From contig JAWMAR010000234.1 of the NCBI GenBank assembly GCA_036785375.1, positions 3,534,001 through 3,598,000 on the forward strand: a DNA stretch of 64,000 nucleotides, in the 5' to 3' direction. Position numbers and translations under genes: made by a program. A model generated the notes under the pieces. That model saw nothing but the letters and a program-made list of their open reading frames with translations, had not been told where the DNA came from and ran no database searches. This document shows positions 1 to 64,000 of the stretch, piece by piece. This DNA is from Leucoraja ocellata. Lineage: Eukaryota. Within the stretch, counting starts at the first letter, position 1. Every line of letters starts with the position of its first letter.

Positions 1-213
1 TATTCAATAATAAAGCCATTTACTAATACAAGGTGATCATCACCAGATTAGAATGGGAAATTCTAGACCAATGTATAGTATTATGAATACATTTCTTGTG
101 TTTAGTTGTGTAAGTCAATGGGTTTGATCAGTTAAAAATGAAGGTTTTATGTGTGCCAGTCTTCAAATAAGTTTGTAACAAACTTTTTTTTTAAAGGCAC
201 CTAGTGAGGGGGG

Positions 214-490
214 GTTACTCAGCAGATCAGGCAGCATCTCCGCAGAAGATAGATAGGTGACATTTTGGGTTGCGACCCTTCAGATTGATTGTAGTGTGGC
301 AGCAGTTGGATAAAACTGTGGGGGTTGGACAAAGTCAAGCAAGTGAGGCTTGATCGGCAGATGGTTGGACAAAGGCCTTGGATGAAAAGACAAAAGGTGT
401 GAGATGAGGACAGAAGAGGCATGAAATGTGAAACCAGAGCAAGGAATATTAGCGGAAGGGAATGGGCGAATGGAAAGGGAGAAATGGGGG
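214..490 (-). mobile_element. Penelope-like element 3' region fragment
   Basis: Reverse complement of the recurrent motif AGATGCTGCCTGA..TGCTGAGTAAC with a decayed hammerhead stem (GGGTTGCGACCC), followed by a purine-rich tract like that in other copies. Confidence 0.65.
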
Positions 491-695
491 CTCAGATTGA
501 AAGTTATTGAAGGGTGTGTGAGACATGGTTTTGTATTTAACCCTTTTGCAGCTGTTTGTTAATAGAATATTTATTTATTTATTGCCAGCATCCAATGCAG
601 TTTTGTTCAGCAAAGCCTACTTGGTAACAGTTTATTGGTGGATCAGATGAAATAAACTAACACTGCACCCCTGGATTCCAATTTTGAGTAATGTA

Positions 696-2054
696 CAGTG
701 CCCTCCATAATGTTTGGGACAAAGACCCATCATTTATTTATTTGCCTCTGTACTCCACAATTTGAGAATGTAATAGCAAAAATCACATGTGGTTAAAGTG
801 CACATTGTCAGATTTTCATTTTGGTTTCACCATGTAGAAATTACAGCAGTTTTTATACATAGTCTTCAGCATATAAAAGGCATATTCAATTGGGTTCAGA
901 TCGGGTGATTGACGGCCAGTCAAGAATTGACCATTTTGTAGCTTTGAAAAACTCCTTTGTGGTTTTGGCAGTATGATTGGGATCATTGTCTTGCTGTAGA
1001 ATGAACCGCTGACCAATGGGTTTTGAGGCATTTTTTTTAACTTGCGCATATAGGATGTGTCTATACACTTCAGAATTCATTATGCTAATATCATCAGCAG
1101 TTGTATCATCAATGAAGATAAGTGAGCCAGTACCTTCAGCAGCCATACATGCCCAGCCCATAACACCCCCTCCACCATGTTTCACAGGTGAGGTGGCATG
1201 CTTTGGATCTTGGGCAGTTCCTTCTCTCCTCCATACTTTGCTCTTGCCATCACTCTGATATAAGTTAATCTTCATCTCATTTGTCCGCAAGTCCATTTTC
1301 CTGAACTGTGGTTGCTCTTTTAAATATTTCTTGGCAAACTGTAACCTGGCCATCCGATTTTTGAAACTAACCAGTGGTTTGCATCTTGCAGTGTCACCTC
1401 TGTATTTCTGTTCATGAAGTCTTCTGCAGACAGTGGTCCTTGACAAATCCACACCTGACCTGAAGACTGTTTCTGATCTGTCGAACAGGTGTTTGGGGAT
1501 TTCTTTTAATTATAGAAAGAATTCTTCTGTCTTCAGCTGTGGAGGTCTTCCTTGGCCTGCCAGTCCCTTTGCGATTAGTAAGCTCACCAGTGCTCTCTTT
1601 CTTGTTAATGATGTTCAAAAACAGTTGATTTTGGTAAATCTAAGGTCTGGCTGATGTCTCTCACAGTTTTATTCTTGTTTCTCAGTCTCAAAATGGCTTA
1701 TTTGACTTTCATTGGCACAACTTTGATTCTCATGTTGATAAACAGCAATAAAAGTTTCCAAATGTGATTGAAAGACTGGAGGAAAGACTAGGTGCTGAGA
1801 GCTCTCTTATATCTGCATTAAGGAGGCAATTAAACACACCAGAGGAATTACAGACACCAGTGAAGCCATGTGTCACAAACATTACAATGCCCTGAAATTG
1901 GTGGACTATGTATAAACACAGCTGTAATTTCTACATGATGAAACCAAAATGTATAAAAATACCCTTTAATAAAATCTGACAATGTGCACTTTAACTACAT
2001 GTGATTTTTTTTTCTATTACAAATCTCACATTGTGGAGTAGAGAGGCAAATAAT
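696..2054 (-). mobile_element. Tc1/mariner DNA transposon, copy 1 (DD34E, IR/DR type), internally deleted, right TIR truncated
   Basis: TA at 694-695 then CAGTGCCCTCCATAATGTTTGGGAC; an inverted copy of the TIR lies at ~1865-2054 and lacks its outer end; transposase fragments on the minus strand. Confidence 0.95.
866..1733 (-). pseudogene. Tc1 transposase pseudogene (frameshifted, C-terminus deleted)
   Basis: GTGRPRKT motif, VKHGGGGVMGWACM, QQDNDPNH and SPDLNPIE spread over several frames; 34 residues between D2 and E after correcting one frameshift. Confidence 0.93.
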
Positions 2055-2371
2055 ATTCAATATTATTATATAGTATATACAAATCAACCACCAGGTGGAG
2101 GGCAACTGATGTTACTCAACCCAGAGTACCCGGGAAAATCTGAATTTAGAATGATCATCTTAATTTACCAGTGCTCTTCTATTGTTTGTGGGTGAATACA
2201 GTAATCAACCTATCTTTTTCGGAAGGATGCCATCACATCCTATGGTTTTTCAGTAAGAATCTTAAATCCTATGTTCTTTGCCATGCATCCTCCATAAACT
2301 TTCTAAAATTCAGATTCTGCATCATAACGTGTAAAATCAAGTCTCTCAAGTTTGCACCACGTGTTGGAGTA

Positions 2372-2605
2372 ACTCAACGGGTCAGGGGGCATCTCTGGAG
2401 GATGTTTCAAAGGTTTCAAAGGTCTTTTATTGTCACATGTACCAATTAAGATACAGTGGTATTCGTAATACCATATAGTGACACTATGCCTCAGAAACCT
2501 TCTTCATTTCTGAAGTCCTGACCTGAAACATCATAGCCTCCAGAGAATAAGTGTTGGAGCTCCAACACTTATTATAAATCTGGCATCTGCAGCTACTTGT
2601 ATCTG
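2372..2605. mobile_element. Decayed fold-back Penelope-derived element interrupted by a short LINE-type 3' tail (~2405-2480)
   Basis: GGAGTAACTCAACGGGTCAGG..GCATCTCTGGAG arm, CTGACCTGAAACATCA remnant; the insert begins TTTCAAAGGTTTCAAAGG..TTTATTGTCACATGTAC. Confidence 0.55.
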
Positions 2606-4344
2606 CACCCAAGTTTTCAATTGGTGTTAAAAGCTTGATTTAAAAATTCTCTTCATTGTTTTTAAATTATTCCTTTGTCTTATCCATCGGGTCTTCCTTA
2701 AATGTTGTAACCTTTCCAGATCTTTGCAGTCCTACTATTTTGGCCTCTTAGTTTTAACCAATTTTCATTATAGGCTTTTGTGGCTTTAGTTGGCAACCAT
2801 CTAAAATTCTGTAATTCCCTCCTGAAATATCTGTCTGGATCTCTCTCTTTCTCAAAGACTTCACTCAAAATATTTCCTTACTTATTCAGTCTCCTGATGT
2901 GATTCTGTGTCAAAGTGAGTCCATCTGTGCATCCATTTACAAGTGTATTGAGACTCGTGTATCAAAGACCAAATCCAAATTGAAGATAATGGAAGAAGTA
3001 TCAGAGATGGTCTAAATGAATTTGAGAGCAGGGTGGAAGTTATGACAAAGGTGGTGTGCGCACAGTTTTAATAAAGGTAGTAAGTCTAGTAATAGTTCTG
3101 TCACTGCTACTACAAGGAAAATGCAATACACAGTTTAAGAGATCAAAATTGAAGGAAGGAAAGAGCAAATATGATTGTACCATTTTCAAAATTTCATTTT
3201 AAATGATATATTACATTTATTTTGACTATCCTGAAACTACAATGCATCGGCGAGTAACAAAATTCAGTCAAAGGAGCGTTGCGTCTTAAAGATATTGAAG
3301 TGAATGCACAGTGAAAATAGGCTGAAATTCAATTGTTTTAATAATGAAACGTTTCTGAAAGCTTAAATATTTAAACGTTTTGTGAGAAAATAATACATTT
3401 TGCCTGGCATTGAGATGCCGAGTCAGTTTATCTCATGACTATTTAAAATGTGATTTGCTTTTCTTTTTAGTCGTAATTAGCCCACTTTCGAGTCTACTTG
3501 GCAAATTTCCAGGAAAACTTTGTTATGAATTTAAGGCCAAGCATTCCAAACATTAAATATCAGTGCCATCTCATAGCAATAATTACATATTAAAATTAAT
3601 TCCAATTAAACCAGAATATTATGAAATCTCATTCTTTCAAATTGTGGTCTAACTGAATGACTTTCATTTATCAAATTAGGTATCCTTTTGACTTTTCTAT
3701 TTGAAGAAATACACACCACCATGCAATTAATTACATTGACTGTAATTGATGTAATGGAATACAAAATGATATATAATTTATTAAATCTCTTTATTGACCT
3801 TTTGCATAGAACACTAGAAGCCTGCCATCCAGAGTGAAAGATTGGACTGGAATGCAGTCGACAGCAATAGCTGGTGTCAGCTGCATTATTTAACAAGATT
3901 CATTTCTTAATTGACACAAAACATGTGTTTGTAATCTCCAAGTCATGGTGCAAGTTCACTACTGTAGTATTAATATCTCGTCATGCCAAGTCGCTGACCA
4001 CTTAATTGTTCCTCATGCAAATGCAAAAATAGTTTAAAAAATGTTGTTTGCAGTTCATTAATAGTAGGCAGTAAAATAATCTATGAAATATGTTCTTCTG
4101 TTTTCTCAATAAACATTTCAATACTTGCGTCCATGCCCAGAGGACCAAATACAAATGCTTCAGAAAGGTTTCTATAAAGGTAATATTTTGTTCCTTTGTG
4201 AACTCTGACTTGCCCTTTAAATGGGCATTGACATCATCGTGCAACTGCACTTTTTTTTGTCTGATTTGTTTCAAAATAATTTCTTCAGAAATGCTTAAAA
4301 ACTGACAGCCTGTGTGTGCTATGTTTAAAGTAACATTCATCATA

Positions 4345-5772
4345 CAGTGCCCTCCTAATGTTTGGGACAAAGACCCATCATTTATTTATTTGCCTCTGTA
4401 CTCCACAATTTGAGATTTGTAATAGAAAAAATTGCATGTGGTTAAAGTGCTCATTGTCCGATTTTAATAAAGGCCATTTTTATACATTTTGGTTTCACTA
4501 TGTAGAAATTACATCAGTTTATACATAATCCCCCCTATTTTAGGGCACCATCATGTTTGGGACACAGCAATGTCATGTAAATGAAAGTAGTCATGTTTAG
4601 TATTTTGTTGCATATCCTTTGCATGCAATGACTGCTTGAAGTCTGTGATTCATGGACATCACCAGTTGCTGGGTGTTTTCTCTGGTGATGCTCTGCCAGG
4701 CCTGTTTTGCAGCCAACTTTATCTTATGCTTGGTTTGGGGGCTAGTCCCCTTCAGTTTTCTCTTTAGCATATAAAAGGCATGTTCAATTGGGTTCAGATC
4801 AGGTGATTGACTTGGCCACTCAAGAATTGACCATTTTTTTAGCTTTGAAAAACTCCTTTGTTGCTTTAGCAAGATGTTTGGGATCATTGTCTTGCTGAAG
4901 AATGACTCACCGGCCAATGTGTTTTGAGCCATTTGTTTGAACTTGAGCAGATTGGATGTATCTGTACACTTCAGGATTCATTATGCTAATACCATCAGCA
5001 GTTGTATCATCAATGAAGATAAGTGAGCCAGTACCTTCAGCAGCCATACATGCCCAGGCCATAACACCCCCCACCACCGTATTTCACAGATTAAGTGGTA
5101 TGCTTGTGCAGTTCCTTTTCTCCTCCATACTTTGCTCATGCCATCACTCTGATATAAGTTAATCTTCTTTTCATCTGTCCACAAGACCTTTTTCCAGAGC
5201 TGTGGTTGCTCCTCTAAGTATTTCTTGGCAAACTTTCTTGGCCATCCTATTTTTGCAGCTAACCAGTAGTTTGCATCTTGCAGTGTAGCCTCTGTATTTC
5301 TGTTCATGAAGTCATCGGCAGACAGTGGTCATTGACAAATCCACACCTGACTCCTTAAGAGTGTTTCTGATCTGTCGGAAAGGTGTTTGGGGATTTTTCT
5401 CTATTACAGAGAGAATTTTTCTGTCATCAGCTGTGGAGGTCTTCCTTGGCCTGCCAGTCCCTTTGCGATTAGTAAGCTCACCAGTGCTCTCTTTCTTTTT
5501 AATGATGTTCCAAACAGTTGATTTTGGTAAGCCTAAGGTTTGGCTGATGTCTCTAACAGTTTTATTTTTGATTCTCAGTCTCATAATTGCTTTGTTGACT
5601 TTCATTGGCACAACTTTGGCTCTCATATTGATAAACAGCAATAAAAGTTTCCAAACGTGATGGATAGACTGGAGGAAAGACTAGGGGTTGAGAGCTCTCT
5701 AATACCTACATGTAGGAGGCATTTAAACACACCTGACCAATTACAAACACCTGTGAAGCCATGTGTCCCAAA
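4345..5772 (-). mobile_element. Tc1/mariner DNA transposon, copy 2 (same family), right TIR mostly lost
   Basis: TA at 4343-4344 then CAGTGCCCTCC-TAATGTTTGGGAC; inner direct repeat ATGTTTGGGACAC at ~4554; similarity ends at TGTGTCCCAAA ~5772. Confidence 0.95.
4597..5626 (-). pseudogene. Tc1 transposase pseudogene, full span (~340 codons) with frameshifts
   Basis: MRAKVVPMKVNKAIMRL..paired-like HTH..GRPRKT; VLWTDE (D1); WPSQSPDLNPIEH (E); C-terminus LQAVIACKGYATKY*. Confidence 0.95.
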
Positions 5773-5929
5773 GATTTCCAACTTAAATGTTAAGTGTTTC
5801 TGTATTTCCAAACCAAAATAGTTTTCTACCCAATTCAGTCTGCAAGCAGTGTTCTCTAATTAATCACTCACATTATATCCAATTCATAATATGGGAACAG
5901 TTAGAGCAGTACTACCTGCATTGCAAGGT

Positions 5930-7360
5930 CCTCATGAATACACACTGTTACCGCTTCATAGAATTCAATCAGATTGGACAGACAAGATCCGCTTTGACAT
6001 AGACATGCTCTGATTAGTCTTTGTATTTCCAATGATCATTAAGCATTTTCTTCAATACACAGTTTCCTCTGAACACAGATCTGTTATTTTCAGGCTTTTC
6101 TCTGTTTTCTTTCTTGAAAAGAGCTGCTGCATTTGCTGTCCTCCAGTCATCTGTTAACTTGCTTGTTGGCAGTGAAAATTAAAAATGTTCAGCCAGAGGC
6201 CAAGTAACCCTTCCTTCCCGATAGCAGCCTGAGGTAAATCTCACCTAACCCCAGCGATTTAGCCACAGTTAAGCCTATTTCAGGCTTAAACGTTCCTCTT
6301 CGCCAAGTTCTACATCTGCAAAGTCCATTTCTTTGTGAATGCTAATGAAAAGTATTCACTTAGGACTTCACCAAAATCTTCTGGTTTCACAGATTGCCCA
6401 CATTGGACCTAAGGGGCCCACACTTTTTACAGATGGTCCTTGATATACTTTAAAAACACCTTTGGATTTACCTAATCTTATCTGCCAGTGATGTTTTGTG
6501 ACTTTTCTTTACCTTCCTGATTTTTTTTTTAAGCATTTCCTTACTCTTGTTATATTCTTGACAGGCCTTCCCTGATTTTAGTTCCCTAAAGCTGCAGAAT
6601 GCTTCCTTTTGTTTTGCTCCTTATCCAACCCTTTTTGTCCCATGACATCCAGGGTTTAAAGGTAATAGAGTTCAGCCACCTCATGGATGAAGTTCATTGG
6701 ATCGTCACAATTTCTCACCTTTTCAATCCCATTATTTTCTCCATGATGATTTTTTTTGCACAAATGTAAACACTTTCAGTTCCAACTAGATCTGTGCTCT
6801 TCCACTGTATCTAGATTTACTATGGATTCTTCCTTGAAATGAGGCACAAACTATTTGTTTAATTTCTCTCCGAATTCCATTTCCTTATTCCTTAATATCA
6901 TGTATCCTGTTTCAACATAAACCTGCATCAAATATTGGCAAACTTTTCCTTTTCAAAATTCTTCAGAAGCTCATCCAATCTGCTTATATTTCTTGCTAGC
7001 CTACTCTTGTAACTTGCTAATCCTTTCCTTAGTGGTCATCGTTTGCTAATTTCTTAATGTTTCCAATCCTCATGCTTGCTTACTTTCTGAGCCATTATGC
7101 CTTTTGCTTTGATCTTATGCTGTCTTTAATTTTGCTTGAAAGTTTTGGGTGGACCACTTTTCCTGTTGTTCGTTTTTACCTCAAAGAGATATATCTTTAT
7201 CTTGTAAACAACAAATTATTCTTCAAATGTTAATCATTGCTTGCTAACTGCCTACCTTTTTAATGTATTTTCCCAGTCTCCCACAGCTGACTTCATGCCC
7301 TCAAAGTTTGTTTCATTTAGATTTAAGACACAGATTTCAGATTGACCTAAATAACTTGAA
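5930..7360 (-). mobile_element. Highly decayed CR1-type LINE ORF2 fragments
   Basis: Pyrimidine-rich antisense LINE-like sequence with CR1-like phrases (TTTGCTGTCCTCCAGTC, GCAAACTATTTGTTTAATTTCTC); no long ORF; boundaries approximate. Confidence 0.45.
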
Positions 7361-10128
7361 ATAGTTTTATCATATCAGTGTGCACAGTAGTGATAGCAAG
7401 TCCAATGATAGTTGGCAGACATGGGTTTGTCTTTTCTCAAAGTTGCATCCATTTTTCAGGAATCACATGTTGCAACTTTTTGAGTTTTTTTAAATCTAGA
7501 GTTTGCATTTTTGGACATAAATACTTCCAAACTATAATTTGTGTTCCAATAATGTAAAAATAACGAACATTCTGCTGCCTCATTCTATTTTTACTTATGT
7601 GGTTCAAAAAGGCTAATTTTCCAATGGTTTTGTTCTAGAGCCTTTCTGTTTCAACATTTTTTTTGTTATTTAAGAAGCAGTTAAATAACATTGAATAAAA
7701 ATTAGACTTTGATCTTTTTAAATTCCTGATCCGTCATAACCAGATGGTGAGTCTGATCAATGTTCTTGATAATGAAGATAATGTTTCTTTAAAAATGTAT
7801 GGAATGAAGTTATTAATGCTTATCTACAAATAACTCTGAATTAGCTGTAAAATGTAACTTAATAACTGAAGCTGATCATAATATATTTGTAGAACAGCTT
7901 TGGGAAACTTGGATGCATTCACTGACCTCTTATTTTCAACTTCAATTCATGCATTGAGACAGTGAAGTTGAAATATGGGAGTTGCATAAACTTGTTATAT
8001 GTATATCTAAAGGACATGGTTCTGAATGTTATACATCTAACTCAAACATGTGAGTAGTTATTCATAGAAAACAAACAAAATATATGCAATTCAAGGGGAA
8101 GTATTGAGGGTCAGACTGAAGTTGTCTCATAAAAAAAAGATCATCTTGCAGAAATGTCCATTGAATGGTTAAATAAAAATATTTAAAGTATTATTATTAT
8201 TATATCCTACTTCCAATCTTGCAAACACTTTGATCTGTCAACACATTCTATGAAAATATTAAGAAAATATGCAGTGGTGGGTTAATTGGAGGTTTTTTTT
8301 TAACCAACTTGAATTACTTTGGGGAAGAGTGCAGGATTAATTTTCAATTACTGCCTCTTAAATGAAATGTAAACTAAAACCAAAGTTGTTGTCTTTCAGC
8401 CTGTAGTTATGGGTTCTTGTCCAAGGTAAAATATGTCCAGGGTAAAATGTTGTGGCCACAAATTGGAGACAACTGAGCAGAATGCAGGTAAGAGATTTGA
8501 AGACTGAGGGTAAATTTAAAATACAGTGACCACAGAATGTAATTATGAAAAGATAAGGAAATGTCCTTGGCAATGAAACACCGCTACTTAGGGCTGCATC
8601 TTTCCACAATGTGACTGAGAACAAAAGATACCAAGGCATGCAGATTGATTGTATCACTCTAATAATGTAAATCATATTATTTATCTTAATTCAGAACTAC
8701 ATTTCTGATATTAACAGAACCTTTGAGTGGGGAGCAAAACAGTTTTGAAGATGGATAACATGGGATAGAATCTAACGACATTAGGTTGAGGAGAGATCCA
8801 TACTGGTAAAAAAAACCTAAGTATTTGTCAAGAGAATGAGTTGAATCCTGCTTGGCCTTGGCTAGGATATGTTCACAGGAGTTATTTTAATCAACTTTGC
8901 TGCCATATTTGCTCTCAACTAAATATTAGATTAGGGTAATATGATCAAAAATCAGTTCAAGTAAAGCTTACTGTACTTAACCATAATAATATCAAGTTAA
9001 ATCATTGTCTCTCCATGCAAGTTTAGATTAGGGATGATCATCTTGGGTTGTACTCGCTTGTCTCATATTTCCTTTTTTTTGCTTTCAAATGGTACAGACA
9101 TCATATAAGCGCACAGGATGTCAAGTGATTCAAGTAAAAATATCTCCACAACATTGTTGCCATAATAGTTTGAATTAACTTAGCGTATAAGAGTAAGAAA
9201 AATAATTTGTACTGTACTTTGGAAAGTAAAAACTTTCAGTTTCCTGTTAAGTGTTAACTTCCTGTCCGTCCTGACGGACAGGCCCAATTATCACAAACAG
9301 TTTTACAGGCCTGCAACCAGGACATCCTTTGCAGATTTAATGGTAACTACTGACCTGCTGATTAGTGTAAAGTGGCATGTGAGTACTTAAGTAAATAATT
9401 CAAATAAAGTTGTCTTCTATCTTCACCCATTATCTACTCCAAAATACCCAGTTCTTATTGACATACAAGCTCAGCGGATGAATGCCTGATGGGTTCCCCA
9501 CTTTGTTTTTACTCTTCCCCATTCCCCCTCCCATCTCACACCTCCATTGCATGCCACTGAGATTGACGATGAGAATCAAAATATACAATTTGTTGTGTTA
9601 TAAAATAGCAGTATCTCTTGTCGATGCTGTTAAGATTGTTAGGAATTTTAAAGCTTAAGAGGTTGGATGGACACAATTAAAATACTTAACATTTGATGCT
9701 TGCATAGATAGAATCATAGAATTCATAGAAATCTAACAAATTTGAATACAAACATTGGTCCCTTCCAATGCTTACTGGGTCTCTGCAAGTGAAGTACATT
9801 GTCCCTTTTCCTGTCCTTTCCCTGGAATTTCATTTTCTTTCAATTTACTCTTGAAAGTCAAGATTGAATTTGTTTCTATCTCTTTGTCAGGCAATGCAGA
9901 CTTGATATTCTGCATTAAAAAAAATAATTCATGTTGCCTTTGATTATTTTGCCAGTAACCTTTTTTGTCATGTGGTTCTTGGTTATTCCATCAGTGAGAA
10001 TGTCTTTCCATCTCTTTTGTCTGAATACCTTGCTATTTAGGGCTCCTACATTACACCTCCTCTCTACATTCTCTGCACTAGTAAGATCAATTCCATATGC
10101 TCTAGTCTTCCCCTTTATATTTTCTATA

Positions 10129-10545
10129 CTAGACCAAGTGCTGCTCCCCCAACGCAAGAATCCACCCCAGGTTTAAGAGAGGGGTAGAGAGAAAGAGAGA
10201 GAAGTGCAGAGAGGGAAGGGGGGTAGCGGGAGAGAGGGAGGGGGTAGAGTGGGGGGGAGGGAAGGTGGAGAGGGAGGGGGGTAGAGAGGGTGGGAGTGAG
10301 GGTAGATAGGGAGGGTGCAGCTGCCGCACGAGCACTGGAGTGGCCCTCCGTCCCGGAGTGTCCTGTCCTGTCTTGCGAGTGCATTTTGACGTCACTCGGG
10401 GTTTTTTTCCCGAAATGGGTGAGTTTTTGGGCTGTTTTTAAAACTTTAAACGATTAATAGCTTCGGAAATATAGGTGGGAATGTGATGGGAAGATGTTTA
10501 TCGCCTTGACGGGAAAAATGTGAGTACGATATGTGAAAATGATGA
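10129..10545 (-). mobile_element. Non-autonomous Helitron, 3' end present, 5' end missing
   Basis: CTAG terminus at 10129-10132 next to host T (ACTAGACCAAGTG, same as 53592); body 10385-10545 is homologous to 26330-26480 and 54300-54470. Confidence 0.75.
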
Positions 10546-12230
10546 AGAATAAATGTCTGCAGATTTCCCAGTACTAGGATTGTGTACTGCTATTATTCCA
10601 TTACCAGATCACACCTGACACGGGAGCAATAAGCCCATTCATTTGAATGCAGAAGAATGGCTAGAAGATAAAGATCAATTAGGCTTTTTTTAAAATTTAA
10701 TTTAGTTACTTTAGGTATGGTTAGTTATTTTGCGGATGTTTTCCAGTGTAATTATTTTTTTCATTTCCTTGTGTATTGTATATGAAAGCTCATGAATGTC
10801 CTCGATATACACACAAACGCTCAATTACTATGATATCTTTGACCGCTTTCAACACAGTAAACATGGCAATGCTGACTGACAAAATATCTATCTCTCTGGG
10901 ATTGCCAATCAGTGGGCCCTGCATTGTTTTCAACTTTGCCAAATGGCTAAGGGCTGGTTTCTTTGTGAAGGTTCACACTGTGGCAACTACTGGAGAGAAG
11001 GGCAGGTTCAGTGGGGAGGTAACCAAGGCTAACAAACGGATAGGTAGGATTTTTGTTCCAAAATCAGTTTTTAGGAAGTGCTAGGTTATGTGGATTTGCT
11101 GGCTTTTGTGGTTATCCTTCACCAACTGAGCTCTTTCTGCAGCCCTTCCCAAAAACAGATTGACTGTAATAAATACAATCGATCTCTTGTCACTTTGACC
11201 TCATGGATTCTTTGAGGTTCAAATCATTTTTTTTTTCTTTCAAAACTATTTATATTTCACAAATAAAATTGCTGTTCTCAGTTTGGTTTAAAAATAAATA
11301 AGATATGTGTATGTTATGAAAGGCTAGTTTAATTATTTAAGATTTATTTAGTAATTTGACTACACTATCTTCACGGTGAATTATTGTTTATGAACTGATC
11401 TGAAGAAACTGTTGACTTAAACTTAAAAAAAATATTCCTCGTCGTGTCACAAACCTTTTCCGGCAGTTTGGAAGTTTTCTTAATGTTCCACATGCTTGTG
11501 TTGTGGCCAACTAAAACAAAAGAAAAAGATCAAAAGTTTTAAATGGAGAAACGTGATTGGGTGTCCATGTAACTGCCGAAACATTAAGTGCTTTAGGACC
11601 CTTCTGCCGTGATTGTTGGTGGGCAGATCTGGCAGGGTCATGTTGATTAAGTCTTCGTGAAAAGATTAACAAAATAAACTCCAGAAAGAAACTTGACTAA
11701 TTTAATTATTAAACCAGCAGCTGCACAATTCTGTTGCCGGTCTTGGATAATAAATTTTCTGTGCTTTTTATTATTATTGTACCCCCTCCCCCCCCCCCCC
11801 CCCCCCCCCCCCCTTTCCAACTGCCCTATTTATGAGAAGCTGTTTTCTCTTAAGTTCTTTCTATATTTAGGATTATGATCAAGGCTCCATGACTGTTGGG
11901 CTCAAGGCTATAAACTAGTTTGCAACATTATCTGTTTTTCCATGTAGTAAGTACAATGCATAGCTTTGGAGTACAGGAGATGGTATGAGTTGTTATTGTA
12001 AAATGAAAGGACTTTCTTTGTGTTTGCCAGATTATACTCCTCCTGCATTTCATTTGTGAAATGCACATTGTTTTATTTTGTGTTCAACATCAGGATAGAC
12101 ATCCTGAAAAATGTATTTGATTCCGTTTGGGACTGGATTTTCGCCACTGTCTCAAATAATGTTTGATCTTGCAGTTAAGATCACTAATACTCTTCTACGA
12201 TTCTCAAATGTGTTAGCTGCTGGCCAACCT

Positions 12231-12403
12231 GTGTAGGAAAGAACTGCAGATATTGGTTTAAACTGAAGGTAGACACAAAATGCAGGAGTAACTCAGCGGG
12301 ACAGGCAGCATCTATGGACAGAAGGAATGGGAAATGTCACCCATTCCTTCTCTCCAGAGATGCTACCTGTCCCGCTGAGTTACTCCAGCATTTTGTGTCT
12401 ATC
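12231..12403. mobile_element. Fold-back (palindromic) Penelope-derived element
   Basis: 62-bp inverted arms 12270-12331 and 12340-12401 with 4 mismatches and an 8-nt loop. Confidence 0.8.
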
Positions 12404-12842
12404 AACACACTTCTGGCTGTACATCCTTGTTCTGTAAATTTGAGGTGATCAAAATCTTTTCTGCCTGCTGCTAAGCTACCTCTGGTATGACTGTGGTGTC
12501 ACCTATGTTTGTTGCAAGTTAAGTCGTGCTTTAATTCTAAAATTCCCATCCTTTTTCATCACTTCATTCCCTTGGCTCCCCCAATCTCCTCCAACAACCC
12601 CACAACTCTCTGATAAATGTATTGATTCTTTAGTTCTGGTCTCTTGATCATTTGTGAATTTAATTGCTTCACCGTTGGAAACATTGGCAACAGGAGAGAT
12701 TGGGCCTCAAAAGTGTTCAGAGTTTTTGGTGCGGGAGCTATTAGTCTTTTGCAATGATATAAATGTTGTGTTTCATGACTGTTGGCAGACTAATTTCCCT
12801 CCTGGGATAAATAAAGTTCCAACATATCGTATGTAAGGTTCA

Positions 12843-13048
12843 ACACAAAGTGCTGGAGGACCACAATGGGTCAGGCAGCATCTCTGTAGGAAATGGAGCA
12901 GCTGCTCCCTCTCTATGATTCATGATGTTTGGCCATGTTCTGACCTTGCCTCTCCATTCCCTCCATAGATGCTGCCTGACTCGTTGAGTTACTCCAGCAC
13001 TTTGTGTTTTACTCAAAATCCCAGCCTCTTCAGGTCCTTGTGTCTTTC
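12843..13048. mobile_element. Fold-back Penelope-derived element
   Basis: ACACAAAGTGCTGGAG..GTCAGGCAGCATCT arm and inverted AGATGCTGCCTGAC..CTCCAGCACTTTGTGT arm. Confidence 0.7.
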
Positions 13049-13261
13049 TAAATTTTAGGCTATTGCTTTTTGAAAAATGACTAGAGAATATGAATGTCCA
13101 GTGAATTAATGAGATGTGTTGTCTCTTGGGCATGACCGAGTGGATCACAGTTTAGCATAGATCCACTCTCCATTCAATTTAGGAGCTCTAAAGTCATATA
13201 GCTCATCAGTACTGGTGTTTTAACCAGGACTAGTAATGCATTTTACAACATACAGAATTAA

Positions 13262-13405
13262 AAGATTAGATTAGATCCTTTATTTGTCATTCAGTCCTTT
13301 CGGTCTGAAGGATATGTCGTTGCCTGCAGCCATACATGTAATAATAAACAACAAAACACACAGTAAACACAAATTAACATCCACCACAGTGAGTTCACCA
13401 GGCAG
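13262..13405 (-). mobile_element. 3' end of a non-LTR retroelement (Rex1-type tail)
   Basis: (AGATT)n tail, TTTATTTGTCA, stem-loop TTCAG..CTGAA and CTGCAGCCATACA, matching the 3' end of 31931-32399. Confidence 0.65.
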
Positions 13406-13886
13406 TCCAGAGAGTGGCAGAGTCCAGCTGTTTGGACCAAGAGCACTAGAATTATGGGGAACATGAAACAAAGGGGAACTGAGACCAAGATAAGTGTGGA
13501 GCTGGGCTGGGTGTGTTTTTTTATCTTTTCCTATCTAAATAAAGAATTCCCAAGTCAGCTTTCCATTATTGTTCCACTTTGCCATCCAAGTACAACACGA
13601 TTGGATGGCAGACTAATGATCAAGAGACCTTTACAGAGGGTGGTGTTGAGACCATTACATTGCAGTTGTTAGCCAGAAGAGCTGTTTACTTTCTCTAAAC
13701 ATATTGATGAACTTGATCCAGGGGTTTTAATATCACAACAATAATCTCAAGCGCAGCTTTATTGAATCTGAGTTTTATAGTGGTTCTTTAATTCCAGGTA
13801 ATGTACATATGTAAATGAAAATCTCCCACTTGTAATGGTCGGATTTGAATTTATGCTCTGTCTCATTATTCCAGATAGATAAATAA

Positions 13887-13982
13887 ATCTGAAGAAGGGT
13901 TTTGGCCCGAAACGTTGCCTATTTCCTTCGCTCCATAGATGCTGCCTCACCTGCTGAGTTTCTCCAGCATTTTTGTCTACCT
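13887..13982 (+). mobile_element. Short Penelope-derived element with hammerhead core
   Basis: CTGAAGA-A-GGGTTTTGGCCC-GAAACGTT; flanked by direct repeat TAGATAAATAA (13876-13886 and 13983-13993). Confidence 0.8.
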
Positions 13983-14329
13983 TAGATAAATAACAAGCCT
14001 GGTCTAATTGGAAAACCACTTTTCTATCATATACCTTTGTTAGAAATACTGAAACATTAGTCTTTTGAAAATTGATCAGCTGGATTATGTGCTTGTCCTA
14101 ATTTGCTGGCTCAAAGTACAAAGATGGTGTGATTGGTTTTCATGCCAATTAGTTTGAAGTCTAGATGTTTTAAAATTGTGTGCTGTGGCTCAGCATGCTT
14201 TGGGTTATCTGTTACCTGGGGCTCCCGATACAGAGTTTCTCAGGACCAGAAAAGAAAATCATTATTGGTGATGTTGTGATACCAAACATCACAGTAACTG
14301 CCTCATGTCATAAAAATTAATAATGACCT

Positions 14330-14440
14330 CTTCAGTGGCCCTTAAAGCTGCATTGAAGTATTAGCTTATGGAGTAAGGCTTGAATCCACAATCGTCTGAT
14401 ATGAAAGAGAGGGTGCTGTTACAAAGTCAAGCTTGATACA
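14330..14440 (-). mobile_element. Ancient tRNA-derived SINE head (SacSINE1/Deu-SINE-like), decayed
   Basis: Minus strand reads TAACAGCACCCTCTCTTTCATATCAGACGATTGTGGATTCAAGCC, resembling A/B-box heads; assignment from recall. Confidence 0.4.
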
Positions 14441-16435
14441 AAAAATATAGAAAAAATATTGTTTAATGAATAGACTCAAGAAAAGTTGTGGGATGCATTT
14501 CACAGTGTGCCCTAGCTATAGCAAAGCTGTTATGATGCATCAAATCTGTTCAAGCTAGCGAAGTGTTGGCCTTGTTCCTGTGATAGACACACTCAACACT
14601 CGACTGTAGCAGCGCAAATACTGCCAATATATGGAGCTTGGGATTTGGCAGTGACTTGATTTAGAACATTGATACATACATCTACGTTTTTTCCAGAGCA
14701 TCCAGCAATAGTCACTGCTCAACTAATTATATTTTAGCCTTTCCAGATAGTGCAGATGTCCAACTAAGGTTCACTTTGTATGGTGCGAATTAACTGTTGA
14801 GCCATTCAATTGACAAGAGCTGCACTCAACCTACACCCAGAGTTGTGTTTTCATAAAGTCACCACAAATTCATTTGTATGATTATTTATCTTTTTCTAAT
14901 GTTAAGTAAATATAATTCCTGGGTGTAATATGAACAGTGCATGTGGGTCCAGGTACCCGAGTTGATTGGGAATTTCTAAATTGTAATCATTCACAGATGT
15001 CGGTACGTAAAGTAATTTCAAAGAAGGCATCCTATGGCTTGCTGAGGATGATGAAAGCTCAGTGTGAGATCCGTAGGAAGTAATTATTTAATAATCCATT
15101 TCCCAGATGTCCCTACATTTAAATTCAGAATAACAGCAATGTGATTCCAATAGGCATCTTAATTCTTTAAATATAACAAGATCACATTTATTTCATCAAC
15201 AAAATATTTACTGATGCAGCATCTCACTAATATCCAAATTGCAGAAGAAATCCACTTTAATTCTTTATTGTTCTGTGAGCATATGTTCTACAATTTCCAG
15301 TAGCCAAAATGATTACCTTTTCACAGTTTATATAAGAGAAACAATGGTTGCTTGTGTCGGCTTTTATTCTTCATATATGTTATCAGAGTAGCGTGTTATA
15401 AATTGGCTCTGTCCTTAATATTCATGTTTCCAATGGAAGTCACAAGGTTACAAAAGGAGGAATTTTCTCGCATTAGCAGCCCAAAGATGCTGAGACAAAT
15501 TTATAATCACGAAAAAGGTAATCCAACTTGCTGCTTTCATTTTCTGTATAACTTACTACAATATCATTTACAGTCCTTATTCTCTGAACAATCAGACATT
15601 TGTCAAACTATGTTTTCTGCATATTTATGGAGAAAAGAAAGTGGTTCTGCAAAATCAGCGTTACTACAGTGCCCGTGGTGAATCTTAGGATCTGGATATA
15701 TGTTTCAGTGATTTCAGTTATGGTTCCTTGATGGTGTGAGCTGCTTCATAACCTTTGTGAAGCCTGCTGCAATGTTATTTAAAAGGGATCTGCTCAACCA
15801 GGTCCTAGCCAATGTAATTTGGTGCAAGGATCCTGCCTCAGATACGTCCCTCAAATAACACCGTGCAGTGACTTAATAGTTTCTTCTCCTACCAAGCTTG
15901 AAAATAGTAACCTATGCCCCATGTTACTCCCCTCTTTGACTAATGATTTGATACCAAAATCCATCCCACCTCCAACCTACTGCACAATTCACCCCTACTC
16001 CTTCCTTCAACCGCCTTCTCTCAACAGACCCTTTTGCCCTTGTGATCTAACATGGCTTGGACCTTGCCCTGACTGCCCTTCCATTAAACCCAGCATCCAA
16101 CTGTGCGCAGATGCCTCCTCCCTATAACATGGCAACTAATGCCTTCCCACCACCACATTTCAGATATCCCAACATCTCCCCCGCTTCACCTATCTCTGAC
16201 TGACTCACTCTCTCACCACCCATCTTACAAACATTCTACCCTAACAGTTTCCTGCTCCCAGCTGCCCATCTGTAGCCTAACATTTCCAAGCCCCACCAAG
16301 GGTGGGCTCACCTGGCCTGTTCCCTACACAGCCCAACTCTCCACCATCGAGCTCACGAGATAATTCTCAGCCTAATAACCCCGCCCATCCCGTGCTTGAC
16401 CATTTCCATCCCTCCACGACTTTTCTCCCTTGTGT

Positions 16436-16955
16436 TGTCAAGTTTATTGTCGTGTGTCCCAGATAGGACAATGAAATTCTTGCTTGCTGCAGCACAACAG
16501 ACTATATTGTAAGAAAAAATACAGAACAGTACAGTTCAATACACACATAAATAAGCAGATAAAGTGCAATAGGCTGTTACAGTTCAGAGTCTGTTTGTTG
16601 GCGAGTTTAATAGCCTGATGGCTGTGGGGAAGAAGCTGTTCCTGAACCTGGGTGTAACAGATTTCAGGCTCCTGTACCTTCTGCCCGATGGTAGCGGAGA
16701 GATGAGTGTGTGGCCAGGATGGTGTGGGTCCTTGATGATGTTGTCTGCCTTTTTGAGGCAACGACTGCGATAGATCCCTTCGATGGTGGGGAGGTCAGAA
16801 CCGATGACGGACTGGGCAGTGGTCACAACTTTCTGCATCCTTTTCCGCTCCTGGACGCTCAAGTTGCCGAACCAAGCCACGATGCAACCAGTCAGCATGC
16901 TCTCTACTGTGCACCTGTCGAAGTTCGAGAGAGTCCTCTTTGACATACCGACTGT
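16436..16955 (-). mobile_element. Rex1/Babar non-LTR retrotransposon, 5'-truncated
   Basis: ORF 16584-17066 encodes TLSNFDRCTVESMLTGCIVAWFGN..IIKDPHHPGH..LPSGRRYRS..RFRNSFFPTAIRLLN, the typical Rex1 C-terminus; 3' UTR with stem-loop and GACAATAAA. Confidence 0.9.
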
Positions 16956-17268
16956 ACATCTCTTGAACATTCTCTTGAACATTCTCTCTTCATTTATTCC
17001 ACAATGTTGAAATAGTACATGTGTAAGCCTGACACACACCACCACCCCATTATCAGGCCTAAACATGTCCTATTCAACTTGAAAGTAATTATCAGCCAAA
17101 ATATTTTAGCCCACAACATTCTGCATCTCCTTGAGATCACCGATGAACATTTTGGGATATTGCAAATGTCATTGCAGCATTTTCTGCATTAGTTTTCATT
17201 ATTTTAATGATCCAGAATGATAATGAAGAATCTTTATTTTTAAAAACAGTGTTTGCTCGCGTGATAAG

Positions 17269-17379
17269 TTTGAAGAAGAGTCTCAGTCTGAAGAAGGGTC
17301 TCGACCCGAAACGTCATCTACTCCTTCACTCCATAGAGGCTGCCTCACCTGCTGAGTTTCCCCAGCATTTTTGTCTACC
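17269..17379 (+). mobile_element. Short Penelope-derived element with intact minimal hammerhead core
   Basis: CTGAAGA-A-GGGTC-TC-GACCC-GAAA-C-GTC at 17288-17315; degenerate TSD TTGCTCGCGTGATAAG / TTGCTAGTGTGATAGG. Confidence 0.8.
17288..17315 (+). ncRNA. Candidate minimal type I hammerhead ribozyme core
   Basis: Conserved CUGANGA and GAAA boxes, GC-rich helix II, palindromic ACGU helix III, GUC cleavage triplet; helix I is weak. Confidence 0.6.
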
Positions 17380-18202
17380 TTGCTAGTGTGATAGGTCATT
17401 TTGCTGTAATGTATGAAAACTCCTCTCACTGACATCATAACAGCTGCTCATAGGTGATTTACGTCTTGAACTCACCATGCAATGAAAGTACAATCAGTGC
17501 TTACCAGCTGATTTGTAGCTGCAAAGCTGCTTGGATGTGAACCGTATTCAAACTGATTTGTGCTCTGCACTTTGTAGACATGCTTCAGTGTCATGGCAAG
17601 CCATGGGTTAGGTTTTGCTGATTTTAAGAAACTGATGTGCAGATAGATTTTAATTTTGGTTCACTTGATCCTGATGAATATGAGAAACTGGTCTGTGATC
17701 CACTGGAACTATTTGCCGTGTGTGTTTTGTTGTAGAGCCAAGCCATTTTTGAATTGCTTTGTTTTTGCAGTGAAGTGGTGTGTATTTAAATTCATGTATT
17801 TAATGCCCTGCCTCTTAATTCCTGGAAGAACTTAGAAGAGCAATAAAATTTACCTGTTGATGACTCACAGAATGATTTTGTAGCCATCCATTCTGACACT
17901 TTCCATTCATTATTTTTACATTTTATAATTTTTCGTGTCTGTATATTTCTGCCCCACCATGAAATGTTCCATTTTGCTCAGCCAAACCTGTGCCTTAAAT
18001 TATCTGAATGATGTGACCATGGAAAATGAATGAAATAGCATGTACTGTTTGAACCACATTCACCAGTGGCCATCTACTGTAATGCACATCAATATCACAA
18101 CATTTAGAACCTGGGATTTGACAATGGTGTACACCTTGCACTACCTTTTTAAATGTTTTTGCTTTTCCAGGATAGTAAACATGCCAGCTATTTCATTTGC
18201 AA

Positions 18203-18736
18203 GAGTATTGTGTGCAGTTTTGGTCTCCTAATTTGAGGAAGGACATTGTTGCTATTGAGGGAGTGCAGCGTTGGTACACAAGGTTAATTCCCGGGTTGGC
18301 GGGACTGAAATATGACAAAAGAATGGAGCGATTGAGCTTGTATACACTGGAATTTAGAAGGGTGAGAGGGGATCTTATAGAAACATATAACATTATTAAG
18401 GGATTGGACACGCTAAATGCAGGATTTTGGAGGAGTCCAGAACCAGAGGCCACAGTTTAAGAGTAAGGGATAGGCCATTTCGAACTGAGATGAGGAAAAA
18501 CTTTTCACACAGAGAGTTGTGAATTTGTGGAATTCTCTGCCTCAGAAGGCAGTGGAGGCCGATTCACTGGATGCATTCAAAAGAGAGTTAGATATAGTTC
18601 TTAGGGCTAGCAAAATCAAGGGATATGGGGAGAAGGCAGGAATGGGGTACTGATTGTGGATGATCACATTGAATGGTGATGCTGGCTCAAAGGGCCGAAT
18701 GGCCTACTCCTGCACCTATTGTCTATGTATCTATGT
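18203..18736 (+). mobile_element. CR1 LINE, 5'-truncated
   Basis: EYCVQFWSPNLRKDIVAIEGVQR..LYTLEFRRVRGDLIETYNIIKGLD; 3' end GGGCCGAATGGCCTACTCCTGCACCTATT plus (TCTATGTA) repeat tail. Confidence 0.93.
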
Positions 18737-20924
18737 AAATAAGCAACTGGGAAATGACCAAATAATCTCTTTGTATTTGGTATTTTACATTCGCAACACA
18801 GAATGCTCTATGCTGTTCTGAGCTTGCATCCGAAAAGGATTTAGACTCAAACTTACAATTTTCTGGACACACAAGATAAAGAATTGTTCTAAGCAAATTT
18901 ATAGTTAAACATTCATTTTCCCTCCATAGTCCCCATCTTATGTCATAGATGCTCCGACAGTGGTACAATCACCCTCGTACCACGTGCTGGTAGATTTCTC
19001 TCTCTTACCCAGAAAACTGCAATTAGGAAAGATGAGCATTAGTGAGATGGCCCTCTGGCTTCTAAAACTTTTGCCTACAGATGTTTGAAGCTAAATTTAA
19101 CCTGCTATTCATCATCAAAGTACACCCGATATGATTCCATGTGTTATTTCCATTTCCTGCAGCAGCCACCATTATAACCACTTGAGATTAGCTTTGGATG
19201 CCAAATTACGATCAGTTTTGTGTTGTGGTTTTGGTCCACCAGGAGCAGAGCTTGAGATTGCTGTAGTTTATTTCATCAAGGACGCTTATGAACTGACAGA
19301 GATTTGGGGGGGTGGGATTCATTGTACGTCTCAGCTGGATTGGAAATCCATATCTCATGGGATGGAGCAGAACCTTGTATAATTGATTGTCACATACGTA
19401 GCAAGTTTTTCGAAGGGTATCTTTGTTAAGGAGTATCTTTTCTAAGTAAATGAATACAGTCTATTACCATAATATTGATGGTCACTTTTTTGGCTTGGAT
19501 TGCATTTTAATTTCCCCATGTCATTTATCTGATATTTAAATGAAGTGTTGTGCAGAAAATTGTTTAAGAAGTAAATGGAAAATATAATTTATGACATTTG
19601 TTATGGGCAAGCAATATATTAAGATTCAGACCCTTTCTCAGTTCCTTGAAGGAGAGAATATAAATGTGAAAAATTTATTGCCTGAGAGAAGAAGTTATTT
19701 AAGCTGCAAAAACAAAATTGTAAATCTTTGAGAAAAAGGCTTTTAATGTACCCTTGATGCATTAATCTTGCATTCGCATATATACGTCAGATTTGTGAAT
19801 CGTTCCTGCAGCTCGTCAGTCTCCAGATAGCAGAAGAGGAATTTATGCAGTCAATGCTAAACAAGAAAACAGGAGCTGTACTATATCAGCAAGTAACTGG
19901 GTTCTGGCATGACAGCTCAGTCTTCCTACAGACCATCCAAAATACAATATGAACATGCAAGAAAGCGATCTGAAAATACCTTCCTATACACTGTGCCTGT
20001 TTCAACATCATAGTTTAGCCTAAACATGTTGTCACGACCCCTTTGGTTCCAATCCCACATCCACTTAGTTTCTTGGGAGAAGCAAAAAGATGAAGAAAAA
20101 TGAATTTTCAGAACAAAAAATGTTAATAAATCAACTACTGATTAGAGATTGAAATTACACGTGCCCCCAATGTTTTAATTTATTTGAAATGAGAAAAGAC
20201 ATTCGGAAATCTTCAAAGACATAAAAAATGAACAATTGATTTTGTAACTGTTCGGCATAATTGTTATAAATGTATTAAGAATTTGTATCTTTTGCTGGAT
20301 TATCAGTGAACTCTTGATGGTAAATTTGAACAACTGCATTTGTGGTACCAGTCTCGATACTGGACTCAGTCATTTAACTTTCAGGCATTCGAAATTGGTT
20401 TAAAAAGAAATTGGGATAAGACCCTGGTGGAATTGAGCCTGTGATGATCAATTTGCAATTAAAACAACGTATGAGAAATACTGGGTCTTTTTACATCTGT
20501 GAAATGAGAAACAAGATTTAACACTTCACCAACTTTTCGTAAGATTGTTTTATAATTTCAGTATCTGTACACTATTTCTACTTTCTCGGGTGTGAAGTAT
20601 TTGCTTCTGCATTGGTACACTTTCAGTAACAGAGAAACTTTGGTGATCAGATGCTTTCTAAAGCATTTTCTTGTTGCAATCAATTTGACCGCCACATATT
20701 TGCTTTCAGTGGACAAACTACATGACAAAACACAACAGCTGTTCCCGTGGAACAGGGAAATGTAGCAGATCTGAAATATAGAACTATATCGAAGCAAATC
20801 CATATGCAAAATATAATAATGTCTTCTTTAATACAGTAATTCGTTAACAATCAATTAGTTACTTGATTAGAAAGTTACAGATACCTTTGCCAATAATTTC
20901 TACAGGCATTCACTCAAACTCTTA

Positions 20925-21175
20925 CAGAGACCCAGGTTCGATCCTGACTATGGGTGCTGTCGGTAAAGAGTTTGTTCGTTCTCACTGTAACCGCAAGGGT
21001 TTTCTCTGGGTGCTTTGGTTTCTTCCCACACTCCAAAGACGTACAGGTTTGTAGGTTAATTGGCTTCAGTAAAATTATCCCTAGTGTGTAGGATAGTGTT
21101 CGTGTATGAGGTGATCACTGGTCGGCGCAGACTCAGTGGGTTGAAGGGCCTGTATCTCTAAAATCTAAAAAGTAA
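20925..21175 (+). mobile_element. tRNA-derived V-SINE (HE1-like), 5'-truncated
   Basis: B-box GGTTCGATCC, central GAGTTTG..TTCTC..GGTTTC.TCCCACACTCCAAAGACGT domain, CR1-like tail GGGTTGAAGGGCCTG..TCTCTAAA; homologous to 61344-61655. Confidence 0.85.
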
Positions 21176-21329
21176 AAGTCTAGACAGCGGCTTAAACACA
21201 TTCAGAAAGTTCTGCCGATCAGTAAAAGGTCCAGGGAAATTCTGTTCCTTTAAGCCTGTTATAGGTGTTAACCCGGTTATCAAAGTCAGTGTAAATACAC
21301 AGGGAAAGTAAGGTGTGTGTATGCCAAAC

Positions 21330-21480
21330 TATACAATACAATACAATACAACAATACAATACAATTTATTTGTCGTTTGGACCCCGTTGAGGTCCAAACG
21401 AAATGTCGTTTCTGCAGTCAGACATACAAAACGAAAAAGACCCAAGACACAATGCAATTTACACAAACATCCTTCACAGC
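21330..21480 (-). mobile_element. 3' end of the GC-rich non-autonomous retroelement family seen at 31931
   Basis: (TACAA)n tail, TTTATTTGTCG, hairpin TTTGGACC..GGTCCAAA, GACCCAAGACACAA. Confidence 0.75.
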
Positions 21481-21635
21481 TTCACACATTCTTAAAACTC
21501 AGAATAACCTGCAAATGGTTTCAATAATACAACAATGTTGCAAAAATAATCTTATACTGTACCTATAAAACCGCTCAGTAAAACACATCAATCATGGCCA
21601 CTATTTCAAAGGCATTGAATAAATAAATCCCTCTT

Positions 21636-21785
21636 AGGTAGACAAAAATGCTGGAGAAACTGAAGAAGGGTCTCGACCCGAAACATTGCCTATTCCTTCG
21701 CTCCATAGATGCTGCCTCACCCGCTGAGTTTCTCCAGCATTTTTGTCTACCTTTGATTTTTCCAGCATCTGCAGTTCTTTCTTAA
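21636..21785 (+). mobile_element. Penelope-derived element with 26-bp inverted repeat enclosing a hammerhead-like core
   Basis: AGGTAGACAAAAATGCTGGAGAAACT (21636-21661) is perfectly inverted at 21727-21752; CTGAAGAAGGGTCTCGACCCGAAAC lies between. Confidence 0.8.
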
Positions 21786-21984
21786 AAATAAATTCCTTTA
21801 TCATATTACATAGCAACACAGAAATTTGGAAGGAAGTCTGATAATAAATTCTGTTTATTTAAAGGGAGCTGTGGCAGCATGTTCACTACCCCCTGACATT
21901 TCCACCTGAGAAAAGAATTCTGACGACGTATGTTATGCTCTCAATTTACAAACTTCGGTCAGTGTTCCCTCAACCTCCAACACT

Positions 21985-22270
21985 ACAGAGAATTCAATGT
22001 GAGGTTTTCCAGCCTCTCCTCATAACCGTTACACTCTAACCCATGCAGCATCCTGGTAAGCCTCTCCAAACGCTGTACATCCATCCTATAAAGTGCAGTG
22101 GGATCATGGGTCCAAGTTTTTAGCTCTGCAAAAGTGGCAGCACAAGGTAGAGAAAGTGTGGTATGCTTGCCTTCACTGATGGGCATTGAGTATAAGAATT
22201 CACGTTTCAACTTTATATAACTTTTGGTTTGGCTGCATTTGGAATATTATGTGCAGTTTGGATTGCCCAG
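21985..22270. mobile_element. Two decayed CR1 fragments in opposite orientations
   Basis: Minus: VQRLERLTRMLHGLECNGYEERL; plus: GGGCATTGAGTATAAG..TGGAATATTATGTGCAGTTTGG (LEYYVQF-like). Confidence 0.6.
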
Positions 22271-22623
22271 AGAATGAAATAAGGAAAAGGGAGGACAGAT
22301 GAAGGAATCTGTTATATACTGTAGCACCCTTCATTTCACTGCTCTATATCTGCCCTTTGTTCGTGCCCTGGAACTAACTCCCCAGGCCCACACAGCTTCC
22401 TGTTACCTCAAGGCCTCCTAGCTATAGCCATTCTGTAATGTTGAGCAGTTTGCAAGTGGTGACCAGGTCTCTTGCAGCACAAACTGACTTCTCACCTGCA
22501 GATTAGCATAAAACAGAAGTTCGGGACTGCAGACAAATGTGAAAAAAAGAAACTGAGTATGGGAATGGGAGGAAAAAAAGTTGGATGATTTACAGCAGCT
22601 ACTAACGTTTTCGCTCTTTCCTG

Positions 22624-22722
22624 GTTCTGACAAAGGGCCTTCAAACTGAAGTTAACTTCACCTCTCTTACAACAGGTACTGCCTAACCTGCTGAGTGTTT
22701 TCAACATTTTCTGTTTTTATAC
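22624..22722 (+). mobile_element. Older Penelope-derived short element
   Basis: GTTCTGACAAAGGG..CTGAAGTTAAC..TACTGCCTAACCTGCTGAGTGTTTTCAACATTTTCTGTTTTTAT. Confidence 0.55.
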
Positions 22723-23481
22723 CAAGAGTATGTATATCTTTCACACTTGGCCCACTGCATTTTATTGGTCAGCATTTTTACTTTCAGCATTTTCACCGAT
22801 ACGTTCTACCAAGTTATGCATTTGCTGAAAATATTCAATTTCTTAAGAAAAGTACTAATTGCCTCCTGCGTTGTGCCATGTTTGCTGAATGTTCTGTCAT
22901 CACTGCTTGAGCTACATTTACACATGCTACTTTCTTCATTCTGTGGGGTTCATTCTGCTATTTTTGTGAGTTCACTTTGTCGTCGGCGATTTGGGCAAAT
23001 CTATTGGTAGAATTAAGTAAAGCATTCTTTTTCTGCTATAAACACAGAAGCAAAGTAATTATTTAACATATCTATCATTTCCTTATTTTCAATTATAAAT
23101 GTTGCTTTTTTGACCTAATATCCACTAACCATCCTCTTTTCCCGAATAAATATAAAAGTTTTTGTGTTGAATTTCACATCTGCTGCAAGTTTCTTTTCAT
23201 GGTTCTCTTTATAAATCTCATCTTACATAGCTTTCACTCCCTTGTGCTGTATCTTTTTAGTTTTATGTTGTTCTTTACATCTTTGGTTATCTGAGACTGT
23301 TCATTTTGGCAAGTAGAGCTATTTTCATTTAAAGGTTATAAAATTGTTTTGAAAATATAACATTTCTTTTTTTTCTACATCTTTCCCATTCCTTTGGTCA
23401 TTTTACTCTTTCACAAGTTTTCCAGTTGACCATGAACTGTCTATTTTTTCCTGTCGACGCTGGACCATGGCACCTTAATCG

Positions 23482-23589
23482 CAGGTTAAAAGAAGGGTCT
23501 CAACTTGAAACGTCACCCATTGCTTCTCTCCAGAGATGCTGCTTGTCCCGCTGAGTTACTCCAGAAATTTGTTTCTATCTTCAGTGTCA
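23482..23589 (+). mobile_element. Short Penelope-derived element
   Basis: AGAAGGGTCTCAACTTGAAACGTCACCC..GATGCTGCTTGTCCCGCTGAGTTACTCCAG; TSD ACCTTAATCG at 23472-23481 and 23590-23599. Confidence 0.75.
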
Positions 23590-25436
23590 ACCTTAATCGA
23601 TGTTTTGGTGTTTCTTCCTTTCCAACATTATAAGTTCAATCATATTCTAATCATAATAAGATAAATGTTCATCTTATTGGCAATTGCTTTGATGAGCTAT
23701 TAATTTCATGTGGCTAATCATTCATTATTAAATCCAATGTGTCCTGTACCTTTGTTAGTTCAAGACCAAATTAATGTAGAAAATTGTCTTAAACGTAAAA
23801 GACAATGTGTATCTTTTTGATGAACATGTCTGTTCATTTCGGTCTACTTAGGGGTTAAAATTTTCCATTTAAAAATCAATTTGTCTATATTTAAGCAGTT
23901 GGTCAAACAAGCATAGAATTTGCTGTCACTTTGCTTTGCACAAATATCACATTTCAATCTCCACTGCGTTAACAGAAGCATTAGCTGTCGGTCAATGCCT
24001 CCTTTATTTCAGTGAAGGGAAGAATTCAATCCAAAATGTTAACTGCTCAAAGAAGAAAAATGGTGAATTTTGTGCCAATATACTTAACCTCTTTGAATTC
24101 AAATTCAGCAATTTGTTATTTTCACTTTGTGTAAATTGTCATTTAATATTGAGTCAAGACAAACCTACTTGTGTTCTTTAAACCCTAAGCACTTACAGAT
24201 TTATCGTTCAAGCACGAGTTCTGGCTCAATAGTTGCTCTTGATTCTTCTACATGATCCCACCCTTAAACTCTCACACTTTCCACTGTCCAACAAAACAAA
24301 AAGTTGTCCACACATAGAAGTTAATTTAGTCTAAGCAGGAAAGGAAATAATTCTGGTTGAGTCGGTTGCTCTGAACCTTTGGCAGCAATTATTGGGTTTG
24401 TTGGATGTTTTGATTTTTTTCCACAAGGCTAGCATCCATTAGATCAGATGCCTTCAATTTGAAACAAGAAGCTATCTTCAGTGAGAATACATCCTCGAAC
24501 ACATAAACAGTTGTTTTTTACTTTGTCACTGCTTTTCTACTTGGGAACAAAATATATAAACATGAACCTCAATTTAACATTGATTTAACATTTCCTCTGT
24601 CTTTACATTATCATGGAAACATTGAAGGCTCAGTACATTTTTCAGAATGAAATATTTGAATTTCTTGGATAGCATACGAATATCAACCATTCAACAAAAC
24701 TTCAATAATAGGCATTACAATTTTTGAAATTTTTGAAATTTTCCTAATTTTTCCCAAAAAGTGATTATACGATCTGACTTGGTTTTGCAGCATCTGAATT
24801 CCAAAGGTTCTGGTGGTTCCTGATATTTAAAGGGTCAAGAACAATTAGTGCATGATACTCCAAGAGCTGCATGTCACCAGTACATCTCCATGAGAAAGAC
24901 CTTATTTCCTGTTCTTATTACTATTATTTAATCTCCTACTCACCCACAAACATTAACAAAATTGAACCATAATCTTCTGTCGGAGACGAGACGTGCACTC
25001 ATTGTTGATGTGCCCCTGGTTAGGAATTTGTTGTTTACAAATGATATGCATGTTGCCAAATCATTCCGTTCATGCCTGTAGCCACCACCCTCCCAAACCT
25101 GGCCTCAGCTAGGAGAACCAAGCAGCATATTAGGAATGACAAAGATGTACAACCGCCCCTTCATTTATGCCTGAAGTCGTGGGCCTCGGGTGCAAGGACA
25201 TTTTGCACCAGGTATGAAGGGGCACATTCAGTAGCGTACTAGAATTTCTAGGATTGTCGTCCGTGAGGTAGCTAATGTTGAATCATAATCTCATTTTCAT
25301 TTAACATGTCCTAGATCTTAAAATAGACCATGTAAATTTAGTTATGCTGGGATCATACTCTCAAAGGCTAATTGTCCATGTTTGTTCAAAGGAATCTCAC
25401 TTGCAAAGAACAATGGCCGATCACAGTCTTATTTCT

Positions 25437-25508
25437 AAACCTCACCCATTCCTTCTCTCCAGAGATGCTACCTGTCCCGCTGAGTTACTCCAGCTTTTTG
25501 TGTCTATC
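25437..25508 (+). mobile_element. Penelope-derived short element fragment
   Basis: CACCCATTCCTTCTCTCCAGAGATGCTACCTGTCCCGCTGAGTTACTCCAGC, identical to the arm at 12338. Confidence 0.75.
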
Positions 25509-26141
25509 ACCAGTTTGAAATGACTTGTTTAATCAGCTCCTGGTGATCACTCTCAATGTAGATTTTGAGCTCAAATAGCCTTTGACTTTTGACCCTCTGA
25601 CTCAGATATGATCAATGACAGTTGTGTCACACTACAGCCTATTCTTGAGCTCCACCATATCTTCAACTATTTCAAGTTTGATAGGTTGTCATCACTGTCA
25701 CATCAGTGGTCACATGAGGAAATGGTTACTAACCGAAAACCAAATCAATTTAAGACCATTTTAATTGTGCGGCCAAACCTATTCAAACAGTTAAATTATA
25801 TCAAATTGCTGTCTCTGATATGCATTAATTGTTTCATCACATAAGTCATTTAATCTGCATGTTAATTCCTTTCCCAAGTGTTATCAGACTGCTTGAGACA
25901 GTTTCATTCAGGACATCATAATGACGGCCAACAATTGCAGCAGTTTTCTCAAAGGACGATTGTAATTCAGAATACTTTGCCACAAATGGTCTTCGGGGCT
26001 AAGGTTATGGGATGACTTAATCTATGTATGTTAAGAAGAATGTGAAATGTTGTAGCGAGATGGTACCAGAGCAAATTTGTTCATATAAAAAACAGAACTA
26101 CTTGAGAGATGTCATTCTTCTGTGACCTAGTTTCTTTCACT

Positions 26142-26204
26142 ATTTATTGTCATATGTCCCAAAATGGAACAATGAAATTCTAACTTGCAGCAGCACAACA
26201 GATA
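26142..26204 (-). mobile_element. Rex1-type 3' tail, cut by a Helitron insertion
   Basis: TTTATTGTCATATGTCCC..GGAACAATGAAATTCT..CTTGCAGCAGCACAACAGA matches 16443-16501. Confidence 0.7.
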
Positions 26205-26600
26205 TCTATATAACTAAAACTCTCATCTTGTTTGTGTGTATGCATATATGTGTGTGTGGGTGTGTGTCATCTGGGCACAATCTGCTTGATTCTCATTTCC
26301 TTACAATTGCTAGGCCACAGCCTTCCCAATATCACACATTCTACTCACATTTTTCCCCACGAGGCGATAAATGTCTTCCCGTCGCATTCCCACATATATC
26401 CGAACTTTTTAACCCTTTAAAGTTTTAAAAACAGCCCAAAAACTCACCCATTTCGGGGAAAAAAACCCCGAGTGACGTCACAATGTCCGTCCGGGAGGGA
26501 GGGGCACACCAGCTCACCCGAGTGACGTCACAATACACTCGCGAAGCAGTACGGGGCACAGCGGCTGCCGGCGCCCAACACCTGGTGGCACCGCATACTC
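26205..26600 (+). mobile_element. Non-autonomous Helitron, 5' portion
   Basis: Host A then TCTATATAACTAAAA (Helitron-type 5' TC end); body homologous to the 10129 and 53593 copies; no CTAG 3' end seen. Confidence 0.7.
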
Positions 26601-26699
26601 AACATACCGCATACCTCAATCAGCCAACATATTCCAGATATTTTTAACTTGCTCAAAAAAAAAATCAGTTTTAAGACCTTTAACATATGAATCTTGTTT

Positions 26700-26843
26700 T
26701 CAAGAGAGAGTTAGATTTAGCTCTTAGCGCTAAAGGAATCAAGAAATATTGGGAAAAAGCAAGAACTGTGTACTGATCATATTGCTGGCTCGAAGGGCCA
26801 AATGGGCTACTCCTACTCCTGCACCTATTTCTCTGTTTCTATG
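26700..26843 (+). mobile_element. CR1 LINE 3' end
   Basis: CAAGAGAGAGTTAGATTTAGCTCTTAG..GCTGGCTCGAAGGGCCAAATGG..CTCCTGCACCTATT..TTTCTATG; matches 18577-18736. Confidence 0.85.
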
Positions 26844-28023
26844 AATCCCTCTGTTGCCCAACCTGGCTCACCATGGTCATTTATTGCACACACAAGTCCT
26901 TTATGTCATATTCTTCTAACACTGACAACGTATTTGACCCCTCGTTCTTTCACTTCATTGTCAGCAACCGCTTTTTCAACAAGTACAGCCTGATCTTTGC
27001 AGCTTTATTCTGCAAACTTCTCTTTCATTACCTCTCCCTGATTTCAAAAGCTTTTTAAAGATCTTTCTCCGCAGCCACGGTTTCATTTACTTTAAAAGCC
27101 CCTGGTTCCTTCTCTACCCTCCTGTTTCTTGTCCATTTTTTAGTCCATCACTTTGTAAATAAAAATGAAATATTATCTTGTACAGGACTTTAACAGAAGT
27201 GTGAGTTAGTTGAATAGTTATTAGTAATCTTGGAGTTTCTTGAATTTTTACTGGTTCAAAAAAATCTTATTTACATTTGTATGTTCACAAGTTACTGCAT
27301 AAATGGGCAAAGCAACTGCTAATACAGTGTATAAATGACAGTTAGTGTAACATAAGATATGATGTATACAACTTTTATATTACTTTCTGGTAGTAATATG
27401 TGATCAAACAAAACGTTACTAAAAGTTGTAACTTGTGTTGGAATAAAGGATCAGTTAAAGAGAAGAATGGAAGCATTTTAGGGTGAAAGTAACGTTTTCT
27501 AAAGGTGAACTGCTAGGTATATCTTAAAAGCATTCCTCACCTCCTGTACAAAGAACCAGACCTTATTATTTGTGTTATTATGAAGGACTGCAGAGGGCCA
27601 TTCTGACTTTTTTCCTTCCATTCATAATGTTTATGTTCATAGTCACCTGGATGTCATAAATTCACCACTTTTAAGTTGTTGTAACAGGTTTTTTTGATTG
27701 TGTAAGAACAACTGTGTTCGTAACGTTCACATTTGGATTTACTTTAACTTACCTCCCCCTTCTGTAACTTAGGACAGGGCATTTTCAAGTTATAATCAGG
27801 CATTTTTTAATATTTTTCATTAAAATGCATTGATTTTTAATTGTCCAAGATTCTAACTCTTGAGTGACTTGCTGGTTGGCAACTCACGCCGTGACCTTGT
27901 TCATGAAGCGTGAAAATGTGAGAAAATTCCTGGTATCTCTTTCCCACAATATAATTAATTGACAGTATGGGCAGCATTGTTTGATTTGATGTACAAACGT
28001 GACCAAAAACAACATTGTCTTAT

Positions 28024-28119
28024 TTGAAGAAGGGTCCTGACCTGAAATGTCACCCATCCATGTTCTCTAGAGGTGCTGCTTGACCCGCTGAGTTACACCA
28101 GCATTTTGGGTCTTTTTTT
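28024..28119 (+). mobile_element. Short Penelope-derived element (decayed hammerhead)
   Basis: TGAAGAAGGGTCCTGACCTGAAATGTCACCCATCC..GCTGCTTGACCCGCTGAGTTACACCAGCATTTT. Confidence 0.7.
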
Positions 28120-28439
28120 GCTTATTAATATCAGTAATGTTGCTAGCAATATGAAGTGAAATGTTTTATTGAGAAGCAATGTTAAGGAGCATTTTAATTT
28201 TGGTTTAATTTCCATTCGTCACTTCCTCTCTACAGGGTTTGGATTGAATTCCCTGGAGTAACAGGCGCCTTCTGATACTGTATGAGCAGCAATGCAACAG
28301 GTGTTGGCAAATCCGTTCATTGCGCCTGCTCTGCCATTGTTTTTGCAGATTACTAATTGCACTAGGAAGTGTGATAGGAATGAAATAGGGTGCTCCGAGC
28401 TAAATAATACTTGTGGTACAGGAGAATAAAAGTCAGCTG

Positions 28440-28565
28440 TTGGACAGGTTAATGGTTGGCATCGATTTAGAGGGAGATGCGCCTAATGCAGGCAGGTTGG
28501 ACTAGTGGGGCATCTGGGTTAGCATGGACAAGGTGGGCTGAAGGGACTGTTTCTGTGCTCTATCA
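28440..28565 (+). mobile_element. CR1-type 3' tail
   Basis: TTTAGAGGGAGATG..GCAGGCAGGTTGGACTAG..GCATGGACAAGGTGGGCTGAAGGGACTGTTTCTGTGCTCTAT. Confidence 0.7.
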
Positions 28566-28879
28566 TTGTTGTAGAGAACAGAAGGCAGTTGTGTCCAAAT
28601 CTTTTGGATTGAGGCGGATGAAATCCTTGTAATTCAACCACTAATAGCTCTGTTCATTTTGCCTTTAGGTAAAATGTATCTGTTTATGAAGTCCTGGCAT
28701 CTCTCTCAGGTGGTCCAAATTAGGTTGGATTATTATTCATAAAAATCTATCTTGAGTGCTGTAGACTGAAAGACTTTGAAAATAAAATGGTTGACAATGT
28801 ATATAGTTTGAGAGAGAGAAAGAACAGAAACGGGCCTATTAAAACATGCCCATTTAAAACATTGTTCCAACAATGTATC

Positions 28880-29140
28880 CCTCTTGGGATCACACTGTCC
28901 CAAGCCAACAATCGGCCTATTGGAACCACCCTACCTGATGTAATCTGTTGCCGGCCCTGATTTGTCCTGGTCTTTTCTCGCTTCCAGTTCCTCCCCCCCC
29001 CCCCCCCCCCCTACAATCAAACCGAAGAAGGGACCCAACCCCAAACTTTACCTATCCATTTTCTCCAGAGATGCTGCCTGATCCTCTGAATTACACCAGC
29101 ACTGTGTCTATCTTTGGTATAAACCAGCATCTGCTGTTCA
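28880..29140 (+). mobile_element. Penelope-derived 3' region with poly-C tract
   Basis: C-rich leader, then GAAGAAGGGACCCAACC..CCTATCCATTTTCTCCAGAGATGCTGCCTGA..AAACCAGCATCTGC. Confidence 0.65.
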
Positions 29141-30223
29141 TTTTCAGGTGTTCCACTAATATTTCAGTTCCTGTTGTCTGGAATTCTCATTCTTAACCCC
29201 CATTTCTCTCTCCTCCTTTAGGGTGTTCTTTGAAACATTCATCTGACTAATTATTTGTCATCAGTTCATCTTGCGTGACTCAGTGACTACAATAATGATG
29301 GTAAATAATGTAGGTTTCCCTGTGAATTATTTCTGTTGCTTTTTGGGGGAAAGAGTGTTGTGAAGTTTTAAAAAAAATAAGAAGAATTAACAAGAAATGT
29401 TTTCTATTTACTGGTCAAATAGAAACATTGGCTTGATGTAGCATAGCCTAAAGTGCAAATTCCACGCCGTATAGTTTGAAGAGCAGAGAAAATAAGAATA
29501 AACATATGACGGGCATCAAGCTTGCCAAAAGAATAATTATATTTTACTACCAATAAACCCGAGTATTACTTTAAATATGTAAAAACAAACAAAAGCGAAG
29601 TTATAAAACACAAAAGATTGGCAACAATCAAATTATACATCAAAAATCCCTGGCTAATGAGCATTTTTAAAATAAATCCAGTAACATGGATTCCTTTGGT
29701 ATACCTCAAATTATTTATTCCCAAAATAAACATATGTTACCAATTTCATTAACTTCCCCTGATAATTTATTCTAGCTTGATAGAGTCCTGTGGAAAAGTA
29801 GTTCCACCTGACTTCATCTTCTTAATATTTAACTACATATATGAATTCCTCACAACACGAAACTTGGATAAAGCGTGGATCAGCTTTATTAAGTTTCCTT
29901 AATAATTTTTAAGTCTTCCATTTGGTGAGGTCAGTACTTTTTCCAGAAAATAAATTTCCATAATCAGTTTTTTTAATTCCTGAAACTCATAAAAGTTGTT
30001 GCAAGAGGATAAAAGTATTTGGAACAGCAATTAATTAGCATTCATACAACTTATTTATAATTGGTTCTCTGTTCCCTGCTAAGACAAAAACACACATTTG
30101 TTTCAAGTTTTTCAAGTAAGGAAAGTATCAAGGTTCTCTAATTTACTACAATGCTTTTTAAACATGTACTCCGCTTTTGGTTCCAGTTGTTTAAAAAATA
30201 CATTCTCATTGAAAGTCCATAAC

Positions 30224-30445
30224 AGTTTACAGTTTAGTTTATTGTCACGTGTACCGAGGTACAGTGACAAGCTTTAGTTGCATGCTATCCAGACCTGGAG
30301 GTCTGAAATAAAAACAGAAAATGCTGGAAACCTATTTTATTTTTGTGGCTGAGTGTTAACCCTGTTTCTCTTTCTCCAGATGCTGCCTGACCTGCTGAGT
30401 TGCTCCAGTATTTTCTGCTTTTGTTTCACACTTTTAGCATCTAAT
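30224..30445. mobile_element. Rex1-type tail (30224-30293, minus) abutting an old fold-back Penelope-derived element (30296-30445)
   Basis: TTTATTGTCACGTGTACCGAGGTACAGTG; TCTGAAATAAAAACAGAAAATGCTGGAAA and its inverted counterpart CTCCAGTATTTTCTGCTTTTGTTTCA. Confidence 0.6.
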
Positions 30446-31930
30446 GGTTTAGTTATTTAATAATAATTAAAGCCCTGATTTTACCTCCACGTGCAAGGAT
30501 TGTTCAATTAGTAAGCCCAGGGAAGATCAGCGTAGAAATTTTTACTCCCAGATTTCGTTTTACGGTTGAAGGTGAGGTTTTCTCTCAAACCGGAAGTGAA
30601 ACGTTTATGCATTGCACCATTGGGATTTTGGGTGACACAAGGTTGTTGCAAGGGATCGGCAACTCAAAGCTAAGTGATGAAGTGTGATTGTGAGTGCATT
30701 GAAGTCTAGGGTGACTATGATAGTCACTGGTCAGCTGCTCCCTTGCAGAAGATGGTAAGCTGCAAACGGTCAGATTATTCTTCGAAGATCACAGCTTATA
30801 ATGAGAACGATCTTTCTGCTATTTACTTTAACCAATCCACAGAAGTGCCGTCCCTACCCTGAGCTTATTGAGGCTTTCAACTGCTTCTTGAATTATTTCA
30901 AATATTCCAAATGTACACTCTGTTATGCAGAAAACTATTGCAGCCATTAGTTACCCTTGGCGTGAAGAAATGCATCCTGTTCACCGTCCTAACTCATTGT
31001 TCTACTCTTTAAGAGATCATGAGTTGAGGTAATATTATTGTTAAGAATGACTTCTCTCCAGTAGCAAGATCAGTGGCCAGCAACTACCATTGATCTTGCT
31101 ACCATAATAAATTCTAGGCTGGGGAGAGCTGTACAACCACACAGAGAAAGGGGGGAGAATCAGCATCCAATACGAGGAACTATACCATGGGGTCCTGGTC
31201 TGTTACTGAATGGAGCAGCCATTGTTGATCCTGAACAATGGTCCACACACTCTCCCTGTCTGCCCAGTGCAGCCCTGAGCTCCACAAACCAGTACCAATT
31301 GGTCACTCCACTCTCCCATCCCACCTAACATCAGCCCTTCCAGTCTTGTGTCTCCTCACTGAGATATGAGATGATCCATCGTTGGATTCACGCCAACATT
31401 CCAGCAAAACGGCATGCAGCGATGGAAAGAGAAGAGATTCACAACATGGTGCCAACTTAGCAATGTGGAAATCACAAGTTCACACCATGTTCTCAGCTCT
31501 CAGTGACATATCTATTTACATAAAAGGCTCTAATGACACCCATTATCACTCCTGTGAATGCATCCTGCATGCAAAGTGAGGTACCAGTGTACTTCAAGAT
31601 TTGTATACAGTTTATATTCTTCTTTGTATTATACTCATGGCAATAACATTGTCATGGTTTGATTCTTATGACATAGTTTAAGCTACCCAATGGTAATTGA
31701 AAAGCAGCATTGGCATTTGGTATCATTAGCTTATGTTTAGAAAACAGGTTATTTTACACATATTACTCAAATGTTGCTAAATAATTTTGTTAAAGGCAGG
31801 CTATAATGCTATACATGAAAAGTAAAGTATAACTTCAAGTTATTACTTTAGAAGAAAATCCAGTTTTTATAAGTTTAAGAACTGATTCCTCAGTAATTAC
31901 TTAAGTGGCAGACAATACCAAATACCAACG

Positions 31931-32399
31931 GTGGACGGCGGCACCGGGAGCCCGCGGGTCCCTGGAGGGAGACCGCTTTTCAGGGCTCTCGCAACGGCGA
32001 CTTCCCCCGCCCGAGTTTCGGGGTTGAAGAGCTCCTGGAGCGGGGCCTACATCACTGTCCCGCGCGGCTTGGAATGGCCGCGGGACTCTGCGAGCGCACG
32101 CCGGGGGCTCTAACAGCAAGACCCGGTGTGCGACCTCGCACCACCCGGCGTGGCTTTAATGGCCGCGGGACAATCGCCATCGCCAGCCAGGGGCTTTGAC
32201 TTTGACTCTGACATCGGGGGGGGAGAGTGCAGTGGAGAGATAAGTTTATTTGGCCTTCCATCACAGCAATGTGATGGATGTTTATGTTAATTATGTTGTG
32301 TCTTGGGTCTATTTGTTTGTAATGTATGGCTGCAGAAACGGCATTTCGTTTGGACCTCAAGGGGTCCAAATGACAGTTAAATGTATCTTGTATCTTGTA
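31931..32399 (+). mobile_element. Young GC/CpG-rich non-autonomous retroelement with LINE-like 3' tail
   Basis: Abrupt CpG-rich block; 3' hairpin TTTGGACC-TCAAGG-GGTCCAAA, TGACAGTTAAA, (TCTTGTA)n tail; related tails at 13262 and 21330. Confidence 0.75.
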
Positions 32400-32819
32400 A
32401 ATAATGACAAAATAGCCTGAAGACATTAAGCCTTTTTATTTCTGGTAGGTCAAGTGTAAGCATAAATTATCTAAAATACCTTAAAATTATTACCCAATTC
32501 CTGCAATGAAACCCAGCCCATTCTAATGTTCCTGTAAGTATATCCAGAGGATAGGCTCACAGCTGGAGGGAAGAAAGGAGTACGCTAGCTGTTATTTTTC
32601 CACTGATTTTGCAGATTAGCACATCCTCAAACTTGCTCCACCTTTTTGAGTATGGAGAATTAGGTTCAGACTTCTTATTCTTCATAGTCTTTGCAAGACA
32701 ACCGACAGGCACTCTCGATACAGCAGGAACGAGCAGTTAAACGACTAAATGCTGCAAATGGACAGCAAGTCAGACGGCATCTATAAAGTGGGAAACAGAA
32801 TTAAACTTTCATCAGGGAA

Positions 32820-32995
32820 AAGGTCGGGTCCCCCTTACAGGGAAGAGATTTGAAAGTCCCCCCCCCCGCGCCCCCACATATACACAGCTAAAAATAATAT
32901 ATAAACTACAACCAAAACATGCACAGCAGTATAAAAAGGGGGAAAAAAGAGAGACGGACTGCGGGGGCCGCTGCCACGAGGCGCCGCCACTACCA
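32820..32995 (-). mobile_element. Probable 5' end of a SINE-like or non-autonomous retroelement
   Basis: Minus strand starts AGTGGCGGCGCCTCGTGGCAGCGGCC..CAGTCCGTC, then T-rich and G-rich tracts; assignment from recall. Confidence 0.45.
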
Positions 32996-35624
32996 AATCC
33001 TGTGCCAGGAGCAAATTTCTAGAGTGCCACTAAATAAATATTATTGCTTCCCTCTGGGGAGAGTCCATTTCCAGTGTTGTATCTCTGAATATTAATAGTA
33101 ATATTCACTAGAGTTTCTAAGAACATGGAAACTGAATCATTGCCTAAATTTTGGCATTTGTTTAAAAGTATTTTGTTCTGAAGATAAAATGTTTTAATAC
33201 TTTCGGGAAACGATTTGGAATAGCTGAAAAATAGGATTTTTTATAAAGCTAGAAATACTGTACCACGTTTTGAGGTTGACCATAAGACGATATGAAATCT
33301 CTGGAGATAGTACAATTGAGTACATAAATTATCTGCGTCCATTTGCTTTTTGCATGCCTTTGTGATTTATCTTCTCTACTTCTTCCCCCTCTATATGATT
33401 CTCCTAGCTTATAGGAATAGTAGATTTTTTTCAATTGTACAATTCGGCAAAATAAATCATTCATTGCTTCAACATTGTGTCCACAACTGAGCCTTACTTC
33501 AGGAAAATGAAGTGGGTAGGAGGTTTCCAATTGAGTTGAATAAGCAGATGGGATCTGCTGTTGCGGAGTTTATCATTGCAGATGGTTTAGTTTAATCCCA
33601 AGCCTGCACTATGTTTGAACCACATCATTTCGCATACATTCACAACCATGTGCATGTGGTATCTTTTATTCCTCGTCCCCAGATTTGCTTGCTTGATAAT
33701 ATTTCATACAGAAGTATTAAGTAATCTGATCCAGCTTCGATTTCTCTAATCTTTACTTAGTTGACAACTGTTATAAAGACAGCACCAAGTGTAAATATGA
33801 GCATCTGAAGGCTACTAGAGAAGGAGAAACTTAACTGAATTATTAATCTTGTGTTGTGCAGTTAGTTAGTTGCTCTGAACCTCTCAATGTCTTTGAGTTA
33901 TTTAAATGGTACTAAAGCTATTTTAGTGCATTGAACATTGGCAGTTTCTACTAAACCTGCTGTGTTATATGAAAACTGCATTTGCATCTGTCCTAAATTG
34001 GTGGAGCTGGAGTCTGTTTGATGCTCTGAGCAAAATTGTTTAACAGTTGTAATGTGTTTTGTGACAGATTTAGATGACGGTTAAAAATTGATAGGAGCAT
34101 AAGTTCATTTCAAAAGGCCATAGGGATACCAAAGATGATAAATGGATTGTTATATAGTGTCCTCTGATGGAAAGGGTATGGATGTTGCACCCAAAAATAC
34201 CGGCTGTTTTTCTCGACAGAATTGTGGCAGAGCAGACATCAGGAGCTTCCATTTCGCACCCTGGTTTGTATTTAGCATCAAACAATCAAAAATGCTGTAA
34301 CTTGGATGTTCACCAGAGATAGTGGATTGGAATAACAATTGCTTCTTTGCTCCGTGAGGAAAAATTGGCACTTTAACCCAATGGCCTCATGCTGGCAAAC
34401 AAGATAATCTTGTATTAGATGGTAAAACAAAGTGCCATAATTAACGGGGTGCCCAAAGGTTTCTGGGCTGGGACTCCATCACAGAAGCCTGAATGGGCCC
34501 GATCTCTGTTCCTCAGAAGATGTCTATGTTAGGTTGTTCCTTGCATTTACTTTACTGAGCGATAAGGAAATGAGATAGTTAAGGGACTTTTACAGAAACG
34601 TATACGACCGCCCTGTCTTGAACTTGTCTCATATTCGCAATATGCCTGGACCTTGCCCGGTCATGCCCAATCATAGTTTTGCACCTTGGGTTGGAACATG
34701 GAATTTTTGGATCCCTCTCAAATTTGCTGGGTTAATTGCTGCAATCCTGAATGATTTCCCAGAGGAAATTCAAGATATTTTTGTAATCGTGCAGAGGGAA
34801 TGTTGCCTTCTATGAGGCTCAGGCTTAACGTGACCTAAAGAGTGCATCACGCTGGGAGAAAAAACATCTCAATCACAAAGCTACGTTCTTCCCCACAGGA
34901 TCCTGTTAAAACATAAAATGACAAGCTCTTCTCTGAAATTATCCTTTGCAGCTGGGCCAGGGCAAGGTGATGGATTCAATCCCATGATTTAGAGTTAAAG
35001 CTGGATTTTTTCAGCTGTATGCAAATACTTATAGCCCTTCAATTTAGCATGATGCAAATCAAAATATTGTTGGTATGCCAACAAGTAAATGAAAAATATC
35101 TGTCGAACTGTGCTTCAGTGATACACTCCTCGACAGCCCCTCTGACAGGTTGAAAATATAGCCACGTCTGTACACCGATCTTGTATAAAAACAAGCAAAG
35201 GCATTGGCTGGAATGGTAGCTGCAGATGGTCCCAACATTCCTTTCAATTTTACTGGTGGTAAATTCCAGTATATAATATCCTGCAAGGTAAAATGTAAGT
35301 AAACTTTTGATGGGGTTATAGGGCTCTGCCTGTATGGCTGCAAAGTCATTTATGAAGAAGATAGACACAGAATGCTGGAATAACTCAGCAGGACAGGCGG
35401 AATCTCAAAATATATGAATTTTGGCCAGACATTCAACACGTTTCTACATTTCCAATTTTTATATCTCACATTTTCTCAAACTACTTGTTTTTTGGGAATT
35501 ATCTTTATAAGCAAATAATTATAATTCATTTTTCTAAACATTATTACAATAGTAAGGAGAGGTTTTAATTACTGCCTTATGATATGGGATGATACCAAAG
35601 TATGTTCAGAGCCAAAATGGTTTG

Positions 35625-35716
35625 AAGGGTAGACAAAAATGCTGGAGAAACTCAGCGGATGAGGCAGCATCTATGGAGCGAAGGAATAGGTGACGTTTTG
35701 GGTCGAGACTCTTCTT
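35625..35716 (-). mobile_element. Short Penelope-derived element with exact 12-bp TSD
   Basis: CAAAATGGTTTG at 35613-35624 and 35717-35728 flanks an inverted copy of the 13887-type element. Confidence 0.85.
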
Positions 35717-38700
35717 CAAAATGGTTTGCTTACCTCGGGTAATCTTATAATGTCAGCGTTGTGTAAGATGCTGAAGGTTGTGCCCGTCTATAATGCCTGT
35801 GCCACACACCAGGGGTCTTCTTGTTTATGGTCCCTGGCATTCCATTCTTCTAAACCTTACTTCTAGTAACTACATTAGAAAACATGAGAAATGTTCCTAT
35901 TTCCGCCAAAAGTCTGATCCTGTAGTAATCGCACCTTGAGTTCTTCATTCCTCGTAATGGAATTCTGACGTGACAGTCTGCCAATGATTAGCTGTTTTAA
36001 CTTTCTAAACCAGTCTGACATTTATAAGTAATGCCACCCAAGGACAGTAGAACTGGTTAACATCTGGCCCATTCAAGCGGAAGTCCTTTCCTGCCATCAC
36101 CCAAGGGAAATAAGAATTTGTGTTGTCACAATATATATGACACTTGACTCGTGATTCCGTTGACTTGACTCTTGACTAATTCAGTGAAACAGATGTTCTT
36201 CCTCCATTCTATATTAATTTTAACCAACTTAGTTTGAACATTCACTCTCATGGCATTTCTTCATTATATTTATACCTTCCGAACTTCCCTTTGTCTTAGT
36301 TAATCCTATTTCTCTATTTACTGCTTCTTTCCAAAGTAAGACACCTGGCTTATCTCCATCACACCAAAATATGTTTATCCTAATAACTTCCAAGATTTAC
36401 ACAAATAACATAGTAAATACTTAATATCTTTGATCAGGACATGAGTGAGTTCATTTATAATATTATGTAAAGTCGATCATTTAGAATTATTGGCTAAGAT
36501 ATTCTTGAACAATTTCAAAAGGATGTTAATGTGGCGTTTTGTAAAGCTTGGATGTCTAGGTGTTGAGGAATTTATGGCCTTTAATAGTCACTCTCGTGTT
36601 AGAGTATTAGTTGCGAGATGAAAAGGATCTTGTACAAAGGACTCTCCACTTAGACTGGCCAAAACAAATTGGCAAAAGTAGTGTGGACAACCAGATCATT
36701 CATGACCATATCTTGGGCAAATGTATCATGGATTCAACCAAGTGCATAACATAGCCTGTGCTTGGCTGGTTCTATGATATAGTTGTCTAAGAAACATCTT
36801 ATAGGTTTGCATGTTAGGTTAAAAAAAATGAAATGCCGTGGATACTCAGCAGGCCAGGCAGCATTTATGGAGAAATAGACAGTTAATATTTCAGTTCAGC
36901 AGAATTGTAATAAGCATGTTGTAAATTCCAGAGAGTGCGAGGGGTAGAGAATATATAGGGAATATCTGTGATATATGTATTTAGTGCCCAGCTTAAGGAA
37001 ATGAACTCTTAAGATTTTTTCCCATCTTTGAAGCCCCCATAACCCTTCCAAGAGTATTAAAGGCTTCAAAGAGAAAATTGAATACACTCTAAAATATGCC
37101 AAACAAAGTGTCAAGAAACAACGATAATAAGATGCTTGCAACTCTGTTTAGAAGATAAATATCACTCCATATTTCCCTTCAGTAAGCTCTTATTTCATTA
37201 CTGCAACAAATTAAATGAGTCTGCTTTCGATATTTCCTTGGCAATGAAAGCCATATGCTTAAAAATTGATCTTTGGTTGGTAGTGCTAAATGTACTCTAT
37301 AGAATCATGAGCACATTACATTGCCTCTGAAGTCTTTTCCTTTGAAGTCAATGGAATGAATTTCAGAGGACGAATGCAATATGCTGAATTGACAATGTAG
37401 CATGTTTATTGCTATCAATCAATGAACTTTGTAGGCAATAGTGAGTTGCTTAAGTTATAACAAGCCCGATGCCTCATTGTACTGTTTAACTACTTCTTGT
37501 CTCATTAGAGTTGCATTTGGTGCTCTTTCTGAGCTGTCAGTTATTTAACTCGTGGTATTATCCAGATTTACCGGAAAACTTGTTACATCCACAAATTACA
37601 GCAGACTGATATTAAAATAGTCCTGGCAAGTCACAATAATATAGATGGGGCTTCCAATTTTGAAGAATGACGACTGCAAAAAAAGATGGGAGGGAAAGAA
37701 AAATCAGTTGTACAATTCAACTATGATCCCACGTGATCCCACTCCTAAATGCTTGTGATATCAATGAGAAAGGGATTGGTTCAGAGAAGCAGAAAGGGAT
37801 TGGCTGAAGTAATCTACTACAATGTATTCTGGGAAACTGGGAATGATTCTTTGCCTTACCAACTTGCATCGTTGACAAACTGCTTGGAGCAATGCAGTAC
37901 CATCTGGAGGGAATGTTAAACAGCTGTGGTATATGCTTCTAATAGTCTTCATTTGCATTCATTCATGCCCTTCAGACACATCCCATCCTCCTGCTGCATA
38001 GGAACTAATTTAAAAAATCTCTGCCTGCTGTTTTGAAAGGGTATTTCTTGCATCAGCCAATTCACTTTCCCCGAACATTGTTTCCCTGTGATAGACAAAA
38101 ATGCTGGAGAACCTCAGCGGGTGAAACTGCTGGAGGGGCTACGTTGCTCTGCTCCGCAAAACTGCTGTTGCGATTTTAATCCCTCTGTCATCTCAGAACA
38201 CAAGCAAAGGAAGGCAGGTATGACCTGCCATGTGTTGGTTTCAGAAAATGGGCGACAGTGAGCAGCATTATGACCTGCAGCCAGAAGTCTGGTACCATCA
38301 TATTTTGAATTGGAAAGAAAATCAGGCCTTTCAACTTTTTTGTGGAATACTTTAAAACAAGGCAACACAGACTTCTGCATGTGTGCATGCATGCACATAT
38401 GCCTACTGCGGACGCACACACACGCCTCCCCCCTCCCCATCTATACCTTCACACACAGCTGTCAATCTTCTCTATATAATATTGCATAAGTGAATAACTT
38501 TGAACAACAGATATTGGTCAGCAAAACCGTTGACAGAATTATTTTACCAATGTAATCAAATAATAACCAAAAGTTGTAGGAAACAGCTTTATGTTAAACA
38601 TCGTGCAATAGCAAAAACATTTGGACATACTAGTCTAGATAGAATATTACAAAAGATAAATAGACAACTTCAAATTACATGAACTTGTAAGAATTGCTTT

Positions 38701-39589
38701 TGGTCATGAAACTGTAAAATTAATGTGTCGAGTTCCTAACCACCATGCCAAGCAAACTATAAAAAATAATTTAGTACTAGGTTGCGATTAAGTAAATGGT
38801 TCTCCCAAAGACGGCATGGATTTCATTTTATATGGCAGAATGGACCCAATCACACATTGGTGGTGCCTTCTTTTTAAAAGGCAGCTGAATTAGTGAAGTA
38901 GCTTTTTGGTTCTAAAGCTCGTCACTCCTTCACAGGCGATGTAGGTTTCCTTCTCATACATACTACTGGCAACCAGAATCTTCCATCCTTGCTTTGGTGA
39001 GCAACATCTGCTATTCAGTGATCCAGCGCAATTAGTTAATTTGGTACAGATCTTTGCCACCGATTCGAAACAGGAGTTGCCGGTCCAGAGAGCTGCAACC
39101 TTCACCAAGATGTTAAGAATATAATTGTATTTTCTAGCCTATATCTCTCAGCTCTACACAAATGTTACATTTAACAGTTCTCTATTGTACTTTTTTGGCT
39201 GGAGAGGAAAGATTCCCAAATGTGTGCCGATTCCAACCTTAGTTCCGCATATTTGTTATTTCCCAAAATGTCAGGGATACGCTGAATGTCCTTGCTTTTT
39301 TTCTGAGCTATCCCATCTTGGAACCATTGGAAATTCAAAGTAGTATGATGAAACAGCTATGAAATAGAAGCTACATATATAGGATGGAAAGGTTGCACAG
39401 AGTCACCTAGTGGTCAGAAAAATACCCGAGAAGTCTTTTGAAAAATGTTTTAAAAGAAACGGATATTTTGGAATGAAGATTGGCGAGTGGTGATCAGAAA
39501 AGACCACAACCCTGAACAATTAAGTACCTCTGCTCTGTCTTAAAGCAGCTTACTACACATTGCAATCTCATTTTTGCAAAAGGGGATCA

Positions 39590-39755
39590 AGTAGGATGGA
39601 TGCACAGAATCTGTTATTCAGGCTCGGGGAATCAAAAACAAGAGGACGTACATTTAAAACGAGAGGGACAAGATTTAATACAAACCTGAGGGGCAACTTG
39701 TCACTCTTGCTCGTCAAGGAAGACTTGGTCTGAAGGGCCTGTTTCAGTTCCCTGT
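39590..39755 (+). mobile_element. CR1 LINE fragment
   Basis: GGATGGATGCACAGAATCT..GGGGAATCAAAAACAAGAGGAC..AAGATTTAATACAAACCTGAGGGGCAAC and tail TGAAGGGCCTGTTTC. Confidence 0.7.
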
Positions 39756-40206
39756 AGTTTAATCTTTTTTATCTCCTGCTCTTTGTGAGAACCTTTGTAA
39801 AGCACTGAAATGTCTTCGGTCTGAGGGTGACATAACAACCTTTGCTGTTGAGGTTATTGCCCCAAACTCAGAGATGTATATTTTCATGCCATATTTTAAT
39901 AGTTGTTCAATGATTTACGGTAGACTCAAATGACGTATGGTTTCAGTAATTTTCCAAAGTCAACATAGTATGGCTTCAGTTCTTACTCAGACGAATATCT
40001 TGAATACACCAATGATGGTAACAGGAAATGACATGTAATTGAACTTTAACAATGGTACGCCAGTTCAATAAAAACTCAAGGCTTTTTGACAACCTAAGAA
40101 TGCATGCATGCAGATAAGGTAAAAGGCAGTGGGTATTACAAAATTAATTGTCAAGAGTGAAGTAAATGGAAACACCAGCTAAAAATGTAAATTCTGTCAA
40201 TGTAAG

Positions 40207-40306
40207 ATCTGAAGAAGGGTCTCGACCTGAAACATCACCCATTCCTTTCTCTCCTGAGATGCTGCCTGTCTCGCTGAAGTTACTCCAGTATTTTGTGTCT
40301 ATCTTC
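40207..40306 (+). mobile_element. Short Penelope-derived element with near-intact hammerhead core
   Basis: CTGAAGAAGGGTCTCGACCTGAAACATC at 40209-40236 followed by the family body. Confidence 0.75.
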
Positions 40307-41448
40307 AAAGTAAATTTGTACGCAGGTGATTGAGTATTACAACACATGACTCCCATTATTTGCTGCTGCAGTGATGATGACACGGCATTATGCAGTTATG
40401 AGAATAACAGTTCCACTTATCTGTCCAAGGCCCCATCCTAATTTGGTTAGTTCTGTAACATGCTCGGAAACATAGGTGCAGGAGTAGGCCATTCAGCCCT
40501 GCAGGTAGAGAGAAGGGAGCAAATGACAAATGAGTATGGTCAGTGGCTTTAAGAAAACTTTGCATACGTGCATGCAGCAGAAAGTCTAGATCAGCATCTG
40601 CTCCTGGCTGAATCCAGAGAAGGCAGTCACCCATAATCAACAGAGTTAAGTGTACCGGAGCCCGCCGGTCAGGCTCTGCAAGTTACTCGTTACTGCGGTA
40701 AGCTTTCTTTCATATAATGCTGTAAAAAATGTGATTTGTCTGCTTCAAAGGAAGTTTTAAATGCTTGTAGTTGTGGCTTTGTAGGAACAGGATGGACAAA
40801 TAAGCCTTTTTTCCCCTTATTATTATTATTTTTCAGGTCTGAATTGGTTTTTTTTTTAAATTTGAGTGGGGTATAAAAATTTGCCCAGAAGATCAGGGAT
40901 GAAAACAAGCACTTCTGGAAAGAGATGTGGAGCGAGGTGAATCGGGTTTGATTGTAGTCAGTTCAGGGAGATAAAACAGGATGAGTAGTTACTTTGGTGA
41001 GGTCCCAGTAGGGTACACACACCCGTTTCCCCCCATCCCCCGAAAACTCCAATAATAAATTGCAATTAATCCAAAATTAATTCCAGCCAATTTTGAAAAA
41101 GCTGCAATTGATGTTTTTACTAATGTGTGTTAAACAACAAAAATAAGAACTTCATTAGAAGGCAGCAAATAAGTTATATGGCCTTGGGTGCAGTGACACA
41201 ATAGTGGCATATGAGTTTGTGATTATGATGATTTTGCAAGGAAAACATTACAATGAGTATTGACTAACAATGAACAATTAACAGCTGGATTATAGCAATC
41301 CTATTTACTGGTTTCCAGAGTGTTCTAGGCTAGGAGATCATTTACTTATCAGGCCTGTTATTGTAGAGAGGAGTAGCACAAATTGAGCAAAGAGGGGGAA
41401 CAAAAGGCAAACAGCCACCATTGAAACTCCAAAATAAGTTTATTTAAA

Positions 41449-41735
41449 GCTTAAAAAGACATAACGTGTTAGTGTAACTCCGCGGGTCAGACAACATCTC
41501 CGGAGAACATGGATAGATAACGTTTCAGATCGGCACCCTTTTGCAGACTGATGTGGGGGAGAAAGCTGGAAGAGACATGGGGTCAGGACAAAGCCCACAA
41601 CAATCAGTCTGAAGAAAGGTCCCAACCCAAAAGATCAACAATCCATGTTCTACAAAGATGCTGGCTGATCCGCTGTGTTACTCCAGCCCTTTGTGTCTTT
41701 TTTTGTAAACCAGCATCTACAGTTCCTTGTGTCTC
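41449..41735. mobile_element. Fold-back Penelope-derived element
   Basis: Inverted arms ~41455-41550 and ~41603-41700; TTTATTTAAA direct repeat at 41439-41448 and 41736-41745. Confidence 0.75.
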
Positions 41736-43029
41736 TTTATTTAAAAAGTATTAATTAGTGTATGCCTATAATAATTCTGATATAAACAACAATGGCATTT
41801 TTAATTTATTCCTATCAATCCATATTTCCGTGTTCTGCCAAAAGATAATCCTGAAATTTAAGTGCACAGAAGCACGTTTGTTTTATTCTTGTATTTCCAG
41901 CAAAGGGAAATAATTAAGCATAATTAGGTGAAAGTCTAGCATCATTTAATATACTTTTTAAGGTGGTTTAAAAATGAAACTGCTTAGCATAGGCAGCTTC
42001 TCATTGTAAGTGTGCTAGTTGTTAGAGCTATCGCAGATTTGTTACATCTGTGCATTGTTGTAGCTGTGACAAACACGTATGGGAGATAGAGTTGTTATCA
42101 GAACATTTTTATTGCACCACAAATGAACCCTGCATATTTTACAATAAAGAGGCACTGGTGGTTTGCATTGCAGGCTGCCAGGGTTGCAGAATGTACTGTA
42201 CACCTGGTAATTACTCAGTAAACTTACAGCAGCATACCAATAACCAGGAAGCTCAATTTTTCTAATTTTTAAATTGATAACTTGCCTTCATTTTGAGATC
42301 AAGAACTGTGATCTGCAGAATTAGTGGTGAATTGAAGCATTTGAATACTTCTTTAAATCTAACGCAGGCCTTCCACTTGCAACAGATTTGATTATAACTT
42401 CTGCCATCTGTGTGAACCTGAATTGCCACTCAAAAAATATCTTCATTGGAATGTCTGTGATTGTGCACAATAGTGTATGCACAACGAATCAGGGAGAATG
42501 AACCTTTTTCAAGAATTACTGACATTGTTTTATCTTTACCTATTAAATCCAACAGCAGTCTTAAAAAAATAAAAGACCATCAGAATCAAAGCTTTAACCA
42601 TCTGGTGCCTGTCTGACAGGGAGTGGTAATCGCTCATTTAACACGGCTTCTAGTTTGTTTATGCTTGACACACCATCTAATCCCTGTACTTTGTCATGAT
42701 CCCTTCAGTATTTGCATAACCTTCCCTATCTGAAAGCTTTCCTTGTAGTGATAAGGGGCGTTTATTTCCCTTGTCCACTCAAGGATCAAAATGTAACTTT
42801 GGCGTTATCTCTTCCCACTCCATTGTCATATCTTACCATTGTGTGCAATGATCACCTTTCTGATAATTAACTGAATAAGAGGACAAAGAAGAAGAATTAA
42901 ATTATTATAAACAAATTATTGTCTTATTGTAAACTCACCAGGGAGCATAAAAAGAGTGAAACCTTTACAGTTGCATTCAGTTCTCTATCATATTTGCCAA
43001 TGGCAAAATTGGAAAATTATATTTACTAC

Positions 43030-43200
43030 TTGATTTGAATTGAATTGAATGTTTTTTAATTTAAACGGGGACAGTGCATATTGATGCACATTTTACATGT
43101 AAATATGCAAGATTATAGCAAATAGCTAATTTCCATCTTTAGTCTTTTTTTACTTGGCTCATGTCTTTAAAAGGTTTCTTTTTTGTCTGTTGTTATTATA
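43030..43200 (-). mobile_element. LINE 3' tail (L2/Rex-like)
   Basis: (TTGAA)n tail; minus strand AGATGGAAATTAGC..ATATGCACTGTCCCCG..AAATTAAA. Confidence 0.45.
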
Positions 43201-43282
43201 TTGTCTATGCTATCCATCAAATTAAAAAAAAAATGTTTTTCTTGTCTTGTACCAGGACTTTGTTTTTATTCTCCATTTTAAA

Positions 43283-43642
43283 TCTTCTTCTTCTTGCGAA
43301 TGAAACATAAACCAAAGGAATAGTTAGATCTCAGCCAGGTTGTTGACTCTGCGTCAATGTCTGCCAGGCCCTGACAGAGCTCCATTTAGTGGGTGGTAGA
43401 GCGGGCACCCAGAGATGACATGGTTGGCTGTCTGTTGTTCTGCTCCGCATTCACTGGCTGGGCTCTGGCGGAGGGAACCCCCATCTCCACATGCTGTCAT
43501 TAAAACGCCCATCTCCAGTACCAAGTCTGTTGAGCTTCACCCATGCTCCTCTGGGGAGGTCAGACCCTGGCTAGCTTTTATCTGGTGAAGAGATGTAGCT
43601 GTGTAATGGAGATGAAGTTGCCTTCCACTCCTGTGACCATTA
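43283..43642 (-). mobile_element. Vingi/Ingi-type non-LTR retrotransposon 3' fragment
   Basis: Minus-strand translation GSDLPRGAWVKLNRLGTGDGRFNDSMWRWG..ECGAEQQTANHVISGCPLY (decayed zinc knuckle); ends in CGCAA(GAA)n. Confidence 0.75.
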
Positions 43643-43709
43643 TTAATCTTGCCAGTCCTCAAGTTGGTGGTAGACACAAGAAACTGCAGATGCTGGACCT
43701 CACTTTCTG

Positions 43710-44580
43710 AGAATAGAAAAGAATACAGGACGGGAACAGGCCCTTCAGCTCACAATGTTTATGTCGAACAAGATCCCATGTTAATCTAACCTCATAAAGC
43801 CATAAGTGATAGGAGCAGAATTAGGCCATTCGGCCCCTCAAGTCTACGCCATTCAATCATGGCTGATCTATCTCTCCCTCCAAACCCCATTCTCCTGTCT
43901 TCTCATAACCCTTGACACTCGTACTAATCCAGAATCTATCTATCACTGCCTTAAAAATATCAGTTGATGGCCTCCACAGCCTTCTGGGGCAAAGAATCCA
44001 CAGATTCACCACTCTCTGACTAAAGAAATTCCTCCCCATCTTATTCCTAAAGGAATGTCCTTTAATTCTGAGGCCATGACCTCTGGTCTCAGACTCCCAC
44101 TAGTGGACACATCCTCTCCAAATCCACTCTCTCCAAGCCTTTCACGATTCGGTAAGTTTCAATGAGGTGTCCCCCCCCCCCCCCCCCCCCCCCCCTAGTG
44201 CTGTCAAACGCTCATCATATGTTAACCCACTCATTCCTGGGATTATTCTTGTAAACCTATTCCGGACCCTTGCCAGAGCCAGCACATCCTTCCTCAGATA
44301 TAGTGTCCTCTGCCTGCATGTGATCCATATCCCTCCATTTCCTGCATATCCATGTGCCAATCAAAAAACCTCATAAACAGCACTATTGTATCTGCCACCT
44401 CCACCACTGCTCCGAGCATCGCACATGCCACTCTCCGTGCAAAACAAATTTGCCCCGTTCATCTTCTTTAAACTTTGCCCCTCACGTCTTAAAGCGGTGC
44501 CCTCGAGTCTTTGACATTTTCACCTTGGGGATAAAGGTTCTGACTGTCTACCACATCTATGGATCTCATAATTGATATAG
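43710..44580 (-). mobile_element. Nested CR1 LINEs: younger copy (43793-44300) inside an older copy
   Basis: Inner copy: RKDVLALARVRNRFTRIIPGMSGLTYDERL, RNFFSQRVVNLW, and CR1 tail; the outer tail at 43710-43792 resumes at ~44305. Confidence 0.85.
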
Positions 44581-44989
44581 TACTTGCACTCCTATCTTAT
44601 CCTGCTCAGTGCTCTTCTAACGTTTTGAGCTATTCTAAATTATTGTTTCTCTTCTCGTAAATTACTCCAATGATTCACCTTCAAGTTATTTATTATAATC
44701 TAATTGTTCAAAATATATTTGCATTTTTCAGCCTGTACAGATGGTGATCACATCAACACTTGCCCTGAAGGTTTCTTTGAATAGGTTAACTGCCATTGAG
44801 TCTCCACTAGGATTTGGAATGGGCACCACAGGTTCTGCCTGAAATAGGCAAGAGCCTTGTAAAAAGGTAGTAATTGTAGAAAATATTGTATTAATTTACA
44901 AATTGTAGGCATTCCTGCTAAGGCCAGCCTCTAATACCCAGGAGAAGGCAATAGTGAGCCCCTCAGTCAGTATTTTTTTCTTCATTCAA

Positions 44990-45090
44990 GCAATATGTGC
45001 TTCACAGCCTGAGCCAGCATTTAATTGCCCATCCCTGATTGTCCTTGAGAAGGTATGGTGAGTTGCCTTCTTAAAATGCTGAAGTTGTTG
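44990..45090 (-). mobile_element. Old LINE 3' fragment (CR1/L2 group)
   Basis: GCCAGCATTTAATTGCCCATCCCTGATTGTCCTTGAGAAGGT.TGGTGAGTTGCCTTCTT, a common chondrichthyan repeat by recall; a partial second copy lies near 44908. Confidence 0.5.
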
Positions 45091-45164
45091 AGGTAAGGGA
45101 GAGGGTGTAGTTCAACCCAAAGTGTAGCCTTGCCCCTTTTGCCTTCATAGATGCTGCTAGAAGT

Positions 45165-45290
45165 CAAACCGGGATAGGACCTACTCAGTAAATGGCAGGT
45201 CTCTGGGGAGTGTTGTCGAAAATAGGCATCTTGGGGTGCAGGTACATAGTTCCATTAAAGTGGCATCACAGGGAGAAAGCATGGTCAAAA
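45165..45290 (+). mobile_element. CR1 ORF2 fragment
   Basis: Translates RTYSVNGRSLGSVVENRHLGVQVHSSIKVASQ. Confidence 0.7.
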
Positions 45291-47589
45291 TATTTTGTGC
45301 TGTATAACTCCACAACTCTACCCTCCCTGCCTTCATAGTTTTCTCTTATTTTGAACTCTGTCTCTAGCTCATGCTATTCCCAGCCTTCCTCTCTTTCATA
45401 TTGTCTAATGCCATCCACCAACTCCCTCATGTGGACTGCTTCAACTTTAGCCCCAGCAGTCTGTGGAACAATTTATTTCCTAGTTTGACATGGTGTATTT
45501 GATGTAATTCCATGAACTTCCTTTGGGAAACGGTGTTGGGTCACATGTTCCTCGAGAGCATGTTTTCATTGTTCGTATGGAATTGTGGGATTCACCTTGT
45601 AAAGGATATTTACTTATCGCAGTACACAAAGGGCAAAGAAAATGAATATTTCCCCTTCATGTTTTATCTGCATGGGGGTGAAAAATGACCTGCAATGCAT
45701 TTTCACTTAACTTGGCTTTGAGAAATCCAGCAAGATTAACTTTGCAGACCCGAAGCTTGGAGCTGCCAAGTTGCACAATTAATCTCCAAAAGATTTACTG
45801 TTAGAAATTCTGAGGTGGCCACCACCATGTTGTTCTTTACAAAGTCATCATTAAAGTATGGTAACTTATTTGCTGACCCATTTCTGCCTTTACTGACATC
45901 AGGCCTCTGGCCATTATTGTATATCTTCATTGACCAAATACATCATTAGAATCTTTTATGATCTGCTACATCAATCCTAATCACAATAGGGGAGACTCTG
46001 CTGTGGAGTGTGGAGGGCATGTGCCTCCTCAATGTATTAACTTGGATCCTGCTGCATGTGGTGGAGAGCAGGCATCTTGTCTTCCATGTCACGGATTCCC
46101 AAGGATCGAGCCTTCCTGCACCTGGATGCAACATTTTAGATTCCATGACCCAGCAGGAAATTCAGGGTTAGTTCTGTGGTGCCTACATTTTACCTACCTA
46201 TTAAGCACGTGCAGGTTTCCACTCCCTTTGTTCAGATCAAAAAACACACACTTTACCATTGCCTCAAAACAAAGGAGAGCAGAGACCTCCCGAAGCCTTC
46301 AATCAGATATAGGAGGAAATGCCGTTGAGGAACAGCTATAGAAAGAGTCTGAAATGGAGAAGACAGGTAAAAGAGGCCCTGAATAGATGTAGTCAGAACT
46401 ATTTTGAATGCCCAAATAATCTCTTAGGAGCAACAATCCACATGCTCCCCAGTCAGACAAGTGGTTATGTGAAAGAGATAAACCCACCTTGCCTAGATTC
46501 TAAGCGAAGATGTTATAGTGTGAGTCGTTCTTTATCAACTGTGCATCCTTCACCTTCTGAAAGTCTTAAACCCTCACCTGAGATGAAACCAGCAATAACG
46601 TTGCACCAAACTGAACATGTCAGTCAGCCTCAGTTCTACTGAGAAACAGAGAATGGCTTGGGTATATATGCAGTAGTAACAAAGCCATGGGAAATCTTGA
46701 AAAATATCCTCTAACTGAAATGACCATCTTATCTGTTGTTCAGAGTTAATTGAATGCACTACAGAGATAGCATCATAATCAGCAGTTGTGTGGAGAGTAT
46801 TTCTCAGGGTGGCTCGTGGGATTATGCAAAACTATCAAGTGGTTTTGTTAAGGATCCCTGCAAAAAAAAGTCATGTGATTTAAGTTTCCACATCTGAGGC
46901 ATAATTACTATCCTTAAAATAATCGGCAGAGTACTATTCAGGCCTGGATGGCACTAAACTATCGATTCCTTCAATTAATAGTCCTTATTGTCCCAACGGC
47001 AAGTTGCCAAGCAATTACACAAGCTTATCAGGTGCAGAGTTGAGCAGAGAATGATAAGAGTATTGTACGGCAGTGCAGGTGGCCAAAGCCTTGACCTTTA
47101 GCCGTGCAGAGAATGGAGACTACAAGTCTTTTTTTGCCATTACTTTTCCAAATGTTCCAAATGTAAAACTTCCTTCCCAGTTAAATGTCACGTAAATTTT
47201 CCATGCGAGTAATAAAGTAATTCAATGTAATGTGAGAACTATTATGTCATTTTCATGGTCAATTGCAAGTTACACACCAGGATTGATGGAGTTCCAAGAT
47301 TCAAAGGGGAACCTAATGTGCCACATGAGTGCAGTTCATCACTTCCTAAATCTATGGATAACCTACAATCCACGCTTCCTCAGCCAGATTGTTTTTTAAA
47401 ATCTTGAGCAGAGATGATCTACTTTCCTTGAGTTGTGGAAACTAATGTTGAGGTATACAGAGGGCATTGTCTTAGAGTTTGCATAATTAGCTCTCGACAA
47501 AGGCTGCTATTCTAGATTCACAGATGTAAATGGCACATCATGTTTTTTTCTAACTGTTCAGCATCATTCTGTTAGACTCATTAGTTTCC

Positions 47590-47980
47590 TGCCAAATTAT
47601 TTTCTTTGAAGTACCTATCTTGCTCTGTTTGAAAGCCCAGATTGATCTTTTTCCACCACCCTTCCAGACAGTGGGTTCCAGATTACTACCATATTTGCAT
47701 ATCCCTCACAATTTGAATTTGGTTCATTATTTTAAATTTATGTTTCCTGATTCGTGAACCTTTCTCTAATAACTCCACTCATGATCTTGTATTTCTTTGT
47801 CAAATCTCATCATAGCCCTCTCTGTTCCAATGAGTGCAACATGAGTTTTTCCACACTTAATGCTGAAATCCATCTGTTGGGACATACTGGTAAATCTATT
47901 TGGCATCTTCTCTAGGATCTTCTCATCCTTCCAAGAGACTGGTGACCAGAAATGAACATTTCTCATTTGTGGTCCAACAC
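47590..47980 (-). mobile_element. Decayed CR1 fragment
   Basis: ORF 47766-47966 VHFWSPVSWKDEKILEKMPNRFTSM resembles CR1 VQFWSP..KD...LE.VQRRFTRM. Confidence 0.6.
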
Positions 47981-48149
47981 AATCTCTCTTGTTTTCTAGT
48001 CTGTACCAATGAAGCCCAGGATCCGATACACTTTCTGAACTATTCTGTCAGTGTGCCCTGCGAACACTCAGTAAAATAATGCAAACCTCTTATCTCTGTT
48101 AATGTTTTAATATCCGGCCATACCATTCATGATCCTGCTTTCAGGCATT

Positions 48150-48372
48150 CAGTGGTGAATCTTTGGAATTCTTTACCACAGAAGGCTGGGGAGGATATTT
48201 TTAGGGCAGAAATACACTAGATAGATTCTTGATTAGTATGGGTGTCAGAGGTTATGGGGAGAAGGCAGGAGAATGGGGTTAAGAGGGAGAGATAGATCAG
48301 CCATGATTGAATGACAGAGTAGACTTGATGGGCCAAATGGCCTAATTCTACCCCTATTCCTTATGACCTTAT
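48150..48372 (+). mobile_element. CR1 LINE 3' end
   Basis: GTGGTGAATCTTTGGAATTCTTTACCACAGAAGGCT..GATAGATCAGCCATGATTGAATG..GGGCCAAATGGCCTAATTCT; same subfamily as 43793. Confidence 0.85.
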
Positions 48373-48599
48373 AACATTCCAAACCAGAACGTCAAATCCT
48401 GTGTTTGTATGCTTCCTATCAAACCTTAAGGTTACATTATTTCACTCAATGTCTATTTAATGGTTTTCTATCCATAAACCACATTGGGGTGATTTGCAAT
48501 GCATCACATAATGTATGACTTTTCATTTTGTAATTTAGCACAATTGTCATTTTAACCTTATTGTTCTAAACAAAGTTTAAGTGGGAGCAGAGACCCTCT

Positions 48600-48853
48600 C
48601 ACTCCTCCCCCTCAGTGATTCCTGTTACTCCCCTGCTCTTCAACCATGTTCTTTTCATCTCTGTTCATTGTCTAACCATCTGCCTCTCAACCCCCCTCCC
48701 CCTCACCTGCATCCCCCCATGCTTTGTCCTGCCCCCACCTTCCAGCTTTCCTTCCTTCTCAACCCGTCTGAAGAAAGGCCCCAAACCAAGGCCTGATCCA
48801 CTAGGTTACTCCAGCACTTTGTGTCTTGTTTTGTAAACCAGCATCTGCAGTTC
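48600..48853 (+). mobile_element. Penelope-derived 3' region
   Basis: C-rich leader, GTCTGAAGAAAGGCCCC, TTACTCCAGCACTTTGTGTC..AAACCAGCATCTGCAGTTC. Confidence 0.65.
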
Positions 48854-49569
48854 ATTAAATGTTATTTTTTAAATGGGACTAGTTTTGATAAAACTTATTT
48901 GTTGAGAATCCTAATCGTTTGAAGTTCTCTGCAGCATTTTTGTATAATGATACCAATTTTTAATAAGTTTACGTTCTTAATCATTATAATGCAATCATTA
49001 TCTACTCGGAATTTTCACTTCTTTCCAAAAAAAATTATCAAATTAATCAGGAATAGTTCAGTATAAAATTATATTTTAATGCACAGGAGAAAAAATAATT
49101 GGAGCTTTTTTGAATTTGTTGTTTTTTTTGTTTTGCCTTTTATGGTTTCTAATTTCCAAACAACATTGGATTATCTCGTCTGCTTTTTGCATTTGGATAA
49201 CAACTAAAAGTTACTTGGACTGCTATCTATCATTCTTTATCCCAATTTTTAGAGTTGCCAGTATGAAAATTACTGCTCAATCATTTGAATAAGGTCTGAT
49301 CGTGGCCTTCATTTTTGAAGGCCGATGTGACAGGGAAGAATTGGAAAGGACAATTTTGTTTTTGCGAATAGTTATTGTAAGGCTCATCATTCTGGTCATG
49401 AGTGGAGATAGCCAGCATCGATGCAGTTGTTGATGTACCAGAAAAAAGAATGGGAGTGTGCGTGACTAGGACTGAAACAAAAACTGTTCCATGTAACGGA
49501 AATGCAAGTCCCTGTACAAAAAATTGCCAAACGGTTGACAGAAGGAGAGCTTTGGAGAGCAAGAAAATG

Positions 49570-49920
49570 TAGATGGATGTGTTAGCAGGACAGGAAAGTG
49601 GCTAATACATTTTAACTTAGAAAAGTGCAAGGTAATGCTATGAAGAGGTGCAACAAAAAATAATTTACCATCAATAGGAGGATAGTGAGTAATGTGGAGG
49701 AAAAAACGTGTATTGGAGCATATATCCGCAAATTGTTAGAGTGCAGGATGGAACAATCAGGGACCAAAAGGAGATATGGAATGATTTCCTTTGTGAGACA
49801 AGCCCCTGAATCTTAGGACGGGGAGGTTAGGTTGGAAATGTACATAATGTTAGATAGATCACAGCATGAATGTAGCATAATATTCCTATCATCATGTTAC
49901 CACAATGATGTGATTGCACT
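49570..49920 (+). mobile_element. Decayed CR1 RT fragment
   Basis: AAGTGGCTAATACATTTTAACTTAGAAAAGTGCAAGGTAATG translates KWLIHFNLEKCKVM, matching the CR1 W.M.FN..KC.VM motif. Confidence 0.6.
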
Positions 49921-50039
49921 TTATGAAAATAAATCTCTGTGGTTTGGACTTCTAGATCTGGTTTCTTGCTTTATTCATTGTTAATTGTGGACCAAACATC
50001 GACCACCTTTATTTTTCACCTTCCCTCACTCACAGTCGC

Positions 50040-50330
50040 CTACCACCCTCCAAACTTCCAACACTCTGCTCACGAAGGTTCATTCTCAAATCTGTGTTAT
50101 CGTGACCAATGTTAGCAAGGGTGGCGCTGTTGTACTCTGGAGAATCAAAATGTAGAAACCAAATGTCATCCTTGAGACACGTCCTCTAACCTTTCTCTGG
50201 ACCAAGATCCCATCATAGCACATCAGATCACAGCCTCCCACACACTCACAGACCTCATCCTCAGGTGATCTTATCCCCGTAACTTCCAAACCTCAGCCTA
50301 CTTCTATCTTCAGCAAGAGATCTGTCCATG
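50040..50330 (+). pseudogene. Penelope-like element reverse transcriptase N-terminal remnant
   Basis: KGGAVVLWR at 50117-50143 (DKG motif region) followed by DTSSNLSLDQDPIIAHQITASHTLTDLI. Confidence 0.7.
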
Positions 50331-52189
50331 CAGACCCTTTGTTTAATCCTGCTGTGAACTTGTATTTTCCTACTCTGACTCGACCTCTCTCCCCTGATCC
50401 AGTGCCTTCTCACTTGTGTCTGTGACACTTCATCTGCAAACATCATTACTTTGCCCCCTAAGCCTGTGTATATGCGAACGCACAAATGGATGTGGAGGAG
50501 ATTAATGAGATATTGCCAAAAAATAAACATTTTAGGTACAAGGAAAGATTGAAATAGCAGGAGATCTGTGGAACCCCACTGCCAGCAGATTTTCGGGTAA
50601 CTCTGCTTTCTCAAACACTTTTGCGCTGTATTATCTTTAAGAATATTAACGCAGGAAGGAATTGTGTTTTTCTTTGCATCTTGTCAAGGTTACACTCAGT
50701 CGCTTTATTCCAAAGTGTTTGATTCATTTAGGAAACATTTGAAATATCGATCAATGTCAGTCCATCTGTTTGTATTGTAAGTGGTCTTCGTTCATTTTAA
50801 AACTTAAAAATCATTGAAGGCCAAAATATAAAATTATTAAGAAGCACCTGATGAAGGGCTTTGCTCATTTGTCTCCCTGTAGCAACTTAACCAATACGGG
50901 CACATTTTATTTTCTCTAAATTTAAGTTTATTATTTCAGTAGCAGATAAGAGTTCTGTTACAAATAGTGCTAAGTTACAATGATTAATTCACCCAGTTTA
51001 TATCACAGTACGCCTGTACTTAAGCGCTGACCTGCGGTTCTCTATTTCCCCATGGTCTTTTTGAGATTATCAGATCTTATGGTTATAGCTAAGAGGTTTA
51101 AGTGGGCAGGAAATCTGTTGCATGATTAGTGCTTGAAAATGTTCAATTGAGTCAAAAGATAGACTTCAAATGCCTTTAACGTGGGAGCAGGTCCAAACTT
51201 TTGATGACCACTTTCTCCTTAATATCTAAATAAACTAACTTACATGTTACTTAAGAAATCATGTGTAAACTTGCCATTAACCAAACATCAAACCTTCATT
51301 CCTTTTTGAATTTCTTTTGAAACCAGCATGGGACTGCAAGTGCCCTAAAGCAAAATGTGTTCTCTGTAAGGGAGGAAGAGGAAGTAAACATGACAACAGC
51401 TTCTCTCTAGCAGTGGCAGTAGCTTGTTTCAGAGTATATTAATTTCAGGTGTTGATGTAGAACAGGCAGTATGGTTAGTGTCAGGAGATCTGCAAATTAC
51501 TCAGCAGGGGTCCTTTATGGAGTCGGTGACATGAAACAGACAGGCAGTATGGAATGAATGAATGAAGTATAGATGGGGATTCATTGAACATTATCAGTAT
51601 TTGGGTTAACAGTGATCTGTCAGGAACAGGAAGGAGCTGATAATGGAGCCCTCTGGCACTTAAAAGCTCTGACAATGTCCAAAGGGTCACATATTAATAG
51701 ACCCATAAAACTCATTAAATAACTCCTTCCAAACAGGAATTTGCAGAGTAGTGAAATTTGCAGCTCTGTAGTTGACAGGCTCAGTTGTCAAAGATACTTA
51801 TGTGCTTTTTCCACTCTCTTTCATGGACGTTCTTTGGATTTGTTTAACTCTTCACAGAACCCTTTTGCGGCAACGTTGTTTTCACACACTTTTCCTTTCT
51901 GACCCAATGTTCCGTTAATTTCTGCCAAGTTTGTGCTGTCTTCCAACTTGCACCCTGAAACTCATTGGGATATCTCGCCACACTTGTTTTATATATCTGC
52001 CCCTTACAACAGGATCGGCAATTGTGCCCTGTGCCTTTGCATTCTGTACAGGAAATTGTCACTTGTCCACCATGGTTACCACTTACTTCCATTAGAAAAG
52101 TGCTATATGAACAATCCAAAGCAGCAACTTTGCACTTCAGAACTGCGTAAATAATAAAATGTGTCAGCGAAGCCAAAAGGTTAAGATTT

Positions 52190-53257
52190 GTAGAAAACCT
52201 AACGTAAAAAAAGAATGCTGAAAATACTTTGGTCAGGGCAGTAAATGGAGAGAAGAAGAACTGAATGAACATTGAATGTTGATGATCTTTCAAACTGGAA
52301 AGGCTGGTCATTTGAAATTGTTCAATGCAATGTGCCTTGTTGGAATGATGCTCCTTAAACTTGTGTTTGGCTTCCTCAGAACCGTGTAAAAGGTTACAAA
52401 CACTGTCAGAATGGGAGAATATGGTGAATTAAAATGATTAGTTTTGTTTATTTATTGTCACAGTGAACAGATTGTTTTTTAACGCTATCCAGTCAAATCA
52501 TACTACACCCGGAGGTCAAGGAAAGAGCGTTCACGTCGCGGCCCTGTTTCCACCAATCTTTCCACCACCACGCACAAGAAGCACGAGACAGACACCATTG
52601 TGCAAATGCCAAGAAGTGTGTTCAGCTCTGGCTGAACAACTTCTAATCTTGTGTGTGGACTCGATAAGAAGAAGATACTAAACCCGAGTATGATAGATCC
52701 TCTTCTGGAACGGCATGCAGAGAGTCGCCACATTCTGGTGTCATCTTGCAACTTCCAAGTCTCTGAAAAGTCTGATTTTGGCCCAAGCAGATGTGCAATT
52801 TCTATTTTCTCGCTAGTGTCCTGGCGGCCTGACCCTGCACTATGCCATCAGCTTCTTCCAGTGCCACTCCATACGTCTGCCGCAGGCTGCGCTGATCAAC
52901 ACTCTTGCCCGCCTGCTATAGGGTATCCCATAACTGTCTGGGAACCACCATGACTCGCAATCACCTCCAACGCTTCCAGCCAATGCTTTTTGGTTTGGGT
53001 CCGCTGAGGCCACCATGCCCCGCTTCCCGAGCTGAACACGGATGCTTTCCAGAGGCACGGGAAGCGAGTTCAAAAACCATTCATAGCCAGTAACTTTCTC
53101 TCTCGCCATCCTCTGCCACCATCTAGGCAAGAAGCTGAGGGTCACCCTAACAAAGTGAAGTAGTCAGCCAATCTAAATTTGGTGTGTCCTGTGTAGAAAA
53201 GGCCATATCAGGAACATCAATTGCAATGCACTGAATTGGAAGAAGTACAAGTGAATG
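52190..53257 (-). pseudogene. Penelope-like GIY-YIG endonuclease remnant plus 3' region, split by an insertion at ~52441-53150
   Basis: 53255-53155 translates FTCTSSNSVHCN*CS*YGLFYTGHTKFRLADYF; 52438-52330 gives HFNSPYS..LLHGSEEAKHKFKEHH. Confidence 0.7.
52441..53150 (-). mobile_element. ~0.7 kb GC-rich insertion with Rex1-type 3' tail (unclassified non-autonomous retroelement)
   Basis: Minus-strand 3' end TGATTTGACTGGATAGC..TTCACTGTGACAATAAATAAAC resembles the tail at 30224; it interrupts the Penelope remnant. Confidence 0.6.
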
Positions 53258-53339
53258 AAATGCGTTTTCAACTTACGATATTTTCGATTTACGATGGGTT
53301 AATCAGAACGTAACCCCGTCGTAGATCGAGAAGCAGCTG
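53258..53339 (-). mobile_element. Tigger/pogo-type DNA transposon terminus (MER47/Tigger5-like)
   Basis: TA at 53340-53341, then on the minus strand CAGCTGCTTCTCGATCTACGACGGGGTTACGTTCTGATTAACCCATCGTAAATCGAAAATATCGTAAGTTGAAAA. Confidence 0.7.
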
Positions 53340-53921
53340 TATGTGGAAATGTTTGTTTCGGCCTAGAGACAAATGTCAGGAATAATCCTTGGAAGATAAA
53401 GCAAATTTAATTCAATATCTCAACCTAAGTTTAGAATCATGTTGAAAGTAGGGTCTTATTGCAGCTGTCTTCTTTTCCCAACTTGGCCATGACTGAAACA
53501 TAAAGAAGAACATTATAATTAATGGCTATCAAAGATTAAAATGAGCTCTGAGTTATTTACTGTCAATTTCTATGTTGCAAATTTATATACGACTAGACCA
53601 AGTGGGACCGGTTGGGTCCCATCCCCCAACGCAGGCGCGCGGCGTCACAAGGGAGGGTTGGTCCCCGAACGGAATAGTTCACCACTCACCCGTAGGTCCC
53701 AATACTCGCCATTCCCTAGAGAGGGATGGGTGGTAGAGAGGGAGGGGTGGGGTTAGAAGGAGGGGAGGCAGAAAGGGAGGAGGGTAGAGAGGGAGGGGAG
53801 TAGAGAGGGGTAGAGAGGGAGAGGGGCAGAGAGGTAGGGGGTAGACACCCCACCCCATCTCCCTCCTCCTCATTTCCCTCATCCTCCTCCCCTCACTCCC
53901 ATTCCCTGCCCCAGGACCTAC

Positions 53922-54250
53922 CCAGGTCGTAGATTAGCGCCAAGGCCTGGAACTCGGCCTGGTTCTCGTACTCGACCTGGCCCTGGCTCGTACTAGGTTC
54001 CAGCGGCAGCCTCCAGCCATCAGCTTGGTCGCCGCCTGGGCTCCAGTGCAGGTTCCTGACCCTGGAACCAGACTCGTCCTTGGTTCCACCGGCGGCTTCT
54101 TTCTCGGCCCCGGTCATGGCCCCATCACAAGCCCCGGGCTCGGCCCTCACTCCAGCTCCAGGCTCGGCTTCAGCCCAGGCCCAGTCACGGGCTCGGTCCA
54201 CGGCAGCCGCCTCCCCACCAGGCACCGGGCGACCAGCAGCAACCGCCAAT
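53922..54250 (-). pseudogene. Captured GC-rich host exon-like fragment inside the Helitron, ending in a SAC3D1-like motif and splice donor
   Basis: Open frame MAVAAGRPVPGGEAAAV..EYENQAEFQALALIYDL-G|GTAGG; absent from the copy at 10129. Confidence 0.5.
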
Positions 54251-54510
54251 CTTTATTCACCATGAGCGCTAGTGCCCCTTCCCCCCCCCCGCCTTGCGAG
54301 TGCAATGTGACGTCAGTTGGATTTTTTTTCTCTCAAAATGGGTGAGTTTGGGCTGTTTTAAACATTTTAAAGATCAAAAAGTTCAGAAATATAGGTGGAA
54401 ATGTGACGGGAAGATGTTTAGCGCCTCCAGGGGAAAAATGTGAGTAGGATGTGTGAAAATGGGAAGACTCTGGCCTGGCGTTTGGAAGAAAATAGGGATT
54501 AACCAGATTG

Positions 54511-54780
54511 NNNNNNNNNNNNNNNNNNNNNNNNNNNNNNNNNNNNNNNNNNNNNNNNNNNNNNNNNNNNNNNNNNNNNNNNNNNNNNNNNNNNNNNNNN
54601 NNNNNNNNNNNNNNNNNNNNNNNNNNNNNNNNNNNNNNNNNNNNNNNNNNNNNNNNNNNNNNNNNNNNNNNNNNNNNNNNNNNNNNNNNNNNNNNNNNNN
54701 NNNNNNNNNNNNNNNNNNNNNNNNNNNNNNNNNNNNNNNNNNNNNNNNNNNNNNNNNNNNNNNNNNNNNNNNNNNNNNNN
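54511..54780. other. Assembly gap (270 N)
   Basis: Run of N. Confidence 1.
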
Positions 54781-56027
54781 AGATAGATGAGGCCTTTAGA
54801 TTCCAATACCTAAAAACAGAATAGATGCGTTTAAAAATGGAAAGATACATACAGCTTTAGATCTGTAGTAATCTGAATCTTGTCCAGTGTCTTGAACTGT
54901 TACACAGTATTAATTAGATCCAGTTCCACTCAATACATATGTTTCACGCTATGACTCCAGTTACCTTTGATAGAAAGGTATTGTTTTTCTTTGAAGAAAT
55001 ATTCACATAATATAATCCCATTAATTTTTGAAAACTATTTTAATTAACTTTTCCCTACTTTGGCTGAAGGTTTATTTAAAGTGGAAGGGGAAGCACAGTA
55101 GAATTCACAGCCAAGGCAATGGATTATGAATCTACATTTCTCTTTGCACAAGTCATACCCGAAAAGAATTTAAACAAGGTAACCTTCAAATAGCAGCATA
55201 TGTTTGACGAGGGGGTTTGAAAAGAATCGGTTGTATGGCGCTTGTGGGTAATTGCTGATTGTAATTATTTTAAGATGTTCCAAGGTGTTAACATAACTTC
55301 TGTCCTCCATCTTCCACACACTAAAAAGGCATGTATAATACTAAGTAAGATGAAAGCCCGAACGGAAATGTTTTATTAGCCCAGTAAACTTGTGATCTAC
55401 TCTCCACTAATTAATGTCTGTGTAACAGGTGCAGATTGGCATTTCAATGATGCCCTGAGCCGCAGCAGCATTAGGCAGCAGTCTGGAGAGAACGCACATG
55501 GTTTCAATCACCTTGATCAGGGCCATACTGGATAGAGAGGTGCCAACAGAAGCAATGTGTTTCCTTGAGGGGATGGAAAAGTAGAACCAATCACCACTGC
55601 TTTGTTTGCCTCCTGCTATCTAGCTAAAAGAGCAGCATTGCAATGGCGGTGAAATAAGCTGTGCACAGAATCATACACCCAACTAGGGATGACCTGACAT
55701 ATTATATTCAATGTGTTTTAATTTATTTAAGGGTGATTACCTGCATATGATAAGGTTATTAATTGGTTTTAAGCTGCCTTACTTTGGATGCCACAGATAT
55801 GTGCGGGATTTGCACAGACGTGGCGAGGGGCAAGATATCAAGATCAGACACTTTCATGCTGCTGGGAATGCATGTGTTTTATATTGGATAAAGAAAAATT
55901 TTAAACGTGGCTATTTTGTATTCACATTGTCCACATTGAAACTCACTGATGTGAAGAATAGGTAGTGGGGCAAATTATTTAAAAAATCAATTTTCAATTG
56001 TTTTGTACTATATATCAGCATGAGATT

Positions 56028-56240
56028 TCAAATCAAGTCGAGTTTATTGTCCTATGCACAAGTATGGTAAGGTCCGTGAAAATTTTGCTTGCAGCAGCAT
56101 CATCGCTGAGACAATTCCCCAACACATAAATTATACCCAAATTACACTGAAATGATACAAAATGAAAAGAGAAAGACTTGGCTAAACTAAACTATGCAAC
56201 AAAAAAAAGACAATAGTGCAAAAATACACAATTACAAAAC
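56028..56240 (-). mobile_element. Rex1-type 3' tail fragment
   Basis: TCAAGTCGAGTTTATTGTC..GAAAATTTTGCTTGCAGCAGCATCA, similar to 16436-16500. Confidence 0.55.
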
Positions 56241-56344
56241 ATTTAACGGAATTGTTCAAAGAATTTGCAGGAAAATAAGTTATTTTCCACCAAATGATGG
56301 TGAGGCTCTGAAACCAACTGCTTCAAATAGAGGTGGTTGGCTAT

Positions 56345-56492
56345 ATAAGGTCATAAGTAATAGGAGCAGAATTAAGCCATTTGGCCATCGTCTACTCTGG
56401 CTATTCTATCATCGCTGATCTATCTCTCCCTGTTAACCCCATACTCCTGCCTTCTCCCCATAATCCCTGACACCCGTACTAATAAAGAATCT
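56345..56492 (-). mobile_element. CR1 LINE 3' end
   Basis: ATAAGGTCATAAGTAATAGGAGCAGAATTAAGCCATTTGGCC..CTGATCTATCTCTCCC..CCTGCCTTCTCCCCATAA. Confidence 0.85.
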
Positions 56493-56679
56493 CATTCTAC
56501 TACTTATCTCCTTCAGCACTCCACATTTCTTTCCTCCCCCTCCCATATATTTGAGGGCAACAACGTTCTGTTACCTGACATACTTCTCGAAGATGAGATT
56601 AGGTCAGGCAGATTTAAAAAAAAAAACAGCACAGCTATGTATGTGGCCGCTGTCACAAAAGGAAGCAGGAGGAAACTGT

Positions 56680-56683
<4 letters not shown>

Positions 56684-56714
<31 letters not shown>
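56684..56714. repeat. (GA)n microsatellite
   Basis: About 15 GA units. Confidence 0.95.
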
Positions 56715-56716
<2 letters not shown>

Positions 56717-57084
56717 AGAAATAAATAACAGTCAGAAACAATTTTTATTAGAATATTTTTTACTTGGTCTTCTTATCTAGAGCATGTTGAAAGCAGTAAA
56801 AGACACACAATTCATGATATCATATATACTGGTATTGCCTCTTAAAAAGATGTAAATTCTATCTGATAATCCACTTCTCTGCTAAATACATAAATCATGG
56901 CATCAACTCATTTTTATGTTCTTTGGTTTTGGATGAGCACAACTCTTGGTGCACAAAATCATCCCGCAGATGCTGTCTGACCTACTTGAGCTGCTAAACC
57001 CTGTGGTAACAGAGTCAGTTGAGACTTTTAGGATACAAACTCTTCGTAGACTAAGCTTTTTGGAGGCAACCAAAGTGCAAAAAA

Positions 57085-57545
57085 CAGCAAATGCTGGAAA
57101 CCTGATATAAAAACTGAAAATGGTGGAAGTCTCACAATAGGAAGCATCTGTGAAGTGAGAAATAGTTGACTTTTCAGGTAAATGATCTTTGATGAGAACA
57201 AGAAATAGTTAGAAAACAAGTTGTGGATATGGGGGGGAGAGGAATAGAGGGTACAAAATAAATGTGTGTAATAGGGCAGAGCTCAAGAGAATAAATGAAG
57301 CAAATGTGCTTGTGGAGAGATGATGATGAAGGCTGTTTAATTGCAGTGGATATGCTTGGATGAGATGTGAGTCGAATGGGATGGATGTGGACAAAGAGAG
57401 AGAGAGAAAAATGTTTGAGATGTGAGATCCAAAACTCTGCGGTTGCTGGAAATCTGAAATGAAACTGAATAGTGGAATACTCAGTAGGTCAGGCCACCTC
57501 TCCGGAGAGAGTAAAAACTGAGTTAACATTACAGGTTGCTGACCT
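57085..57545 (-). mobile_element. Two tandem old Penelope-derived termini with a purine-rich spacer
   Basis: GCAAATGCTGGAAACCTGATATAAAAACTGAAAA at ~57088 and GTTGCTGGAAATCTGAAATGAAACTGAA..ACTCAGTAGGTCAGGC at ~57442. Confidence 0.55.
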
Positions 57546-58287
57546 GCTCTGTGGAGCAAAGTGTGACAGGTGTTCCTGTGAGATCTATGGCATTTTAAAA
57601 TATGGGTTCAAGTTGCGCACCTGGAAGAGACGTTTCAGAAAGTGAGCATGGTGTAAAATGGAGGCAAAAAATGAAGAACGCTGCATTTTTAGATAACATT
57701 GTTTTAGGTCAACAAATTAAAAAGCTACCTGGTTTTCAGGGAAACTACTACATTAATAAAAACATTTTCATGCTACTTCTAGAATAATAATGCCACAGCT
57801 CTATCACCCCTGGAAATGTAGTACAAAGACTTGATGACAGCAGGAATAGTAACACACCTCCTCTCCATTTTTTTAATCCTTTGGGCATTAAGGGGCTCAA
57901 CAATGATAACCCTGTAAATGTAATTGGTCCATAAGCGACCTTGAAGTTTACACTGTGGTTAAGGGATTCATTAACTCTGAATCTAACAAATTTGATGTCA
58001 ATTTATCTTGTATGCAGAGGCTTAAAACCCATTCCTCTGTCTTATCAGGTTGGTATCACCAGGTCACTTACTGAAGAGCAGTATCTGATTTCTTGAGATA
58101 GTTAGTTCCCACAATCTTGCTGCAAGAGCAATCCTACACACAGTGCTATTTTTAAGCTAAAAATTGACAGGAAATGGAAATTAACTGCGGCAATGCTGTT
58201 TTTTACTAATCTTTAAAGTGTGAAATAGCTCAGATTTAATATTTTGCAGAGTTCATTTTTACCCTCCAACATATTTCTCCTTTGCTC

Positions 58288-58458
58288 TGCACAAAATAAA
58301 CTGCTGGAGGATTTCAACGAGTCAGGCAGCATCTGTGGAGGGGGCGGGATGGTCGATGATTTGGGTTGATATCCTGCATCGGGAATGCTGCCTGACCCAT
58401 TGATTTACTCCAGTTTGTTTTTCTGCTCCAGATTATAGCACCTGCAGTCTCTTATATC
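58288..58458. mobile_element. Fold-back Penelope-derived element
   Basis: AAACTGCTGGAGG..GTCAGGCAGCAT arm and inverted ATGCTGCCTGAC..CTCCAGTTT arm. Confidence 0.65.
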
Positions 58459-59993
58459 TCGCTTCTCATGTTCTCTCCTCCTCTTGAAATGTTGTGTCTT
58501 TTGAGACTATAATTAGAGTTTATGTTATCCATATTCAAATAATTTCACCAAGATGCATCGGTTAGTGAATAAACTGACTTTTTATTCTTACAATTAACAA
58601 TAAAAATGCCAGTCACTTAGCCTAAGCCCAACCCTACTAATTCAGCACAGAGAAGGGATCAAATCTGGGGATTTTCATCGTCCAGGCAGTGCAGCATCCA
58701 ATAAGGGAACAAATCAAGCCACACAATTATAATGTGAACTGTAGCTACTTTTTCTAAATTATTTTTGTTCCAAAACCCTTCCAGATATTTTATTACGGAA
58801 CTTTAGAATGCACCATGCCCCCATTTCCCTTCCATGCAGCTCAATCCAGACCAAAGCTCGCGGCATTTAAAAACAAAATTTACCTCATTTCAACAAGCAG
58901 AACATTGTAGGTTTGAGGTGAGAAAAAATGTATACTTAACCCAAACATAACTCCTTATGCTTTAATATCTTCTGGTTGCACTTACTTTAGATGGGATACA
59001 AATGAAATGATGAAAATTCAAGGGTTTGGAGAATAACTCTGTTAACAGTGGGATCAGTGACTGCATTTATTTGAAATTGAAATGTATTTGGTGACATTAT
59101 GAGCTAGCCTGAACTTCTTCCGGTGGTTAATGCTTTGCCATTCACTAAGTTCTCCCAGGAAAATTTGAATCAACCTAAGTGCATTACGGGGGCTGTTAGA
59201 AGCAAGTGTTTTCAACAGTTTGATTGGAATAGTAACAGATTATGGTTCTTTCAACTCTCACAGCCTCGTGTTCACTAATCTCACTGATAATTTGTCAGTG
59301 AGTCATGAACTTCTTTCCTTGCAGCATGGAAGGCAGAGCGAATGAATTAAAATAACTACATGCTCTTGACAATCCTGTTGAGACGGGTCCATTCAATTGC
59401 AGTAATGTTAGAGCTGTGCACAAGTGAAATTGATCAAGTGGCTGTCGAGAGACATATAAATAGATGCCAAGAGTTATGCACACAAGTATAGTGAGAAAGA
59501 AATGGAGACAGTCATGCAGGTAAAACTGTGAGAGATATCTATTCATGTAGACCATGATATTCATAAGACAGATGAAAGGTGAAATGAAGCACTGATCCTG
59601 AAAAGCATACAGAAAGTTCTAAAATATTTCAGAACACGAGAGAAACTGAAAACCTTTTTTTTTAATTTAAAAGCAAGAAAATATCCAGGAGTTTTAATAG
59701 TATTGACATGGAAAGTTGATTATACTTCTCTCTTCACAACTGCTGCTTGACCCTCTGAATGTTTTCCAGCATTTCTAATTTCATTTCATGCACAGAGGTC
59801 TGGTTCCATGGTTGGTAGAGCACAAATGGGCACACAGGTTATATTGTATATAGGATGTATTCACATAAACAACAAAGGATTTATACAGGGAATCGGTATG
59901 CACACTTTCACACGTAGACCTAGCAAAGGTATACACATGCACAGTCTTTAGAAGCAATTGGAGATTCATAAGCTGAACATGGATGTTTAGATA

Positions 59994-60167
59994 AACATAA
60001 AATGCTGGAGTAACTCAGCAAGACACGCAACATCTCTGGAGAGAAGGAACGAGTGATGTATCGGGTTGAGACCCTTCTTCAGTCTGAGATGCTGCTTGTC
60101 CCGCTGAGTTATACCAGCATTTTGTGTCTATCTCCAGTTTAAACCAGTATCTGTAGTTCCTCCCTAC
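59994..60167. mobile_element. Fold-back Penelope-derived element with 17-bp degenerate TSD
   Basis: Inverted arms; ACATGGATGTTTAGATA (59977-59993) and ACGTGGATGTTCAGATA (60168-60184). Confidence 0.8.
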
Positions 60168-60967
60168 ACGTGGATGTTCAGATATTAGTCTTGAAGTTCT
60201 GTGGGGGGTTTTCAGTCTCCAGCAGTAACTCTGTTGAGAGATTGGCAGAGACCCCAGGGAAATGATGTTAATGCTGAAAATAAGTAGTTTTGTCAGGATT
60301 TTGCTGGCCTCTGACAGAAGTTACAACAGAAGATATATTACTGAACTCAAACTTAAACAAGCTTCGCAATGCATGCATGGCCATTTTCCCTGAGTTTAAT
60401 TGAGTTTATTGAAAGAAACCATGAAAACCTTTTTGAAGAGTGTTGTATCAGTAAAGAACTTTTTTTTTTTGATGGTTAGTCACTGACAATCACTTGCTAT
60501 GGCAAAAAGTCGATTGGGAAATGTTGAAAGGAATATTCAAGAGCTTTTTGAATTAATCCACATACCACATTGTCATAAATGTGAATTGCATCCTGGCAGT
60601 TCCTGGGATGTGCAGAATTTATATGAACCCTTCAATGAAGAAATCCAACCCAAGTCATAATAGCATGAGAAAACAATTAGTGTTGTTGAACCCAACCTCA
60701 TCCAATTACTGCCTCAGGCACGTATCCATTTACCTATTATAATTTAGCTTGCTATCATAATTTTTCAAGTTGCCTGCCTTACATGGGCATTTGGCAGATT
60801 GAACTTTCAAAGTGAGCTGATCGAATACAAAGATTTTGGCAGTACAGAATTATTTTGTTAATGTTTAGAGTGTTTCTGATACAGATTCGGATATTTGCAG
60901 CACCATCGTTCATTCCAAATTGCTCTTACTGCAGTTTATTCCTGTCACATTAGGTATTAATTGGACA

Positions 60968-61332
60968 AACTTTGTTTTCTCTCGAGCATCAGAGGTTGAG
61001 GGGAGTCCTGATAGAAGTATGTAGAATTATGAGAGGCATATAGAAGGTGGACAGTCAGAACCTTTCTCCCAGGGTGGGAATGTCAAGTAGCTTTCAGCAG
61101 GCAATGTTTAAAGATGATGCGCTGGCAGGTTTTTGCAGTTCCAGGAACGTGGTGGTAGAAGAAAATAAAATAGTGGTATAAAATAGAGGCCTTTGACAGG
61201 TACATGGATATGCAGAAAGTGGAGGAATATGGATCATGTGCAGGCATGCAAGATTAACGGCTGAATCATGCTCAGCGTAGACATTGTGGGCTAAAGTGCC
61301 TGTTCCTGCGTTGCACTGCTCTATGTTCTATG
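60968..61332 (+). mobile_element. CR1 LINE 3' fragment
   Basis: LFSLEHQRLRGVLIEVCRIMRGI-like translation; tail GTGGGCTAAAGTGCCTGTTCCTGCGTTGCACTGCTCTATGTTCTATG. Confidence 0.8.
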
Positions 61333-61343
61333 GTACAGCTTGT

Positions 61344-61655
61344 GGTCGGCACAGTGGCACAGCGGTAGAGTTGCTGCCTTACAGGGCCAGAGATCCGTGT
61401 TCTATCCTGACTACGGGTGCTGTATGTATGGAGTTTGTATGTTCTCCTTGTGACCGCATGGGTTTTTTCTGGGTGCTCTGATTTCCTCCCACACTCCACT
61501 TACAGATTTGTGCAGATTTGTAGGTTAATTGGCTTCTGTAAATTGTATGTTGTCCCTTGTGTGTAGGGCAGTGCTACTGTGAGAGGTGATTGCTGGTTGG
61601 TGCGGACTTGTTGGGCCAAAAAGGCTGTTACCTCGCTGTATCTCTAAAGTCTAAA
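61344..61655 (+). mobile_element. Full-length tRNA-derived V-SINE (HE1-like)
   Basis: A-box TGGCACAGCGG, decayed B-box GTTCTATCC, central V-like domain, tail TGTATCTCTAAAGTCTAAAG. Confidence 0.88.
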
Positions 61656-64000
61656 GATTGATGTATTGCTTAGTTTTACCAGAAGCAATACTGTGATTAT
61701 TTTTTAAGCAATGTTGCACTTGGAGAATCCAGTTTTAAATATATTTTGTCAGGTGTTGGTCTAAATGTTTTACTGACTGTCAGAATAGTTGGTTCCATGT
61801 TTAGCCATCCTTATCTCTGATTTTATCTTCGTGCAGATCAGTCCTTTAAGAAGCAAACAAAGCTCATTAATTGATAAATGAATAGATGCGCCAACAGGCA
61901 TTACACTAAGCCTCACAGATCAAGAAGATCACAGTTTGATCTGGGCCAGGGAAGGACTGAGACAGGTTTATTTGAACATTATCCTGAGGTAGATAATCAG
62001 TCAGGCTAACAGCTCCCAGTTGATAAACCTTAGAACCTGAAACTGTGTGGGCATTGGTTAATGATAGGATAAGTCTTTACGGTGATGCATGTTAGTCAGG
62101 TATGTTCCATTTAATATTTGTTAACCAGTACCTCTCACTACTGACAAGTGTACCAGGCAGCAAGGAAGGCAGACACTTGCATAGTTTCAATTGTTTTTAA
62201 TTGACAGTGTTCTAGGCTTCAATTACTGGTTTGCAAAAAATGTCTGTTTGCTTGGCTGACTGTAAGCACCCAATATTTTTTTTTAAAACATAATTTTCAG
62301 TCCATTTATTTGTGAAATTATCTCCATTACACAAATGGAGTACATTCGACTGATATAAGATACAAACGGGCAATATGATATACTTGGGCTTGGTGTGTAG
62401 CCCAGTTAATGACAGATCGTGATGGGTTGGAGAAATGTTTCAGACGTATTTTCTTCCTGTAACAGTTTAAGAGACTCCGCACTTTCTGTCAAGGCAAGCT
62501 TACACGATGCATGTACTTGTGCAGGTGGGAACCAACTTATTTTTCTTGTTATTTAGAGAGCCAGTAAAATGGCATACAAGTTACTTCTCGCAATACCTCT
62601 GTGACAGCTCAAAATAAAGGAACAGATTCAGAGTAGCAGCTTAATTTTACATGTCTCGTATCTAATCTTTAACTTCTTTAGATGGCTATCGTGAAGAAAA
62701 AGTTACTCCATTATAATAATTGATTTAATATTTTCAAACAAAACATCAAATGTCTTTTAAAATGTTGATAATTTTGCACTTTCTGAACTTTTGATGAGGA
62801 ATTAATATTTCTGTTCACGAGTAAGATTTGCAATTATTATCTGGTTTTATTTAGCTTTGGGGATCAGAGTTTTTGCTTGGTGCATGTAAATATTATTTTA
62901 TGTTTAATTTTGTTCCCTCCTACTTTTTTAATCAAATTTGTTCAGCTTATATGGCAGTGTTTTACCTCTTAAATCGGCATCCCTTCTTCGCAGAGTTATT
63001 TTGTTGCATGTTGCCAGAGGGGAAAGAGGATCAATCTACTTATCCATCTTCCATATTCTGGAGAATCAGCATCATGGTGCAGTCCCTATATTTTGTGGTT
63101 GTATTGCAATATCAGATTTATTTTTCACTATTAAGGAAGACAGAGCAACTATTATTCTGCCAAATCAAAAATACAAATATTCCATCTTTACAGAGTAAAA
63201 TTTGGTTAAATTCAAAACTTCTCTTGGTGTCAGGTTACACTGTCTCTTAAACTTTTCAAATGCAATATAATATCTAATATTTCATGGCAATCTCTCAGAA
63301 GATGAACAGCACTAAATTAGTAGTATTTGAAAACATCTTGCATTCATTAAGACATTTATTATACAGCTCGGTGTAGTATCAAACCTTAGATTAATAACTC
63401 GACAAACCACAGAAATTAGTGATGGCAAATAAGTTAATAAATTGGAAACGCATAAACCACTTCGATTTGGGAGTCTCGCAGGCAATGTTCCATCAAACTT
63501 GATGGAAACTAATGGCTTGAATATAGATAATGGGACAATTATCATGCTCAAATAACATTATTACAGTATTCCTTAACATCCAAATTCAATATCAGATGCC
63601 ACATTGTATGGCTGACTTTTAAATGTAGGCATGGTTACTTTTAAATGATGACATAGATCTATGGAAGTGTTTGAGAGTTTTCTGAACTCCATTGCAAATC
63701 ATCATCTAGTAAACAGTAACATTGGACAGTGAATACTTCACTCTTGTTACTTTGCTGTCCCCTTCCTGATTCCTCACCTCCCTCTGTATGTAAGTAGAGA
63801 ATCAAAGTATTTCACATGAAGTCCGTGGCATGGAAGTATAGAAAGAGTTTGCCCTTGATTACTGTTTACAAGGTATCTGACTACAATGAGATTGTTATGC
63901 AAGTCAATGAATGGCATTTAGGAAGTATAAGCAGAGTCTTCATTGTGTAGAAGGACAGACTATTATATTATTTGAAGGCACTGAAGTCTTGAGAACTCCA

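Follow-up and report, generated by a model that had tools for sequence, protein, structure and literature searches.

Small hammerhead ribozymes of Penelope-like elements (PLEs) are said to cleave as dimers, in work by Lunse et al. from 2017. Truncated PLEs are already reported to have left thousands of single, dispersed motifs in a survey of metazoan PLEs (Cervera and de la Pena 2014, PMC4209133), in which a minimal hammerhead ribozyme (min-HHR) did not cut as a monomer and cut weakly as dimers. PLE insertions are described as carrying a one-sided tail of 30-40 bp, inverted 5′-truncated partners, partial tandems, and target-site duplications (TSDs) of variable length (bioRxiv 2021.04.23.441226). 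For the PLE of the anole, the tail length is reported to equal the distance between two internal start sites of reverse transcription; the insertion substrate is uncut RNA, and the ribozyme requires protein (PMC11167929). Among retrozymes, monomeric dispersed derivatives have been described in a preprint that covers one chondrichthyan genome, and eight of nine frog retrozyme dimers in its account failed to cut (bioRxiv 10.64898/2026.07.22.740005).

The locus considered here lies in a window of 64,000 nucleotides from Leucoraja ocellata (contig JAWMAR010000234.1), to whose positions all coordinates refer. As proposed by a sequence-only reading that preceded this analysis, a hammerhead core, CTGAAGA-A-GGGTCTCGACCC-GAAA-C-GTC, is read at 17288-17315, and a descriptor scan finds its boxes, CUGANGA and GAAA-N-N-U-H, in type I order. 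The extra base is A17295, and the G10.1-C11.1 pair is formed by G17296 and C17307. An ACGU palindrome (17311-17314) takes the place of helix III, and the predicted cut falls between 17315 and 17316. Helix II had been given as 5 bp closed by a 2-nt loop. This is an impossible hairpin; therefore, the helix is read as 4 bp with a 4-nt loop, inside the published limits of 3-7 bp and 3-10 nt, respectively. The parts of the focal insertion are as follows.

17253..17269, + strand: left copy of the target-site duplication, matching 17380-17396 at 14/17 positions (p~0.008 vs 397 junction pairs drawn at random); its last three bases overlap the first bases of the element
17267..17284, + strand: extra, decayed 18-bp duplicate of the element 5′ end, comprising the helix I arm, the first half-core, and the start of helix II
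17286..17287, + strand: 5′ strand of the 2-bp helix I, whose other strand is 17316-17317; the pairs are G-U and U-A in the focal copy (descriptor stem I = 2)
17288..17295, + strand: core box 1 (C3-A9) and the extra A between positions 9 and 10.1, fitting the published min-HHR consensus
17296..17307, + strand: helix II, 4 bp with G10.1-C11.1 and a 4-nt loop; 17296-17299 pairs with 17304-17307
17308..17315, + strand: core box 2 (G12-A15.1), palindrome, and C17, in the architecture of PMC4209133
17316..17381, + strand: remaining body of the element to the first of two 3′ end classes, without tail
17380..17396, + strand: right copy of the target-site duplication

The 18-bp duplicate corresponds to a Tandem Repeats Finder row at 17267-17302 (period 18, 2.0 copies, 88% matches). 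Tail sequence continues behind 17381 in 800 RNA reads of the family. The focal insertion is shared with two related organisms, X5 and X8, in which contigs join each unique flank to the element; these contigs differ from the focal locus by 2 and 2 (X5) and 8 and 8 (X8).

A loose hammerhead pattern alone performs close to chance in the window (11 matches vs 6.4 expected). The published descriptor with helix I left free returns four family matches and one unrelated match vs 0.08 expected per 64 kb, a rate taken from 100 first-order Markov sequences. A family profile built from nine copies recovers 33 pieces, 18 on the + strand and 15 on the − strand, that cover 3.7% of the sequence; the reversed window yields none. 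This is in keeping with both the core at 17288 and the claim of a high-copy, non-coding family. Thirteen of the pieces hold a recognizable core, and same-strand cores are 1.0-11.2 kb apart. Rfam hammerhead models give no match, whether the whole window is scanned at an E limit of 1 or the local region at a limit of 10. The variants named earlier at 13889, 21660, and 40209 are present, as are decayed cores at 23487, 28024, 35719 (−), 41609, 48768, and 60082 (−). As variants, however, 21660 and 40209 stand only in part: ACAT replaces the ACGU palindrome in both, and 40209 has lost C11.1 as well. The better-defined relatives of the focal copy are listed below.

13888..13983, + strand: sister copy with intact core and palindrome, GUU triplet, 1-bp helix I, and perfect 11-bp TSD
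21636..21785, unstranded: sister insertion of a short inverted 5′ piece (−) and a full copy (+) with tail, 11/12 bp TSD, palindrome lost
35626..35719, − strand: sister copy with C3 and G12 changed, perfect 12-bp TSD
40208..40305, + strand: sister copy from a second subfamily, in which CpG changes have removed C11.1 and the palindrome
41449..41735, unstranded: inverted pair of an older subfamily, tail only on the + copy, perfect 10-bp TSD
59989..60168, unstranded: inverted pair, tail only on the + copy, 15/17 bp TSD

Older and more distant relatives of the family are seen at 22627-22716 (+), 58295-58418, 57134-57539 (−), and 36830-36898 (−). In the copy at 22627, GUU could pair with AAC as an alternative helix I of 3 bp; this single decayed copy hints that helix I was better in ancestors. 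Rfam matches of miRNA type at 12261-12409 are an inverted pair of the family element.

Scaling 13 cores per 64 kb to contigs of 1.7-2.1 Gb (two DNA runs) gives 3-4 × 10^5 copies, and scaling from the four descriptor-level cores gives ~10^5, both from one window; the family copy number is probably of the order of 10^5, as a rough figure. The summed contig depth of the core in X8 is ~6.6 × 10^5 times the flank depth, a ratio that is not a copy number. The little skate, Leucoraja erinacea, has the family too, since the repeat is read through in one of its RefSeq gene models (85% identity). In this model, annotated "beta-arrestin-1-like", ~40 residues from the repeat replace part of the arrestin fold; the stretch is likely a false exon, or else an exonization. 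In the 21660 copy, one reading frame crosses the core with no stop.

The structure of the insertions bears on their origin. With junctions placed by eye and a slack of ±8, TSDs of 10-17 bp are scored at p<0.01 in 7 of 14 units and at p<0.03 in 8 of 14 (vs 397 random pairs). Copies end either ~94 nt past C3 or ~30-40 nt later, and the tail motif occurs in 9 of the 30 matches that reach the 3′ end. Six inverted pairs with a 5′-truncated partner are found among the 33 family matches, and all six carry the ~30-40 bp tail on exactly one end. In DNA contigs, head-to-tail joints that go back 34-91 restart at 17281-17285. Many distinct partial tandems exist in the genome, the second unit restarting at −7 to −3, 34-50 nt after the first core; such short partial tandems, and not neighbors at kb distance, are candidates for natural dimers. 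Because no ORF was found, the PLE origin of the family is inferred from structure, which supports it well: the TSDs, inverted partners, and one-sided tails agree with the derivation proposed earlier.

Of 739 stop-free frames of at least 40 aa in the window, the 450 longest were compared with Pfam; no reverse transcriptase (RT), GIY-YIG, or host exon was detected among them, and the only matches were to Tc1-type transposase families and, weakly, to unrelated entries. Among the latter, an EFR3_ARM match at 36445-36618 was rejected, as it does not resemble an exon. A six-frame search with short PLE and CPEB protein motifs gave nothing convincing. Two protein searches with the 41-aa read-through from the 21660 frame returned no PLE protein; their results were the skate beta-arrestin gene model and three unnamed short chance frames. 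Pattern scans of viral and metagenome contigs gave 0 loci.

The capacity of these copies to cut appears poor. Out of 16 aligned stretches, four were dropped from scoring, 48768 for a deletion and 22627, 58382, and 25416 as too divergent or coreless. All 11 core positions are intact in four of the 12 scored copies, together with the palindrome in two, and with a 2-bp helix I in addition only in the focal one; counted by itself, the palindrome is retained in 5/12. The earlier estimate of a helix I of about 2 bp holds at 17288, the only copy to attain it in the descriptor scan, and not elsewhere, as most copies are without the 5′ arm. The published descriptor asks for at least 3 bp, which no match in the window reaches (2 bp at 17288 and 0-1 bp in the other three). 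The nearest other copy with core and palindrome lies 3.4 kb upstream and has a 1-bp helix I. Self-cleavage sites every few kb, with neighboring copies as dimer partners, had been envisaged, and these counts speak against them.

In the 77-nt ensemble, the pairing probability is 0.001 for helix I and 0.17 for helix II, and forming helix I is unfavorable by 2.5 kcal/mol for the monomer and by 4.9 kcal/mol for a two-strand dimer model, in calculations that ignore tertiary contacts and protein. Helix II is paired in 86.5% of cells over 13 copies with no two-sided change, and covariation over the same 13 copies is not above that of shuffles. Downstream of the core, only an invariant 4-bp hairpin was found. 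The hammerhead of the focal-family copies is thus likely inactive, which supports the caveat to this effect in the sequence-only reading.

Decay of the core points the same way for the inserted copies. Family-wide CpG change rates in X8 DNA, for pieces at least 80% alike, are 10.7% for the loop C, 11.5% for C11.1, 15.0% for G12, 12.2% for C15.2, and 16.9% for G16.2. Core CpGs, including that of the catalytic G12, a proposed general base (PMC6155905), therefore decay as fast as or faster than the loop CpG, and the expectation of a core better conserved than the rest of the element fails at CpG sites across the family. All changes within the motif are CpG transitions among the X8 matches listed. 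Non-CpG divergence in the window is 11/120 cells in the core vs 106/720 outside it (p=0.12, not significant), and a downstream non-core block is as conserved as the core (13/216 cells). Between subfamilies, the pattern is different: core and helix II are identical across three while flanking positions differ, which suggests selection in parent elements, although the downstream block is spared just as much. From these rates, inserted copies would decay neutrally, and the ribozyme probably mattered only in the parent element.

The 5′ ends of copies bear on the state of the template. None of the 33 family matches starts in profile columns 28-34 around the predicted cut; copies start ~30 nt upstream of it, indicating that the template was uncut and still held the 28 nt upstream. 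Clustering of these ends has three candidate causes: a core, folded or bound, at which the RT falls off; a transcript that is itself short; or an acceptor-like CAG at −4 to −2. A spliced template as the source of the 5′ boundary (a pyrimidine tract and CAG before −1, cf. the end of a D. virilis intron) was considered and is not supported, the loose ends being mixed among those listed.

Taken together, we hold with good confidence that the locus is a decaying insertion of ~110 bp from the pseudo-LTR (pLTR) end of a PLE, in which the hammerhead is a passenger that does not cut in this copy. It is proposed that AT-rich DNA is nicked by an autonomous PLE located elsewhere in the genome, which would prime reverse transcription at either of two internal sites of its RNA, ~+94 or ~+126 to +130 from C3. 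The RT would copy through the uncut ribozyme and in most cases halt on reaching the 5′ core edge, so that a solo piece results, to which a second piece, inverted or in partial tandem, may occasionally be added. The ribozyme of the parent element may be active with help from the PLE protein, which is what has been reported for the anole; inserted copies would become methylated and then decay neutrally. Against the passenger reading, none of the 11 core positions is lost in the focal copy, which two related organisms share.

A rather unlikely alternative is that the family is independent: a non-autonomous, SINE-like element, mobilized in trans by a PLE, whose own 5′ start lies at the core edge. 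Its sharp 5′ boundary would then be a transcription start or a processing site and not the product of RT fall-off. With no RT or GIY-YIG frame linked to it, the family could be such a separate element. Eight of the 13 core-bearing copies begin at about −7 to +2 of C3 (by eye), mixed-sequence loose ends accumulate ahead of 17285 and 17286 in both the RNA and the DNA runs, and at least three subfamilies exist, all of which would suit this explanation. However, the other five copies extend 60 to ~200+ nt further upstream into a shared pyrimidine-rich sequence, and native upstream loose ends before 17281 and 17283 are among the largest classes. The truncation is therefore continuous with longer pLTR pieces. 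Accidental likeness, i.e., a repeat that merely contains CUGANGA and GAAA, is barely credible. The lack of Rfam matches, covariation no higher than in shuffles, and the unfavored active fold are compatible with it; yet every published core feature occurs in order, including the extra base, G10.1-C11.1, and the palindrome, at a descriptor expectation of 0.08 per 64 kb, and the motif sits in an element with independent marks of a PLE.

Cleavage of host transcripts by a retrozyme-like family, through neighbor dimers or short partial tandems and perhaps only with PLE protein, is quite improbable. It can draw on the intact core and palindrome at 17288, on the partial tandems elsewhere in the genome with cores 34-50 nt apart, and on RNA. 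The RNA sample is one raw polyA run (X11) from a related organism, designated C, of which ~6% was read; its strandedness is unstated, and its reads are not independent loci. The element is found in 7,340 of 7,335,232 reads, ~0.1%, 99% of which run on into other sequence. One orientation is ~11% rarer (2751 vs 3097), and loss of C11.1 is commoner in one mate direction (12.7 vs 9.2%, p about 1e-5). Loss of G16.2 is also skewed by direction (p about 6e-5) but in the opposite sense. These direction differences suggest that the library is stranded. In that case, cutting of half of the sense transcripts would bring G12A to near 26%; it is 16.7% vs 17.8% by mate direction (p=0.28) and 15.0% in DNA, so bulk cleavage is excluded on this assumption, and a small minority may be cut. 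Furthermore, the 7,340 family reads show no pile-up of molecule ends at any place on the element, and the depth drop across the cut is equal by mate direction (0.884 vs 0.879). The flanks of the focal locus have 0 reads, so this locus is not seen transcribed in that run. No run recorded as RNA is listed as containing 13500-23400, a result that favors neither view. The spacing of same-strand cores by kilobases, the window's lack of a tandem array of the element, and the single copy in 12 with core, palindrome, and 2-bp helix I weigh against retrozyme-like cleavage as well, as does the weak or absent cutting of the published min-HHRs and frog dimers cited at the outset.

A bolder extension is a long shot. 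Skates may hold one of the largest known sets of min-HHRs (order 10^5). The sharp RT stop would be the trace of a ribozyme that is folded and bound by protein inside the PLE particle. Whenever PLE protein is made, host transcripts would be cut by the minority of intact copies, chiefly by partial tandems whose cores are 34-50 nt apart, amounting to genome-wide RNA cleavage switched by a transposon. Cutting of host RNA in vivo by dispersed or tandem copies would, if true, be far more important than the passenger reading; the present evidence is against it.

The window also contains other elements. A compact HDV-like ribozyme candidate at 52512-52563 (+) has a core nearly identical to the mammalian CPEB3 model. 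It scores 28.2 bits with Rfam RF00622 (gathering 35; E 0.0024 on the window and 1.3e-5 locally). C52553 occupies the place of the catalytic C, P2 has 7/7 bp (52520-52526 with 52557-52563), and P3/L3 match CPEB3. P1 has 6 bp with one mismatch and a G-U first pair, and P4 is nearly absent. A descriptor derived from the site gives 0 matches in 30 shuffles, and the candidate is a single copy in the window. No ORF or CPEB exon was found near it, and it may be the 5′ end of a LINE.

Decayed transposase copies of Tc1/mariner type (Pfam HTH_Tnp_Tc3_2 and DDE_3) occur at 694-2053 and 4343-5776 (−), and ~220-bp repeats at 48151-48373 and 61388-61608 look like ends of this type. The pieces at 16443-17069 (−), 18442-18735, 43794-44087, 56344-56492, and 20925-21133 we take to be LINE-like 3′ pieces and a SINE-like piece; a 161-aa frame at 16587-17069 has no Pfam match. 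Another repeat family, with long G/A-rich and C/T-rich arms that fold into hairpins (10208-10541, 26278-26485, 53694-53926, and 54293-54510), is the source of the weak Rfam matches of miRNA type at 53.7-53.9 kb. An N gap spans 54511-54780.

No earlier description of the skate family was found in the literature listings examined, a weak negative, and Lunse et al. 2017 may list the family. The 56-motif alignment and the accession table of PMC4209133 contain no cartilaginous fish. The min-HHRs of metazoan PLEs in that study (Cervera and de la Pena 2014, PMC4209133) share with the skate family the core consensus, the extra base after A9, the G10.1-C11.1 pair, and the palindromic 15.2-16.2 without loop III, and they too are mostly single dispersed motifs; consensus and descriptor thus agree with the proposal of a minimal type I hammerhead of the PLE kind. 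Helix I differs, having 2 bp in the skate family (U-A and G-C in the majority, G-U in the focal copy) vs 3-7 bp in the min-HHR descriptor (PMC4209133). The 2-bp helix I min-HHRs of D. virilis, Culex, and Oikopleura, which appear there as atypical members, have two G-C pairs. The short skate helix II is, by look, closer to the Acropora Neptune and oyster entries (Fig. S3, PMC4209133) than to Poseidon/Xena. The copy number, probably and roughly of order 10^5, compares with thousands given for coelacanth and Xenopus in that study.

Copies of PAc, the Poseidon PLE of Anolis carolinensis (Frangieh et al. 2024, PMC11167929), likewise fall into two 3′ end classes, which lie 30-40 bp from each other on the downstream side of the hammerhead. 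They also derive from uncut RNA, and no RNA-seq ends are noted at the cut site. The PAc ORF starts at stem II, in contrast to the skate family, which has no linked ORF and is unrelated in sequence. The skate family provides a data point on the role of PLE hammerheads in that its copies, made from uncut RNA and with a 2-bp helix I, have become very numerous, as would be expected if insertion does not require cleavage. Its 5′-end clustering at the core edge is a small clue to how PLE reverse transcription ends.

Animal non-LTR retrozymes, as outlined in PMC7229834 and bioRxiv 10.64898/2026.07.22.740005, are likewise non-coding, PLE-related, and of high copy, with a type I hammerhead. However, they form tandem units of ~150-450 bp with mostly canonical hammerheads and are expressed as circles, whereas the skate copies are dispersed, ~95-130 bp long, minimal, and bounded upstream of the cut site. 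Two consecutive complete hammerhead units, the retrozyme criterion, are absent from the 28 Tandem Repeats Finder rows of the window, and Rfam and the descriptor find no canonical type I hammerhead (~6-bp helix I with loop 1-loop 2 contacts) there. The label "retrozyme-like" given by the sequence-only reading is not supported by the structure of the window copies because there are no tandem arrays and no canonical helix I and the copies do not start at the cut site. The family resembles the dispersed min-HHR remnants of canonical PLEs and is not a non-LTR retrozyme as defined, and it extends the known min-HHR motif to a skate repeat family.

Follow-up and report, generated by a model that had tools for sequence, protein, structure and literature searches.

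Two described systems stand closest to the element reported here. In the bat Myotis lucifugus, HelibatN3 has amplified a piece of NUBPL, made up of the promoter, the first exon and some of intron 1, to about a thousand copies (PMC4224331). It drives chimeric transcripts, in a report that also describes experimental proof of read-through capture by Helraiser (PMC4778049). In Xenopus laevis, the 64 insertions of Heli1Xen1 (Helitron1) contain 19 captured coding fragments, of which 17 derive from the 5' ends of genes (PMC12001565). Our search of the openly accessible literature, at the level of listings and abstracts, returned no report of Helitron gene capture in cartilaginous fishes.

Within a window of 64,000 nucleotides from the skate Leucoraja ocellata (contig JAWMAR010000234.1), the minus strand between 53593 and 54787 is occupied by a non-autonomous Helitron, whose identity as such is confirmed by the features collected in Table 1. 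We read this element, with a probability of about 0.88, as a member of a large lineage of non-autonomous Helitrons bearing a broken piece of the host gene SAC3D1, a lineage that likely arose by a single capture from genomic DNA through 3' read-through and was likely spread in trans by RepHel elements. High-copy gene capture by Helitrons is known among vertebrates from vesper bats and, to a small extent, from Xenopus, and the capture of SAC3D1 is of this kind; what is new is the lineage, the cartilaginous fishes.

HelibatN3 and the skate element are alike in being non-autonomous Helitrons in which a host exon and its splice donor, captured at the DNA level, have been amplified. They differ in host, a bat in one case and a cartilaginous fish in the other, and in what was taken: HelibatN3 acquired promoter, 5' UTR and start codon, whereas the skate cargo begins at codon ~24-26 and has neither promoter nor start. 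The skate coding piece is also much longer, at ~260 codons in its oldest form, and has been eroded stepwise across subfamilies. Chimeric transcripts are described for HelibatN3, while no transcript use of the skate element was seen among the loose ends listed and the proteins scored. Heli1Xen1 is young and reaches at most 17 copies per gene (PMC12001565), compared with at least 536 matches for one gene in the skate, where the sampled copies are ~9% diverged from their own majority.

Table 1. Parts of the SAC3D1-carrying Helitron and its two relatives, numbered from the first letter of the window
Feature	Position	Strand	Remarks
Sister copy, deletion derivative	10129..10611	-	Only GCGGCAGCTGC remains of the cargo
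Third copy: 5' end, B module and 28-nt cargo remnant (26561-26588)	26205..26588	+	No 3' end seen
3' CTAG	53593..53596	-	T at 53592
Subterminal hairpin	53603..53621	-	7-bp stem, 5-nt loop
C-rich short-repeat module, typical of B copies	53717..53844	-	
G-rich stretch after donor	53845..53919	-	1.6-2 kb in oldest copies
Phase-1 splice donor GT of host gene	53920..53921	-	Contigs of runs X18 and X20
SAC3D1 exon end, SQGQVEYENQAEFQALALIYDL-G	53922..53988	-	tblastn; DNA 87-90% identical to fuller copies L034-L037
Decayed SAC3D1 coding sequence: AVKEWRR / LVGR stretch, then AEP-repeat region	53989..54264	-	
Module B, non-coding 5' module of subfamily B	54265..54510	-	Also 10372-10541 and 26278-26485
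N stretch in the 5' part of the element	54511..54780	-	Contiguous in L002, second copy of the locus
Helitron 5' terminus	54781..54787	-	TC after A at 54788; TCTA repeats

Both termini lie where the initial annotation, made from the letters of the window, had placed them, with A^TC at the 5' end and CTAG^T at the 3' end. The hairpin it had reported at 53604-53620 is likewise present, with a corrected span of 53603-53621, and its stem ends 10 nt from the 3' end of the element. Taken alone, this hairpin (-7.2 kcal/mol, z -0.76) is not above shuffled sequence, 42 of 200 shuffles being equally good; RepHel-coding elements carry an identical or compensated stem in the matching place. Among 74 sampled loci, in which haplotig pairs make the counts non-independent, the 3' end could be located in 32, each time with T as the next base, and the 5' end in 36, where the elements start TCT(A/G)T...AAAACTCT. 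A precedes the TC directly in 22 of these 36 and in another nine if the end is shifted over the TC repeat (31/36). No target-site duplication is visible in the flanks of the window element, judged at this filled site from the flanks alone.

The stretch of Ns within the 5' part had left the contiguity of the element open to objection. This locus is present a second time, on a different contig (L002), with flanks 98.5-98.7% identical to those of the window; there the element runs unbroken from the 5' end into the cargo, and the objection therefore falls. This second copy also holds a 1-kb insertion with internal tandem repeats in the C-rich module of the Helitron (L002:442-1457), which is not in the window and is thus a polymorphic insertion between the two. 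The block from 53900 to 54270 is CpG-rich as first described, its GC content of 0.66 and CpG observed/expected ratio of 0.65 comparing with 0.39 and 0.34 for the window.

SAC3D1 had been put forward as the source of this block, and the protein comparisons bear this out. The exon end in the window matches residues 264-286 of Rhinoraja SAC3D1 (P0006) at 20 of 23 positions (tblastn against the window, E 1.7e-7). In a fuller copy (L041), the translated frame (P0002) matches the SAC3_GANP family of Pfam (PF03399) at E 8e-7 and is 78% identical to the SAC3D1 proteins of Rhinoraja and Amblyraja, the sole two matches among 38 candidates; the eroded frame in the window itself does not match PF03399. 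Across the assembly (G000), PF03399 gave eight matches among 17 scored, comprising four exons of GANP and four Helitron copies with longer cargo, and the best match of the cargo is to SAC3D1 and not to GANP, which in the assembly reads ENEAEFRGYHVLLNL. A search of the assembly with skate SAC3D1 returned at least 95 matches (95 scored of 7578 candidates), all of the scored ones lying within residues 23-287. The match to SAC3D1 starts at residue 23-24, straight after the Helitron module.

Compared with skate SAC3D1 (XP_032902980.1, XP_078252027.1, XP_055514366.1), the source gene with which it has the exon end and the intron position in common, the cargo is missing codons 1-23 and everything past codon 286, and is frameshifted and stop-bearing; no host promoter or start codon of SAC3D1 was found in it. 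In the window, the decayed coding stretch from 53989 to 54264 has frameshifting deletions and has lost most of the SAC3 domain, and a short internal duplication lies at ~54009-53989. The skate SAC3D1 proteins (P0003-P0010) possess an AEPG repeat block of variable length, from about residue 70 to 185, and the cargo retains decayed DNA of this block.

The splice donor that the initial annotation had recognized after ...YDL-G, at 53921-53920, is present. In runs X18 and X20, RNA-type contigs follow the exon precisely to this GT and are spliced there to the next exon. Past the donor they encode S-D-Q-A-x-H-H-A-L-Q, as skate SAC3D1 does after YDL-G; the donor is therefore the host's own, and the intron position put forward for SAC3D1 proved correct. 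This comparison covered four of the 24 listed runs, set against L041, with the designation of X18 and X20 as RNA being a software guess. The G-rich stretch that follows the donor is likely the start of the SAC3D1 intron. As to use of the donor in RNA, splicing of the host type was found for SAC3D1, and use by a Helitron copy was not seen among the loose ends listed. No RNA-type run was listed as containing the window's element, and the small RNA-type runs X21 and X22 have one contig each with the 5' module, which is uninformative as to the parent gene.

The cargo is abundant in the assembly. A 24-mer from the exon end has at least 536 matches at up to one mismatch, against none for the control, in a count inflated by haplotig pairs, and it is found in 41 of the 75 sampled copies, which are the best BLAST matches and include haplotig pairs themselves. 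As a rough estimate, copies of the cargo may occupy about a thousand places, a figure that haplotig pairs may halve.

These copies fall into forms of differing completeness. The oldest (L074, L075 and L081, with L041 similar) are about 3 kb long and consist of a 5' module termed A, SAC3D1 codons ~24-286 without an intron, the donor, a G-rich tail of 1.6-2 kb and a Helitron 3' end, which terminates all four. L074, L075 and L081 retain 11 nt that are present in the host contig of run X20 and absent from most A copies. The subfamily to which the window element belongs, B, has a different 5' module and is missing most of the SAC3 domain; in a tree of 153 columns with midpoint root, whose bootstrap had not settled, 34 of 35 B rows together with two unclassed rows form a clade at 99/95. 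Deletion joints of the B type also occur in run X18, which is labelled as another organism, so the Helitron family spans species. Module B contains a TGACGTCA palindrome (window 54265-54310), and module A contains GCGCATGCGC and GATTGG just before the cargo (L074:1220-1340), motifs that we take to be CRE, NRF1 and CCAAT. Their occurrence is patchy and without a chance control: TGACGTCA is in nine of 29 B copies, GCGCATGCGC in four of 31 A copies and GATTGG in 23 of 31 A copies.

The sister copy at 10129 bears on the direction of these changes. The block 53900-54270 is missing from it, as had been stated, save for a short remnant of the cargo that it has kept. Its absence had been presented as though the sister predated the capture and the window copy had gained the cargo, a direction that the relatives of the sister contradict. 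Of the 23 other loci nearest to it, 19 carry the cargo. The remaining four comprise L123, in which the deletion junction is the same as in the sister, two loci with short remnants and one that is truncated. With 19 of 23 nearest relatives carrying cargo and the same junction recurring in L123, the cargo is most likely ancestral to subfamily B, to which the sister belongs, and the sister has most likely lost it.

Potential partners for transposition are numerous in the same genome. A search of the assembly with PF14214 gave 120 matches among 150 scored, with frames of up to 1851 aa, and it is on these matches, together with matching ends, that our identification of RepHel partners rests. The last 30 nt of the window element are identical at 28 positions to the end of a RepHel element on contig C532, and a RepHel element on C21 has a 5' start similar to that of the window element's family. 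A young RepHel family, 96-98% alike, has its 3' end in common with the oldest cargo forms; it is located at L106-L117 and L143-L152 (C2153, C2974, C168, C175 and C94), with some members in tandem, and, with open frames to 1851 aa, may be active. In ten sampled RepHel regions, no match was found to modules A and B, which lie between termini and cargo, save for one weak match of 39 nt (E 0.046). The G-rich tail gives just low-complexity matches of 65-77% to RepHel regions, and part of it could be the Helitron's own.

The most likely sequence of events would begin with a Helitron lying within the SAC3D1 exon that bypassed its own 3' terminator. Read-through would then have taken in what remained of the exon and some of the intron, as far as another Helitron end. 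The resulting SAC3D1-carrying lineage likely spread in trans by means of the genome's RepHel elements, as we infer from the matching termini. Later forms would have lost 11 nt, producing the frameshift, and most of the tail; subfamily B would then have arisen with a different 5' module and without most of the SAC3 domain, some of its copies, such as that at 10129, becoming almost devoid of cargo. The order of these losses is the one that the present forms suggest.

Several other readings of the cargo were weighed against capture of a single exon from genomic DNA. The initial annotation had entertained a chimera of two genes, one of them supplying the start context and SAC3D1 the exon end; we find this extremely improbable. 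The window's AAGATTGGCGG is indeed close to what we take to be the common vertebrate start context, and 110 codons are open up to the donor. At the site of AAGATTGGCGG, however, fuller copies carry GCG GTG AAG GAG TGG CGG, the A-V-K-E-W-R codons of SAC3D1, so that AAGATTGGCGG is a decayed form of the Lys-Glu-Trp-Arg stretch and no second gene is involved. Across 30 aligned copies AAGATGGCG occurs in none and GAGGAGTGG in 13, and AAGATTGGCGG is confined to the window and L002. Nor does the frame start with M, as had been read: it runs *RLAVAAG... after an in-frame TAA just upstream. Although the absence of stops up to the donor holds for the window, it is specific to the copy. The frame is open for 20 codons in L002, where a stop lies that far before the donor, and for at least 100 in nine of 29 scorable B copies and three of 24 scorable A copies, so that the 110-codon frame has come about by chance, through deletions in DNA of high GC content. 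Insertion of a retrocopied piece of SAC3D1 mRNA into a Helitron is a little less remote and still very unlikely. Retrogenes nested in Helitrons do occur in bats (PMC4224331), and SAC3D1 is transcribed in related organisms. Yet the cargo and the mRNA part company precisely where the exons join, and the cargo continues with the donor (G|GTAGG, and G|GTAGGT in A copies), so its template was genomic DNA or unspliced RNA and not processed mRNA; moreover, second-exon sequence was found neither in the assembly nor in the four long loci, and no poly(A) was seen. The donor thus largely refutes a retrocopy, an unspliced pre-mRNA template being the sole remainder, and the DNA-level capture of a SAC3D1 exon with its donor by a Helitron, proposed at the outset, is supported down to the intron position.

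In place of 3' read-through, the same capture could have come about within an existing Helitron by template switching or by gap repair, a less probable route: the cargo lies between two Helitron-type ends, the 3' end matches those of RepHel elements instead of being a new host-derived terminator, and module B meets the cargo at a common GCGG, as such a switch would leave. Against this, the oldest form is colinear from exon through donor to tail right after the 5' module, as read-through predicts, and its 3' end could come from a Helitron end resident in the intron. The cargo could since have been put to use, with some copies exapted as exon traps or alternative exons by way of the captured donor. 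We regard such exaptation as doubtful. Of 72 sampled copies, 67 retain an intact donor GT, and the exon-end segment survives in both subfamilies, but this retention is what the neutral rate of about 6% per site gives. Across 23 codons compared in 75 rows, the three codon positions diverge almost equally outside CpG (0.060, 0.059 and 0.056 for positions 1, 2 and 3) and N/S is 1.17, with no coding selection detected on the cargo. HelibatN3 does act in this way in bats (PMC4778049), and one Logan protein (P0011) joins a Helitron-type N-terminus, matching L061 at 54 of 60 residues, to later exons of SAC3D1. P0011 is most simply explained by an assembly join through shared words, however, and this is more likely than a real chimeric transcript. 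Furthermore, the donor loose ends listed (two of 65) both proceed to the next exon of SAC3D1 and none to a product of a Helitron copy, no host gene domain was found in the 64 of 158 window frames scanned, and among 7985 proteins scored against the frameshifted form, Rhinoraja SAC3D1 was the only match, the last being weak evidence. Given the N/S of 1.17, the neutral decay and the lack of a SAC3D1 start codon or promoter, the cargo is likely a passenger and likely inert.

In this lineage the source gene is clear, the intron position is confirmed and the steps of erosion can be read as a series that comprises the 3-kb form, the frameshift, the module swap and the loss of cargo. The series would allow the capture to be dated across skates and read-through to be tested against template switching. 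There is a practical aspect as well: where SAC3D1-like fragments number in the hundreds, they can lead both the annotation of genes and the assembly of transcripts astray in skates, of which P0011 may be an example.

A parental SAC3D1 locus was sought in the 3.4-Gb assembly with three probes, none of which found it: the C-terminal protein gave one weak match among six scored (E 0.49), a 27-mer of the next exon had no match at three mismatches, and the N-terminal 30 aa gave one match, the only one scored, at E 5.2. Incompleteness of the assembly is the simplest reading. Two loci with long cargo, on C645 (L041/L046) and C118 (L081), were considered as the parent and rejected, since each ends in a Helitron 3' end and the second exon is absent within 16-21 kb downstream. 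Exons of GANP are present on C35, while intact SAC3D1 was not found in the assembly. Spliced SAC3D1 is seen in both X18 and X20, the former of which has many Helitron-type contigs as well, so the Helitron family does not silence the gene everywhere. A more far-reaching proposal is that mass gene capture by Helitrons has taken place in skates too, as one more lineage of vertebrates, in which the SAC3D1 exon forms the core of a major lineage, with on the order of a thousand copies, two subfamilies and several species, and in which either the donors work in host transcripts as in HelibatN3 or silencing has cost this species its parent gene; we consider this combination improbable at present. Were the parent gene truly lost, or the donors used, the system would make it possible to test, in a vertebrate, the idea of conflict between host and transposon over exons that have been captured.

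Two further observations concern the surroundings of these elements. On C645, a segment of at least 28 kb is present twice, at ~698-728 kb and 805-835 kb; the two copies are 93-98% alike and each contains one long cargo element. In the window itself, the minus strand carries fragments of a Tc1-type transposase (PF01498, PF13358) at 886-1509, 4597-4977 and 5312-5680.
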